64,000 bases of DNA from contig OZ024744.1 in NCBI GenBank assembly GCA_964016885.1, forward strand, positions 133,796,001-133,860,000, in the 5' to 3' direction. This document shows, piece after piece, positions 1-64,000 of the stretch. Source of the DNA: Eledone cirrhosa. Its lineage: Eukaryota. The translations under genes and the position numbers were made by a program. The notes beneath the pieces are model-generated. The model was given only the letters and a program-made list of their open reading frames with translations. It was not told the origin of the DNA and made no database searches. The stretch's first letter is position 1; each line of letters opens with the position of its first letter.

Positions 1-3000
1 TAAGTTAAGTTGGGGTTAATTTAAGTTGGGGTTAATTAAGTTGGGGTTAAGTTAAGTTGGGGTTAAGTTAAGTTGGGGTTAATTTAAGTTGGGGTTGAGT
101 TAAGTTGGGGTTAAGTTAATTTGGGGTTATATTAAGTTGGGGTTAAGTTAAGTTGGGGTTCAGTTAAGTTGGGGATAAGTTAAGTTGGGGTTAAGTTAAG
201 TTGGGGTTAAGTTAAGGTGGGGTTAAGTTAAGTTGGTGTTGAGTTAAGTTGGGGCTAAGTTAAGTTGGGGCTGAGTTAAGTTGGGGCTGAGTTAAGTTGG
301 GGTTAAGTTAAGTTGGGGTCAAGTTAAGTTGGGGTTACGTTGGGGTTAAGTTAAGTTGGGGTTAAGTTAAGTTGGGGTTAAGTTAATTTGTGGTTAAGTT
401 AAGTTGGGGTTAAGTTAAGTTGGGGTTAAGTTAAGTTGGGGTTAAGTTAAGTCGGGGTTAAGTTAAGTTGGGGTTAAGTTAAGTTGGGGTTAAGTTAAGT
501 TGGGGTTGAGTTAAGTTGGGGTTGAGTTAAATTGGGGTTGAGTTAAGTTGGGGTTGAGTTAAGTTGGTGTTGAGTTAAGTTGGGGTTAAGTTAAGTTGGG
601 GTTAAGTTAAGTTGCAGTTAAGTTAAGTTGAGGTTAAGTTAAGGTGGGGTTAAGTTAAGTCGGGGTTAAGTTAAGTTGTGGTTGAGTTAAGTTGGGGTTA
701 ATTTAAGTTGGGGCTAAGTTAATTTGTGGTTAAGTTAATTTGGGGTTAAGTTAAGTTGGGGTTGAGTTAAGTTGGGGTTGAGTTAATTTGGGGTTAAGTT
801 AAGTTGGGGTTAATTTAAGTTGGGTTTAAGTTAATTTGGGCTTAAATTAAGTTGGGGTTAAATTAAGTTGGGGTTAAGTTAAGTTGGGGGTAAGTTAAGT
901 TGGGGGCAAGTTAAGTTGGGGTTAATTTAAGTTGGGGTTAAATTAAGTTGGGGTTACGTTAAGTTGGTGTTAAGTTAAGTTGGGGTTAATTTAAGTTGGG
1001 GTTAATTAAGTTGGGGTTAAGTTAAGTTGGGGTTAAGTTAAGTTGGGGTTAATTTAAGTTGGGGTTGAGTTAAGTTGGGGTTAAGTTAAGTTGGGGTTAT
1101 ATTAAGTTGGGGTTAAGTTAAGTTGGGGTTCAGTTAAGTTGGGGATAGGTTAAGTTGGGGTTAAGTTAAGTTGGGGCTAAGTTAAGTTGGGGCTGAGTTA
1201 AGTTGGGGCTGAGTTAAGTTGGGGTTAAGTTAAGTTGGGGTTGAGTTAAGTTGGGGTTAAGTTAAGTTGGGGTCAAGTTAAGTTGGGGTGAAGTTGGGGT
1301 TAAGTTAAGTTAGGTTTAAGTTAAGTTGGGGTTAAGTTAAGTTGGGGTTAAGTTAAGTTGGGGTTAAGTTAAGTTGGGGTTAAGTTAAGTTGGGGTTAAG
1401 TTAATTTGTGGTTAAGTTAAGTTGGGGTTAAGTTAAGTTGGGGTTAAATTAAGTTGGGGTTAAGTTAAGTTGGGGTTAAGTTAAGTTGGGGTTAAGTTAA
1501 GTTGGGGATAAGTTAAGTTGGGGATAATTTAAGTTGGGGTTAAGTTAAGTTGGGTTTAAGTTAAGTTGGGGTTAAGTTAAGTTGGGGATAAGTTAAGTTG
1601 GGGTTAAGTTAAGTTGGGGTTAAGTTAAGTTGAGGCTAAGTTAAGTTGGGGCTGAGTTAAGTTGGGGTTAAGTTAAGTTGGGGTTAAGTTAAGTTGGGGT
1701 TAATTTAAGTTGGGGTTTATTTAAGTTGGGGTTACGTTAAGTTGGTGTTAAGTTAAGTTGGGGTTAATTTAAGTTGGGGTTAATTAAGTTGGGGTTAAGT
1801 TAAGTTGGGGTTAAGTTAAGATGGGGTTAATTTAAGTTGGGATTGATTTAAGTTGGGGTTAAGTTAAGTTGGGGTTAAGTTAAGTTGGTGTTAAGTTAAG
1901 TTGTGGCTAAGTTAAGTTGGGGCTGAGTTAAGTTGGGGCTGAGTTAAGTTGGGGTTAAGTTAAGTTGGGGTTGAGTTAAGTTGGGGTTAAGTTAAGTTGG
2001 GGTCAAGTTAAGTCGGGGTTAAGTTGGGGTTAAGTTAAGTTAGGGTTAAGTTAAGTTGGGGTTAAGTTAAGTTGGGGTTAAGTTAAGTTGGGGTTAAGTT
2101 AAGTTGGGGTTAAGTTAAGTTGGGGTTAATTTAAGTTGGGGTTAAGTTAAGTTGGGGTTAAGTTAAGTTGGGGTTAAGTTAAGATGGGGTTAAGTTAAGT
2201 TGGGGTTAAGTTAAGTTGAGGTTAAGTTAAGTTGGGGTTAAATTAAGTTGGGGTTAAGTTAAGTTGGGGTTAAGTTAAGTTGGGGTTAAGTTAAGTTGAG
2301 GATAAGTTAAGTTGGGGATAATTTAAGTTGGGGTTAAGTTAAGTTGGGTTTAAGTTAAGTTGGGGTTAAGTTAAGTTGGGGTTAAGTTAAGTTGGGGTTA
2401 AGTTAAGTTGGGGTTAAGTTAAGTTGGGGCTAAGTTAAGTTGGGGCTGAGTTAAGTTGGGGTTAAGTTAAGCTGGGGTTAAGTTAAGTTGGGGTTAAGTT
2501 AAGTTGGGGTTTATTTAAGTTGGGGTTAAATTAAGTTGGGGTTCAGTTAAGTTGGGGTTAAGATAAGTTGGGGTTAAGATGGGGTTAAATTAAGTTGGGG
2601 TTAAGTTAAGTTGGGGTTAAGTTAAGTTGGGGTTAAGTTAAGTTGGGGTTAAGTTAAGTCGGGGTTAAGTTAAGTCGGGGTTAAGTTAAGTTAGGGTTCA
2701 GTTAAGTTGGGGTTAAGTTAAGTTGGGGTTGAGTTAAGTTGGGGTTGAGTTAAATTGGGGTTGAGTTAAGTTGGGGTTGAGTTAAGTTGGTTTTGAGTTA
2801 AGTTGGGGTTAAGTTAAGTTGGGGTTAAGTTAAGTTGCAGTTAAGTTAAGTTGAGGTTAAGTTAAGGTGCGGTTAAGTTAAGTTGGGGTTAAGTTAAGTT
2901 GGGGCTAAGTTAAGTTGGGGCTAAGTTAAGTTGGGGCTAAGTTAAGTTGGGGTTAAGTTAAGTCGGGGTTAAGTTAAGTTGGGGTTAAGTTAAGTTGAGG

Positions 3001-6000
3001 TTAATTTAATTTGGGGTTAAGTTAAGTTGGGGTTAAGTTAAGTTGGGGCTAAGTTAAGTTGGGGTTAAGTTAAGTTGGGTTTAAGTTAAGTTGGGGTTAA
3101 GTTAAGTTGGGGTCAAGTTAAGTTGGGGTTAAGTTAAGTTGGTTAGTTAAGTTGAGTTTAAGTTAAGTTGGGGTTAATTTAAGTTGGGGTTAAGTTAAGT
3201 TGGGGTTAAGTTAAGTTGGGGTTAAGTTAAGTTGGGGTTAAGTTAAGTTGGGGTTAAGTTAAGTCGGGGTTAATTTAAGTCGGGGTTAAGTTAAGTTAGG
3301 GTTCAGTTAAGTTGGGGTTAAGTTAAGTTGGGGTTGAGTTAAGTTGGGGTTGAGTTAAATTGGCGTTGAGTTAAGTTGCGGTTGAGTTAAGTTGGTGTTG
3401 AGTTAAGTTGGGGTTAAGTTAAGTTGGGGTTAAGTTAAGTTGCAGTTAAGTTAAGTTGAGGTTAAGTTAAGGTGGGGTTAAGTTAAGTCGGGGTTAAGTT
3501 AAGTTGTGGTTGAGTTAAGTTGGGGTTAATTTAAGTTGGGGCTAAGTTAATTTGTGGTTAAGTTAAGTTGGGGTTAAGTTAAGTTGGGGTTAAGTTAAGT
3601 TGGGGTTGAGTTAAGTTGGGGTTGAGTTAATTTGGGGTTAAGTTAAGTTGGGGTTAAGTTAAGTTGGGTTTAAGTTAAGTTGGGGTTAAATTAAGTTGGG
3701 GTTAAATTAAGGTGGGGTTAAGTTAAGTTGGGGGTAAGTTAAGTTGGGGGCAAGTTAAGTTGGGGTTAATTTAAGTTGGGGTTAAATTAAGTTGGGGTTA
3801 CGTTAAGTTGGTGTTAAGTTAAGTTGGGGTTAATTTAAGTTGGGGTTAATTAAGTTGGGGTTGAGTTAAGTTGGGGTTAAGTTAAGTTGGGGTTAATTTA
3901 AGTTGGGGTTGAGTTAAGTTGGAGTTCAGTTAAGTTGGGGATAAGTTAAGTTGGGGTTAAGTTAAGTTGGGGTTAAGTTAAGTTGGGGTTAAGTTAAGTT
4001 GGTGTTAAGTTAAGTTGGGGCTAAGTTAAGTTGGGGCTGAGTTAAGTTGGGGCTGAGTTAAGTTGGGGTTAAGTTAAGTTGTGGTTGAGTTAAGTTGGGG
4101 TTAAGTTAAGTTGGGGTCAAGTTAAGTTGGGGTTAAGTTGGGGTTAAGTTAAGTTAGGTTTAAGTTAAGTTGGGGTTAAGTTAAGTTGGGGTTAAGTTAA
4201 GTTGGGGTTAAGTTAAGTTGGGGTTAAGTTAAGTTGGGGTTAAGTTAATTTGTGGTTAAGTTAAGTTGGGGTTAAGTTAAGTTGGGGTTAAGTTAAGTTG
4301 GGGTTAAGTTAAGTCGGGGTTAAGTTAAGTTGGGGTTAAGTTAAGTTGGGGTTAATTTAAGTTGGGGTTAAGTTAAGTTGGGGTTAAGTTAAGTTGGGGT
4401 TAAGTTAAGTTGGGGTTAAGTTAAGTTGAGGTTAAGTTAAGTTGGGGTTAAATTAAGTTGGGGTTAAGTTAAGTTGGGGTTAAGTTAAGTTGGGGTTAAG
4501 TTAAGTTGGGGTTGAGTTAAGTTGGGGTTGAGTTAATTTGGGGTTAAGTTAAGTTGGGGTTAAGTTAAGTTGGGTTTAAGTTAAGTTGGGGTTAAATTAA
4601 GTTGGGGTTAAATTAAGTTGGGGTTAAGTTAAGTTGGGGGTAAGTTAATTTGGGGGCAAGTTAAGTTGGGGTTAATTTAAGTTGGGGTTAAATTAAGTTG
4701 GGGTTACGTTAAGTTGGTGTTAAGTTAAGTTGGGGTTAATTTAAGTTGGGGTTAATTAAGTGGTGGTTATGTTAAGTTGGGGTTAAGTTAAGTTGGGGTT
4801 AATTTAAATTGGGGTTAAGTTAACTTTGTGGTTAAGTTAAGTTAGGGTTAAGTTAAGTTGGGGTTAAGTTGGGGTTGAGTTAAGTTGGGGTTGAGTGAAG
4901 TTGGGGTTAAGTTAAGTTGGGGTTAAGTTTAGTCGGGGTTAAGTTAAGTTGTGGTTGATTTAAGTTGGGGTTAATTTAAGTTGGGGCTAAGTTAATTTGT
5001 GGTTAAGTTAAGTTGGGGTTAAGTTAAGTTGGGGTTAAGTTAAGTTGGGGTTGAGTTAAGTTGGGGTTGAGTTAATTTGGGGTTAAGTTAAGTTGGGGTT
5101 AAGTTAAGTTGGGTTTAAGTTAAGTTGGGGTTAAATTAAGTTGGGGTTAAATTAAGTTGGGGTTAAGTTAAGTTGGGGGTAAGTTAATTTGGGGGCAAGT
5201 TAAGTTGGGGTTAATTTAAGTTGGGGTTAAATTAAGTTGGGGTTACGTTAAGTTGGTGTTAAGTTAAGTTGGGGTTAATTTAAGTTGGGGTTAATTAAGT
5301 TGGGGTTAAGTTAAGTTGGGGTTAAGTTAAGTTGGGGTTAATTTAAGTTGGGGTTGAGTTAAGTTGGGGTTAAGTTAATTTGGGGTTATATTAAGTTGGG
5401 GTTAAGTTAAGTTGGGGTTCAGTTAAGTTGGGGATAAGTTAAGTTGGGGTTAAGTTAAGTTGGGGTTAAGTTAAGGTGGGGTTAAGTTAAGTTGGTGTTG
5501 AGTTAAGTTGGGGCTAAGTTAAGTTGGGGCTGAGTTAAGTTGGGGCTGAGTTAAGTTGGGGTTAAGTTAAGTTGGGGTCAAGTTAAGTTGGGGTTACGTT
5601 GGGGTTAAGTTAAGTTGGGGTTAAGTTAAGTTGGGGTTAAGTTAATTTGTGGTTAAGTTAAGTTGGGGTTAAGTTAAGTTGGGGTTAAGTTAAGTTGGGG
5701 TTAAGTTAAGTCGGGGTTAAGTTAAGTTGGGGTTAAGTTAAGTTGGGGTTAAGTTAAGTTGGGGTTGAGTTAAGTTGGGGTTGAGTTAAATTGGGGTTGA
5801 GTTAAGTTGGGGTTGAGTTAAGTTGGTGTTGAGTTAAGTTGGGGTTAAGTTAAGTTGGGGTTAAGTTAAGTTGCAGTTAAGTTAAGTTGAGGTTAAGTTA
5901 AGGTGGGGTTAAGTTAAGTCGGGGTTAAGTTAAGTTGTGGTTGAGTTAAGTTGGGGTTAATTTAAGTTGGGGCTAAGTTAATTTGTGGTTAAGTTAATTT

Positions 6001-9000
6001 GGGGTTAAGTTAAGTTGGGGTTGAGTTAAGTTGGGGTTGAGTTAATTTGGGGTTAAGTTAAGTTGGGGTTAATTTAAGTTGGGTTTAAGTTAATTTGGGC
6101 TTAAATTAAGTTGGGGTTAAATTAAGTTGGGGTTAAGTTAAGTTGGGGGTAAGTTAAGTTGGGGGCAAGTTAAGTTGGGGTTAATTTAAGTTGGGGTTAA
6201 ATTAAGTTGGGGTTACGTTAAGTTGGTGTTAAGTTAAGTTGGGGTTAATTTAAGTTGGGGTTAATTAAGTTGGGGTTAAGTTAAGTTGGGGTTAAGTTAA
6301 GTTGGGGTTAATTTAAGTTGGGGTTGAGTTAAGTTGGGGTTAAGTTAAGTTGGGGTTATATTAAGTTGGGGTTAAGTTAAGTTGGGGTTCAGTTAAGTTG
6401 GGGATAGGTTAAGTTGGGGTTAAGTTAAGTTGGGGCTAAGTTAAGTTGGGGCTGAGTTAAGTTGGGGCTGAGTTAAGTTGGGGTTAAGTTAAGTTGGGGT
6501 TGAGTTAAGTTGGGGTTAAGTTAAGTTGGGGTCAAGTTAAGTTGGGGTGAAGTTGGGGTTAAGTTAAGTTAGGTTTAAGTTAAGTTGGGGTTAAGTTAAG
6601 TTGGGGTTAAGTTAAGTTGGGGTTAAGTTAAGTTGGGGTTAAGTTAAGTTGGGGTTAAGTTAATTTGTGGTTAAGTTAAGTTGGGGTTAAGTTAAGTTGG
6701 GGTTAAATTAAGTTGGGGTTAAGTTAAGTTGGGGTTAAGTTAAGTTGGGGTTAAGTTAAGTTGGGGATAAGTTAAGTTGGGGATAATTTAAGTTGGGGTT
6801 AAGTTAAGTTGGGTTTAAGTTAAGTTGGGGTTAAGTTAAGTTGGGGATAAGTTAAGTTGGGGTTAAGTTAAGTTGGGGTTAAGTTAAGTTGAGGCTAAGT
6901 TAAGTTGGGGCTGAGTTAAGTTGGGGTTAAGTTAAGTTGGGGTTAAGTTAAGTTGGGGTTAATTTAAGTTGGGGTTTATTTAAGTTGGGGTTACGTTAAG
7001 TTGGTGTTAAGTTAAGTTGGGGTTAATTTAAGTTGGGGTTAATTAAGTTGGGGTTAAGTTAAGTTGGGGTTAAGTTAAGATGGGGTTAATTTAAGTTGGG
7101 ATTGATTTAAGTTGGGGTTAAGTTAAGTTGGGGTTAAGTTAAGTTGGTGTTAAGTTAAGTTGTGGCTAAGTTAAGTTGGGGCTGAGTTAAGTTGGGGCTG
7201 AGTTAAGTTGGGGTTAAGTTAAGTTGGGGTTGAGTTAAGTTGGGGTTAAGTTAAGTTGGGGTCAAGTTAAGTCGGGGTTAAGTTGGGGTTAAGTTAAGTT
7301 AGGGTTAAGTTAAGTTGGGGTTAAGTTAAGTTGGGGTTAAGTTAAGTTGGGGTTAAGTTAAGTTGGGGTTAAGTTAAGTTGGGGTTAATTTAAGTTGGGG
7401 TTAAGTTAAGTTGGGGTTAAGTTAAGTTGGGGTTAAGTTAAGATGGGGTTAAGTTAAGTTGGGGTTAAGTTAAGTTGAGGTTAAGTTAAGTTGGGGTTAA
7501 ATTAAGTTGGGGTTAAGTTAAGTTGGGGTTAAGTTAAGTTGGGGTTAAGTTAAGTTGAGGATAAGTTAAGTTGGGGATAATTTAAGTTGGGGTTAAGTTA
7601 AGTTGGGTTTAAGTTAAGTTGGGGTTAAGTTAAGTTGGGGTTAAGTTAAGTTGGGGTTAAGTTAAGTTGGGGTTAAGTTAAGTTGGGGCTAAGTTAAGTT
7701 GGGGCTGAGTTAAGTTGGGGTTAAGTTAAGCTGGGGTTAAGTTAAGTTGGGGTTAAGTTAAGTTGGGGTTTATTTAAGTTGGGGTTAAATTAAGTTGGGG
7801 TTCAGTTAAGTTGGGGTTAAGATAAGTTGGGGTTAAGATGGGGTTAAATTAAGTTGGGGTTAAGTTAAGTTGGGGTTAAGTTAAGTTGGGGTTAAGTTAA
7901 GTTGGGGTTAAGTTAAGTCGGGGTTAAGTTAAGTCGGGGTTAAGTTAAGTTAGGGTTCAGTTAAGTTGGGGTTAAGTTAAGTTGGGGTTGAGTTAAGTTG
8001 GGGTTGAGTTAAATTGGGGTTGAGTTAAGTTGGGGTTGAGTTAAGTTGGTTTTGAGTTAAGTTGGGGTTAAGTTAAGTTGGGGTTAAGTTAAGTTGCAGT
8101 TAAGTTAAGTTGAGGTTAAGTTAAGGTGCGGTTAAGTTAAGTTGGGGTTAAGTTAAGTTGGGGCTAAGTTAAGTTGGGGCTAAGTTAAGTTGGGGCTAAG
8201 TTAAGTTGGGGTTAAGTTAAGTCGGGGTTAAGTTAAGTTGGGGTTAAGTTAAGTTGAGGTTAATTTAATTTGGGGTTAAGTTAAGTTGGGGTTAAGTTAA
8301 GTTGGGGCTAAGTTAAGTTGGGGTTAAGTTAAGTTGGGTTTAAGTTAAGTTGGGGTTAAGTTAAGTTGGGGTCAAGTTAAGTTGGGGTTAAGTTAAGTTG
8401 GTTAGTTAAGTTGAGTTTAAGTTAAGTTGGGGTTAATTTAAGTTGGGGTTAAGTTAAGTTGGGGTTAAGTTAAGTTGGGGTTAAGTTAAGTTGGGGTTAA
8501 GTTAAGTTGGGGTTAAGTTAAGTCGGGGTTAATTTAAGTCGGGGTTAAGTTAAGTTAGGGTTCAGTTAAGTTGGGGTTAAGTTAAGTTGGGGTTGAGTTA
8601 AGTTGGGGTTGAGTTAAATTGGCGTTGAGTTAAGTTGCGGTTGAGTTAAGTTGGTGTTGAGTTAAGTTGGGGTTAAGTTAAGTTGGGGTTAAGTTAAGTT
8701 GCAGTTAAGTTAAGTTGAGGTTAAGTTAAGGTGGGGTTAAGTTAAGTCGGGGTTAAGTTAAGTTGTGGTTGAGTTAAGTTGGGGTTAATTTAAGTTGGGG
8801 CTAAGTTAATTTGTGGTTAAGTTAAGTTGGGGTTAAGTTAAGTTGGGGTTAAGTTAAGTTGGGGTTGAGTTAAGTTGGGGTTGAGTTAATTTGGGGTTAA
8901 GTTAAGTTGGGGTTAAGTTAAGTTGGGTTTAAGTTAAGTTGGGGTTAAATTAAGTTGGGGTTAAATTAAGGTGGGGTTAAGTTAAGTTGGGGGTAAGTTA

Positions 9001-9770
9001 AGTTGGGGGCAAGTTAAGTTGGGGTTAATTTAAGTTGGGGTTAAATTAAGTTGGGGTTACGTTAAGTTGGTGTTAAGTTAAGTTGGGGTTAATTTAAGTT
9101 GGGGTTAATTAAGTTGGGGTTGAGTTAAGTTGGGGTTAAGTTAAGTTGGGGTTAATTTAAGTTGGGGTTGAGTTAAGTTGGAGTTCAGTTAAGTTGGGGA
9201 TAAGTTAAGTTGGGGTTAAGTTAAGTTGGGGTTAAGTTAAGTTGGGGTTAAGTTAAGTTGGTGTTAAGTTAAGTTGGGGCTAAGTTAAGTTGGGGCTGAG
9301 TTAAGTTGGGGCTGAGTTAAGTTGGGGTTAAGTTAAGTTGTGGTTGAGTTAAGTTGGGGTTAAGTTAAGTTGGGGTCAAGTTAAGTTGGGGTTAAGTTGG
9401 GGTTAAGTTAAGTTAGGTTTAAGTTAAGTTGGGGTTAAGTTAAGTTGGGGTTAAGTTAAGTTGGGGTTAAGTTAAGTTGGGGTTAAGTTAAGTTGGGGTT
9501 AAGTTAATTTGTGGTTAAGTTAAGTTGGGGTTAAGTTAAGTTGGGGTTAAGTTAAGTTGGGGTTAAGTTAAGTCGGGGTTAAGTTAAGTTGGGGTTAAGT
9601 TAAGTTGGGGTTAATTTAAGTTGGGGTTAAGTTAAGTTGGGGTTAAGTTAAGTTGGGGTTAAGTTAAGTTGGGGTTAAGTTAAGTTGAGGTTAAGTTAAG
9701 TTGGGGTTAAATTAAGTTGGGGTTAAGTTAAGTTGGGGTTAAGTTAAGTTGGGGTTAAGTTAAGTTGGGG
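1..9770 (+). repeat. Direct duplication with 5,259-bp period (1-4511 matches 5260-9770)
   Basis: Rare markers at a constant offset of 5,259: TTACGTTGGGG C338/C5597, GGGGTGAAG 1290/6549, GATTGATTTA 1841/7100, TGGCG 3364/8623, TTGAGG 4429/9688. The match ends at 4512 vs 9771. Confidence 0.9.
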
Positions 9771-12700
9771 ATAAGTTAAGTTGGGGATAATTTAAGTTGG
9801 GGTTAAGTTAAGTTGGGTTTAAGTTAAGTTGGGGATAAGTTAAGTTGGGGATAAGTTAAGTTGGGGTTAAGTTAAGTTGGGGTTAAGTTAAGTTGGGGTT
9901 AAGTTAAGTTGGGGCTAAGTTAAGTTGGGGCTGAGTTAAGTTGGGGTTAAGTTAAGTTGGGGTTAAGTTAAGTTGGGGTTAATTTAAGTTGGGGTTTATT
10001 TAAGTTGGGGTTACGTTAAATTGGTGTTAAGTTAAGTTGGGGTTAATTTAAGTTGGGGTTAATTAAGTTGGGGTTAAGTTAAGTTGGGGTTAATTTAAGT
10101 TGGGGTTAATTTAAGTTGGGGTTGAGTTAAGTTGGGGTTAAGTTAAGTTGGGGTTATATTAAGTTGGGGTTAAGTTAAGTTGGGGTTCAGTTAAGTTGGG
10201 GATAAGTTAAGTTGGGGTTAAGTTAAGTTGGGGTTAAGTTAAGTTGGGGTTAAGTTAAGTTGGTGTTAAGTTAAGTTGGGGCTAATTTAAGTTGGGGCTG
10301 AGTTAAGTTGGGGCTGAGTTAAGTTGGGCTTAAGTTAAGTTGGGGTCAAGTTAAGTTGGGGTTAAGTTGGGGTTAAGTTAAGTTAGGTTTAAGTTAAGTT
10401 GGGGTTAAGTTAAGTTGGGGTTAAGTTAAGTTGGGGTTAAATTAAGTTGGGGTTAAGTTAAGTTGGGGTTAAGTTAATTTGTGGTTAAGTTAAGTTGGGG
10501 TTAAGTTAAGTTGGGGTTAAGTTAAGTTGGGGTTAAGTTAAGTCGGGGTTAAGTTAAGTTGGGTTTAAGTTAAGTTGGGGTTAATTTAAGTTGGGGTTAA
10601 GTTAAGTTGGGGTCAAGTTAAGTTGGGGTTAAGTTGGGGTTAAGTTAAGTTAGGTTTAAGTTAAGTTGGGGTTAAGTTAAGTTGGGGTTAAGTTAAGTTG
10701 GGGTTAAGTTAAGTTGGGGTTAAGTTAATTTGTGGTTAAGTTAAGTTGGGGTTAAGTTAAGTTGGGCTTAAGTTAAGTTGGGGTTAAGTTAAGTCGGGGT
10801 TAAGTTAAGTTGGGGTTAAGTTAAGTTGGGGTTAATTTAAGTTGGGGTTTATTTAAGTTGGGGTTACGTTAAGTTGGTGTTAAGTTAAGTTGGGGTTAAT
10901 TTAAGTTGGGGTTAATTAAGTTGGGGTTAAGTTAAGTTGGGGTTAAGTTAAGATGGGGTTAATTTAAGTTGGGGTTGAGTTAAGTTGGGGTTAAGTTAAG
11001 TTGGGGTTATATTAAGTTGGGGTTAAGTTAAGTTGGGGTTCAGTTAAGTTGGGGATAAGTTAAGTTGGGGTTAAGTTAAGTTGGGGTTAAGTTAAGTTGG
11101 GGTTAAGTTAAGTTGGTGTTAAGTTAAGTTGTGGCTAAGTTAAGTTGGCGCTGAGTTAAGTTGGGGTTAAGTTAAGTTGGGGTTAAGTTAAGTTGGGATT
11201 AATTTAAGTTGGGGTTTATTTAAGTTGGGGTTACGTTAAGTTGGTGTTAAGTTAAGTTGGGGTTAATTTAAGTTGGGGTTAATTAAGTTGGGGTTAAGTT
11301 AAGTTGGGGTTAAGTTAAGATGGGGTTAATTTAAGTTGCGGTTGAGTTAAGTTGGGGTTATGTTAAGTTGGGGTTATATTAAGTTGGGGTTAAGTTAAGT
11401 TGGGGTTCAGTTAAGTTGGGGATAAGTTAAGTTGGGGTTAAGTTAAGTTGGGGCTAAGTTAAGTTGGGGCTGAGTTAAGTTGGGGCTGAGTTAAGTTGGG
11501 GTTAAGTTAAGTTGGGGTTGAGTTAAGTTGGGGTTAAGTTAAGTTGGGGTCAAGTTAAGTTGGGGTTAAGTTGGGGTTAAGTTAAGTTAGGTTTAAGTTA
11601 AGTTGGGGTTAAGTTAAGTTGGGGTTAAGTTAAGTTGGGGTTAAGTTAAGTTGGGGTTAAGTTAAGTTGGGGTTAAGTTAATTTGTGGTTAAGTTAAGTT
11701 GGGGTTAAGTTAAGTTGGGGTTAAGTTAAGTTGGGGTTAAATTAAGTTGGGGTTAAGTTAAGTTGGGGTTAAGTTAAGTTGGGGTTAAGTTAAGTTGGGG
11801 ATAAGTTAAGTTGGGGATAATTTAAGTTGGGGTTAAGTTAAGTTGGGTTTAAGTTAAGTTGGGGTTAAGTTAAGTTGGGGATAAGTTAAGTTGGGGTTAA
11901 GTTAAGTTGGGGTTAAGTTAAGTTGAGGCTAAGTTAAGTTGGGGCTGAGTTAAGTTGGGGTTAAGTTAAGTTGGGGTTAAGTTAAGTTGGGGTTAATTTA
12001 AGTTGGGGTTTATTTAAGTTGGGGTTACGTTAAGTTGGTGTTAAGTTAAGTTGGGGTTAATTTAAGTTGGGGTTAATTAAGTTGGGGTTAAGTTAAGTTG
12101 GGGTTAAGTTAAGATGGGGTTAATTTAAGTTGGGATTGAGTTAAGTTGGGGTTAAGTTAAGTTGGGGTTAAGTTAAGTTGGTGTTAAGTTAAGTTGTGGC
12201 TAAGTTAAGTTGGGGCTGAGTTAAGTTGGGGCTGAGTTAAGTTGGGGTTAAGTTAAGTTGGGGTTGAGTTAAGTTGGGGTTAAGTTAAGTTGGGGTCAAG
12301 TTAAGTCGGGGTTAAGTTGGGGTTAAGTTAAGTTAGGGTTAAGTTAAGTCGGGGTTAAGTTAAGTTGGGGTTAAGTTAAGTTGGGGTTAAGTTAAGTTGG
12401 GGTTAAGTTAAGTTGGGGTTAAGTTAATTTGTGGTTAAGTTAAGTTGGGGTTAAGTTAAGTTGGGGTTAAGTTAAGTTGGGGTTAAGTTAAGTCGGGGTT
12501 AAGTTAAGTTGGAGTTAAGTTAAGTTGGGGTTAATTTAAGTTGGGGTTAAGTTAAGTTGGGGTTAAGTTAAGTTGGGGTTAAGTTAAGATGGGGTTAAGT
12601 TAAGTTGGGGTTAAGTTAAGTTGAGGTTAAGTTAAGTTGGGGTTAAATTAAGTTGGGGTTAAGTTAAGTTGGGGTTAAGTTAAGTTGGGGTTAAGTTAAG

Positions 12701-15700
12701 TTGAGGATAAGTTAAGTTGGGGATAATTTAAGTTGGGGTTAAGTTAAGTTGGGTTTAAGTTAAGTTGGGGTTAAGTTAAGTTGGGGTTAAGTTAAGTTGG
12801 GGTTAAGTTAAGTTGGGGTTAAGTTAAGTTGGGGTTAAGTTAAGTTGGGGCTAAGTTAAGTTGGGGCTGAGTTAAGTTGGGGTTAAGTTAAGCTGGGGTT
12901 AAGTTAAGTTGGGGTTAAGTTAAGTTGGGGTTTATTTAAGTTGGGGTTAAATTAAGTTGGGGTTCAGTTAAGTTGGGGTTAAGATAAGTTGGGGTTAAGA
13001 TGGGGTTAAATTAAGTTGGGGTTAAGTTAAGTTGGGGTTAAGTTAAGTTGGGGTTAAGTTAAGTTGGGGTTAAGTTAAGTCGGGGTTAAGTTAAGTCGGG
13101 GTTAAGTTAAGTTAGGGTTCAGTTAAGTTGGGGTTAAGTTAAGTTGGGGTTGAGTTAAGTTGGGGTTGAGTTAAATTGGGGTTGAGTTAAGTTGGGGTTG
13201 AGTTAAGTTGGTTTTGAGTTAAGTTGGGGTTAAGTTAAGTTGGGGTTAAGTTAAGTTGCAGTTAAGTTAAGTTGAGGTTAAGTTAAGGTGCGGTTAAGTT
13301 AAGTTGGGGTTAAGTTAAGTTGGGGCTAAGTTAAGTTGGGGCTAAGTTAAGTTGGGGCTAAGTTAAGTTGGGGTTAAGTTAAGTTGGGGTTAAGTTAAGT
13401 CGGGGTTAAGTTAAGTTGGGGTTAAGTTAAGTTGAGGTTAATTTAATTTGGGGTTAAGTTAAGTTGGGGTTAAGTTAAGTTGGGGCTAAGTTAAGTTGGG
13501 GTTAAGTTAAGTTGGGTTTAAGTTAAGTTGGGGTTAAGTTAAGTTGGTTAGTTAAGTTGAGTTTAAGTTAAGTTGGGGTTAATTTAAGTTGGGGTTAAGT
13601 TAAGTTGGGGTTAAGTTAAGTTGGGGTTAAGTTAAGTTGGGGTTAAGTTAAGTTGGGGTTAAGTTAAGTCGGGGTTAATTTAAGTCGGGGTTAAGTTAAG
13701 TTAGGGTTCAGTTAAGTTGGGGTTAAGTTAAGTTGGGGTTGAGTTAAGTTGGGGTTGAGTTAAGTTGGTGTTGAGTTAAGTTGGGGTTAAGTTAAGTTGG
13801 GGTTAAGTTAAGTTGCAGTTAAGTTAAGTTGAGGTTAAGTTAAGGTGGGGTTAAGTTAAGTCGGGGTTAAGTTAAGTTGTGGTTGAGTTAAGTTGAGGTT
13901 AAGTTAAGTTGGGGTTAATTTAAGTTGGGGTTAAATTAAGTTGGGGTTACGTTAAGTTGGTGTTAAGTTAAGTTGGGGTTAATTTAAGTTGGGGTTAATT
14001 AAGTTGGGGTTAAGTTAAGTTGGGGTTAAGTTAAGTTGGGGTTAATTTAAGTTGGGGTTGAGTTAAGTTGGGGTTAAGTTAAGTTGGGGTTATATTAAGT
14101 TGGGGTTAAGTTAAGTTGGGGTTCAGTTAAGTTGGGGATAGGTTAAGTTGGGGTTAAGTTAAGTTGGGGCTAAGTTAAGTTGGGGCTGAGTTAAGTTGGG
14201 GCTGAGTTAAGTTGGGGTTAAGTTAAGTTGGGGTTGAGTTAAGTTGGGGTTAAGTTAAGTTGGGGTCAAGTTAAGTTGGGGTTAAGTTGGGGTTAAGTTA
14301 AGTTAGGTTTAAGTTAAGTTGGGGTTAAGTTAAGTTGGGGTTAAGTTAAGTTGGGGTTAAGTTAAGTTGGGGTTAAGTTAAGTTGGGGTTAAGTTAATTT
14401 GTGGTTAAGTTAAGTTGGGGTTAAGTTAAGTTGGGGTTAAATTAAGTTGGGGTTAAGTTAAGTTGGGGTTAAGTTAAGTTGGGGTTAAGTTAAGTTGGGG
14501 ATAAGTTAAGTTGGGGATAATTTAAGTTGGGGTTAAGTTAAGTTGGGTTTAAGTTAAGTTGGGGTTAAGTTAAGTTGGGGATAAGTTAAGTTGGGGTTAA
14601 GTTAAGTTGGGGTTAAGTTAAGTTGAGGCTAAGTTAAGTTGGGGCTGAGTTAAGTTGGGGTTAAGTTAAGTTGGGGTTAAGTTAAGTTCGGGTTAATTTA
14701 AGTTGGGGTTTATTTAAGTTGGGGTTACGTTAAGTTGGTGTTAAGTTAAGTTGGGGTTAATTTAAGTTGGGGTTAATTAAGTTGGGGTTAAGTTAAGTTG
14801 GGGTTAAATTAAGATGGGGTTAATTTAAGTTGGGATTGAGTTAAGTTGGGGTTAAGTTAAGTTGGGGTTAAGTTAAGTTGGTGTTAAGTTAAGTTGTGGC
14901 TAAGTTAAGTTGGGGCTGAGTTAAGTTGGGGCTGAGTTAAGTTGGGGTTAAGTTAAGTTGGGGTTGAGTTAAGTTGGGGTTAAGTTAAGTTGGGGTCAAG
15001 TTAAGTCGGGGTTAAGTTGGGGTTAAGTTAAGTTAGGGTTAAGTTAAGTTGGGGTTAAGTTAAGTTGGGGTTAAGTTAAGTTGGGGTTAAGTTAATTTGT
15101 GGTTAAGTTAAGTTGGGGTTAAGTTAAGTTGGGGTTAAGTTAAGTTGGGGTTAAGTTAAGTCGGGGTTAAGTTAAGTTGGGGTTAAGTTAAGTTGGGGTT
15201 AATTTAAGTTGGGGTTAAGTTAAGTTGGGGTTAAGTTAAGTTGGGTTTAAGTTAAGATGGGGTTAAGTTAAGTTGGGGTTAAGTTAAGTTGAGGTTAAGT
15301 TAAGTTGGGGTTAAATTAAGTTGGGGTTAAGTTAAGTTGGGGTTAAGTTAAGTTGGGGTTAAGTTAAGTTGAGGATAAGTTAAGTTGGGGATAATTTAAG
15401 TTGGGGTTAAGTTAAGTTGGGTTTAAGTTAAGTTGGGGTTAAGTTAAGTTGGGGTTAAGTTAAGTTGGGGTTAAGTTAAGTTGGGGTTAAGTTAAGTTGG
15501 GGCTAAGTTAAGTTGGGGCTGAGTTAAGTTGGGGTTAAGTTAAGCTGGGGTTAAGTTAAGTTGGGGTTAAGTTAAGTTGGGGTTTATTTAAGTTGGGGTT
15601 AAATTAAGTTGGGGTTCAGTTAAGTTGGGGTTAAGATAAGTTGGGGTTAAGATGGGGTTAAATTAAGTTGGGGTTAAGTTAAGTTGGGGTTAAGTTAAGT

Positions 15701-18700
15701 TGGGGTTAAGTTAAGTTGGGGTTAAGTTAAGTCGGGGTTAAGTTAAGTCGGGGTTAAGTTAAGTTAGGGTTCAGTTAAGTTGGGGTTAAGTTAAGTTGGG
15801 GTTGAGTTAAGTTGGGGTTGAGTTAAATTGGGGTTGAGTTAAGTTGGTGTTGAGTTAAGTTGGGGTTAAGTTAAGTTGGTTTTGAGTTAAGTTGGGGTTA
15901 AGTTAAGTTGGGGTTAAGTTAAGTTGCAGTTAAGTTAAGTTGAGGTTAAGTTAAGGTGCGGTTAAGTTAAGTTGGGGTTAAGTTAAGTTGGGGCTAAGTT
16001 AAGTTGGGGCTAAGTTAAGTTGGGGCTAAGTTAAGTTGGGGTTAAGTTAAGTCGGGGTTAAGTTAAGTTGGGGTTAAGTTAAGTTGAGGTTAATTTAATT
16101 TGGGGTTAAGTTAAGTTGGGGTTAAGTTAAGTTGGGGCTAAGTTAAGTTGGGGTTAAGTTAAGTTGGGTTTAAGTTAAGTTGGGGTTAAGTTAAGTTGGG
16201 GTCAAGTCAAGTTGGGGTTAAGTTAAGTTGGTTAGTTAAGTTGAGTTTAAGTTAAGTTGGGGTTAATTTAAGTTGGGGTTAAGTTAAGTTGGGGTTAAGT
16301 TAAGTTGGGGTTAAGTTAAGTTGGGGTTAAGTTAAGTTGGGGTTAAGTTAAGTCGGGGTTAATTTAAGTCGGGGTTAAGTTAAGTTAGGGTTCAGTTAAG
16401 TTGGGGTTAAGTTAAGTTGGGGTTGAGTTAAGTTGGGGTTGAGTTAAATTGGCGTTGAGTTAAGTTGCGGTTGAGTTAAGTTGGTGTTGAGTTAAGTTGG
16501 GGTTAAGTTAAGTTGGGGTTAAGTTAAGTTGCAGTTAAGTTAAGTTGAGGTTAAGTTAAGGTGGGGTTAAGTTAAGTCGGGGTTAAGTTAAGTTGTGGTT
16601 GAGTTAAGTTGGGGTTAATTTAAGTTGGGGCTAAGTTAATTTGTGGTTAAGTTAAGTTGGGGTTAAGTTAAGTTGGGGTTAAGTTAAGTTGGGGTTGAGT
16701 TAAGTTGGGGTTGAGTTAATTTGGGGTTAAGTTAAGTTGGGGTTAAGTTAAGTTGGGTTTAAGTTAAGTTGGGGTTAAATTAAGTTGGGGTTAAATTAAG
16801 GTGGGGTTAAGTTAAGTTGGGGGTAAGTTAAGTTGGGGGCAAGTTAAGTTGGGGTTAATTTAAGTTGGGGTTAAATTAAGTTGGGGTTACGTTAAGTTGG
16901 TGTTAAGTTAAGTTGGGGTTAATTTAAGTTGGGGTTAATTAAGTTGGGGTTGAGTTAAGTTGGGGTTAAGTTAAGTTGGGGTTAATTTAAGTTGGGGTTG
17001 AGTTAAGTTGGAGTTCAGTTAAGTTGGGGATAAGTTAAGTTGGGGTTAAGTTAAGTTGGGGTTAAGTTAAGTTGGGGTTAAGTTAAGTTGGTGTTAAGTT
17101 AAGTTGGGGCTAAGTTAAGTTGGGGCTGAGTTAAGTTGGGGCTGAGTTAAGTTGGGGTTAAGTTAAGTTGTGGTTGAGTTAAGTTGGGGTCAAGTTAAGT
17201 TGGGGTTAAGTTGGGGTTAAGTTAAGTTAGGTTTAAGTTAAGTTGGGGTTAAGTTAAGTTGGGGTTAAGTTAAGTTGGGGTTAAGTTAAGTTGGGGTTAA
17301 GTTAAGTTGGGGTTAAGTTAATTTGTGGTTAAGTTAAGTTGGGGTTAAGTTAAGTTGGGGTTAAGTTAAGTTGGGGTTAAGTTAAGTCGGGGTTAAGTTA
17401 AGTTGGGGTTAAGTTAAGTTGGGGTTAATTTAAGTTGGGGTTAAGTTAAGTTGGGGTTAAGTTAAGTTGGGGTTAAGTTAAGTTGGGGTTAAGTTAAGTT
17501 GAGGTTAAGTTAAGTTGGGGTTAAATTAAGTTGGGGTTAAGTTAAGTTGGGGTTAAGTTAAGTTGGGGATAAGTTAAGTTGGGGTTAAGTTAAGTTGGGG
17601 TTAAGTTAAGTTGGGGTTAAGTTAAGTTGGGGCTAAGTTAAGTTGGGGCTGAGTTAAGTTGGGGTTAAGTTAAGTTGGGGTTAAGTTAAGTTGGGGTTAA
17701 TTTAAGTTGGGGTTTATTTAAGTTGGGGTTACGTTAAATTGGTGTTAAGTTAAGTTGGGGTTAATTTAAGTTGGGGTTAATTAAGTTGGGGTTAAGTTAA
17801 GTTGGGGTTAATTTAAGTTGGGGTTAATTTAAGTTGGGGTTGAGTTAAGTTGGGGTTAAGTTAAGTTGGGGTTATATTAAGTTGGGGTTAAGTTAAGTTG
17901 GGGTTCAGTTAAGTTGGGGATAAGTTAAGTTGGGGTTAAGTTAAGTTGGGGTTAAGTTAAGTTGGGGTTAAGTTAAGTTGGTGTTAAGTTAAGTTGGGGC
18001 TAATTTAAGTTGGGGCTGAGTTAAGTTGGGGCTGAGTTAAGTTGGGCTTAAGTTAAGTTGGGGTCAAGTTAAGTTGGGGTTAAGTTGGGGTTAAGTTAAG
18101 TTAGGTTTAAGTTAAGTTGGGGTTAAGTTAAGTTGGGGTTAAGTTAAGTTGGGGTTAAATTAAGTTGGGGTTAAGTTAAGTTGGGGTTAAGTTAATTTGT
18201 GGTTAAGTTAAGTTGGGGTTAAGTTAAGTTGGGGTTAAGTTAAGTTGGGGTTAAGTTAAGTCGGGGTTAAGTTAAGTTGGGTTTAAGTTAAGTTGGGGTT
18301 AATTTAAGTTGGGGTTAAGTTAAGTTGGGGTCAAGTTAAGTTGGGGTTAAGTTGGGGTTAAGTTAAGTTAGGTTTAAGTTAAGTTGGGGTTAAGTTAAGT
18401 TGGGGTTAAGTTAAGTTGGGGTTAAGTTAAGTTGGGGTTAAGTTAATTTGTGGTTAAGTTAAGTTGGGGTTAAGTTAAGTTGGGCTTAAGTTAAGTTGGG
18501 GTTAAGTTAAGTCGGGGTTAAGTTAAGTTGGGGTTAAGTTAAGTTGGGGTTAATTTAAGTTGGGGTTTATTTAAGTTGGGGTTACGTTAAGTTGGTGTTA
18601 AGTTAAGTTGGGGTTAATTTAAGTTGGGGTTAATTAAGTTGGGGTTAAGTTAAGTTGGGGTTAAGTTAAGATGGGGTTAATTTAAGTTGGGGTTGAGTTA

Positions 18701-21450
18701 AGTTGGGGTTAAGTTAAGTTGGGGTTATATTAAGTTGGGGTTAAGTTAAGTTGGGGTTCAGTTAAGTTGGGGATAAGTTAAGTTGGGGTTAAGTTAAGTT
18801 GGGGTTAAGTTAAGTTGGGGTTAAGTTAAGTTGGTGTTAAGTTAAGTTGTGGCTAAGTTAAGTTGGCGCTGAGTTAAGTTGGGGTTAAGTTAAGTTGGGG
18901 TTAAGTTAAGTTGGGATTAATTTAAGTTGGGGTTTATTTAAGTTGGGGTTACGTTAAGTTGGTGTTAAGTTAAGTTGGGGTTAATTTAAGTTGGGGTTAA
19001 TTAAGTTGGGGTTAAGTTAAGTTGGGGTTAAGTTAAGATGGGGTTAATTTAAGTTGCGGTTGAGTTAAGTTGGGGTTAAGTTAAGTTGGGGTTATATTAA
19101 GTTGGGGTTAAGTTAAGTTGGGGTTCAGTTAAGTTGGGGATAAGTTAAGTTGGGGTTAAGTTAAGTTGGGGTTAAGTTAAGTTGGGGTTAAGTTAAGTTG
19201 GGGTTAAGTTAAGTTGGGGTTAAGTTAAGTTGGGGTTAAGTTAATTTGTGGTTAAGTTAAGTTGGGGTTAAGTTAAGTTGGGGTTAAGTTAAGTTGGGGT
19301 TAAATTAAGTTGGGGTTAAGTTAAGTTGGGGTTAAGTTAAGTTGGGGTTAAGTTAAGTTGGGGATAAGTTAAGTTGGGGATAATTTAAGTTGGGGTTAAG
19401 TTAAGTTGGGTTTAAGTTAAGTTGGGGTTAAGTTAAGTTGGGGATAAGTTAAGTTGGGGTTAAGTTAAGTTGGGGTTAAGTTAAGTTGAGGCTAAGTTAA
19501 GTTGGGGCTGAGTTAAGTTGGGGTTAAGTTAAGTTGGGGTTAAGTTAAGTTGGGGTTAATTTAAGTTGGGGTTTATTTAAGTTGGGGTTACGTTAAGTTG
19601 GTGTTAAGTTAAGTTGGGGTTAATTTAAGTTGGGGTTAATTAAGTTGGGGTTACGTTAAGTTGGGGTTAAGTTAAGATGGGGTTAATTTAAGTTGGGATT
19701 GAGTTAAGTTGGGGTTAAGTTAAGTTGGGGTTAAGTTAAGTTGGTGTTAAGTTAAGTTGTGGCTAAGTTAAGTTGGGGCTGAGTTAAGTTGGGGCTGAGT
19801 TAAGTTGGGGTTAAGTTAAGTTGGGGTTGAGTTAAGTTGGGGTTAAGTTAAGTTGGGGTCAAGTTAAGTCGGGGTTAAGTTGGGGTTAAGTTAAGTTAGG
19901 GTTAAGTTAAGTCGGGGTTAAGTTAAGTTGGGGTTAAGTTAAGTTGGGGTTAAGTTAAGTTGGGGTTAAGTTAAGTTGGGGTTAAGTTAATTTGTGGTTA
20001 AGTTAAGTTGGGGTTAAGTTAAGTTGGGGTTAAGTTAAGTTGGGGTTAAGTTAAGTCGGGGTTAAGTTAAGTTGGAGTTAAGTTAAGTTGGGGTTAATTT
20101 AAGTTGGGGTTAAGTTAAGTTGGGGTTAAGTTAAGTTGGGGTTAATTTAAGATGGGGTTAAGTTAAGTTGGGGTTAAGTTAAGTTGAGGTTAAGTTAAGT
20201 TGGGGTTAAATTAAGTTGGGGTTAAGTTAAGTTGGGGTTAAGTTAAGTTGGGGTTAAGTTAAGTTGAGGATAAGTTAAGTTGGGGATAATTTAAGTTGGG
20301 GTTAAGTTAAGTTGGGTTTAAGTTAAGTTGGGGTTAAGTTAAGTTGGGGTTAAGTTAAGTTGGGGTTAAGTTAAGTTGGGGTTAAGTTAAGTTGGGGTTA
20401 AGTTAAGTTGGGGCTAAGTTAAGTTGGGGCTGAGTTAAGTTGGGGTTAAGTTAAGCTGGGGTTAAGTTAAGTTGGGGTTAAGTTAAGTTGGGGTTTATTT
20501 AAGTTGGGGTTAAATTAAGTTGGGGTTCAGTTAAGTTGGGGTTAAGATAAGTTGGGGTTAAGATGGGGTTAAATTAAGTTGGGGTTAAGTTAAGTTGGGG
20601 TTAAGTTAAGTTGGGGTTAAGTTAAGTTGGGGTTAAGTTAAGTCGGGGTTAAGTTAAGTCGGGGTTAAGTTAAGTTAGGGTTCAGTTAAGTTGGGGTTAA
20701 GTTAAGTTGGGGTTGAGTTAAGTTGGGGTTGAGTTAAATTGGGGTTGAGTTAAGTTGGGGTTGAGTTAAGTTGGTTTTGAGTTAAGTTGGGGTTAAGTTA
20801 AGTTGGGGTTAAGTTAAGTTGCAGTTAAGTTAAGTTGAGGTTAAGTTAAGGTGCGGTTAAGTTAAGTTGGGGTTAAGTTAAGTTGGGGCTAAGTTAAGTT
20901 GGGGCTAAGTTAAGTTGGGGCTAAGTTAAGTTGGGGTTAAGTTAAGTTGGGGTTAAGTTAAGTCGGGGTTAAGTTAAGTTGGGGTTAAGTTAAGTTGAGG
21001 TTAATTTAATTTGGGGTTAAGTTAAGTTGGGGTTAAGTTAAGTTGGGGCTAAGTTAAGTTGGGGTTAAGTTAAGTTGGGTTTAAGTTAAGTTGGGGTTAA
21101 GTTAAGTTGGTTAGTTAAGTTGAGTTTAAGTTAAGTTGGGGTTAATTTAAGTTGGGGTTAAGTTAAGTTGGGGTTAAGTTAAGTTGGGGTTAAGTTAAGT
21201 TGGGGTTAAGTTAAGTTGGGGTTAAGTTAAGTCGGGGTTAATTTAAGTCGGGGTTAAGTTAAGTTAGGGTTCAGTTAAGTTGGGGTTAAGTTAAGTTGGG
21301 GTTGAGTTAAGTTGGGGTTGAGTTAAGTTGGTGTTGAGTTAAGTTGGGGTTAAGTTAAGTTGGGGTTAAGTTAAGTTGCAGTTAAGTTAAGTTGAGGTTA
21401 AGTTAAGGTGGGGTTAAGTTAAGTCGGGGTTAAGTTAAGTTGTGGTTGAG
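6200..21450 (+). repeat. Older tandem duplication, period about 7.6-7.7 kb (about 6.2-13.9 kb and 13.9-21.45 kb); boundaries approximate
   Basis: Markers: GATAGG 6404/14138 (+7,734), TTACGTTAAATTGGTG 10014/17732 (+7,718), GGCGCTGAG 11149/18867 (+7,718), GGAG 12513/20076 (+7,563). Confidence 0.75.
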
Positions 21451-24400
21451 TTAAGTTGGGGTTAATTTAAGTTGGGGCTAAGTTAATTTGTGGTTAAGTT
21501 AAGTTGGGGTTAAGTTAAGTTGGGGTTAAGTTAAGTTGGGGTTGAGTTAAGTTGGGGTTGAGTTAATTTGGGGTTAAGTTAAGTTGGGGTTAAGTTAAGT
21601 TGGGTTTAAGTTAAGTAGGGGTTAAATTAAGTTGGGGTTAAATTAAGGTGGGGTGAAGTTAAGTTGGGGGTAAGTTAAGTTGGGGGCAAGTTAAGTTGGG
21701 GTTAATTTAAGTTGGGGTTAAATTAAGTTGGGGTTACGTTAAGTTGGTTTTAAGTTAAGTTGGGGTTAAGTTAAGTTGGGGTTAAGTTAAGTTGGGGTTA
21801 AGTTAAGTTGGGGTTTATATAAGTTGGGGTTAAGTTAAGTTGGGGTTCAGTTAAGTTGGGGTTAAGTTAAGTTGGGGTTAAGATGGGGTTAAATTAAGTT
21901 GGGGTTAAGTTAAGTTGGGGTTAAGTTAAGTTGGGGTTAAGTTAAGTTGGGGTTAAGTTAAGTCGGGGTTAAGTTAAGTCGGGGTTAAGTTAAGTTAGGG
22001 TTCAGTTAAGTTGGGGTTAAGTTAAGTTGGGGTTGAGTTAAGTTGGGGTTGAGTTAAATTGGGGTTGAGTTAAGTTGGGGTTGAGTTAAGTTGGTGTTGA
22101 GTTAAGTTGGGGTTAAGTTAAGTTGGGGTTAAGTTAAGTTGCAGTTAAGTTAAGTTGAGGTTAAGTTAAGGTGGGGTTAAGTTAAGTCGGGGTTAAGTTA
22201 AGTTGTGGTTGAGTTAAGTTGGGGTTAATTTAAGTTGGGGCTAAGTTAATTTGTGGTTAAGTTAATTTGGGGTTAAGTTAAGTTGGGGTTGAGTTAAGTT
22301 GGGGTTGAGTTAATTTGGGGTTAAGTTAAGTTGGGGTTAATTTAAGTTGGGTTTAAGTTAATTTGGGCTTAAATTAAGTTGGGGTTAAATTAAGTTGGGG
22401 TTAAGTTAAGTTGGGGGTAAGTTAAGTTGGGGGCAAGTTAAGTTGGGGTTAATTTAAGTTGGGGTTAAATTAAGTTGGGGTTACGTTAAGTTGGTGTTAA
22501 GTTAAGTTGGGGTTAATTTAAGTTGGGGTTAATTAAGTTGGGGTTAAGTTAAGTTGGGGTTATATTAAGTTGGGGTTAAGTTAAGTTGGGGTTCAGTTAA
22601 GTTGGGGATAGGTTAAGTTGGGGTTAAGTTAAGTTGGGGCTAAGTTAAGTTGGGGCTGAGTTAAGTTGGGGCTGAGTTAAGTTGGGGTTAAGTTAAGTTG
22701 GGGTTGAGTTAAGTTGGGGTTAAGTTCAGTTGGGGTCAAGTTAAGTTGGGGTTAAGTTGGGGTTAAATTAAGTTAGGTTTAAGTTAATTTGGGGTTAAGT
22801 TAAGTTGGGGTTAAGTTAAGTTGGGGTTAAGTTAAGTTGGGGTTAAGTTAAGTTGGGGTTAAGTTAATTTGTGGTTAAGTTAAGTTGGGGTTAAGTTAAG
22901 TTGGGGTTAAATTAAGTTGGGGTTAAGTTAAGTTGGGGTTAAGTTAAGTTGGGGTTAAGTTAAGTTGGGGATAAGTTAAGTTGGGGATAATTTAAGTTGG
23001 GGTTAAGTTAAGTTGGGTTTAAGTTAAGTTGGGGTTAAGTTAAGTTGGGGATAAGTTAAGTTGGGGTTAAGTTAAGTTGGGGTTAAGTTAAGTTGAGGCT
23101 AAGTTAAGTTGGGGCTGAGTTAAGTTGGGGTTAAGTTAAGTTGGGGTTAAGTTAAGTTGGGGTTAATTTAAGTTGGGGTTTATTTAAGTTGGGGTTACGT
23201 TAAGTTGGTGTTAAATTAAGTTGGGGTTAATTTAAGTTGGGGTTAATTAAGTTGGGGTTAAGTTAAGTTGGGGTTAAGTTAAGATGGGGTTAATTTAAGT
23301 TGGGATTGAGTTAAGTTGGGGTTAAGTTAAGTTGGGGTTAAGTTAAGTTGGTGTTAAGTTAAGTTGTGGCTAAGTTAAGTTGGGGCTGAGTTAAGTTGGG
23401 GCTGAGTTAAGTTGGGGTTAAGTTAAGTTGGGGTTGAGTTAAGTTGGGGTTAAGTTAAGTTGGGGTCAAGTTTTGTCGGGGTTAAGTTGGGGTTAAGTTA
23501 AGTTAGGGTTAAGTTAAGTTGGGGTTAAGTTAAGTTGGGGTTAAGTTAAGTTGGGGTTAAGTTAAGTTGGGGTTAAGTGAAGTTGGGGTTAAGTTAATTT
23601 GTGGTTAAGTTAAGTTGGGGTTAAGTTAAGTTGGGGTTAAGTTAAGTTGGGGTTAAGTTAAGTCGGGGTTAAGTTAAGTTGGGGTTAAGTTAAGTTGGGG
23701 TTAATTTAAGTTGGGGTTAAGTTAAGTTGGGGTTAAGTTAAGTTGGGGTTAAGTTAAGATGGGGTTAAGTTAAGTTGGGGTTAAGTTAAGTTGAGGTTAA
23801 GTTAAGTTGGGGTTAAATTAAGTTGGGGTTAAGTTAAGTTGGGGTTAAGTTAAGTTGGGGTTATGTTAAGTTGAGGATAAGTTAAGTTGGGGATAATTTA
23901 AGTTGGGGTTAAGTTAAGTTGGGTTTAAGTTAAGTTGGGGTTAAGTTAAGTTGGGGTTAAGTTAAGTTGGGGTTAAGTTAAGTTGGGGTTAAGTTAAGTT
24001 GGGGTTAAGTTAAGTTGGGGCTAAGTTAAGTTGGGGCTGAGTTAAATTGGGGTTAAGTTAAGCTGGGGTTAAGTTAAGTTGGGGTTAAGTTAAGTTGGGG
24101 TTTATTTAAGTTGGGGTTAAATTAAGTTGGGGTTCAGTTAAGTTGGGGTTAAGATAAGTTGGGGTTAAGATGGGGTTAAATTAAGTTGGGGTTAAGTTAA
24201 GTTGGGGTTAAGTTAAGTTGGGGTTAAGTTAAGTTGGGGTTAAGTTAAGTCGGGGTTAAGTTAAGTCGGGGTTAAGTTAAGTTAGGGTTCAGTTAAGTTG
24301 GGATTAAGTTAAGTTGGGGTTGAGTTAAGTTGGGGTTGAGTTAAATTGGGGTTGAGTTAAGTTGGGGTTGAGTTAAGTTGGTTTTGAGTTAAGTTGGGGT

Positions 24401-24780
24401 TAAGTTAAGTTGGGGTTAAGTTAAGTTGCAGTTAAGTTAAGTTGAGGTTAAGTTAAGGTGCGGTTAAGTTAAGTTGGGGTTAAGTTAAGTTGGGGCTAAG
24501 TTAAGTTGGGGCTAAGTTAAGTTGGGGCTAAGTTAAGTTGGGGTTAAGTTAAGTCGGGGTTAAGTTAAGTTGGGGTTAAGTTAAGTTGAGGTTAATTTAA
24601 TTTGGGGTTAAGTTAAGTTGGGGTTAAGTTAAGTTGGGGCTAAGTTAAGTTGGGGTCAAGTTAAGTTGGGGTTAAGTTAAGTTGGTTAGTTAAGTTGAGT
24701 TTAAGTTAAGTTGGGGTTAAGTTAAGTTGGGGTTAAGTTAAGTTGGGGTTAAGTTAAGTTGGGGTTAAGTTAAGTCGGGG

Positions 24781-27700
24781 TTAATTTAAGTCGGGGTTAA
24801 GTTAAGTTAGGGTTCAGTTAAGTTGGGGTTAAGTTAAGTTGGGGTTGAGTTAAGTTGGGGTTGAGTTAAATTGGCGTTGAGTTAAGTTGCGGTTGAGTTA
24901 AGTTGGGGTTAAGTTAAGTTGCAGTTAAGTTAAGTTGAGGTTAAGTTAAGGTGGGGTTAAGTTAAGTCGGGGTTAAGTTAAGTTGTGGTTGAGTTAAGTT
25001 GGGGTTAATTTAAGTTGGGGCTAAGTTAATTTGTGGTTAAGTTAAGTTGGGGTTAAGTTAAGTTGGGGTTAAGTTAAGTTGGGGTTGAGTTAAGTTGGGG
25101 TTGAGTTAATTTGGGGTTAAGTTAAGTTGGGGTTAAGTTAAGTTGGGTTTAAGTTAAGTTGGGGTTAAATTAAGTTGGGGTTAAATTAAGGTGGGGTTAA
25201 GTTAAGTTGGGGGTAAGTTAAGTTGGGGGCAAGTTAAGTTGGGGTTAATTTAAGTTGGGGTTAAATTAAGTTGGGGTTACGTTAAGTTGGTGTTAAGTTA
25301 AGTTGGGGTTAATTTAAGTTGGGGTTAATTAAGTTGGGGTTAAGTTAAGTTGGGGTTAAGTTAAGTTGGGGTTAATTTAAGTTGGGGTTAAGTTAAGTTG
25401 GAGTTCAGTTAAGTTGGGGATAAGTTAAGTTGGGGTTAAGTTAAGTTGGGGTTAAGTTAAGTTGGGGTTAAGTTAAGTTGGTGTTAAGTTAAGTTGGGGC
25501 TAAGTTAAGTTGGGGCTGAGTTAAGTTGGGGCTGAGTTAAGTTGGGGTTAAGTTAAGTTGGGGTTGAGTTAAGTTGGGGTTAAGTTAAGTTGGGGTCAAG
25601 TTAAGTTGGGGTTAAGTTGGGGTTAAGTTAAGTTAGGTTTAAGTTAAGTTGGGGTTAAGTTAAGTTGGGGTTAAGTTAAGTTGGGGTTAAGTTAAGTTGG
25701 GGTTAAGTTAAGTTGGGGTTAAGTTAATTTGTGGTTAAGTTAAGTTGGGGTTAAGTTAAGTTGGGGTTAAATTAAGTTGGGGTTAAGTTAAGTTGGGGTT
25801 AAGTTAAGTTGGGGTTAAGTTAAGTTGGGGATAAGTTAAGTTGGGGATAATTTAAGTTGGGGTTAAGTTAAGTTGGGTTTAAGTTAAGTTGGGGTTAAGT
25901 TAAGTTGGGGATAAGTTAAGTTGGGGTTAAGTTAAGTTGGGGTTAAGTTAAGTTGAGGCTAAGTTAAGTTGGGGCTGAGTTAAGTTGGGGTTAAGTTAAG
26001 TTGGGGTTAAGTTAAGTTGGGGTTAATTTAAGTTGGGGTTTATTTAAGTTGGGGTTACGTTAAGTTGGTGTTAAGTTAAGTTGGGGTTAATTTAAGTTGG
26101 GGTTAATTAAGTTGGGGTTAAGTTAAGTTGGGGTTAAGTTAAGATGGGGTTAATTTAAGTTGGGATTGAGTTAAGTTGGGGTTAAGTTAAGTTGGGGTTA
26201 AGTTAAGTTGGTGTTAAGTTAAGTTGTGGCTAAGTTAAGTTGGGGCTGAGTTAAGTTGGGGCTGAGTTAAGTTGGGGTTAAGTTAAGTTGGGGTTGAGTT
26301 AAGTTGGGGTTAAGTTAAGTTGGGGTCAAGTTAAGTCGGGGTTAAGTTGGGGTTAAGTTAAGTTAGGGTTAAGTTAAGTTGGGGTTAAGTTAAGTTGGGG
26401 TTAAGTTAAGTTGGGGTTAAGTTAAGTTGGGGTTAAGTTAATTTGTGGTTAAGTTAAGTTGGGGTTAAGTTAAGTTGGGGTTAAGTTAAGTTGGGGTTAA
26501 GTTAAGTCGGGGTTAAGTTAAGTTGGGGTTAAGTTAAGTTGGGGTTAATTTAAGTTGGGGTTAAGTTAAGTTGGGGTTAAGTTAAGTTGGGGTTAAGTTA
26601 AGATGGGGTTAAGTTAAGTTGGGGTTAAGTTAAGTTGAGGTTAAGTTAAGTTGGGGTTAAATTAAGTTGGGGTTAAGTTAAGTTGGGGTTAAGTTAAGTT
26701 GGGGTTAAGTTAAGTTGAGGATAAGTTAAGTTGGGGATAATTTAAGTTGGGGTTAAGTTAAGTTGGGTTTAAGTTAAGTTGGGGTTAAGTTAAGTTGGGG
26801 TTAAGTTAAGTTGGGGTTAAGTTAAGTTGGGGTTAAGTTAAGTTGGGGTTAAGTTAAGTTGGGGCTAAGTTAAGTTGGGGCTGAGTTAAGTTGGGGTTAA
26901 GTTAAGTTGGGGTTAAGTTAAGTTGGGGTTAAGTTAAGTTGGGGTTAAGTTAAGTCGGGGTTAAGTTAAGTAGGGGTTAAGTTAAGTTAGGGTTCAGTTA
27001 AGTTGGGGTTAAGTTAAGTTGGGGTTGAGTTAAGTTGGGGTTGAGTTAAATTGGGGTTGAGTTAAGTTGGGGTTGAGTTAAGTTGGTTTTGAGTTAAGTT
27101 GGGGTTAAGTTAAGTTGGGGTTAAGTTAAGTTGCAGTTAAGTTAAGTTGAGGTTAAGTTAAGGTGCGGTTAAGTTAAGTTGGGGTTAAGTTAAGTTGGGG
27201 CTAAGTTAAGTTGGGGCTAAGTTAAGTTGGGGCTAAGTTAAGTTGGGGTTAAGTTAAGTCGGGGTTAAGTTAAGTTGGGGTTAAGTTAAGTTGAGGTTAA
27301 TTTAATTTGGGGTTAAGTTAAGTTGGGGTTAAGTTAAGTTGGGGCTAAGTTAAGTTGGGGTTAAGTTAAGTTGGGGTCAAGTTAAGTTGGGGTTAAGTTA
27401 AGTTGGTTAGTTAAGTTGAGTTTAAGTTAAGTTGGGGTTAATTTAAGTTGGGGTTAAGTTAAGTTGGGGTTAAGTTAAGTTGGGGTTAAGTTAAGTTGGG
27501 GTTAAGTTAAGTTGGGGTTAAGTTAAGTCGGGGTTAATTTAAGTCGGGGTTAAGTTAAGTTAGGGTTCAGTTAAGTTGGGGTTAAGTTAAGTTGGGGTTG
27601 AGTTAAGTTGGGGTTGAGTTAAATTGGCGTTGAGTTAAGTTGCGGTTGAGTTAAGTTGGTGTTGAGTTAAGTTGGGGTTAAGTTAAGTTGGGGTTAAGTT

Positions 27701-30700
27701 AAGTTGCAGTTAAGTTAAGTTGAGGTTAAGTTAAGGTGGGGTTAAGTTAAGTCGGGGTTAAGTTAAGTTGTGGTTGAGTTAAGTTGGGGTTAATTTAAGT
27801 TGGGGCTAAGTTAATTTGTGGTTAAGTTAAGTTGGGGTTAAGTTAAGTTGGGGTTAAGTTAAGTTGGGGTTGAGTTAAGTTGGGGTTGAGTTAATTTGGG
27901 GTTAAGTTAAGTTGGGGTTAAGTTAAGTTGGGTTTAAGTTAAGTTGGGGTTAAATTAAGTTGGGGTTAAATTAAGGTGGGGTTAAGTTAAGTTGGGGGTA
28001 AGTTAAGTTGGGGGCAAGTTAAGTTGGGGTTAATTTAAGTTGGGGTTAAATTAAGTTGGGGTTACGTTAAGTTGGTGTTAAGTTAAGTTGGGGTTAATTT
28101 AAGTTGGGGTTAATTAAGTTGGGGTTAAGTTAAGTTGGGGTTAAGTTAAGTTGGGGTTAATTTAAGTTGGGGTTGAGTTAAGTTGGAGTTCAGTTAAGTT
28201 GGGGATAAGTTAAGTTGGGGTTAAGTTAAGTTGGGGTTAAGTTAAGTTGGGGTTAAGTTAAGTTGGTGTTAAGTTAAGTTGGGGCTAAGTTAAGTTGGGG
28301 CTGAGTTAAGTTGGGGTTAAGTTAAGTTGGGGTTGAGTTAAGTTGGGGTTAAGTTAAGTTGGGGTCAAGTTAAGTTGGGGTTAAGTTGGGGTTAATTTAA
28401 GTTAGGTTTAAGTTAAGTTGGGGTTAAGTTAAGTTGGGGTTAAGTTAAGTTGGGGTTAAGTTAAGTTGGGGTTAAGTTAAGTTGGGGTTAAGTTAATTTG
28501 TGGTTAAGTTAAGTTGGGGTTAAGTTAAGTTGGGGTTAAGTTAAGTTGGGGTTAAGTTAAGTCGGGGTTAAATTAAGTTGGGGTTAAGTTAAGTTGGGGT
28601 TAATTTAAGTTGGGGTTAAGTTAAGTTGGGGTTAAGTTAAGTTGGGGTTAAGTTAAGATGGGGTTAAGTTAAGTTGGGGTTAAGTTAAGTTGAGGTTAAG
28701 TTAAGTTGGGGTTAAATTAAGTTGGGGTTAAGTTAAGTTGGGGTTAAGTTAAGTTGGGGTTAAGTTAAGTTGGGGATAAGTTAAGTTCGGGATAATTTAA
28801 GTTGGGGTTAAGTTAAGTTGGGTTTAAGTTAAGTTGGGGTTAAGTTAAGTTGGGGTTAAGTTAAGTTGGGGTTAAGTTAAGTTGGGGTTAAGTTAAGTTG
28901 GGGTTAAGTTAAGTTGGGGCTAAGTTAAGTTGGGGCTGAGTTAAGTTGGGGTTAAGTTAAGTTGGGGTTAAGTTAAGTTGGGGTTAAGTTAAGTTGGGGT
29001 TTATTTAAGTTGGGGTTAAATTAAGTTGGGGTTCAGTTAAGTTGGGGTTAAGATAAGTTGGGGTTAAGATGGGGTTAAATTAAGTTGGGGTTAAGTTAAG
29101 TTGGGGTTAAGTTAAGTTGGGGTTAAGTTAAGTCGGGGTTAAGTTAAGTCGGGGTTAAGTTAAGTTAGGGTTCAGTTAAGTTGGGGTTAAGTTAAGTTGG
29201 GGTTGAGTTAAGTTGGGGTTGAGTTAAATTGGGGTTGAGTTAAGTTGGGGTTGAGTTAAGTTGGTTTTGAGTTAAGTTGGGGTTAAGTTAAGTTGGGGTT
29301 AAGTTAAGTTGCAGTTAAGTTAAGTTGAGGTTAAGTTAAGGTGCGGTTAAGTTAAGTTGGGGTTAAGTTAAGTTGGGGCTAAGTTAAGTTGGGGCTAAGT
29401 TAAGTTGGGGCTAAGTTAAGTTGGGGTTAAGTTAAGTTGAGGTTAATTTAATTTGGGGTTAAGTTGGGGTTAAGTTAAGTTGGGGTTAAGTTAAGTTGGG
29501 GTTAAGTTAAGTTGGGTTTAAGTTAAGTTGGGGTTAAGTTAAGTTGGGGTCAAGTTAAGTTGGAGTTAAGTTAAGTTGGTTAGTTAAGTTGAGTTTAAGT
29601 TAAGTTGGGGTTAATTTAAGTTGGGGTTAAGTTAAGTTGGGGTTAAGTTAAGTTGGGGTTAAGTTAAGTTGGGGTTAAGTTAAGTTGGGGTTAAGTTAAG
29701 TTGGGGTTAAGTTAATTTGTGGTTAAGTTAAGTTGGGGTTAAGTTAAGTTGGGGTTAAGTTAAGTTGGGGTTAAGTTAAGTCGGGGTTAAGTTAAGTTGG
29801 GGTTAAGCTAAGTTGGGGTTAATTTAAGTTGGGGTTAAGTTAAGTTGGGGCTAAGTTAAGTTGAGGTTAAGTTAAGTTGGGGTTAAATTAAGTTGGGGTT
29901 AAGTTAAGTTGGGGTTAAGTTAAGTTGGGGTTAAGTTAAGTTGAGGTTAAGTTAAGTTGGGGTTAAATTAAGTTGGGGTTAAGTTAAGTTGGGGTTAAGT
30001 TAAGTTGGGTTTAATTTAAGTTGGGGTTAAGTTAAGTTGGGGATAAGTTAAGTTGGGGTTAAGTTAAGTTGGGGTTAAGTTAAGTTGGGGTTAATTTAAG
30101 TCGGGGTTAAGTTAAGTTAGGGTTCAGTTAAGTTGGGGTTAAGTTAAGTTGGGGTTGAGTTAAGTTGGGGTTGAGTTAAATTGGCGTTGAGTTAAGTTGC
30201 GGTTGAGTTAAGTTGGGGTTAAGTTAAGTTGCAGTTAAGTTAAGTTGAGGTTAAGTTAAGGTGGGGTTAAGTTAAGTCGGGGTTAAGTTAAGTTGTGGTT
30301 GAGTTAAGTTGGGGTTAATTTAAGTTGGGGCTAAGTTAATTTGTGGTTAAGTTAAGTTGGGGTTAAGTTAAGTTGGGGTTAAGTTAAGTTGGGGTTGAGT
30401 TAAGTTGGGGTTGAGTTAATTTGGGGTTAAGTTAAGTTGGGGTTAAGTTAAGTTGGGTTTAAGTTAAGTTGGGGTTAAATTAAGTTGGGGTTAAATTAAG
30501 GTGGGGTTAAGTTAAGTTGGGGGTAAGTTAAGTTGGGGGCAAGTTAAGTTGGGGTTAATTTAAGTTGGGGTTAAATTAAGTTGGGGTTACGTTAAGTTGG
30601 TGTTAAGTTAAGTTGGGGTTAATTTAAGTTGGGGTTAATTAAGTTGGGGTTAAGTTAAGTTGGGGTTAAGTTAAGTTGGGGTTAATTTAAGTTGGGGTTA

Positions 30701-33700
30701 AGTTAAGTTGGAGTTCAGTTAAGTTGGGGATAAGTTAAGTTGGGGTTAAGTTAAGTTGGGGTTAAGTTAAGTTGGGGTTAAGTTAAGTTGGTGTTAAGTT
30801 AAGTTGGGGCTAAGTTAAGTTGGGGCTGAGTTAAGTTGGGGCTGAGTTAAGTTGGGGTTAAGTTAAGTTGGGGTTGAGTTAAGTTGGGGTTAAGTTAAGT
30901 TGGGGTCAAGTTAAGTTGGGGTTAAGTTGGGGTTAAATTAAGTTAGGTTTAAGTTAAGTTGGGGTTAAGTTAAGTTGGGGTTAAGTTAAGTTGGGGTTAA
31001 GTTAAGTTGGGGTTAAGTTAAGTTGGGGTTAAGTTAATTTGTGGTTAAGTTAAGTTGGGGTTAAGTTAAGTTGGGGTTAAATTAAGTTGGGGTTAAGTTA
31101 AGTTGGGGTTAAGTTAAGTTGGGGTTAAGTTAAGTTGGGGATAAGTTAAGTTGGGGATAATTTAAGTTGGGGTTAAGTTAAGTTGGGTTTAAGTTAAGTT
31201 GGGGTTAAGTTAAGTTGGGGATAAGTTAAGTTGGGGTTAAGTTAAGTTGGGGTTAAGTTAAGTTGAGGCTAAGTTAAGTTGGGGCTGAGTTAAGTTGGGG
31301 TTAAGTTAAGTTGGGGTTAAGTTAAGTTGGGGTTAATTTAAGTTGGGGTTTATTTAAGTTGGGGTTACGTTAAGTTGGTGTTAAGTTAAGTTGGGGTTAA
31401 TTTAAGTTGGGGTTAATTAAGTTGGGGTTAAGTTAAGTTGGGGTTAAGTTAAGATGGGGTTAATTTAAGTTGGGATTGAGTTAAGTTGGGGTTAAGTTAA
31501 GTTGGGGTTAAGTTAAGTTGGTGTTAAGTTAAGTTGTGGCTAAGTTAAGTTGGGGCTGAGTTAAGTTGGGGCTGAGTTAAGTTGGGGTTAAGTTAAGTTG
31601 GGGTTGAGTTAAGTTGGGGTTAAGTTAAGTTGGGGTCAAGTTAAGTCGGGGTTAAGTTGGGGTTAAGTTAAGTTAGGGTTAAGTTAAGTTGGGGTTAAGT
31701 TAAGTTGGGGTTAAGTTAAGTTGGGGTTAAGTTAAGTTGGGGTTAAGTTAATTTGTGGTTAAGTTAAGTTGGGGTTAAGTTAAGTTGGGGTTAAGTTAAG
31801 TTGGGGTTAAGTTAAGTCGGGGTTAAGTTAAGTTGGGGTTAAGTTAAGTTGGGGTTAATTTAAGTTGGGGTTAAGTTAAGTTGGGGTTAAGTTAAGTTGG
31901 GGTTAAGTTAAGATGGGGTTAAGTTAAGTTGGGGTTAAGTTAAGTTGAGGTTAAGTTAAGTTGGGGTTAAATTAAGTTGGGGTTAAGTTAAGTTGGGGTT
32001 AAGTTAAGTTGGGGTTAAGTTAAGTTGAGGATAAGTTAAGTTGCGGATAATTTAAGTTGGGGTTAAGTTAAGTTGGGTTTAAGTTAAGTTGGGGTTAAGT
32101 TAAGTTGGGGTTAAGTTAAGTTGGGGTTAAGTTAAGTTGGGGTTAAGTTAAGTTGGGGTTAAGTTAAGTTGGGGCTAAGTTAAGTTGGGGCTGAGTTAAG
32201 TTGGGGTTAAGTTAAGTTGGGGTTAAGTTAAGTTGGGGTTAAGTTAAGTTGGGGTTAAGTTAAGTCGGGGTTAAGTTAAGTTAGGGTTCAGTTAAGTTGG
32301 GGTTAAGTTAAGTTGGGGTTGAGTTAAGTTGGGGTTGAGTTAAATTGGGGTTGAGTTAAGTTGGGGTTGAGTTAAGTTGGTTTTGAGTTAAGTTGGGGTT
32401 AAGTTAAGTTGGGGTTAAGTTAAGTTGCAGTTAAGTTAAGTTGAGGTTAAGTTAAGGTGCGGTTAAGTTAAGTTGGGGTTAAGTTAAGTTGGGGCTAAGT
32501 TAAGTTGGGGCTAAGTTAAGTTGGGGCTAAGTTAAGTTGGGGTTAAGTTAAGTCGGGGTTAAGTTAAGTTGGGGTTAAGTTAAGTTGAGGTTAATTTAAT
32601 TTGGGGTTAAGTTAAGTTGGGGTTAAGTTAAGTTGGGGCTAAGTTAAGTTGGGGTTAAGTTAAGTTGGGTTTAAGTTAAGTTGGGGTTAAGTTAAGTTGG
32701 GTTCAAGTTAAGTTGGGGTTAAGTTAAGTTGGTTAGTTAAGTTGAGTTTAAGTTAAGTTGGGGTTAATTTAAGTTGGGGTTAAGTTAAGTTGGGGTTAAG
32801 TTAAGTTGGGGTTAAGTTAAGTTGGGGTTAAGTTAAGTTGGGGTTAAGTTAAGTCGGGGTTAATTTAAGTCGGGGTTAAGTTAAGTTAGGGTTCAGTTAA
32901 GTTGGGGTTAAGTTAAGTTGGGGTTGAGTTAAGTTGGGGTTGAGTTAAATTGGCGTTGAGTTAAGTTGCGGTTGAGTTAAGTTGGTGTTGAGTTAAGTTG
33001 GGGTTAAGTTAAGTTGGGGTTAAGTTAAGTTGCAGTTAAGTTAAGTTGAGGTTAAGTTAAGGTGGGGTTAAGTTAAGTCGGGGTTAAGTTAAGTTGTGGT
33101 TGAGTTAAGTTGGGGTTAATTTAAGTTGGGGCTAAGTTAATTTGTGGTTAAGTTAAGTTGGGGTTAAGTTAAGTTGGGGTTAAGTTAAGTTGGGGTTGAG
33201 TTAAGTTGGGGTTGAGTTAATTTGGGGTTAAGTTAAGTTGGGGTTAAGTTAAGTTGGGTTTAAGTTAAGTTGGGGTTAAATTAAGTTGGGGTTAAATTAA
33301 GGTGGGGTTAAGTTAAGTTGGGGGTAAGTTAAGTTGGGGGCAAGTTAAGTTGGGGTTAATTTAAGTTGGGGTTAAATTAAGTTGGGGTTACGTTAAGTTG
33401 GTGTTAAGTTAAGTTGGGGTTAATTTAAGTTGGGGTTAATTAAGTTGGGGTTAAGTTAAGTTGGGGTTAAGTTAAGTTGGGGTTAATTTAAGTTGGGGTT
33501 GAGTTAAGTTGGAGTTCAGTTAAGTTGGGGATAAGTTAAGTTGGGGTTAAGTTAAGTTGGGGTTAAGTTAAGTTGGGGTTAAGTTAAGTTGGTGTTAAGT
33601 TAAGTTGGGGCTAAGTTAAGTTGGGGCTGAGTTAAGTTGGGGCTGAGTTAAGTTGGGGTTAAGTTAAGTTGGGGTTGAGTTAAGTTGGGGTTAAGTTAAG

Positions 33701-35920
33701 TTGGGGTCAAGTTAAGTTGGGGTTAAGTTGGGGTTAATTTAAGTTAGGTTTAAGTTAAGTTGGGGTTAAGTTAAGTTGGGGTTAAGTTAAGTTGGGGTTA
33801 AGTTAAGTTGGGGTTAAGTTAAGTTGGGGTTAAGTTAATTTGTGGTTAAGTTAAGTTGGGGTTAAGTTAAGTTGGGGTTAAGTTAAGTTGGGGTTAAGTT
33901 AAGTCGGGGTTAAATTAAGTTGGGGTTAAGTTAAGTTGGGGTTAATTTAAGTTGGGGTTAAGTTAAGTTGGGGTTAAGTTAAGTTGGGGTTAAGTTAAGA
34001 TGGGGTTAAGTTAAGTTGGGGTTAAGTTAAGTTGAGGTTAAGTTAAGTTGGGGTTAAATTAAGTTGGGGTTAAGTTAAGGTGGGGTTAAGTTAAGTCGGG
34101 GTTAAGTTAAGTTGTGGTTGAGTTAAGTTGGGGTTAATTTAAGTTGGGGCTAAGTTAATTTGTGGTTAAGTTAAGTTGGGGTTAAGTTAAGTTGGGGTTA
34201 AGTTAAGTTGGGGTTGAGTTAAGTTGGGGTTGAGTTAATTTGGGGTTAAGTTAAGTTGGGGTTAAGTTAAGTTGGGTTTAAGTTAAGTTGGGGTTAAATT
34301 AAGTTGGGGTTAAATTAAGGTGGGGTTAAGTTAAGTTGGGGGTAAGTTAAGTTGGGGGCAAGTTAAGTTGGGGTTAATTTAAGTTGGGGTTAAATTAAGT
34401 TGGGGTTACGTTAAGTTGGTGTTAAGTTAAGTTGGGGTTAATTTAAGTTGGGGTTAATTAAGTTGGGGTTAAGTTAAGTTGGGGTTAAGTTAAGTTGGGG
34501 TTAATTTAAGTTGGGGTTAAGTTAAGTTGGAGTTCAGTTAAGTTGGGGATAAGTTAAGTTGGGGTTAAGTTAAGTTGAGGTTAAGTTAAGTTGGGGTTAA
34601 ATTAAGTTGGGGTTAAGTTAAGTTGGGGTTAAGTTAAGTTGGGGTTAAGTTAAGTTGGGGATAAGTTAAGTTGGGGATAATTTAAGTTGGGGTTAAGTTA
34701 AGTTGGGTTTAAGTTAAGTTGGGGTTAAGTTAAGTTGGGGTTAAGTTAAGTTGGGGTTAAGTTAAGTTGGGGTTAAGTTAAGTTGGGGTTAAGTTAAGTT
34801 GGGGCTAAGTTAAGTTGGGGCTGAGTTAAGTTGGGGTTAAGTTAAGTTGGGGTTAAGTTAAGTTGGGGTTAAGTTAAGTTGGGGTTTATTTAAGTTGGGG
34901 TTAAATTAAGTTGGGGTTCAGTTAAGTTGGGGTTAAGATAAGTTGGGGTTAAGATGGGGTTAAATTAAGTTGGGGTTAAGTTAAGTTGGGGTTAAGTTAA
35001 GTTGGGGTTAAGTTAAGTCGGGGTTAAGTTAAGTCGGGGTTAAGTTAAGTTAGGGTTCAGTTAAGTTGGGGTTAAGTTAAGTTGGGGTTGAGTTAAGTTG
35101 GGGTTGAGTTAAATTGGGGTTGAGTTAAGTTGGGGTTGAGTTAAGTTGGTTTTGAGTTAAGTTGGGGTTAAGTTAAGTTGGGGTTAAGTTAAGTTGCAGT
35201 TAAGTTAAGTTGAGGTTAAGTTAAGGTGCAGTTAAGTTAAGTTGGGGTTAAGTTAAGTTGGGGCTAAGTTAAGTTGGGGCTAAGTTAAGTTGGGGCTAAG
35301 TTAAGTTGGGGTTAAGTTAAGTTGAGGTTAATTTAATTTGGGGTTAAGTTGGGGTTAAGTTAAGTTGGGGTTAAGTTAAGTTGGGGTTAAGTTAAGTTGG
35401 GTTTAAGTTAAGTTGGGGTTAAGTTAAGTTGGGGTCAAGTTAAGTTGGAGTTAAGTTAAGTTGGTTAGTTAAGTTGAGTTTAAGTTAAGTTGGGGTTAAT
35501 TTAAGTTGGGGTTAAGTTAATTTGTGGTTAAGTTAAGTTGGGGTTAAGTTAAGTTGGGGTTAAGTTAAGTTGGGGTTAAGTTAAGTCGGGGTTAAGTTAA
35601 GTTGGGGTTAAGCTAAGTTGGGGTTAATTTAAGTTGGGGTTAAGTTAAGTTGGGGCTAAGTTAAGTTGAGGTTAAGTTAAGTTGGGGTTAAATTAAGTTG
35701 GGGTTAAGTTAAGTTGGGGTTAAGTTAAGTTGGGGTTAAGTTAAGTTGAGGTTAAGTTAAGTTGGGGTTAAATTAAGTTGGGGTTAAGTTAAGTTGGGGT
35801 TAAGTTAAGTTGGGTTTAATTTAAGTTGGGGTTAAGTTAAGTTGGGGATAAGTTAAGTTGGGGTTAAGTTAAGTTGGGGTTAAGTTAAGTTGGGGTTAAG
35901 TTAAGTTGGGGTTAATTTAA
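24781..35920 (+). repeat. Tandem duplication, period about 5.3 kb, with a net gain of about 0.5 kb in the second copy; boundaries approximate
   Basis: Markers: TCGGGG 24792/30102 and TGGCG 24875/30185 (+5,310); TTAAGCTAAG 29808/35613 (+5,805). An extra re-copied block lies at about 34080-34570. Confidence 0.75.
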
Positions 35921-35943
35921 GTTGGGGTTTATTTAAGTTGGGG

Positions 35944-36293
35944 TTAATTAAGTTGGGGTTAAGTTAAGTTGGGGTTAATTTAAGTTGGGGTTGAGTTAAG
36001 TTGGGGTTAAGTTAAGTTGGGGTTATATTAAGTTGGGGTTAAGTTAAGTTGGGGTTCAGTTAAGTTGGGTATGAGTTAAGTTGGGGTTAAGTTAAGTTGG
36101 GGTTAAGTTAAGTTGGGGTTAATTAAGTTGGGGTTAAGTTAAGTTGGGGTTAATTTAAGTTGGGGTTGAGTTAAGTTGGGGTTAAGTTAAGTTGGGGTTA
36201 TATTAAGTTGGGGTTAAGTTAAGTTGGGGTTCAGTTAAGTTGGGTATAAGTTAAGTTGGGGTTAAGTTAAGTTGGGGTTAAGTTAAGTTGGGG
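35944..36293 (+). repeat. Local 175-bp tandem duplication carrying the private GGGTAT variant
   Basis: TTAATTAAG at 35944/36119 and GGGTAT at 36067/36242. Confidence 0.75.
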
Positions 36294-37631
36294 TTAAGTT
36301 AAGTTGGTGTTAAGTTAAGTTGGGGCTAAGTTAAGTTGGGGCTGAGTTAAGTTGGGGCTGAGTTAAGTTGGGGTTAAGTTAAGTTGGGGTCAAGCTAAGT
36401 TGGGGTTAAGTTGGGGTTAAGTTAAGTTAGGTTTAAGTTAAGTTGGGGTTAAGTTAAGTTGGGGTTAAGTTAAGTTGGGGTTAAGTTAAGTTGGGGTTAA
36501 TTTAAGTTGGGGTTAAGTTAATTTCTGGTTAAGTTAAGTTGGGGTTAAGTTAAGTTGGGGTTAATTTAAGTTGGGGTTAAGTTAAGTTGGGGTCAAGTTA
36601 AGTTGGGGTTAAGTTGGGGTTAAGTTAAGTTAGGTTTAAGTTAAGTTGGGGTTAAGTTAAGTTGGGGTTAAGTTAAGTTGGGCTTAAGTTAAGTTGGGGT
36701 TAAGTTAAGTTGGGGTTAAGTTAATTTGTGGTTAAGTTAAGTTAGGGTTAAGTTAAGTTGGGGTTAAGTTGAGTTGGGGTTAAGTTAAGTCGGGGTTAAG
36801 TTAAGTTGGGGTTAAGTTAAGTTGGGGTTAATTTAAGTTGGGGTTGAATTAAGTTGGGGTTAAGTTAAGTTGGGGTTAAATTAAGTTGGGGTTAAGTTAA
36901 GTTGGGGTTAAGTCAAGTTGGGGTTAAGTTAAGTTGGGGATAAGTTAAGTTGGGGATAATTTAAGTTGGGGTTAAGTTAAGTTGGGTTTAAGTTAAGTTG
37001 GGGTTAAGTTAAGTTGGGGTTAAGTTAAGTTGGGGTTAAGTTAAGTTGGGGTTAAGTTAAGTTGGGGTTAAGTTAAGTTGGGGCTAAGTTAAGTTGGGGC
37101 TGAGTTAAGTTGGGGTTAAGTTAAGTTGGGCTTAATTTAAGTCGGGGTTAAGTTAAGTTAGGGTTCAGTTAAGTTGGGGTTGAGTTAAATTGGGGTTGAG
37201 TTAAGTTGGGGTTGAGTTAAGTTGGTGTTGAGTTAAGTTGGGGTTAAGTTAAGTTGGGGTTAACTTAAGGTGCGGTTAAGTTAAGTTGGGGTTAAGTTAA
37301 GTTGGGGCTAAGTTAAGTTGGGGCTAAGTTAAGTTGGGGCTAAGTTAAGTTGGGGTTAAGTTAAGTTGGGGTTAAGTTAAGTCGGGGTTAAGTTAAGTTG
37401 GGGTTAAGTTAAGTTGGGGTTAATTTAAGTTGGGGTTAAGTTAAGTCGGGGTTAAGTTAAGTTGGGGTTAAGTTAAGTTGGGGTTAAGTTAAGTTGGGTT
37501 TAAGTTAAGTTGGGGTTAAGTTAAGTTGGGGTTAAGTTAAGTTGGGGTTAAGTTAAGTTGGTTAGTTAAGTTGAGTTTAAGTTAAGTTGGGGTTAATTTA
37601 AGTTGGGGTTAAGTTATGTTGGGGTTAAGTT

Positions 37632-37685
37632 AAGTTGGGGTTAAGTTAAGTTGGGGTTAACCCCAACTTAACTTAACCCCAACTT
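37632..37685. repeat. Perfect 54-bp palindrome with no spacer, centred on GGGGTT|AACCCC
   Basis: The 27-nt arms are exact reverse complements (right arm AACCCCAACTTAACTTAACCCCAACTT). Imperfect pairing can extend over most of the cassette. Confidence 0.93.
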
Positions 37686-37831
37686 CACTCAACCCCAACG
37701 TAACTCAACCCCAACTTAACTTAACCCCAACTTCACTCAACCCCAACTTAACTTAACCCCAACTTCACTCAACCCCAACTTCCAACTTGACTTAACCCCA
37801 ACTTAACTTAGCCCCAACTTAACTTAAGCCC
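37659..37831 (-). repeat. Inverted cassette 1: about 10.5 monomers in reverse orientation (CCCCAACTTAACTTAA on +)
   Basis: The sequence switches at ...GGGGTT|AACCCCAACTTAACTTAACCCC... and returns to forward orientation at ...AACTTAAGCCC|TAAGTCGGGG. Confidence 0.97.
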
Positions 37832-40104
37832 TAAGTCGGGGTTAAGTTAAGTTGGCGTTAAGTTAAGTTAGGCTTAACTTAAGTTGGGGTTCAGTTAAGT
37901 TGGGGGTAAGTTAAGTTGGGGGTAAGTTAAGGTGGGGTTAAGTTAAGTTGCGGTTAAGTTGGGGTTAAGTTAAGTTAGGGTTAAGTTAAGTTGGGGTTGA
38001 GTTAAGTTGGGGTTAATTAAGTGGTGGTTATGTTAAGTTGGGGTTAAGTTAAGTTGGGGTTAATTTAAATTGGGGTTAAGTTAACTTTGTGGTTAAGTTA
38101 AGTTGGGGTTAAGTTAAGTTGGGGTTAAGTTGGGGTTGAGTTAAGTTGGGGTTGAGTGAAGTTGGGGTTAAGTTAAGTTGGGGTTAAGTTTAGTCGGGGT
38201 TAAGTTAAGTTGTGGTTGATTTAAGTTGGGGTTAATTTAAGTTGGGGCTAAGTTAATTTGTGGTTAAGTTAAGTTGGGGTTAAGTTAAGTTGGGGTTAAG
38301 GTAAGTTGGGGTTGAGTTAATTTGGGGTTAAGTTAAGTTGGGGTTAAGTTAAGTTGGGTTTAAGTTAAGTTGGGGTTAAATTAAGTTGGGGTTAAATTAA
38401 GTTGGGGTTAAGTTAAGTTGGGGGTAAGTTAATTTGGGGGCAAATTAAGTTGGGGTTAATTTAAGTTGGGGTTAAATTAAGTTGGGGTTACGTTAAGTTG
38501 GTGTTAAGTTAAGTTGGGGTTAATTTAAGTTGGGGTTAATTAAGTTGGGGTTAAGTTAAGTTGGGGTTAAGTTAAGTTGGGGTTAATTTAAGTTGGGGTT
38601 GAGTTAAGTTGGGGTTAAGTTAATTTGGGGTTATATTAAGTTGGGGTTAAGTTAAGTTGGGGTTCAGTTAAGTTGGGGATAAGTTAAGTTGGGGTTAAGT
38701 TAAGTTGGGGTTAAGTTAAGGTGGGGTTAAGTTAAGTTGGTGTTGAGTTAAGTTGGGGCTAAGTTAAGTTGGGGCTGAGTTAAGTTGGGGCTGAGTTAAG
38801 TTGGGGTTAAGTTAAGTTGGGGTTGAGTTAAGTTGGGGTTAAGTTAAGTTGGGGTCAAGTTAAGTTGGGGTTACGTTGGGGTTATGTTAAGTTGGGGTTA
38901 AGTTAAGTTGGGGTTAAATTAATTTGTGGTTAAGTTAAGTTGGGGTTAAGTTAAGTTGGGGTTAAGTTAAGTTGGGGTTAAGTTAAGTCGGGGTTAAGTT
39001 AAGTTGGGGTTAAGTTAAGTTGGGGTTAATTTAAGTTGGGGTTAAGTTAAGTTGGGGTTAAGTTAAGTTGGGGTTAAGTTAAGATGGGGTTAAGTTAAGT
39101 TGGGGTTAAGTTAAGTTGAGGTTAAGTTAAGTTGGGGTTAAATTAAGTTGGGGTTAAGTTAAGTTGGGGTTAAGTTAAGTTGGGGTTAAGTTAAGTTGGG
39201 GATAAGTTAAGTTGGGGATAATTTAAGTTGGGGTTAAGTTAAGTTGGGTTTAAGTTAAGTTGGGGTTAAGTTAAGTTGGGGTTAAATTAAGTTGGGGTTA
39301 AGTTAAGTTGGGGTTAAGTTAAGTTGGGGTTAAGTTAAGTTGGGGCTAGGTTAAGTTGGGGCTGAGTTAAGTTGGGGTTAAGTTAAGTTGGGGTTAAGTT
39401 AAGTTGGGGTTAAGTTAAGTTGGGGTTTATATAAGTTGGGGTTAAGTTAAGTTGGGGTTCAGTTAAGTTGGGGTTAAGTTAAGTTGGGGTTAAGATGGGG
39501 TTAAATTAAGTTGGGGTTAAGTTAAGTTGGGGTTAAGTTAAGTCGGGGTTAAGTTAAGTCGGGGTTAAGTTAAGTTAGGGTTCAGTTAAGTTGGGGTTAA
39601 GTTAAGTTGGGGTTGAGTTAAGTTGGGGTTGAGTTAAATTGGGGTTGAGTTAAGTTGGGGTTGAGTTAAGTTGGTGTTGAGTTAAGTTGGGGTTAAGTTA
39701 AGTTGGGGTTAAGTTAAGTTGCAGTTAAGTTAAGTTGAGGTTAAGTTAAGGTGGGGTTAAGTTAAGTCGGGGTTAAGTTAAGTTGTGGTTGAGTTAAGTT
39801 GGGGTTAATTTAAGTTGGGGCTAAGTTAATTTGTGGTTAAGTTAATTTGGGGTTAAGTTAAGTTGGGGTTGAGTTAAGTTGGGGTTGAGTTAATTTGGGG
39901 TTAAGTTAAGTTGGGGTTAATTTAAGTTGGGTTTAAGTTAATTTGGGCTTAAATTAAGTTGGGGTTAAATTAAGTTGGGGTTAAGTTAAGTTGGGGGTAA
40001 GTTAAGTTGGGGGCAAGTTAAGTTGGGGTTAATTTAAGTTGGGGTTAAATTAAGTTGGGGTTAAGTTAAGTTGGGGTTAAGTTAAGTTGGGGTTAATTTA
40101 AGTT

Positions 40105-43100
40105 GGGGTTGAGTTAAGTTGGGGTTAAGTTAAGTTGGGGTTATATTAAGTTGGGGTTAAGTTAAGTTGGGGTTCAGTTAAGTTGGGGATAGGTTAAGTT
40201 GGGGTTAAGTTAAGTTGGGGCTAAGTTAAGTTGGGGCTGAGTTAAGTTGGGGCTGAGTTAAGTTGGGGTTAAGTTAAGTTGGGGTTGAGTTAAGTTGGGG
40301 TTAAGTTAAGTTGGGGTCAAGTTAAGTTGGGGTTAAGTTGGGGTTAAGTTAAGTTAGGTTTAAGTTAAGTTGGGGTTAAGTTAAGTTGGGGTTAAGTTAA
40401 GTTGGGGTTAAGTTAAGTTGGGGTTAAGTTAAGTTGGGGTTAAGTTAATTTGTGGTTAAGTTAAGTTTGGGTTAAGTTAAGTTGGGGTTAAATTAAGTTT
40501 GGGTTAAGTTAAGTTGGGGTTAAGTTAAGTTGGGGTTAAGTTAAGTTGGGGATAAGTTAAGTTGGGGATAATTTAAGTTGGGGTTAAGTTAAGTTGGGTT
40601 TAAGTTAAGTTGGGGTTAAGTTAAGTTGAGGCTAAGTTAAGTTGGGGCTGAGTTAAGTTGGGGTTAAGTTAAGTTGGGGTTAAGTTAAGTTGGGGTTAAT
40701 TTAAGTTGGGGTTTATTTAAGTTGGGGTTACGTTAAGTTGGTGTTAAGTTAAGTTGGGGTTAATTTAAGTTGGGGTTAATTAAGTTGGGGTTAAGTTAAG
40801 TTGGGGTTAAGTTAAGATGGGGTTAATTTAAGTTGGGATTGAGTTAAGTTGGGGTTAAGTTAAGTTGGGGTTAAGTTAAGTTGGTGTTAAGTTAAGTTGT
40901 GGCTAAGTTAAGTTGGGGCTGAGTTAAGTTGGGGCTGAGTTAAGTTGGGGTTAAGTTAAGTTGGGGTTGAGTTAAGTTGGGGTTAAGTTAAGTTGGGGTC
41001 AAGTTAAGTCGGGGTTAAGTTGGGGTTAAGTTAAGTTAGGGTTAAGTTAAGTTGGGGTTAAGTTAAGTTGGGGTTAAGTTAAGTTGGAGTTAAGTTAAGT
41101 TGGGGTTAAGTTAAGTTGGGGTTAAGTTAATTTGTGGTTAAGTTAAGTTGGGGTTAAGTTAAGTTGGGGTTAAGTTAAGTTGGGGTTAAGTTAAGTCGGG
41201 GTTAAGTTAAGTTGGGGTTAAGTTAAGTTGGGGTTAATTTAAGTTGGGGTTAAGTTAAGTTGGGGTTAAGTTAAGTTGGGGTTAAGTTAAGATGGGGTTA
41301 AGTTAAGTTGGGGTTAAGTTAAGTTGAGGTTAAGTTAAGTTGGGGTTAAATTAAGTTGGGGTTAAGTTAAGTTGGGGTTAAGTTAAGTTGGGGTTAAGTT
41401 AAGTTGAGGATAAGTTAAGTTGGGGATAATTTAAGTTGGGGTTAAGTTAAGTTGGGTTCAAGTTAAGTTGGGGTTAAGTTAAGTTGGGGTTAAGTTAAGT
41501 TGGGGTTAAGTTAAGTTGGGGTTAAGTTAAGTTGGGGTTAAGTTAAGTTGGGGCTAAGTTAAGTTGGGGCTGAGTTAAGTTGGGGTTAAGTTAAGCTGGG
41601 GTTAAGTTAAGTTGGGGTTAAGTTAAGTTGGGGTTTATTTAAGTTGGGGTTAAATTAAGTTGGGGTTCAGTTAAGTTGGGGTTAAGATAAGTTGGGGTTA
41701 AGATGGGGTTAAATTAAGTTGGGGTTAAGTTAAGTTGGGGTTAAGTTAAGTTGGGGTTAAGTTAAGTTGGGGTTAAGTTAAGTCGGGGTTAAGTTAAGTC
41801 GGGGTTAAGTTAAGTTAGGGTTCAGTTAAGTTGGGGTTAAGTTAAGTTGGGGTTGAGTTAAGTTGGGGTTGAGTTAAATTGGGGTTGAGTTAAGTTGGGG
41901 TTGAGTTAAGTTGGTTTTGAGTTAAGTTGGGGTTAAGTTAAGTTGGGGTTAAGTTAAGTTGCAGTTAAGTTAAGTTGAGGTTAAGTTAAGGTGCGGTTAA
42001 GTTAAGTTGGGGTTAAGTTAAGTTGGGGCTAAGTTAAGTTGGGGCTAAGTTAAGTTGGGGCTAAGTTAAGTTGGGGTTAAGTTAAGTCGGGGTTAAGTTA
42101 AGTTGGGGTTAAGTTAAGTTGAGGTTAATTTAATTTGGGGTTAAGTTAAGTTGGGGTTAAGTTAAGTTGGGGCTAAGTTAAGTTGGGGTTAAGTTAAGTT
42201 GGGTTTAAGTTAAGTTGGGGTTAAGTTAAGTTGGGGTCAAGTTAAGTTGGGGTTAAGTTAAGTTGGTTAGTTAAGTTGAGTTTAAGTTAAGTTGGGGTTA
42301 ATTTAAGTTGGGGTTAAGTTAAGTTGGGGTTAAGTTAAGTTGGGGTTAAGTTAAGTTGGGGTTAAGTTAAGTTGGGGTTAAGTTAAGTCGGGGTTAATTT
42401 AAGTCGGGGTTAAGTTAAGTTAGGGTTCAGTTAAGTTGGGGTTAAGTTAAGTTGGGGTTGAGTTAAGTTGGGGTTGAGTTAAATTGGCGTTGAGTTAAGT
42501 TGCGGTTGAGTTAAGTTAGTGTTGAGTTAAGTTGGGGTTAAGTTAAGTTGGGGTTAAGTTAAGTTGCAGTTAAGTTAAGTTGAGGTTAAGTTAAGGTGGG
42601 GTTAAGTTAAGTCGGGGTTAAGTTAAGTTGTGGTTGAGTTAAGTTGGGGTTAATTTAAGTTGGGGCTAAGTTAATTTGTGGTTAAGTTAAGTTGGGGTTA
42701 AGTTAAGTTGGGGTTAAGTTAAGTTGGGGTTGAGTTAAGTTGGGGTTGAGTTAATTTGGGGTTAAGTTAAGTTGGGGTTAAGTTAAGTTGGGTTTAAGTT
42801 AAGTTGGGGTTAAATTAAGTTGGGGTTAAATTAAGGTTGGGTTAAGTTAAGTTGGGGGTAAGTTAAGTTGGGGTTGAGTTAAGTTGGGGTTAAGTTAAGT
42901 TGGGGTTATATTAAGTTGGGGTTAAGTTAAGTTGGGGTTCAGTTAAGTTGGGGATAGGTTAAGTTGGGGTTAAGTTAAGTTGGGGCTAAGTTAAGTTGGG
43001 GCTGAGTTAAGTTGGGGCTGAGTTAAGTTGGGGTTAAGTTAAGTTGGGGTTGAGTTAAGTTGGGGTTAAGTTAAGTTGGGGTCAAGTTAAGTTGGGGTTA

Positions 43101-45683
43101 AGTTGGGGTTAAGTTAAGTTAGGTTTAAGTTAAGTTGGGGTTAAGTTAAGTTGGGGTTAAGTTAAGTTGGGGTTAAGTTAAGTTGGGGTTAAGTTAAGTT
43201 GGGGTTAAGTTAATTTGTGGTTAAGTTAAGTTTGGGTTAAGTTAAGTTGGGGTTAAATTAAGTTTGGGTTAAGTTAAGTTGGGGTTAAGTTAAGTTGGGG
43301 TTAAGTTAAGTTGGGGATAAGTTAAGTTGGGGATAATTTAAGTTGGGGTTAAGTTAAGTTGGGTTTAAGTTAAGTTGGGGTTAAGTTAAGTTGGGGATAA
43401 GTTAAGTTGGGGTTAAGTTAAGTTGGGGTTAAGTTAAGTTGAGGCTAAGTTAAGTTGGGGCTGAGTTAAGTTGGGGTTAAGTTAAGTTGGGGTTAAGTTA
43501 AGTTGGGGTTAATTTAAGTTGGGGTTTATTTAAGTTGGGGTTACGTTAAGTTGGTGTTAAGTTAAGTTGGGGTTAATTTAAGTTGGGGTTAATTAAGCTG
43601 GGGTTAAGTTAAGTTGGGGTTAAGTTAAGATGGGGTTAATTTAAGTTGGGATTGAGTTAAGTTGGGGTTAAGTTAAGTTGGGGTTAAGTTAAGTTGGTGT
43701 TAAGTTAAGTTGTGGCTAAGTTAAGTTGGGGCTGAGTTAAGTTGGGGCTGAGTTAAGTTGGGGTTAAGTTAAGTTGGGGTTGAGTTAAGTTGGGGTTAAG
43801 TTAAGTTGGGGTCAAGTTAAGTCGGGGTTAAGTTGGGGTTAAGTTAAGTTAGGGTTAAGTTAAGTTGGGGTTAAGTTAAGTTGGGGTTAAGTTAAGTTGG
43901 AGTTAAGTTAAGTTGGGGTTAAGTTAAGTTGGGGTTAAGTTAATTTGTGGTTAAGTTAAGTTGGGGTTAAGTTAAGTTGGGGTTAAGTTAAGTTGGGGTT
44001 AAGTTAAGTCGGGGTTAAGTTAAGTTGGGGTTAAGTTAAGTTGGGGTTAATTTAAGTTGGGGTTAAGTTAAGTTGGGGTTAAGTTAAGTTGGGGTTAAGT
44101 TAAGATGGGGTTAAGTTAAGTTGGGGTTAAGTTAAGTTGAGGTTAAGTTAAGTTGGGGTTAAATTAAGTTGGGGTTAAGTTAAGTTGGGGTTAAGTTAAG
44201 TTGGGGTTAAGTTAAGTTGAGGATAAGTTAAGTTGGGGATAATTTAAGTTGGGGTTAAGTTAAGTTGGGTTCAAGTTAAGTTGGGGTTAAGTTAAGTTGG
44301 GGTTAAGTTAAGTTGGGGTTAAGTTAAGTTGGGGTTAAGTTAAGTTGGGGTTAAGTTAAGTTGGGGCTAAGTTAAGTTGGGGCTGAGTTAAGTTGGGGTT
44401 AAGTTAAGCTGGGGTTAAGTTAAGTTGGGGTTAAGTTAAGTTGGGGTTTATTTAAGTTGGGGTTAAATTAAGTTGGGGTTCAGTTAAGTTGGGGTTAAGA
44501 TAAGTTGGGGTTAAGATGGGGTTAAATTAAGTTGGGGTTAAGTTAAGTTGGGGTTAAGTTAAGTTGGGGTTAAGTTAAGTTGGGGTTAAGTTAAGTCGGG
44601 GTTAAGTTAAGTCGGGGTTAAGTTAAGTTAGGGTTCAGTTAAGTTGGGGTTAAGTTAAGTTGGGGTTGAGTTAAGTTGGGGTTGAGTTAAATTGGGGTTG
44701 AGTTAAGTTGGGGTTGAGTTAAGTTGGTTTTGAGTTAAGTTGGGGTTAAGTTAAGTTGGGGTTAAGTTAAGTTGCAGTTAAGTTAAGTTGAGGTTAAGTT
44801 AAGGTGCGGTTAAGTTAAGTTGGGGTTAAGTTAAGTTGGGGCTAAGTTAAGTTGGGGCTAAGTTAAGTTGGGGCTAAGTTAAGTTGGGGTTAAGTTAAGT
44901 CGGGGTTAAGTTAAGTTGGGGTTAAGTTAAGTTGAGGTTAATTTAATTTGGGGTTAAGTTAAGTTGGGGTTAAGTTAAGTTGGGGCTAAGTTAAGTTGGG
45001 GTTAAGTTAAGTTGGGTTTAAGTTAAGTTGGGGTTAAGTTAAGTTGGTGTCAAGTTAAGTTGGGGTTAAGTTAAGTTGGTTAGTTAAGTTGAGTTTAAGT
45101 TAAGTTGGGGTTAATTTAAGTTGGGGTTAAGTTAAGTTGGGGTTAAGTTAAGTTGGGGTTAAGTTAAGTTGGGGTTAAGTTAAGTTGGGGTTAAGTTAAG
45201 TCGGGGTTAATTTAAGTCGGGGTTAAGTTAAGTTAGGGTTCAGTTAAGTTGGGGTTAAGTTAAGTTGGGGTTGAGTTAAGTTGGGGTTGAGTTAAATTGG
45301 CGTTGAGTTAAGTTGCGGTTGAGTTAAGTTGGTGTTGAGTTAAGTTGGGGTTAAGTTAAGTTGGGGTTAAGTTAAGTTGCAGTTAAGTTAAGTTGAGGTT
45401 AAGTTAAGGTGGGGTTAAGTTAAGTCGGGGTTAAGTTAAGTTGTGGTTGAGTTAAGTTGGGGTTAATTTAAGTTGGGGCTAAGTTAATTTGTGGTTAAGT
45501 TAAGTTGGGGTTAAGTTAAGTTGGGGTTAAGTTAAGTTGGGGTTGAGTTAAGTTGGGGTTGAGTTAATTTGGGGTTAAGTTAAGTTGGGGTTAAGTTAAG
45601 TTGGGTTTAAGTTAAGTTGGGGTTAAATTAAGTTGGGGTTAAATTAAGGTTGGGTTAAGTTAAGTTGGGGGTAAGTTAAGTTG
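40105..45683 (+). repeat. Tandem duplication, period about 2.8 kb
   Basis: Private markers: TTTGGG 40468/43233 (+2,765), GGGTTCAAG 41459/44272 (+2,813), AAGGTTGGG 42836/45649 (+2,813). The 48-bp shift equals 3 monomers. Confidence 0.85.
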
Positions 45684-48600
45684 GGGGCAAGTTAAGTTGG
45701 GGTTAATTTAAGTTGGGGTTAAATTAAGTTGGGGTTACGTTAAGTTGGTGTTAAGTTAAGTTGGGGTTAATTTAAGTTGGGGTTAATTAAGTTGGGGTTA
45801 AGTTAAGTTGGGGTTAAGTTAAGTTGGGGTTAATTTAAGTTGGGGTTGAGTTAAGTTGGAGTTCAGTTAAGTTGGGGATAAGTTAAGTTGGGGTTAAGTT
45901 AAGTTGGGGTTAAGTTAAGTTGGGGTTAAGTTAAGTTGGTGTTCAGTTAAGTTGGGGCTAAGTTAAGTTGGGGCTGAGTTAAGTTGGGGCTGAGTTAAGT
46001 TGGGCTTCAGTTAAGTTGGGGTTGAGTTAAGTTGGGGTTAAGTTAAGTTGGGGTCAAGTTAAGTTGGGGTTAAGTTGGGGTTAAGTTAAGTTAGGTTTAA
46101 GTTAAGTTGGGGTTAAGTTAAGTTGGGGTTAAGTGAAGTTGGGGTTAAGTTAAGTTGGGGTTAAGTTAAGTTGGGGTTAAGTTAATTTGTGGTTAAGTTA
46201 AGTTGGGGTTAAGTTAAGTTGGGGTTAAGTTAAGTTGGGGTTAAGTTAAGTCGGGGTTAAGTTAAGTTGGGGTTAAGTTAAGTTGGGGTTAATTTAAGTT
46301 GGGGTTAAGTTAAGTTGGGGTTAAGTTAAGTCGGGGTTAAGTTAAGTTGGGGTTAAGTTAAGTTGGGGTTAAGTTAAGTTGAGGTTAAGTTAAGTTGGGG
46401 TTAAATTAAGTTGGGGTTAAGTTAAGTTGGGGTTAAGTTAAGTTGGGGTTAAGTTAAGTTGGGGATAAGTTAAGTTGGGGATAATTTAAGTTGGGGTTAA
46501 GTTAAGTTGGGGATAAGTTAAGTTGGGGCTGATTTAAGTTGGGGTTAAGTTAAGTTGGGGTTAAGTTAAGTTGGGGTTAATTTAAGTTGGGGTTTATTTA
46601 AGTTGGGGTTACGTTAAATTGGTGTTAAGTTAAGTTGGGGTTAATTTAAGTTGGGGTTAATTAAGTTGGGGTTAAGTTAAGTTGGGGTTAATTTAAGTTG
46701 GGGTTAATTTAAGTTGGGGTTGAGTTAAGTTGGGGTTAAGTTAAGTTGGGGTTATATTAAGTTGGGGTTAAGTTAAGTTGGGGTTCAGTTAAGTTGGGGA
46801 TAAGTTAAGTTGGGGTTAAGTTAAGTTGGGGTTAAGTTAAGTTGGGGTTAAGTTAAGTTGGTGTTAAGTTAAGTTGGGGCTAATTTAAGTTGGGGCTGAG
46901 TTAAGTTGGGGCTGAGTTAAGTTGGGCTTAAGTTAAGTTGGCGTCAAGTTAAGTTGGGGTTAAGTTGGGGTTAAGTTAAGTTAGGTTTAAGTTAAGTTGG
47001 GGTTAAGTTAAGTTGGGGTTAAGTTAAGTTGGGGTTAAATTAAGTTGGGGTTAAGTTAAGTTGGGGTTAAGTTAATTTGTGGTTAAGTTAAGTTGGGGTT
47101 AAGTTAAGTTGGGGTTAAGTTAAGTTGGGGTTAAGTTAAGTCGGGGTTAAGTTAAGTTGGGTTTAAGTTAAGTTGGGGTTAATTTAAGTTGGGGTTAAGT
47201 TAAGTTGGGGTCAAGTTAAGTTGGGGTTAAGTTGGGGTTAAGTTAAGTTAGGTTTAAGTTAAGTTGGGGTTAAGTTAAGTTGGGGTTAAGTTAAGTTGGG
47301 GTTAAGTTAAGTTGGGGTTAAGTTAATTTGTGGTTAAGTTAAGTTGGGGTTAAGTTAAGTTGGGCTTAAGTTAAGTTGGGGTTAAGTTAAGTCGGGGTTA
47401 AGTTAAGTTGGGGTTAAGTTAAGTTGGGGTTAATTTAAGTTGGGGTTTATTTAAGTTGGGGTTACGTTAAGTTGGTGTTAAGTTAAGTTGGGGTTAATTT
47501 AAGTTGGGGTTAATTAAGTTGGGGTTAAGTTAAGTTGGGGTTAAGTTAAGATGGGGTTAATTTAAGTTGGGGTTGAGTTAAGTTGGGGTTAAGTTAAGTT
47601 GGGGTTATATTAAGTTGGGGTTAAGTTAAGTTGGGGTTCAGTTAAGTTGGGGATAAGTTAAGTTGGGGTTAAGTTAAGTTGGGGTTAAGTTAAGTTGGGG
47701 TTAAGTTAAGTTGGTGTTAAGTTAAGTTGTGGCTAAGTTAAGTTGGCGCTGAGTTAAGTTGGGGTTACGTTAAGTTGGTGTTAAGTTAAGTTGGGGTTAA
47801 TTTAAGTTGGGGTTAATTAAGTTGGGGTTAAGTTAAGTTGGGGTTAAGTTAAGATGGGGTTAATTTAAGTTGCGGTTGAGTTAAGTTGGGGTTAAGTTAA
47901 GTTGGGGTTATATTAAGTTGGGGTTAAGTTAAGTTGGGGTTCAGTTAAGTTGGGGATAAGTTAAGTTGGGGTTAAGTTAAGTTGGGGCTAAGTTAAGTTG
48001 GGGCTGAGTTAAGTTGGGGCTGAGTTAAGTTGGGGTTAAGTTGGGGTTAATTTAAGTTAGGTTTAAGTTAAGTTGGGGTCAAGTTAAGTTGGGGTTAAGT
48101 TGGGGTTAATTTAAGTTAGGTTTAAGTTAAGTTGGGGTTAAGTTAAGTTGGGGTTAAGTTAAGTTGGGGTTAAGTTAAGTTGGGGTTAAGTTAAGTTGGG
48201 GTTGAGTTAAGTTGGGGTTAAGTTAAGTTGGGGTCAAGTTAAGTTGGGGTTAAGTTGGGGTTAAGTTAAGTTAGGTTTAAGTTAAGTTGGGGTTAAGTTA
48301 AGTTGGGGTTAAGTTAAGTTGGGGTTAAGTTAAGTTGGGGTTAAGTTAAGTTGGGGTTAAGTTAATTTGTGGTTAAGTTAAGTTGGGGTTAAGTTGAGTT
48401 GGGGTTAAGTTAAGTTGGGGTTAAATTAAGTTGGGGTTAAGTTAAGTTGGGGTTAAGTTAAGTTGGGGTTAAGTTAAGTTGGGGATAAGTTAAGTTGGGG
48501 ATAATTTAAGTTGGGGTTAAGTAAAGTTGGGTTTAAGTTAAGTTGGGGTTAAGTTAAGTTGGGGATAAGTTAAGTTGGGGTTAAGTTAAGTTGGGGTTAA

Positions 48601-51600
48601 GTTAAGTTGAGGCTAAGTTAAGTTGGGGCTGAGTTAAGTTGGGGTTAAGTTAAGTTGGGGTTAAGTTAAGTTGGGGTTAATTTAAGTTGGGGTTTATTTA
48701 AGTTGGGGTTACGTTAAGTTGGTGTTAAGTTAAGTTGGGGTTAATTTAAGTTGGGGTTAATTAAGTTGGGGTTAAGTTAAGTTGGGGTTAAGTTAAGATG
48801 GGGTTAATTTAAGTTGGGATTGAGTTAAGTTGGGGTTAAGTTAAGTTGGGGTTAAGTTAAGTTGGTGTTAAGTTAAGTTGTGGCTAAGTTAAGTTGGGGC
48901 TGAGTTAAGTTGGGGCTGAGTTAAGTTGGGGTTAAGTTAAGTTGGGGTCAAGTTAAGTCGGGGTTAAGTTGGGGTTAAGTTAAGTTAGGGTTAAGTTAAG
49001 TCGGGGTTAAGTTAAGTTGGGGTTAAGTTAAGTTGGGGTTAAGTTAAGTTGGGGTTAAGTTAAGTTGGGGTTGAGTTAAGTTGGGGTTAAGTTAAGTTGG
49101 GGTCAAGTTAAGTCGGGGTTAAGTTGGGGTTAAGTTAAGTTAGGGTTAAGTTAAGTCGGGGTTAAGTTAAGTTGGGGTTAAGTTAAGTTGGGGTTAAGTT
49201 AAGTCGGGGTTAAGTTAAGTTGGGGTTAAGTTAAGTTGGGGTTAATTTAAGTTGGGGTTAAGTTAAGTTGGGGTTAAGTTAAGTTGGGGTTAAGTTAAGA
49301 TGGGGTTAAGTTAAGTTGGGGTTAAGTTAAGTTGAGGTTAAGTTAAGTTGGGGTTAAATTAAGTTGGGGTTAAGTTAAGTTGGGGTTAAGTTAAGTTGGG
49401 GTTAAGTTAAGTTGAGGATAAGTTAAGTTGGGGATAATTTAAGTTGGGGTTAAGTTAAGTTGGGTTTAAGTTAAGTTGGGGTTAAGTTAAGTTGGGGTTA
49501 AGTTAAGTTGGGGTTAAGTTAAGTTGGGGTTAAGTTAAGTTGGGGCTAAGTTAAGTTGGGGCTGAGTTAAGTTGGGGTTAAGTTAAGCTGGGGTTAAGTT
49601 AAGTTGGGGTTAAGTTAAGTTGGGGTTTATTTAAGTTGGGGTTAAATTAAGTTGGGGTTCAGTTAAGTTGGGGTTAAGATAAGTTGGGGTTAAGATGGGG
49701 TTAAATTAAGTTGGGGTTAAGTTAAGTTGGGGTTAAGTTAAGTTGGGGTTAAGTTAAGTTGGGGTTAAGTTAAGTCGGGGTTAAGTTAAGTCGGGGTTAA
49801 GTTAAGTTAGGGTTCAGTTAAGTTGGGGTTAAGTTAAGTTGGGGTTGAGTTAAGTTGGGGTTGAGTTAAATTGGGGTTGAGTTAAGTTGGGGTTGAGTTA
49901 AGTTGGTTTTGAGTTAAGTTGGGGTTAAGTTAAGTTGGGGTTAAGTTAAGTTGCAGTTAAGTTAAGTTGAGGTTAAGTTAAGGTGCGGTTAAGTTAAGTT
50001 GGGGTTAAGTTAAGTTGGGGCTAAGTTAAGTTGGGGCTAAGTTAAGTTGGGGCTAAGTTAAGTTGGGGTTAAGTTAAGTTGGGGTTAAGTTAAGTCGGGG
50101 TTAAGTTAAGTTGGGGTTAAGTTAAGTTGAGGTTAATTTAATTTGGGGTTAAGTTAAGTTGGGGTTAAGTTAAGTTGGGGCTAAGTTAAGTTGGGGTTAA
50201 GTTAAGTTGGGTTTAAGTTAAGTTGGTTAGTTAAGTTGAGTTTAAGTTAAGTTGGGGTTAATTTAAGTTGGGGTTAAGTTAAGTTGGGGTTAAGTTAAGT
50301 TGGGGTTAAGTTAAGTTGGGGTTAAGTTAAGTTGGGGTTAAGTTAAGTCGGGGTTAATTTAAGTCGGGGTTAAGTTAAGTTAGGGTTCAGTTAAGTTGGG
50401 GCTAAGTTAAGTTGGGGCTAAGTTAAGTTGGGGCTAAGTTAAGTTGGGGTTAAGTTAAGTTGGGGTTAAGTTAAGTCGGGGTTAAGTTAAGTTGAGGTTA
50501 AGTTAAGTTGGGGTTAAATTAAGTTGGGGTTAAGTTAAGTTGGGGTTAAGTTAAGTTGGGGTTAAGTTAAGTTGAGGATAAGTTAAGTTGGGGATAATTT
50601 AAGTTGGGGTTAAGTTAAGTTGGGTTTAAGTTAAGTTGGGGTTAAGTTAAGTTGGGGTTAAGTTAAGTTGGGGTTAAGTTAAGTTGGGGTTAAGTTAAGT
50701 TGGGGTTAAGTTAAGTCGGGGTTAAGTTAAGTTAGGGTTCAGTTAAGTTGGGGTTAAGTTAAGTTGGGGTTGAGTTAAGTTGAGGTTAAGTTAAGTTGGG
50801 GTTAAATTAAGTTGGGGTTAAGTTAAGTTGGGTTTAAGTTAAGTTGGGGTTAAGTTAAGTTGGGGTTAAGTTAAGATGGGGTTAAGTTAAGTTGGGGTTA
50901 AGTTAAGTTGAGGTTAAGTTAAGTTGGGGTTAAATTAAGTTGGGGTTAAGTTAAGTTGGGGTTAAGTTAAGTTGGGGTTAAGTTAAGTTGAGGATAAGTT
51001 AAGTTGGGGATAATTTAAGTTGGGGTTAAGTTAAGTTGGGTTTAAGTTAAGTTGGGGTTAAGTTAAGATGGGGTTAAGTTAAGTTGGGGTTAAGTTAAGA
51101 TGGGGTTAAGTTAAGTTGGGGTTAAGTTAAGTTGAGGTTAAGTTAAGTTGGGGTTAAATTAAGTTGGGGTTAAGTTAAGTTGGGGTTAAGTTAAGTTGGG
51201 GTTAAGTTAAGTTGAGGATAAGTTAAGTTGGGGATAATTTAAGTTGGGGTTAAGTTAAGTTGGGTTTAAGTTAAGTTGGGGTTAAGTTAAGTTGGAGTTA
51301 AGTTAAGTTGGGGTTAAGTTAAGTTGGGGTTAAGTTAAGTTGGGGCTAAGTTAAGTTGGGGCTGAGTTAAGTTGGGGTTAAGTTAAGCTGGGGTTAAGTT
51401 AAGTTGGGGTTAAGTTAAGTTGGGGTTTATTTAAGTTGGGGTTAAATTAAGTTGGGGTTCAGTTAAGTTGGGGTTAAGATAAGTTGGGGTTAAGATGGGG
51501 TTAAATTAAGTTGGGGTTAAGTTAAGTTGGGGTTAAGTTAAGTTGGGGTTAAGTTAAGTTGGGGTTAAGTTAAGTCGGGGTTAAGTTAAGTCGGGGTTAA

Positions 51601-54600
51601 GTTAAGTTAGGGTTCAGTTAAGTTGGGGTTAAGTTAAGTTGGGGTTGAGTTAAGTTGGGGTTGAGTTAAATTGGGGTTGAGTTAAGTTGGTTTTGAGTTA
51701 AGTTGGGGTTAAGTTAAGTTGGGGTTAAGTTAAGTTGCAGTTAAGTTAAGTTGAGGTTAAGTTAAGGTGCGGTTAAGTTAAGTTGGGGTTAAGTTAAGTT
51801 GGGGCTAAGTTAAGTTGGGGCTAAGTTAAGTTGGGGCTAAGTTAAGTTGGGGTTAAGTTAAGTTGGGGTTAAGTTAAGTCGGGGTTAAGTTAAGTTGGGG
51901 TTAAGTTAAGTTGAGGTTAATTTAATTTGGGGTTAAGTTAAGTTGGGGTTAAGTTAAGTTGGGGCTAAGTTAAGTTGGGGTTAAGTTAAGTTGGGTTTAA
52001 GTTAAGTTGGGGTTAAGTTAAGTTGGTTAGTTAAGTTGAGTTTAAGTTAAGTTGGGGTTAATTTAAGTTGGGGTTAAGTTAAGTTGGGGTTAAGTTAAGT
52101 TGGGGTTAAGTTAAGTTGGGGTTAAGTTAAGTTGGGGTTAAGTTAAGTCGGGGTTAATTTAAGTCGGGGTTAAGTTAAGTTAGGGTTCAGTTAAGTTGGG
52201 GTTAAGTTAAGTTGGGGTTGAGTTAAGTTGGGGTTGAGTTAAATTGGCGTTGAGTTAAGTTGGGGTTGAGTTAAGTTGGTGTTGAGTTAAGTTGGGGTTA
52301 AGTTAAGTTGGGGTTAAGTTAAGTTGCAGTTAAGTTAAGTTGAGGTTAAGTTAAGGTGGGGTTAAGTTAAGTCGGGGTTAAGTTAAGTTGTGGTTGAGTT
52401 AAGTTGGGGTTAATTTAAGTTGGGGCTAAGTTAATTTGTGGTTAAGTTAAGTTGGGGTTAAGTTAAGTTGGGGTTAAGTTAAGTTGGGGTTGAGTTAAGT
52501 TGGGGTTGAGTTAATTTGGGGTTAAGTTAAGTTGGGGTTAAGTTAAGTTGGGTTTAAGTTAAGTAGGGGTTAAATTAAGTTGGGGTTAAATTAAGGTGGG
52601 GTGAAGTTAAGTTGGGGGTAAGTTAAGTTGGGGGCAAGTTAAGTTGGGGTTAATTTAAGTTGGGGTTAAATTAAGTTGGGGTTACGTTAAGTTGGTGTTA
52701 AGTTAAGTTGGGGTTAATTTAAGTTGGGGTTAATTAAGTTGGGGTTAAGTTAAGTTGGGGTTAAGTTAAGTTGGGGTTAGTTTAAGTTGGGGTTGAGTTA
52801 AGTTGGAGTTCAGTTAAGTTGGGGATAGGTTAAGTTGGGGTTAAGTTAAGTTGGGGTTAAGTTAAGTTGGGGTTAAGTTAAGTTGGTGTTAAGTTAAGTT
52901 GGGGCTAAGTTAAGTTGGGGCTGAGTTAAGTTGGGGCTGAGTTAAGTTGGGGTTAAGTTAAGTTGGGGTTGAGTTAAGTTGGGGTTAAGTTAAGTTGGGG
53001 TCAAGTTAAGTTGGGGTTAAGTTGGGGTTAAGTTAAGTTAGGTTTAAGTTAAGTTGGGGTTAAGTTAAGTTGGGGTTAAGTTAAGTTGGGGTTAAGTTAA
53101 GTTGGGGTTAAGTTAATTTGTGGTTAAGTTAAGTTGGGGTTAATTTAAGTTGGGGTTAAGTTAAGTTGGGGTTAAGTTAAGTCGGGGTTAAGTTAAGTTG
53201 GGGTTAAGTTAAGTTGGGGTTAATTTAAGTTGGGGTTAAGTTAAGTTGGGGTTAAGTTAAGTTGGGGTTAAGTTAAGTTGAGGTTAAGTTAAGTTGGGGT
53301 TAAATTAAGTTGGGGTTAAGTTAAGTTGGGGTTAAGTTAAGTTGGGGTTAAGTTAAGTTGGGGATAAGTTAAGTTGGGGATAATTTAAGTTGGGGTTAAG
53401 TTAAGTTGGGTTTAAGTTAAGTTGGGGATAAGTTAAGTTGGGGATAAGTTAAGTTGGGGTTAAGTTAAGTTGGGGTTAAGTTAAGTTGGGGTTAAGTTAA
53501 GTTGGAGCTAAGTTAAGTTGGGGCTGAGTTAAGTTGGGGTTAAGTTAAGTTGGGGTTAAGTTAAGTTGGGGTTAATTTAAGTTGGGGTTTATTTAAGTTG
53601 GGGTTACGTTAAATTGGTGTTAAGTTAAGTTGGGGTTAATTTAAGTTGGGGTTAATTAAGTTGGGGTTAAGTTAAGTTGGGGTTAATTTAAGTTGGGGTT
53701 AATTTAAGTTGGGGTTGAGTTAAGTTGGGGTTAAGTTAAGTTGGGGTTATATTAAGTTGGGGTTAAGTTAAGTTGGGGTTCAGTTAAGTTGGGGATAAGT
53801 TAAGTTGGGGTTAAGTTAAGTTGGAGTTAAGTTAAGTTGGGGTTAAGTTAAGTTGGTGTTAAGTTAAGTTGGGGCTAATTTAAGTTGGGGCTGAGTTAAG
53901 TTGGGGCTGAGTTAAGTTGGGGTTAAGTTAAGTTGGGGTCAAGTTCAGTTGGGGTTAAGTTGGGGTTAAGTTAAGTTAGGTTTAAGTTAAGTTGGGGTTA
54001 AGTTAAGTTGGGGTTAAGTTAAGTTGGGGTTAAATTAAGTTGGGGTTAAGTTAAGTTGGGGTTAAGTTAATTTGTGGTTAAGTTAAGTTGGGGTTAAGTT
54101 AAGTTGGGGTTAAATTAAGTTGGGGTTAAGTTAAGTCGGGGTTAAGTTAAGTTGGGGTTAAGTTAAGTTGGGGTTAATTTAAGTTGGGGTTAAGTTAAGT
54201 TGGGGTCAAGTTAAGTTGGGGTTAAGTTGGGGTTAAGTTAAGTTAGGTTTAAGTTAAGTTGGGGTTAAGTTAAGTTGGGGTTAAGTTAAGTTGGGGTTAA
54301 GTTAAGTTGGGGTTAAGTTAATTTGTGGTTAGGTTAAGTTGGGGTTAAGTTAAGTTGGGCTTAAGTTAAGTTGGGGTTAAGTTAAGTCGGGGTTAAGTTA
54401 AGTTGGGGTTAAGTTAAGTTGGGGTTAATTTAAGTTGGGGTTTATTTAAGTTGGGGTTACGTTAAGTTGGTGTTAAGTTAAGTTGGGGTTAATTTAAGTT
54501 GGGGTTAATTAAGTTGGGGTTAAGTTAAGTTGGGGTTAAGTTAAGATGGGGTTAATTTAAGTTGGGGTTGAGTTAAGTTGGGGTTAAGTTAAGTTGGGGT

Positions 54601-55028
54601 TATATTAAGTTGGGGTTAAGTTAAGTTGGGGTTCAGTTAAGTTGGGGATAAGTTAAGTTGGGGTTAAATTAAGTTGGGGTTAAGTTAAGTTGGGGTTAAG
54701 TTAAGTTGGTGTTAAGTTAAGTTGTGGCTAAGTTAAGTTGGCGCTGAGTTAAGTTGGGGTTAATTTAAGTTGGGGTTAAGTTAAGTTGGGATTAATTTAA
54801 GTTGGGGTTTATTTAAGTTGGGGTTACGTTAAGTTGGTGTTAAGTTAAGTTGGGGTTAATTTAAGTTGGGGTTAATTAAGTTGGGGTTAAGTTAAGTTGG
54901 GGTTAAGTTAAGATGGGGTTAATTTAAGTTGCGGTTGAGTTAAGTTGGGGTTAAGTTAAGTTGGGGTTATATTAAGTTGGGGTTAAGTTAAGTTGGGGTT
55001 CAGTTAAGTTGGGGATAAGTTAAGTTGG

Positions 55029-58000
55029 GGTTAAGTTAAGTTGGGGTTAAGTTAAGTTGGGGTTAAGTTAAGTTGGTGTTAAGTTAAGTTGTGGCTAAGT
55101 TAAGTTGGGGCTGAGTTAAGTTGGGGCTGAGTTAAGTTGGGGTTAAGTTAAGTTGGGGTTGAGTTAAGTTGGGGTTAAGTTAAGTTGGGGTCAAGTTAAG
55201 TTGGGGTTAAGTTGGGGTTAAGTTAAGTTAGGTTTAAGTTAAGTTGGGGTTAAGTTAAGTTGGGGTTAAGTTAAGTTGGGGTTAAGTTAAGTTGGGGTTA
55301 AGTTAAGTTGGGGTTAAGTTAATTTGTGGTTAAGTTAAGTTGGGGTTAAGTTAAGTTGGGGTTAAGTTAAGTTGGGGTTAAGTTAAGTCGGGGTTAAGTT
55401 AAGTTGGGGTTAAGTTAAGTTGGGGTTAATTTAAGTTGGGGTTAAGTTAAGTTGGGGTTAAGTTAAGTTGGGGTTAAGTTAAGATGGGGTTAAGTTAAGT
55501 TGGGGTTAAGTTAAGTTGAGGTTAAGTTAAGTTGGGGTTAAATTAAGTTGGGGTTAAGTTAAGTTGGGGTTAAGTTAAGTTGGGGCTAAGTTAAGTTGGG
55601 GCTGAGTTAAGTTGGGGTTAAGTTAATTTGGGGTTAAGTTAAGTTGGGGTTAAGTTAAGTTGGGGTTTATTTAAGTTGGGGTTAAATTAAGTTGGGGTTC
55701 AGTTAAGTTGGGGTTAAGATAAGTTGGGGTTAAGATGGGGTTAAATTAAGTTGGGGTTAAGTTAAGTTGGGGTTAAGTTAAGTTGGGGTTAAGTTAAGTT
55801 GGGGTTAAGTTAAGTCGGGGTTAAGTTAAGTCGGGGTTAAGTTAAGTTAGGGTTCAGTTAAGTTGGGGTTAAGTTAAGTTGGGGTTGAGTTAAGTTGGGG
55901 TTGAGTTAAATTGGGGTTGAGTTAAGTTGGGGTTGAGTTAAGTTGGTTTTGAGTTAAGTTGGGGTTAAGTTAAGTTGGGGTTAAGTTAAGGTGCGGTTAA
56001 GTTAAGTTGGGGTTAAGTTAAGTTGGGGCTAAGTTAAGTTGGGGCTAAGTTAAGTTGGGGCTAAGTTAAGTTGGGGTTAAGTTAAGTTGGGGTTAAGTTA
56101 AGTCGGGGTTAAGTTAAGTTGGGGTTAAGTTAAGTTGAGGTTAATTTAATTTGGGGTTAAGTTAAGTTGGGGTTAAGTTAAGTTGGGGTTAAGTTAAGTT
56201 GGGTTTAAGTTAAGTTGGGGTTAAGTTAAGTTGGGGTCAAGTTAAGTTGGGGTTAAGTTAAGTTGGGGTTGAGTTAAGTTGGGGTTGAGTTAAATTGGCG
56301 TTGAGTTAAGTTGGGGTTGAGTTAAGTTGGTGTTGAGTTAAGTTGGGGTTAAGTTAAGTTGGGGTTAAGTTAAGTTGCAGTTAAGTTAAGTTGAGGTTAA
56401 GTTAAGGTGGGGTTAAGTTAAGTCGGGGTTAAGTTAAGTTGTGGTTGAGTTAAGTTGGGGTTAATTTAAGTTGGGGCTAAGTTAATTTGTGGTTAAGTTA
56501 AGTTGGGGTTAAGTTAAGTTGGGGTTAAGTTAAGTTGGTGTTAAGTTAAGTTGTGGCTAAGTTAAGTTGGGGCTGAGTTAAGTTGGGGCTGAGTTAAGTT
56601 GGGGTTAAGTTAAGTTGGGGTTGAGTTAAGTTGGGGTTAAGTTAAGTTGGGGTCAAGTTAAGTTGGGGTTAAGTTGGGGTTAAGTTAAGTTAGGTTTAAG
56701 TTAAGTTGGGGTTAAGTTAAGTTGGGGTTAAGTTAAGTTGGGGTTAAGTTAAGTTGGGGTTAAGTTAAGTTGGGGTTAAGTTAATTTGTGGTTAAGTTAA
56801 GTTGGGGTTAAGTTAAGTTGGGGTTAAGTTAAGTTGGGGTTAAGTTAAGTCGGGGTTAAGTTAAGTTGGGGTTAAGTTAAGTTGGGGTTAATTTAAGTTG
56901 GGGTTAAGTTAAGTTGGGGTTAAGTTAAGTTGGGGTTAAGTTAAGATGGGGTTAAGTTAAGTTGGGGTTAAGTTAAGTTGAGGTTAAGTTAAGTTGGGGT
57001 TAAATTAAGTTGGGGTTAAGTTAAGTTGGGGTTAAGTTAAGTTGGGGCTAAGTTAAGTTGGGGCTGAGTTAAGTTGGGGTTAAGTTAATTTGGGGTTAAG
57101 TTAAGTTGGGGTTAAGTTAAGTTGGGGTTTATTTAAGTTGGGGTTAAATTAAGTTGGGGTTCAGTTAAGTTGGGGTTAAGATAAGTTGGGGTTAAGATGG
57201 GGTTAAATTAAGTTGGGGTTAAGTTAAGTTGGGGTTAAGTTAAGTTGGGGTTAAGTTAAGTTGGGGTTAAGTTAAGTCGGGGTTAAGTTAAGTCGGGGTT
57301 AAGTTAAGTTAGGGTTCAGTTAAGTTGGGGTTAAGTTAAGTTGGGGTTGAGTTAAGTTGGGGTTGAGTTAAATTGGGGTTGAGTTAAGTTGGGGTTGAGT
57401 TAAGTTGGTTTTGAGTTAAGTTGGGGTTAAGTTAAGTTGGGGTTAAGTTAAGGTGCGGTTAAGTTAAGTTGGGGTTAAGTTAAGTTGGGGCTAAGTTAAG
57501 TTGGGGCTAAGTTAAGTTGGGGCTAAGTTAAGTTGGGGTTAAGTTAAGTTGGGGTTAAGTTAAGTCGGGGTTAAGTTAAGTTGGGGTTAAGTTAAGTTGA
57601 GGTTAATTTAATTTGGGGTTAAGTTAAGTTGGGGTTAAGTTAAGTTGGGGTTAAGTTAAGTTGGGTTTAAGTTAAGTTGGGGTTAAGTTAAGTTGGGGTC
57701 AAGTTAAGTTGGGGTTAAGTTAAGTTGGGGTTGAGTTAAGTTGGGGTTGAGTTAAATTGGCGTTGAGTTAAGTTGGGGTTGAGTTAAGTTGGTGTTGAGT
57801 TAAGTTGGGGTTAAGTTAAGTTGGGGTTAAGTTAAGTTGCAGTTAAGTTAAGTTGAGGTTAAGTTAAGGTGGGGTTAAGTTAAGTCGGGGTTAAGTTAAG
57901 TTGTGGTTGAGTTAAGTTGGGGTTAATTTAAGTTGGGGCTAAGTTAATTTGTGGTTAAGTTAAGTTGGGGTTAAGTTAAGTTGGGGTTAAGTTAAGTTGG
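55029..58000 (+). repeat. Tandem duplication, period 1,462 bp
   Basis: Markers: GGTG 55077/56539 and GGTGCGG 55994/57456. The match ends at 58000/58001. Confidence 0.85.
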
Positions 58001-59034
58001 GTTTGAGTTAAGTTGGGGTTGAGTTAATTTGGGGTTAAGTTAAGTTGGGGTTAAGTTAAGTTGGGTTTAAGTTAAGTTGGGGTTAAATTAAGTTGGGGTT
58101 AAATTAAGTTGGGGTTAAGTTAAGTTGGGGGTAAGTTAAGTTGGGGGCAAGTTAAGTTGGGGTTAATTTAAGTTGGGGTTAAATTAAGTTGGGGTTACGT
58201 TAAGTTGGTGTTAAGTTAAGTTGGGGTTAATTTAAGTTGGGGTTAATTAAGTTGGGGTTAAGTTAAGTTGGGGTTAAGTTGGGGTTAAGTTAAGTTGGGG
58301 TTAAGTTAAGTTGGGGTTAAGTTAAGTTGAGGTTAAGTTAAGTTGGGGTTAAATTAAGTTGGGGGTACGTTAAGTTGGGGTTAAGTTAAGTTGGGGTTAA
58401 GTTAAGTTGGGGTTAAGTTAAGTTGGGGTTAAGTTAAGTTGGGGTTAAGTTAAGTTGGTGTTAAGTTAAGTTGGGGCTAAGTTAAGTTGGGGCTGAGTTA
58501 AGTTGGGGCTGAGTTAAGTTGGGGTTAAGTTAAGTTGGGGTTGAGTTAAGTTGGGGTTAAGTTAAGTTGGAGTCAAGTTAAGTTGGGGTTAAGTTGGGGT
58601 TAAGTTAAGTTAGGTTTAAGTTAAGTTGGGGTTAAGTTAAGTTGGGGTTAAGTTAAGTTGGGGTTAAGTTAAGTTGGGGTTAAGTTAAGTTGGGGTTAAG
58701 TTAATTTGTGGTTAAGTTAAGTTGGGGTTAAGTTAAGTTGGGGTTAAGTTAAGTTGGGGTTAAGTTAAGTCGGGGTTAAGTTAAGTTGGGGTTAAGTTAA
58801 GTTGGGGTTAATTTAAGTTGGGGTTGAATTAAGTTGGGGTTAAGTTAAGTTGGGGTTAAATTAAGTTGGGGTTAAGTTAAGTTGGGGTTAAGTCAAGTTG
58901 GGGTTAAGTTAAGTTGGGGATAAGTTAAGTTGGGGATAATTTAAGTTGGGGTTAAGTTAAGTTGGGTTTAAGTTAAGTTGGGGTTAAGTTAAGTTGGGGT
59001 TAAGTTAAGTTGGGGTTAAGTTAAGTTGGGGTTA

Positions 59035-60610
59035 AGTTAAGTTGGGGTTAATTAAGTTGGGGTTAAGTTAAGTTGGGGTTAAGTTAAGATGGGGTTAATT
59101 TAAGTTGGGGTTGAGTTAAGTTGGGGTTAAGTTAAGTTGGGGTTATATTAAGTTGGGGTTAAGTTAAGTTGGGGTTCAGTTAAGTTGGGGATAAGTTAAG
59201 TTGGGGTTAAGTTAAGTTGGGGTTAAGTTAAGTTGGGGTTAAGTTAAGTTGGTGTTAAGTTAAGTTGTGGCTAAGTTAAGTTGGCGCTGAGTTAAGTTGG
59301 GGTTAAGTTAAGTTGGGGTTAAGTTAAGTTGGGATTAATTTAAGTTGGGGTTTATTTAAGTTGGGGTTACGTTAAGTTGGTGTTAAGTTAAGTTGGGGTT
59401 AATTTAAGTTGGGGTTAATTAAGTTGGGGTTAAGTTAAGTTGGGGTTAAGTTAAGATGGGGTTAATTTAAGTTGCGGTTGAGTTAAGTTGGGGTTAAGTT
59501 AAGTTGGGGTTATATTAAGTTGGGGTTAAGTTAAGTTGGGGTTCAGTTAAGTTGGGGATAAGTTAAGTTGGGGTTAAGTTAAGTTGGGGTTAAGTTAAGT
59601 TGGGGTTAAGTTAAGTTGGTGTTAAGTTAAGTTGTGGCTAAGTTAAGTTGGGGCTGAGTTAAGTTGGGGCTGAGTTAAGTTGGGGTTAAGTTAAGTTGGG
59701 GTTGAGTTAAGTTGGGGTTAAGTTAAGTTGGGGTCAAGTTAAGTTGGGGTTAAGTTGGGGTTAAGTTAAGTTAGGTTTAAGTTAAGTTGGGGTTAAGTTA
59801 AGTTGGGGTTAAGTTAAGTTGGGGTTAAGTTAAGTTGGGGTTAAGTTAAGTTGGGGTTAAGTTAATTTGTGGTTAAGTTAAGTTGGGGTTAAGTTAAGTT
59901 GGGGTTAAGTTAAGTTGGGGTTAAGTTAAGTCGGGGTTAAGTTAAGTTGGGGTTAAGTTAAGTTGGGGTTAATTTAAGTTGGGGTTAAGTTAAGTTGGGG
60001 TTAAGTTAAGTTGGGGTTAAGTTAAGATGGGGTTAAGTTAAGTTGGGGTTAAGTTAAGTTGAGGTTAAGTTAAGTTGGGGTTAAATTAAGTTGGGGTTAA
60101 GTTAAGTTGGGGTTAAGTTAAGTTGGGGCTAAGTTAAGTTGGGGCTGAGTTAAGTTGGGGTTAAGTTAATTTGGGGTTAAGTTAAGTTGGGGTTAAGTTA
60201 AGTTGGGGTTTATTTAAGTTGGGGTTAAATTAAGTTGGGGTTCAGTTAAGTTGGGGTTAAGATAAGTTGGGGTTAAGATGGGGTTAAATTAAGTTGGGGT
60301 TAAGTTAAGTTGGGGTTAAGTTAAGTTGGGGTTAAGTTAAGTTGGGGTTAAGTTAAGTCGGGGTTAAGTTAAGTCGGGGTTAAGTTAAGTTAGGGTTCAG
60401 TTAAGTTGGGGTTAAGTTAAGTTGGGGTTGAGTTAAGTTGGGGTTGAGTTAAATTGGGGTTGAGTTAAGTTGGGGTTGAGTTAAGTTGGTTTTGAGTTAA
60501 GTTGGGGTTAAGTTAAGTTGGGGTTAAGTTAAGGTGCGGTTAAGTTAAGTTGGGGTTAAGTTAAGTTGGGGCTAAGTTAAGTTGGGGCTAAGTTAAGTTG
60601 GGGCTAAGTT
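59035..60610 (+). repeat. Dispersed copy of about 54490-56070 (offset +4,543)
   Basis: Markers: GGCGCTGAG 54742/59285 and GGTGCGG 55994/60537. Both copies lack the TTGCAG-TTGAGG units that usually precede GGTGCGG. Confidence 0.75.
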
Positions 60611-60943
60611 AAGTTGGGGCTAAGTTAAGTTGGGGTTAAGTTAAGTTGGGGTTAAGTTAAGTCGGGGTTAAGTTAAGTTGGGGTTAAGTTAAGTTGGGGT
60701 TAATTTAAGTTGGGGTTAAGTTAAGTCGGGGTTAAGTTAAGTTGGGGTTAAGTTAAGTTGGGGTTAAGTTAAGTTGGGTTTAAGTTAAGTTGGGGTTAAG
60801 TTAAGTTGGGGTTAAGTTAAGTTGGGGTTAAGTTAAGTTGGTTAGTTAAGTTGAGTTTAAGTTAAGTTGGGGTTAATTTAAGTTGGGGTTAAGTTATGTT
60901 GGGGTTAAGTTAAGTTGGGGTTAAGTTAAGTTGGGGTTAAGTT

Positions 60944-60997
60944 AAGTTGGGGTTAAGTTAAGTTGGGGTTAACCCCAACTTAACTTAACCCCAACTT
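60944..60997. repeat. Perfect 54-bp palindrome at the left junction of cassette 2
   Basis: Same structure as 37632-37685, centred between 60970 and 60971. Confidence 0.93.
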
Positions 60998-61143
60998 CAC
61001 TCAACCCCAACGTAACTCAACCCCAACTTAACTTAACCCCAACTTCACTCAACCCCAACTTAACTTAACCCCAACTTCACTCAACCCCAACTTCCAACTT
61101 GACTTAACCCCAACTTAACTTAGCCCCAACTTAACTTAAGCCC
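60971..61143 (-). repeat. Inverted cassette 2: copy of cassette 1 at offset +23,312
   Basis: Same junctions and the same internal variants (CTTCACTC x3, AACGTAACTC, CTTCCAACTTGAC, CTTAGCCCC, TTAAGCCC) in the same order. Confidence 0.97.
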
Positions 61144-64000
61144 TAAGTCGGGGTTAAGTTAAGTTGGCGTTAAGTTAAGTTAGGCTTAACTTAAGTTGGG
61201 GTTCAGTTAAGTTGGGGGTAAGTTAAGTTGGGGGTAAGTTAAGGTGGGGTTAAGTTAAGTTGCGGTTAAGTTGGGGTTAAGTTAAGTTAGGGTTAAGTTA
61301 AGTTGGGGTTGAGTTAAGTTGGGGTTAATTAAGTGGTGGTTATGTTAAGTTGGGGTTAAGTTAAGTTGGGGTTAATTTAAATTGGGGTTAAGTTAACTTT
61401 GTGGTTAAGTTAAGTTGGGGTTAAGTTAAGTTGGGGTTAAGTTGGGGTTGAGTTAAGTTGGGGTTGAGTGAAGTTGGGGTTAAGTTAAGTTGGGGTTAAG
61501 TTTAGTCGGGGTTAAGTTAAGTTGTGGTTGATTTAAGTTGGGGTTAATTTAAGTTGGGGCTAAGTTAATTTGTGGTTAAGTTAAGTTGGGGTTAAGTTAA
61601 GTTGGGGTTAAGTTAAGTTGGGGTTGAGTTAAGTTGGGGTTGAGTTAATTTGGGGTTAAGTTAAGTTGGGGTTAAGTTAAGTTGGGTTTAAGTTAAGTTG
61701 GGGTTAAATTAAGTTGGGGTTAAATTAAGTTGGGGTTAAGTTAAGTTGGGGGTAAGTTAATTTGGGGGCAAGTTAAGTTGGGGTTAATTTAAGTTGGGGT
61801 TAAATTAAGTTGGGGTTACGTTAAGTTGGTGTTAAGTTAAGTTGGGGTTAATTTAAGTTGGGGTTAATTAAGTTGGGGTTAAGTTAAGTTGGGGTTAAGT
61901 TAAGTTGGGGTTAATTTAAGTTGGGGTTGAGTTAAGTTGGGGTTAAGTTAATTTGGGGTTATATTAAGTTGGGGTTAAGTTAAGTTGGGGTTCAGTTAAG
62001 TTGGGGATAAGTTAAGTTGGGGTTAAGTTAAGTTGGGGTTAAGTTAAGGTGGGGTTAAGTTAAGTTGGTGTTGAGTTAAGCTGGGGCTAAGTTAAGTTGG
62101 GGCTGAGTTAAGTTGGGGCTGAGTTAAGTTGGGGTTAAGTTAAGTTGGGGTTGAGTTAAGTTGGGGTTAAGTTAAGTTGGGGTCAAGTTAAGTTGGGGTT
62201 ACGTTGGGGTTAAGTTAAGTTGGGGTTAAGTTAAGTTGGGGTTAAGTTAATTTGTGGTTAAGTTAAGTTGGGGTTAAGTTAAGTTGGGGTTAAGTTAAGT
62301 TGGGGTTAAGTTAAGTCGGGGTTAAGTTAAGTTGGGGTTAAGTTAAGTTGGGGTTAATTTAAGTTGGGGTTAAGTTAAGTTGGGGTTAAGTTAAGTTGGG
62401 GTTAAGTTAAGTTGGGGTTAAGTTAAGTTGGGGTTAAGTTAAGTTGAGGTTAAGTTAAGTTGGGGTTAAATTAAGTTAGGGTTAAGTTAAGTTGGGGTTA
62501 AGTTAAGTTGGGGTTAAGTTAAGTTGGGGATAAGTTAAGTTGGGGATAATTTAAGTTGGGGTTAAGTTAAGTTGGGTTTAAGTTAAGTTGGGGATAAGTT
62601 AAGTTGGGGATAAGTTAAGTTGGGGTTAAGTTAAGTTGGGGTTAAGTTAAGTTGGGGTTAAGTTAAGTTGGGGCTAAGTTAAGTTGGGGCTGAGTTAAGT
62701 TGGGGTTAAGTTAAGTTGGGGTTAAGTTAAGTTGGGGTTAATTTAAGTTGGGGTTTATTTAAGTTCGGGTTACGTTAAATTGGTGTTAAGTTAAGTTGGG
62801 GTTAATTTAAGTTGGGGTTAATTAAGTTGGGGTTAAGTTAAGTTGGGGTTAATTTAAGTTGGGGTTAATTTAAGTTGGGGTTGAGTTAAGTTGGGGTTAA
62901 GTTAAGTTGGGGTTATATTAAGTTGGGGTTAAGTTAAGTTGGGGTTCAGTTAAGTTGGGGCTAATTTAAGTTGGGGCTGAGTTAAGTTGGGGCTGAGTTA
63001 AGTTGGGCTTAAGTTAAGTTGGGGTCAAGTTAAGTTGGGGTTAAGTTGGGGTTAAGTTAAGTTAGGTTTAAGTTAAGTTGGGGTTAAGTTAAGTTGGGGT
63101 TAAGTTAAGTTGGGGTTAAATTAAGTTGGGGTTAAGTTAAGTTGGGGTTAAGTTAATTTGTGGTTAAGTTAAGTTGGGGTTAAGTTAAGTTGGGGTTAAG
63201 TTAAGTTGGGGTTAAGTTAAGTCGGGGTTAAGTTAAGTTGGGTTTAAGTTAAGTTGGGGTTAATTTAAGTTGGGGTTAAGTTAAGTTGGGGTCAAGTTAA
63301 GTTGGGGTTAAGTTGGGGTTAAGTTAAGTTAGGTTTAAGTTAAGTTGGGGTTAAGTTAAGTTGGGGTTAAGTTAAGTTGGGGTTAAGTTAAGTTGGGGTT
63401 AAGTTAATTTGTGGTTAAGTTAAGTTGGGGTTAAGTTAAGTTGGGCTTAAGTTAAGTTGGGGTTAAGTTAAGTCGGGGTTAAGTTAAGTTGGGGTTAAGT
63501 TAAGTTGGGGTTAATTTAAGTTGGGGTTTATTTAAGTTGGGGTTACGTTAAGTTGGTGTTAAGTTAAGTTGGGGTTAATTTAAGTTGGGGTTAATTAAGT
63601 TGGGGTTAAGTTAAGTTGGGGTTAAGTTAAGATGGGGTTAATTTAAGTTGGGGTTGAGTTAAGTTGGGGTTAAGTTAAGTTGGGGTTATATTAAGTTGGG
63701 GTTAAGTTAAGTTGGGGTTCAGTTAAGTTGGGGATAAGTTAAGTTGGGGTTAAGTTAAGTTGGGGTTAAGTTAAGTTGGGGTTAAGTTAAGTTGGTGTTA
63801 AGTTAAGTTGTGGCTAAGTTAAGTTGGCGCTGAGTTAAGTTGGGGTTAAGTTAAGTTGGGGTTAAGTTAAGTTGGGATTAATTTAAGTTGGGGTTTATTT
63901 AAGTTGGGGTTACGTTAAGTTGGTGTTAAGTTAAGTTGGGGTTAATTTAAGTTGGGGTTAATTAAGTTGGGGTTAAGTTAAGTTGGGGTTAAGTTAAGAT

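What the first reader, a model, noticed from the sequence alone, without database searches (positions are those of the whole stretch)
37632..37841. 173-bp strand-inverted cassette starting at a perfect spacer-less 54-bp palindrome
Seen: after 37.6 kb of strict polarity the array flips exactly in the middle of a self-complementary TTAA (GGGGTT|AACCCC), runs about 10.5 units backwards, then flips back at CTTAAGCCC|TAAG. Established: long spacer-less palindromes can extrude cruciforms or hairpins and are fragile, and fold-back or template switching at short palindromes produces such junctions. Inference: this is either a preserved fold-back/template-switch scar or a structural landmark in the array, such as a dyad symmetry of the kind proposed for centromere specification, or a replication/recombination initiation site. 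It is the most distinctive structure in the window.
Basis: partly seen in the sequence, partly recalled or inferred. Interest (0 to 1): 0.75.

Follow-up and report, generated by a model that had tools for sequence, protein, structure and literature searches.

The report
One old satellite flip, copied ~1,000-fold
The 174-base back-to-front piece is real but not unique: it occurs twice in this window and an estimated thousand times along one 8-megabase array of a 16-base repeat, with the same two joints, so it is likely the inherited scar of a single old copying slip rather than a purpose-built landmark.

Summary
In detail: the 16-bp satellite flips at a TTAA (37658|37659), runs 174 bp backwards and flips back at 37832|37833; the 54-bp palindrome is exact. 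It is not unique. An identical copy sits at 60971, and the junction 22-mer occurs 774 times in the genome, nearly all likely in one ~8.4-Mb array. In ~1.4 Mb sampled, 210 of 212 forward-to-reverse flips and all 218 reverse-to-forward flips descend from the same two junctions, and cassettes share private variants absent from 530 kb of background: one old event, then amplified. The palindrome is geometric: 12% of random in-register joins give arms of 27 bp or more, and real arms range from 1 to 43 bp. The cassette does not mirror its flank, so it is not a local fold-back. Conservation of the centre is within control range; no function is shown. Side results: all three distinct forward-to-reverse junction types pivot at TTAA, two recombinant cassettes border larger flips, and the array ends in a cassette stump. 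The scan noted this same cassette before (e1-10311106) and like cases in other satellites of this genome; Tribolium satellites are the published precedent. Low interest.

The parts
1..64000 (+). 16-bp G-rich satellite array, about 4,029 monomers, 90% neighbour match; part of a ~8.4-Mb array (G000:C28, 126.967-135.348 Mb)
37632..37685 (.). Perfect 54-bp spacer-less palindrome around junction J1; right arm ends at the cassette's first private variant
37657..37660 (.). TTAA pivot of J1: 4-bp self-complementary microhomology present in every monomer
   Evidence: sequence; phase analysis
37659..37832 (-). Inverted cassette, 174-bp family, about 11 monomers with private variants and a 9-bp deletion; 55 sampled copies of about this length lie within 5 mismatches of it
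37822..37843 (.). Return junction J2 (37832|37833): not the reciprocal of J1, about 1 bp of microhomology, two family-specific substitutions
   Evidence: bridged by a public contig (table 8, record 5)
37158..39158 (+). Duplicated block carrying the cassette; 99% or more identical to the block around 60971 (offset 23,312), 642 bp exact to the right of J1
60944..60997 (.). Second copy of the 54-bp palindrome (J1 centre 60970|60971); two extra consensus monomers on its left
60971..61144 (-). Second copy of the inverted cassette, identical to the first

Best explanation
This is one of an estimated thousand copies of a short inverted piece in a 16-bp satellite array; it likely arose once, likely when a replicating strand switched templates at the monomer's own TTAA, and was then likely multiplied passively as kilobase blocks of the array duplicated. 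Steps: (1, shown) every sampled cassette has the same two junctions, shared private variants and shared flank markers, so they have one ancestor; (2, inferred) the nascent strand left its template at a TTAA, annealed to the TTAA of the opposite strand elsewhere in the array, copied some 10-25 monomers backwards and returned with almost no homology at J2; (3, shown) the palindrome follows from geometry, since any flip at TTAA puts monomers head to head without a spacer, and its length is set by the nearest substitution; (4, shown) copies travel inside larger duplicated blocks and gain or lose whole monomers (87-487 bp); (5, inferred from two cases) being inverted homology, a cassette now and then recombines with the bulk array and seeds a larger flip; (6, inferred) it has no selected function.
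For: One origin: 210 of 212 forward-to-reverse junctions sampled on C28 are J1 type, and all 218 reverse-to-forward junctions are J2 type (207 in phase, 11 with a nearby indel). Private motifs occur 38, 55 and 17 times in short segments and 0 times in 530 kb of background. 774 exact J1 22-mers, control 0; grid tiles predict about 720 of them and about 960 cassettes in the main array. Passive copying: the window's two copies lie in a block 99% or more identical over 2 kb; families are regionally clustered. TTAA pivot: the only two other forward-to-reverse junctions found (L040, L074) cross at the monomer's second TTAA; 3 of 4 distinct junction types at TTAA has p about 0.007 by hand calculation (2 of 16 phases, uniform and independent, post hoc). 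Chance palindrome: null P(arm >= 27) = 0.12; observed arms 1-43 bp in 209 copies. No arm-to-arm correction: 1 mirrored variant against 3.35 expected in 196 copies. Recombinants: L097 and L074 carry J2 with cassette DNA running in register into background, without J1.
Against: The central 22 bp are intact in 125 of 170 copies from unbiased tiles, against 0.37 expected from two background halves. Shared ancestry explains this, and distinct alleles per site (0.50) fall inside the range of seven control sets (0.23-0.91), but it is the second lowest of eight, so mild conservation is not excluded. No un-inverted source was found in 1.07 Mb of background (best non-cassette match 118 of 123), so template switching cannot be told from break-and-rejoin. 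J2 is not at a TTAA. The array's end is a cassette stump joined to a related 32-bp satellite about 5 bp inside J2, which leaves the order of events open. Raw-read support for J1 itself was inconclusive.
Confidence: 0.72

Rival explanations
1. Edge-first origin: J1 began as the breakpoint of a large inversion near the array's end, leaving a stump collinear with the older 32-bp satellite; a second break at the stump's outer end made J2 and freed the cassette, which was then amplified. Still neutral, but two break-and-rejoin events rather than one template switch.
For: At 135.348 Mb the array ends as J1 + 277-bp stump + related 32-bp satellite in the stump's orientation, with no cassette in the four grid tiles from 135.03 Mb up to that point; the boundary lies about 5 bp from where J2 lies in free cassettes. 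Private cassette variants would be old edge variants.
Against: Free cassettes carry about 5 bp more 16-mer sequence than the stump, which fits breakage at J2 better; each of the two edge copies resembles a different local cassette family rather than an outgroup; the two edges are 99.2% identical in their flanks and count as one event.
Confidence: 0.15
2. Selected structural landmark: the palindromes extrude hairpins or cruciforms that organise chromatin or mark the centromere, as proposed for Tribolium inversion sites, and their copy number is maintained.
For: About 1,000 copies over about 5 Mb; J1 core intact in 125 of 170 copies and at the low end of variation; a single strand folds into a long hairpin (-161.5 kcal/mol); conserved inversion sites are proposed to be functional in Tribolium (PMC13081366, PMC12581902, passages).
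Against: Arms range from 1 to 43 bp, and whole regional families carry substitutions in or next to the core; no regular spacing; absent from 3.3 Mb of the same array and from the C3 and C2 tiles; about 26,000 of 28,019 long consensus runs are estimated to lie on this one contig, so it is not a genome-wide centromeric repeat. The folding score is what any inverted repeat gives.
Confidence: 0.08
3. Recent local fold-back: the strand folded on itself at TTAA and copied the adjacent upstream DNA.
For: Spacer-less palindrome at J1.
Against: The cassette's diagnostic variants are not mirrored in the left flank in any family; 1 mirrored variant against 3.35 expected.
Confidence: 0.03
4. Assembly or library artefact (chimeric or fold-back reads).
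For: Palindromic junctions can arise in libraries (recalled); raw reads did not settle J1; the array has assembly gaps at 124.69, 131.99 and 132.79 Mb.
Against: Hundreds of copies with heritable family structure; J2 is bridged by a 68-bp public contig with 34 letters on each side at word depth 1,464 (this run may be the assembly's own sample).
Confidence: 0.02

Closest known systems
Macro-dyad symmetries with conserved inversion sites in Tribolium freemani TfSat01 (PMC12581902, passages read) and T. madens TmSat1/TmSat2 (PMC13081366, passages read)
   Same: A few junction types, each in hundreds to thousands of near-identical copies; truncated monomers joined head to head without foreign sequence; variable number of monomers between fixed junctions ('cassette').
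   Different: Here the inverted part is 87-487 bp in a unidirectional array, not multi-kb subarrays of balanced length; two junctions from one event; confined to part of one array rather than spread over several chromosomes; J1 has no loop (Tribolium: 9-27 bp loops).
Strand switches in human satellites: HSat3B5 on chr9 and beta satellites, over 200 inversion breakpoints (10.1101/2021.07.12.452052, passages read)
   Same: Many inversion breakpoints inside a short-unit satellite array; larger intra-array inversions alongside.
   Different: In the passages read, the breakpoints are counted, not traced to one amplified cassette.
Short template-switch inversions, four-point model (PMC5453318, abstract and outline only)
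   Same: A short inverted segment made by switching to the opposite strand at a short inverted match and returning.
   Different: The model needs the ancestral allele to place the four points; none was found here, and the event has since been amplified about 1,000-fold.
Centromeric dyad symmetries (PMC5889037, search listing only)
   Same: Dyad symmetry in satellite DNA able to form non-B structures.
   Different: That proposal concerns dyads under 10 bp in every monomer of centromeric satellites; this is a rare junction in a largely single-contig satellite of untested centromeric status.

Membership tests
Tribolium-type macro-dyad satellite | Few conserved inversion-site types in many copies | tested here: met
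   210 of 212 and 218 of 218 junctions belong to two types
Tribolium-type macro-dyad satellite | No foreign sequence between the opposed monomers | tested here: met
Tribolium-type macro-dyad satellite | Multi-kb inverted subarrays of roughly balanced length | tested here: not met
   203 complete cassettes are 87-487 bp, median 201
Tribolium-type macro-dyad satellite | Same inversion sites on several chromosomes | tested here: not met
   First listed hits are all on C28 although C2 and C3 carry the satellite; no flip in the C2 and C3 tiles; tile estimate accounts for about 745 of 774 sites. Contigs listed after C28 were not seen directly.
Local fold-back inverted duplication | Inverted segment is the mirror copy of the adjacent flank | tested here: not met
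Template-switch inversion (four-point model) | Short inverted microhomology at the switch points | tested here: inconclusive
   J1 has 4 bp (TTAA); J2 has about 1 bp
Template-switch inversion (four-point model) | Ancestral allele or template can be identified nearby | tested here: not met
   No source in 1.07 Mb of background; the array was only sampled
TTAA-targeting or foldback transposon / MITE | Target-site duplication on both sides, terminal inverted repeats, own internal sequence | tested here: not met
   TTAA at J1 only; the cassette is pure satellite; flanks are co-inherited rather than new at each site
Centromere-specifying dyad | CENP-A/CenH3 occupancy at or near the dyads | not testable with these tools
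   no chromatin data
Centromere-specifying dyad | Purifying selection on the dyad | tested here: inconclusive
   distinct alleles per site 0.50 against 0.23-0.91 in seven control sets; copies are not independent

The most novel reading that the evidence does not exclude
The amplified cassette is a built-in strand bridge: its ~1,000 copies give any strand that has switched to the wrong template at a TTAA a homologous way back, so one old micro-inversion now catalyses kilobase-to-megabase inversions and inverted insertions in the array, and breakage at its J2 quasi-palindrome set the array's end.
Probability: 0.3. Interest if true: 0.5.

Novelty: new member of a known kind. Interest (0 to 1): 0.18.

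Why it matters
Mostly as a caution and a marker. Conserved, high-copy inversion junctions in satellites have been read as signs of structural function; here the same picture follows from one event and ordinary array turnover. The cassette is a unique, heritable tag for tracing expansion of an otherwise featureless 16-bp array, and the recombinant copies offer a small test of whether micro-inversions seed larger rearrangements in satellites.

Tried and rejected
Raw reads on J1: three RAD-seq runs and one contig set were laid on 37629-37720; most reads come from bulk monomers and fit either arm, so spanning could not be shown; one 51-bp contig crosses the centre with only 25 and 27 letters and one gap. 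A library cut at TTAA could also create J1 by ligation (enzyme not on record). Not used as support. Paper search for six 16-mer phases of the monomer: 0 papers; four more searches gave precedents but no description of this satellite; supplements were not read. PMC13652916 (abstract only): inverted ~15-kb centroids, a different structure. Folding z-score rejected as evidence, since any inverted repeat gives it. Selection against long palindromes: 10 of 209 arms reach 43 bp against a null of 0.02, no deficit, but only a handful of independent families. Fold-back at the L040 junction: arms 91% alike, no more than unrelated blocks (92-95%). The ungapped mirror score (92 of 123) is distorted by a flank deletion and was not used. 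Seven inter-cassette spacers mis-called as cassettes were dropped before (and two rows with short flanks); searches dropped tiles chosen from pattern hits (39 of 209 junctions) and rows with indels. Look-up of earlier findings near this place gave nothing.

Full report
Observation. The window is one 16-bp satellite (about 4,029 monomers, 90% match) with GC skew near +0.93 except in two bins. Reverse-strand motifs occur only at 37661-37815 and 60973-61127, and the only perfect palindromes with arms above 5 bp are two of 27 bp, centred at 37658|37659 and 60970|60971.

Context. The window is G000:C28:133.796-133.860 Mb on a 136.5-Mb contig. Tiles place the array at 126.967-135.348 Mb, with assembly gaps at 131.99 and 132.79 Mb and blocks of an AT-rich ~37-bp repeat at 132.1-132.8 Mb, plus a small reversed array at 124.60-124.69 Mb that ends in a gap. 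The same monomer occurs mid-contig on C3 (about 0.5 Mb, beside an interstitial telomeric array) and inside a ~520-bp composite unit on C2. About 26,000 of 28,019 matches to a 51-letter consensus run are estimated to lie in the C28 array.

Copy number and single origin. The J1 22-mer has 774 exact sites, control 0; the window's own form of J2 has 106. In the 1.39 Mb fetched, 210 of 212 forward-to-reverse junctions are J1 (197 in phase, 13 with a nearby 1-bp loss) and all 218 reverse-to-forward junctions are J2 (207 in phase, 11 with nearby indels). Written monomer by monomer, cassettes share variants near both ends and share flank markers on both sides. Three cassette motifs occur 38, 55 and 17 times in short segments and never in 530 kb of background. 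Lengths of 203 complete cassettes run from 87 to 487 bp, changing mostly by whole monomers, in regionally clustered families. Grid tiles give about 960 cassettes in the main array, none in 13 tiles from 126.97 to 130.24 Mb, where the genome search also lists none. This is what one event followed by block duplication predicts.

The palindrome. A flip inside a tandem array must put monomers head to head; a flip at a self-complementary TTAA leaves no spacer (follows from the sequence). For random in-register pairs of background sites with an intact core, the median perfect arm is 13 bp and P(>= 27) is 0.12. Among 209 J1 copies arms run from 1 to 43 bp, with 69 at 27 bp because the 174-bp family has its first variant there. 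Against a neutral reading, the central 22 bp are intact in 125 of 170 copies from unbiased tiles, versus 0.37 expected from background. The copies share an ancestor, so I counted distinct alleles per site: 0.50 at the J1 centre against 0.23-0.91 in seven control sets, and mismatch per site 0.011 against 0.007-0.050. That is within range but at the low end; weak conservation is not excluded. Mirrored variants, the mark of fold-back copying or arm-to-arm repair, number 1 against 3.35 expected in 196 copies.

Mechanism of origin (inferred). J1 crosses in the monomer's first TTAA. The only two other forward-to-reverse junctions found, at 131.965 Mb (L040) and 132.859 Mb (L074), cross in the second TTAA; each is seen once and only in the assembly. 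Three of four junction types at TTAA has p about 0.007 by hand (2 of 16 phases; post hoc). J2 is not the reciprocal of J1: it differs by 14 bp lost or 2 gained, modulo 16, and has about 1 bp of microhomology. I favour a microhomology-primed template switch with a near-blunt return, in the sense of the four-point model (PMC5453318, abstract and outline), but no source allele was found in 1.07 Mb of background, so break-and-rejoin remains possible.

Side results. (a) At 133.355 Mb (L097) J2 and two cassette monomers run in register into background with no J1, and this marks the end of a reversed block of about 0.56 Mb whose other end is a gap. (b) In L074 a 2-kb block in the opposite orientation is bounded by a TTAA junction on one side and by J2 plus most of a cassette, in register with background, on the other, with about five monomers repeated on both sides; this reads as an inverted templated insertion that returned through cassette homology (inferred, one case). 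(c) At 135.348 Mb the array ends as J1, a 277-bp stump and a related 32-bp satellite; the boundary lies about 5 bp inside the position of J2. The mirror-image end at 124.599 Mb has a flank 99.2% identical over 4,544 bp and lacks 4,999 bp, so the two ends are one event, either an inverted duplication or two haplotypes scaffolded together. Whether the stump preceded the free cassette is unresolved.

Reads. A 68-bp public contig bridges J2 with 34 letters on each side at word depth 1,464; that run may be the assembly's own sample. The test on J1 was inconclusive. An artefact is unlikely given the heritable family structure.

Comparison. Tribolium freemani and T. madens satellites have a few conserved inversion-site types in thousands of copies, proposed to be structural (PMC12581902 and PMC13081366, passages); there the inverted subarrays are multi-kb and occur on several chromosomes, which is not met here. 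Human HSat3B5 and beta satellites hold over 200 inversion breakpoints (10.1101/2021.07.12.452052, passages). No paper held the monomer sequence in the one search made for it. After my reading was set, a look-up showed that this scan had already described the same cassette 2.4 Mb away with the same reading, and several like cases in other satellites of this genome; these notes are unchecked and are not counted as support.

Verdict. Real, old, inherited and common; function unsupported and untested at the chromatin level. New member of a known kind; interest 0.18.

Noticed in passing
L086:7793-8070 and L106 (C28 135.348-135.36 Mb); L018:9467-9683 and L031 (124.58-124.60 Mb): Both ends of the array system are a cassette stump joined to a diverged, related 32-bp satellite; the two flanks are 99.2% identical inverted copies, one lacking 5 kb. 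Inverted duplication or mis-scaffolded haplotype.
   Followed up: partly
L074:5030-9390 (C28 132.857-132.861 Mb): 2-kb inverted block bounded by a TTAA junction and a J1-less cassette, with about five monomers repeated; forms an inverted repeat with 2-kb arms, 97% alike.
   Followed up: partly
L097:5369 (C28 133.355 Mb): End of a ~0.56-Mb reversed block falls inside a cassette, two monomers past J2.
   Followed up: partly
L131:1-9165 (C3 184.76-184.77 Mb): At least 9 kb of degenerate interstitial telomeric hexamer repeat, mid-contig, joined tail to tail to the 16-bp array at a TTAA; the 16-bp and 32-bp satellites may be telomere-derived (untested).
   Followed up: no
L089, L139, L140 (C2 209.196-209.75 Mb): About 550-kb array of a ~520-bp composite unit: ~245 bp of the 16-mer plus ~275 bp related to a 196/1584-bp repeat that also lies at C28 124.69 and 126.4 Mb.
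   Followed up: no
L066-L073, L093, L094 (C28 132.1-132.79 Mb): Blocks of an AT-rich ~37-bp repeat interrupt the array; one recurring junction joins them to the middle of a cassette.
   Followed up: no
L020:5786-6623 and L034:7772-8608 (C28 126.0 and 124.76 Mb): Large duplicated units hold scrambled rRNA fragments (LSU match E 1.6e-12, weak SSU match) in tandem repeats, and a histone 3' stem-loop match (E 1.7e-7).
   Followed up: partly
L091:1-660 and L095:3743-5072: Low-quality, indel-rich sequence beside assembly gaps; orientation of the contig between the gaps (131.99-132.79 Mb) is uncertain, and its cassette families match those of the 124.6-Mb array.
   Followed up: no
window 1-64000: Irregular higher-order duplications with offsets such as 5,259, 2,813, 7,718 and 23,312 bp; no fixed higher-order unit.
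   Followed up: no

What the first reader, a model, noticed from the sequence alone, without database searches (positions are those of the whole stretch)
60944..61153. Second, apparently identical inverted cassette 23,312 bp downstream: the inversion is propagated intact
Seen: the cassette and about 450 bp of downstream flank keep a constant offset of 23,312 (TGGTGGTTATG 38022/61334; TTGAGTGAAG 38152/61464). The left flank differs by exactly 2 monomers (TTATGTT marker offset 23,280), and much of the 23 kb between the cassettes has been reshuffled. Inference: a single inversion event was amplified as part of a tens-of-kb super-repeat. A potentially unstable palindrome persisting unchanged while its surroundings turn over suggests either very recent duplication or retention. 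The cassettes may punctuate the array at intervals.
Basis: partly seen in the sequence, partly recalled or inferred. Interest (0 to 1): 0.7.

Follow-up and report, generated by a model that had tools for sequence, protein, structure and literature searches.

The report
Inverted satellite cassette seeding larger inversions
The two identical back-to-front pieces are 2 of more than 900 copies of one old short inversion in a multi-megabase 16-base satellite; they mutate as fast as their neighbours, so they are likely passengers, but they sit at one end of two larger inverted insertions and likely helped form them.

Summary
Real, but the window hides the scale. The 174-bp inverted cassette (60971-61144; twin at 37659-37832, offset 23,312) is one of at least 926 copies, all placed on contig C28 as far as listed. 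In 215 sampled copies there are 112 different sequences of 87-447 bp with the same two junctions, so one origin. There is no 23-kb super-repeat: the pair shares about 2 kb, its 683-bp exact match ranks 32 of 274 in the window, and spacing is irregular. There is no retention signal: 29 substitution events in cassettes against 38 in 1.85 times more flank (ratio 1.41, p=0.16). New: both larger orientation changes found in the sampled main array (2.2 kb and about 0.58 Mb) switch strand inside a cassette at one end and at a new TTAA join at the other, between host ends that are contiguous elsewhere. An independent 3-copy cassette on C18 fits a 3-1-2-4 template switch. Amplified inversion sites are known in Tribolium and human satellites. 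Reads were not checked.

The parts
1..64000 (+). 16-bp satellite array, G-rich strand on +. The window is G000:C28:133,796,001-133,860,000, inside an array spanning about 127-135.3 Mb.
60971..61144 (-). Inverted cassette, copy 2: 174 bp, about 11 monomers, youngest ('T') subtype, commonest sequence type.
37659..37832 (-). Inverted cassette, copy 1, identical to copy 2.
60944..60997 (.). Left junction of copy 2: spacer-less palindrome centred on a TTAA, perfect arms of 27 bp.
37632..37685 (.). Left junction of copy 1, the same palindrome.
61133..61154 (.). Right junction of copy 2: imperfect, with a short loop. It descends from the same junction as all 215 sampled copies.
37821..37842 (.). Right junction of copy 1.
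60408..62594 (+). Approximate extent of the block co-duplicated with copy 2 (about 2.1 kb). Partner: about 37144-39266.
37144..39266 (+). Approximate extent of the block co-duplicated with copy 1.
4749..4900 (+). A third copy of the right-flank markers, with no cassette in front of it.
   Evidence: markers at 4749, 4761, 4819, 4891; no C-rich segment there

Best explanation
The cassette is one of more than 900 descendants of a single short inversion, likely made by a replication template switch and likely carried along without selection as kb-sized blocks of the satellite were duplicated, and cassette copies likely served as the strand-switch point for two larger inverted insertions. Step 1 (inferred for C28; reconstructed for the independent C18 cassette): a DNA end switched to the opposite strand at the monomer's self-complementary TTAA, copied some monomers backwards and switched back. 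Step 2 (shown): the product, with fixed junctions, was multiplied in blocks of variable size. It now forms five subtypes that occupy different domains, changes by substitutions and whole-monomer indels, and is lost in recombinant lineages. Step 3 (structure shown in the assembly, mechanism inferred): a cassette offers host-like monomers on the wrong strand, so a repairing end that pairs with it crosses the junction and copies in reverse; a second switch at a TTAA restores the direction. The order of the two switches cannot be read from the product.
For: One origin: all 195 minus-to-plus switches in 1.09 Mb of sampled DNA use the one right junction. Of 194 plus-to-minus switches, 185 were classed as the left junction, 7 more are mutated forms of it by eye, and 2 are new. 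Neutral change: 112 sequences in 215 copies; 29 events in 19,277 copy-bases of cassette against 38 in 35,609 of the adjoining 174-bp flanks, ratio 1.41, p=0.16; shared variants 11 against 12 (only the 111 copies of 174 bp were used). Block turnover: 52% of the window is in exact duplicates at least as long as the cassette match. Loss: 14 of 16 window copies of a left-flank marker have no cassette, 12 of them on one shared path; 10 of 202 sampled copies of the nearest right marker lack it. Event A (C28:132,857,040-132,859,241): 9 cassette monomers, the right junction and 2 kb of flank sit inverted in the host, closed by a new TTAA join, with at least 92 bp of host repeated on both sides; the uninterrupted host motif occurs 19 times in the sample. 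Event B (131,964,578 to 133,355,376; 584 kb net of a gap-bounded contig): a new TTAA join on the left and two cassette monomers on the right. The two host ends are contiguous in two neighbouring units, with 35 host bases replaced by 33 cassette bases. The pieces on either side of the gaps share exact matches of 7.6 and 7.2 kb. A genome search for this second kind of TTAA join returned only these two places on C28 and three on C18. Cassettes are 1.8% of that block's DNA. C18: the cassette is an inverted copy of its own upstream flank and resumes where the copy began.
Against: Only two large events, noticed after the fact, in one assembly, with no read-level check. Event B spans two 200-N gaps with degraded sequence beside them. 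Its size at insertion is unknown, and it is not a simple mirror of the neighbouring domain. The source of the C28 cassette was not found in forward orientation, so its template-switch origin is by analogy. The C28 right junction is not a clean TTAA join. The C18 cassette shows that an end can return without a pre-existing cassette. The rate test has modest power and cannot see selection on copy number or on the junction alone. About 1.2 Mb of roughly 8.4 Mb was read, much of it chosen around cassettes.
Confidence: 0.7

Rival explanations
1. Retained structural element: the junction hairpins are kept because they organise chromatin or mark centromere function, as proposed for conserved inversion sites in Tribolium.
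For: Both junctions persist in all five subtypes. The strand can fold into long hairpins (-177.5 kcal/mol against -71.5 for shuffles). Perfect left-junction arms are longer in the young subtypes (27 bp or more in most) than in the old ones (14 bp or less in most).
Against: No reduced substitution rate. Mutated left junctions are amplified too. About 3 Mb of the array (127-130.25 Mb) and the C18 and C2 arrays have no copy of it in the listings. Folding is expected for any inverted satellite segment. The copies were found by their junctions, so junction persistence is partly built in.
Confidence: 0.1
2. Pure passenger: cassettes have no part in later rearrangements. The two large events merely copied segments that began in a cassette, or are leftovers of more complex histories.
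For: n=2 and post hoc. A copied segment containing a right junction is the easiest orientation change to detect. The C18 cassette formed without a prior cassette.
Against: In both events the switch lies inside the 174-bp cassette, in monomer register with the host, and the host ends are contiguous elsewhere. Cassettes are under 2% of the DNA, so two of two by chance is about 3 in 10,000 if breakpoints were random.
Confidence: 0.15
3. Assembly or sequencing artefact: fold-back reads, false duplication or mis-joins.
For: The array holds gaps with degraded ends, and one gap-bounded contig starts at a left-junction centre. No reads were laid.
Against: Nested subtypes with shared variants in separate domains. 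The C28 cassette is not a mirror of its own flank. The window pair differs in its flanks. This rival is live mainly for event B.
Confidence: 0.04
4. Tens-of-kb super-repeat with one cassette per unit.
For: The constant offset over 683 bp.
Against: Homology ends within about 2 kb. There is no peak at 23.3 kb in the offset spectrum. Only 4 of 96 intervals between listed copies lie within 1 kb of 23,312.
Confidence: 0.01

Closest known systems
Conserved inversion sites / macro-dyad symmetries in Tribolium freemani and T. madens satellites (PMC12581902, PMC13081366; passages read)
   Same: A few fixed inversion junctions, with no foreign DNA, are present in very many near-identical copies inside a satellite.
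   Different: There the inverted sub-arrays are several kb, tend to symmetry and occur on many chromosomes, and a function is proposed. Here the segment is 87-447 bp, is placed on one contig as far as listed, and is no more conserved than its flanks.
Strand switches in human HSat3B5 and beta-satellite arrays, and the Mb-scale inversion in the chr1 active HOR array (10.1101/2021.07.12.452052, 10.64898/2026.07.22.740206; passages read)
   Same: Hundreds of strand switches in one array, read as by-products of array expansion, plus a large internal inversion.
   Different: The passages read do not trace the switches to one ancestral junction pair or place a large inversion's breakpoint in such a cassette. 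Supplements were not seen.
Four-point short template switch, type 3-1-2-4 (PMC5453318; passages read)
   Same: The C18 cassette is an inverted repeat with an inverted spacer, copied from adjacent sequence.
   Different: The model was built for short clusters in unique DNA. For the C28 cassette the source is no longer identifiable.
DUP-TRP/INV-DUP rearrangements (PMC11293582; passages read)
   Same: One junction by homology within an inverted repeat and the other by a few bases of microhomology; the inverted segment is copied in.
   Different: Here the inverted repeat is a 174-bp satellite cassette present in hundreds of copies, the homology tract is tens of bases, and flanking duplication is about 92 bp or absent.
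Layered expansion of satellite arrays (10.1101/2021.07.12.452052; passages read)
   Same: Domains of different haplotype and age, each with its own cassette subtype.
   Different: Mirror symmetry is weak, and no centromere data are available.

Membership tests
Tandem satellite with variable higher-order blocks | Head-to-tail monomers over megabases with local kb-scale duplications | tested here: met
Fixed 23-kb super-repeat | Collinearity over the period and regular spacing | tested here: not met
Selectively retained element | Lower divergence than co-duplicated flanks | tested here: not met
   ratio 1.41, p=0.16
Four-point template switch (3-1-2-4) | Inverted fragment is the reverse complement of adjacent sequence, and synthesis resumes next to the switch point: C18 cassette | tested here: met
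   Two private monomers are mirrored, with a one-monomer difference in spacing; a cassette-free unit gives the ancestral order
Four-point template switch (3-1-2-4) | The same, for the C28 cassette of this finding | tested here: inconclusive
   No forward-orientation match for the old 344-bp or young 174-bp form; only a short stretch of the 423-bp form matches host
Tribolium-type macro-dyad symmetry | Few conserved inversion-site types in many copies | tested here: met
Tribolium-type macro-dyad symmetry | Multi-kb inverted sub-arrays of similar length | tested here: not met
   87-447 bp segments in kb-long flanks
Tribolium-type macro-dyad symmetry | Same sites on many chromosomes | tested here: not met
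   All listed places are on C28 (first 100 matches of each); extrapolated C28 count about 916 against 926 in the genome
Tribolium-type macro-dyad symmetry | (Peri)centromeric position | not testable with these tools
   No chromatin data; about 90% of exact trimers extrapolate to C28, so it is not a pan-centromeric repeat
DUP-TRP/INV-DUP-like | One junction inside an inverted repeat, by homology | tested here: met
   2 of 2 events
DUP-TRP/INV-DUP-like | Second junction with short microhomology | tested here: met
   TTAA-centred join in 2 of 2
DUP-TRP/INV-DUP-like | Flanking duplications around an inverted triplication | tested here: not met
   At least 92 bp in event A, none in event B; copy number has no meaning in a satellite

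The most novel reading that the evidence does not exclude
One chance micro-inversion, once multiplied by satellite turnover, becomes a distributed set of U-turns that lets repair synthesis reverse direction anywhere in the array. Strand switching in satellites would then be self-promoting, and sub-megabase inversions inside arrays would be inverted insertions launched from such cassettes, with no selection needed to explain 'conserved' inversion sites.
Probability: 0.35. Interest if true: 0.65.

Novelty: new variant of a known kind. Interest (0 to 1): 0.42.

Why it matters
Conserved inversion sites in satellites have been read as possibly functional (PMC13081366, PMC12581902) or as by-products of expansion (10.64898/2026.07.22.740206). 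This array allows the direct control, cassette against co-duplicated flank, and finds no conservation. It also gives base-level breakpoints for a sub-megabase orientation change inside a satellite and points to a testable mechanism. The cassette subtypes work as lineage markers for the array's history.

Tried and rejected
(1) 23-kb periodicity: rejected. (2) Faster mutation in the cassette: a first count gave 18 distinct substitutions against 6 and 6 in the adjoining flanks (p about 0.02). With the same method on both and more copies it fell to ratio 1.41, p=0.16, so it is not claimed. (3) The idea that tail-to-tail TTAA joins never form: the exact search gave 0 (its gap syntax worked), but the C18 cassette has one that the pattern missed through a flank variant. 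Rejected. (4) Fold-back of the immediate flank as the origin of the C28 cassette: not supported. (5) In-place inversion for event B: host contiguity favours insertion. (6) Event B as a simple mirror of the neighbouring domain: not seen. (7) Motif searches in papers found only unrelated hits (listings only). Concept searches listed no paper tracing large satellite inversions to amplified micro-inversions; this rests on listings and passages, with supplements unseen and bioRxiv supplements closed. (8) Earlier scan notes: nothing. No read-level check was made, so the junctions rest on the assembly alone. (10) Rfam on ten neighbouring loci gave only three histone stem-loop matches.

Full report
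Observation. The window is a single 16-bp satellite of 4028.6 copies. Only two stretches are C-rich on the + strand: 37659-37832 and 60971-61144. They are identical, and the exact match runs 683 bp (37618-38300 at offset 23,312). The left flank shifts by two monomers, and collinearity ends within about 2 kb.

The identity is ordinary here. Of 274 exact matches of 300 bp or more in the window, this one ranks 32nd; 52% of the window lies in an exact duplicate at least this long; offsets of 23,000-23,700 hold only four matches. A left-flank marker occurs 16 times in the window and is followed by the cassette twice; 12 of the other 14 share one cassette-free path. The array turns over in blocks of a few kb, not in 23-kb units.

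Genome census. The window is G000:C28:133,796,001-133,860,000; C28 is 136.5 Mb in a 3.0-Gb genome. Exact searches gave 446 copies of a cassette core, 689 and 777-779 of the left-junction palindrome at two stringencies, 926 of the right junction and 104 of this window's subtype. Each search lists 100 matches; all listed matches of the left and right junctions are on C28. Grid samples put the array at about 127-135.3 Mb, with a small related block at 124.6-124.7 Mb. Extrapolating grid densities gives about 830 right junctions, plus 59 and 25 counted directly, close to 926. About 27,600 of 29,906 exact trimers extrapolate to this array. Density is zero in the samples from 127-130.25 Mb and 2-3 per 10 kb in other domains. 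Intervals between listed copies of this subtype run 1.0-31.6 kb (54 intervals) and 2.4-311 kb (42 intervals).

One origin, ordinary change. From 1,192,417 sampled bases (window included, many loci chosen around cassettes) 215 whole cassettes were recovered: 112 sequences of 87-447 bp in five subtypes tied to domains. All carry versions of the same right junction. In the 111 copies of 174 bp, distinct substitution events were 29 in the cassette and 38 in the two adjoining 174-bp flanks, ratio 1.41 per base, p=0.16; shared variants were 11 and 12. An earlier count suggested an excess in the cassette but did not treat both alike. The perfect palindrome has arms of only 27 bp in most young copies. 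Strong folding (z=-22.7) is expected of any inverted satellite piece. The flank marker nearest the right junction lacks a cassette in 10 of 202 sampled places, so losses occur.

Larger orientation changes. Of 389 switches in 1.09 Mb, all 195 minus-to-plus switches use the cassette's right junction; of 194 plus-to-minus switches all but two are the left junction or mutated forms of it. The two exceptions are new joins centred on the monomer's second TTAA, and a genome search for that join returned only these two on C28. Event A: at 132.857-132.859 Mb, nine cassette monomers, the right junction and 2 kb of flank lie inverted in the host. At least 92 bp of host is repeated on both sides, and the best exact templates (927 bp) are 12 kb and 0.8 Mb away. 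The uninterrupted host motif occurs 19 times in the sample. Event B: a minus-strand block runs from 131,964,578 to 133,355,376 and ends in two cassette monomers. It is interrupted by a contig bounded by two 200-N gaps; the pieces on either side share exact matches of 7.6 and 7.2 kb, and the net length is 584 kb. The host sequence left of the block continues into the host sequence right of it in two neighbouring units, with 35 bases replaced by 33 cassette bases. So both events are inverted insertions with one switch inside a cassette and one at a TTAA. Cassettes are 1.8% of the block. Against this: n=2, post hoc, one assembly, no reads, and the block may have grown after insertion.

Origin. 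The C28 cassette's source could not be found in forward orientation, and its right junction is four bases short of a clean TTAA join (read; that it lost them later is inference). An independent cassette of nine monomers, in three copies at C18:10.13-10.19 Mb, has TTAA joins at both ends, mirrors two private monomers of its upstream flank and resumes where the copy began. This fits the 3-1-2-4 event of PMC5453318 (passages). It also shows that a return does not need an existing cassette.

Comparison. Tribolium satellites carry a few inversion-site types in thousands of copies, and a function is proposed with the caveat that preservation may reflect spread (PMC13081366, abstract and passages; PMC12581902, passages). 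Human HSat3 and beta-satellite arrays have hundreds of strand switches, read as by-products of expansion (10.1101/2021.07.12.452052; 10.64898/2026.07.22.740206; passages). The homology-plus-microhomology junction pair is the one described for DUP-TRP/INV-DUP (PMC11293582, passages). The case works like these but fails membership of macro-dyad symmetry (segment too short, one contig) and of DUP-TRP/INV-DUP (no flanking duplications). Searches found no paper on this satellite motif, and searches none on cassettes seeding larger inversions; these were listings, and supplements were not seen.

Verdict. The passenger reading is well supported; the seeding role is plausible on two base-resolved events. 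Interest 0.42; new variant of a known kind.

Noticed in passing
G000:C18:10,129,105; 10,132,205; 10,188,781 (L168, L170, L172): Independent nine-monomer inverted cassette in a second array of the same satellite (at least 9.9-10.41 Mb): three copies, TTAA joins at both ends, mirrors its upstream flank.
   Followed up: yes
G000:C28:124.69-126.0 Mb (L121, L122, L123, L124, L031): Composite macro-repeat with a histone 3' stem-loop match but no histone frame in the 0.9 kb before it in L124, 172-, 196- and 317-bp sub-repeats, a 240-bp stretch of the 16-mer, and short pieces that look like rRNA (recalled; Rfam gave no rRNA match).
   Followed up: partly
G000:C2:209.2-209.4 Mb (L083-L087): The 16-mer alternates with a unit of about 270 bp that resembles the 196-bp repeat near C28:124.7 Mb, forming a composite satellite of about 500 bp.
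   Followed up: no
G000:C28:131,987,543-132,793,542 (L157, L148, L100-L106): Gap-bounded contig with old long cassettes and an intermingled 37-bp AT-rich satellite. It starts at a left-junction centre, resembles the 124.6 Mb block and looks misplaced between two matching pieces.
   Followed up: partly
L125:7327-8706 (C28 about 126.507 Mb): Interstitial 1.4-kb (TAACCC)n tract within about 0.5 Mb of the start of the array; that this is the common animal telomere repeat is recalled.
   Followed up: no
L111, L112, L108 (C28:135.35 Mb, 135.5 Mb, contig end): Beyond the array lie a 32-bp and a 48-bp satellite, and the contig ends in a 30-bp C-rich repeat, not a telomere tract.
   Followed up: no
C28:133.36-133.56 Mb, 131.9 Mb and 135.1-135.2 Mb (L043, L117, L099, L109, L110): Three cassette-free stretches are more alike to each other than to their neighbours, which suggests an older layer split by later expansions.
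   Followed up: partly
window 1-4511 and 5260-9770: Longest exact duplicate in the window: 4,511 bp at offset 5,259.
   Followed up: no
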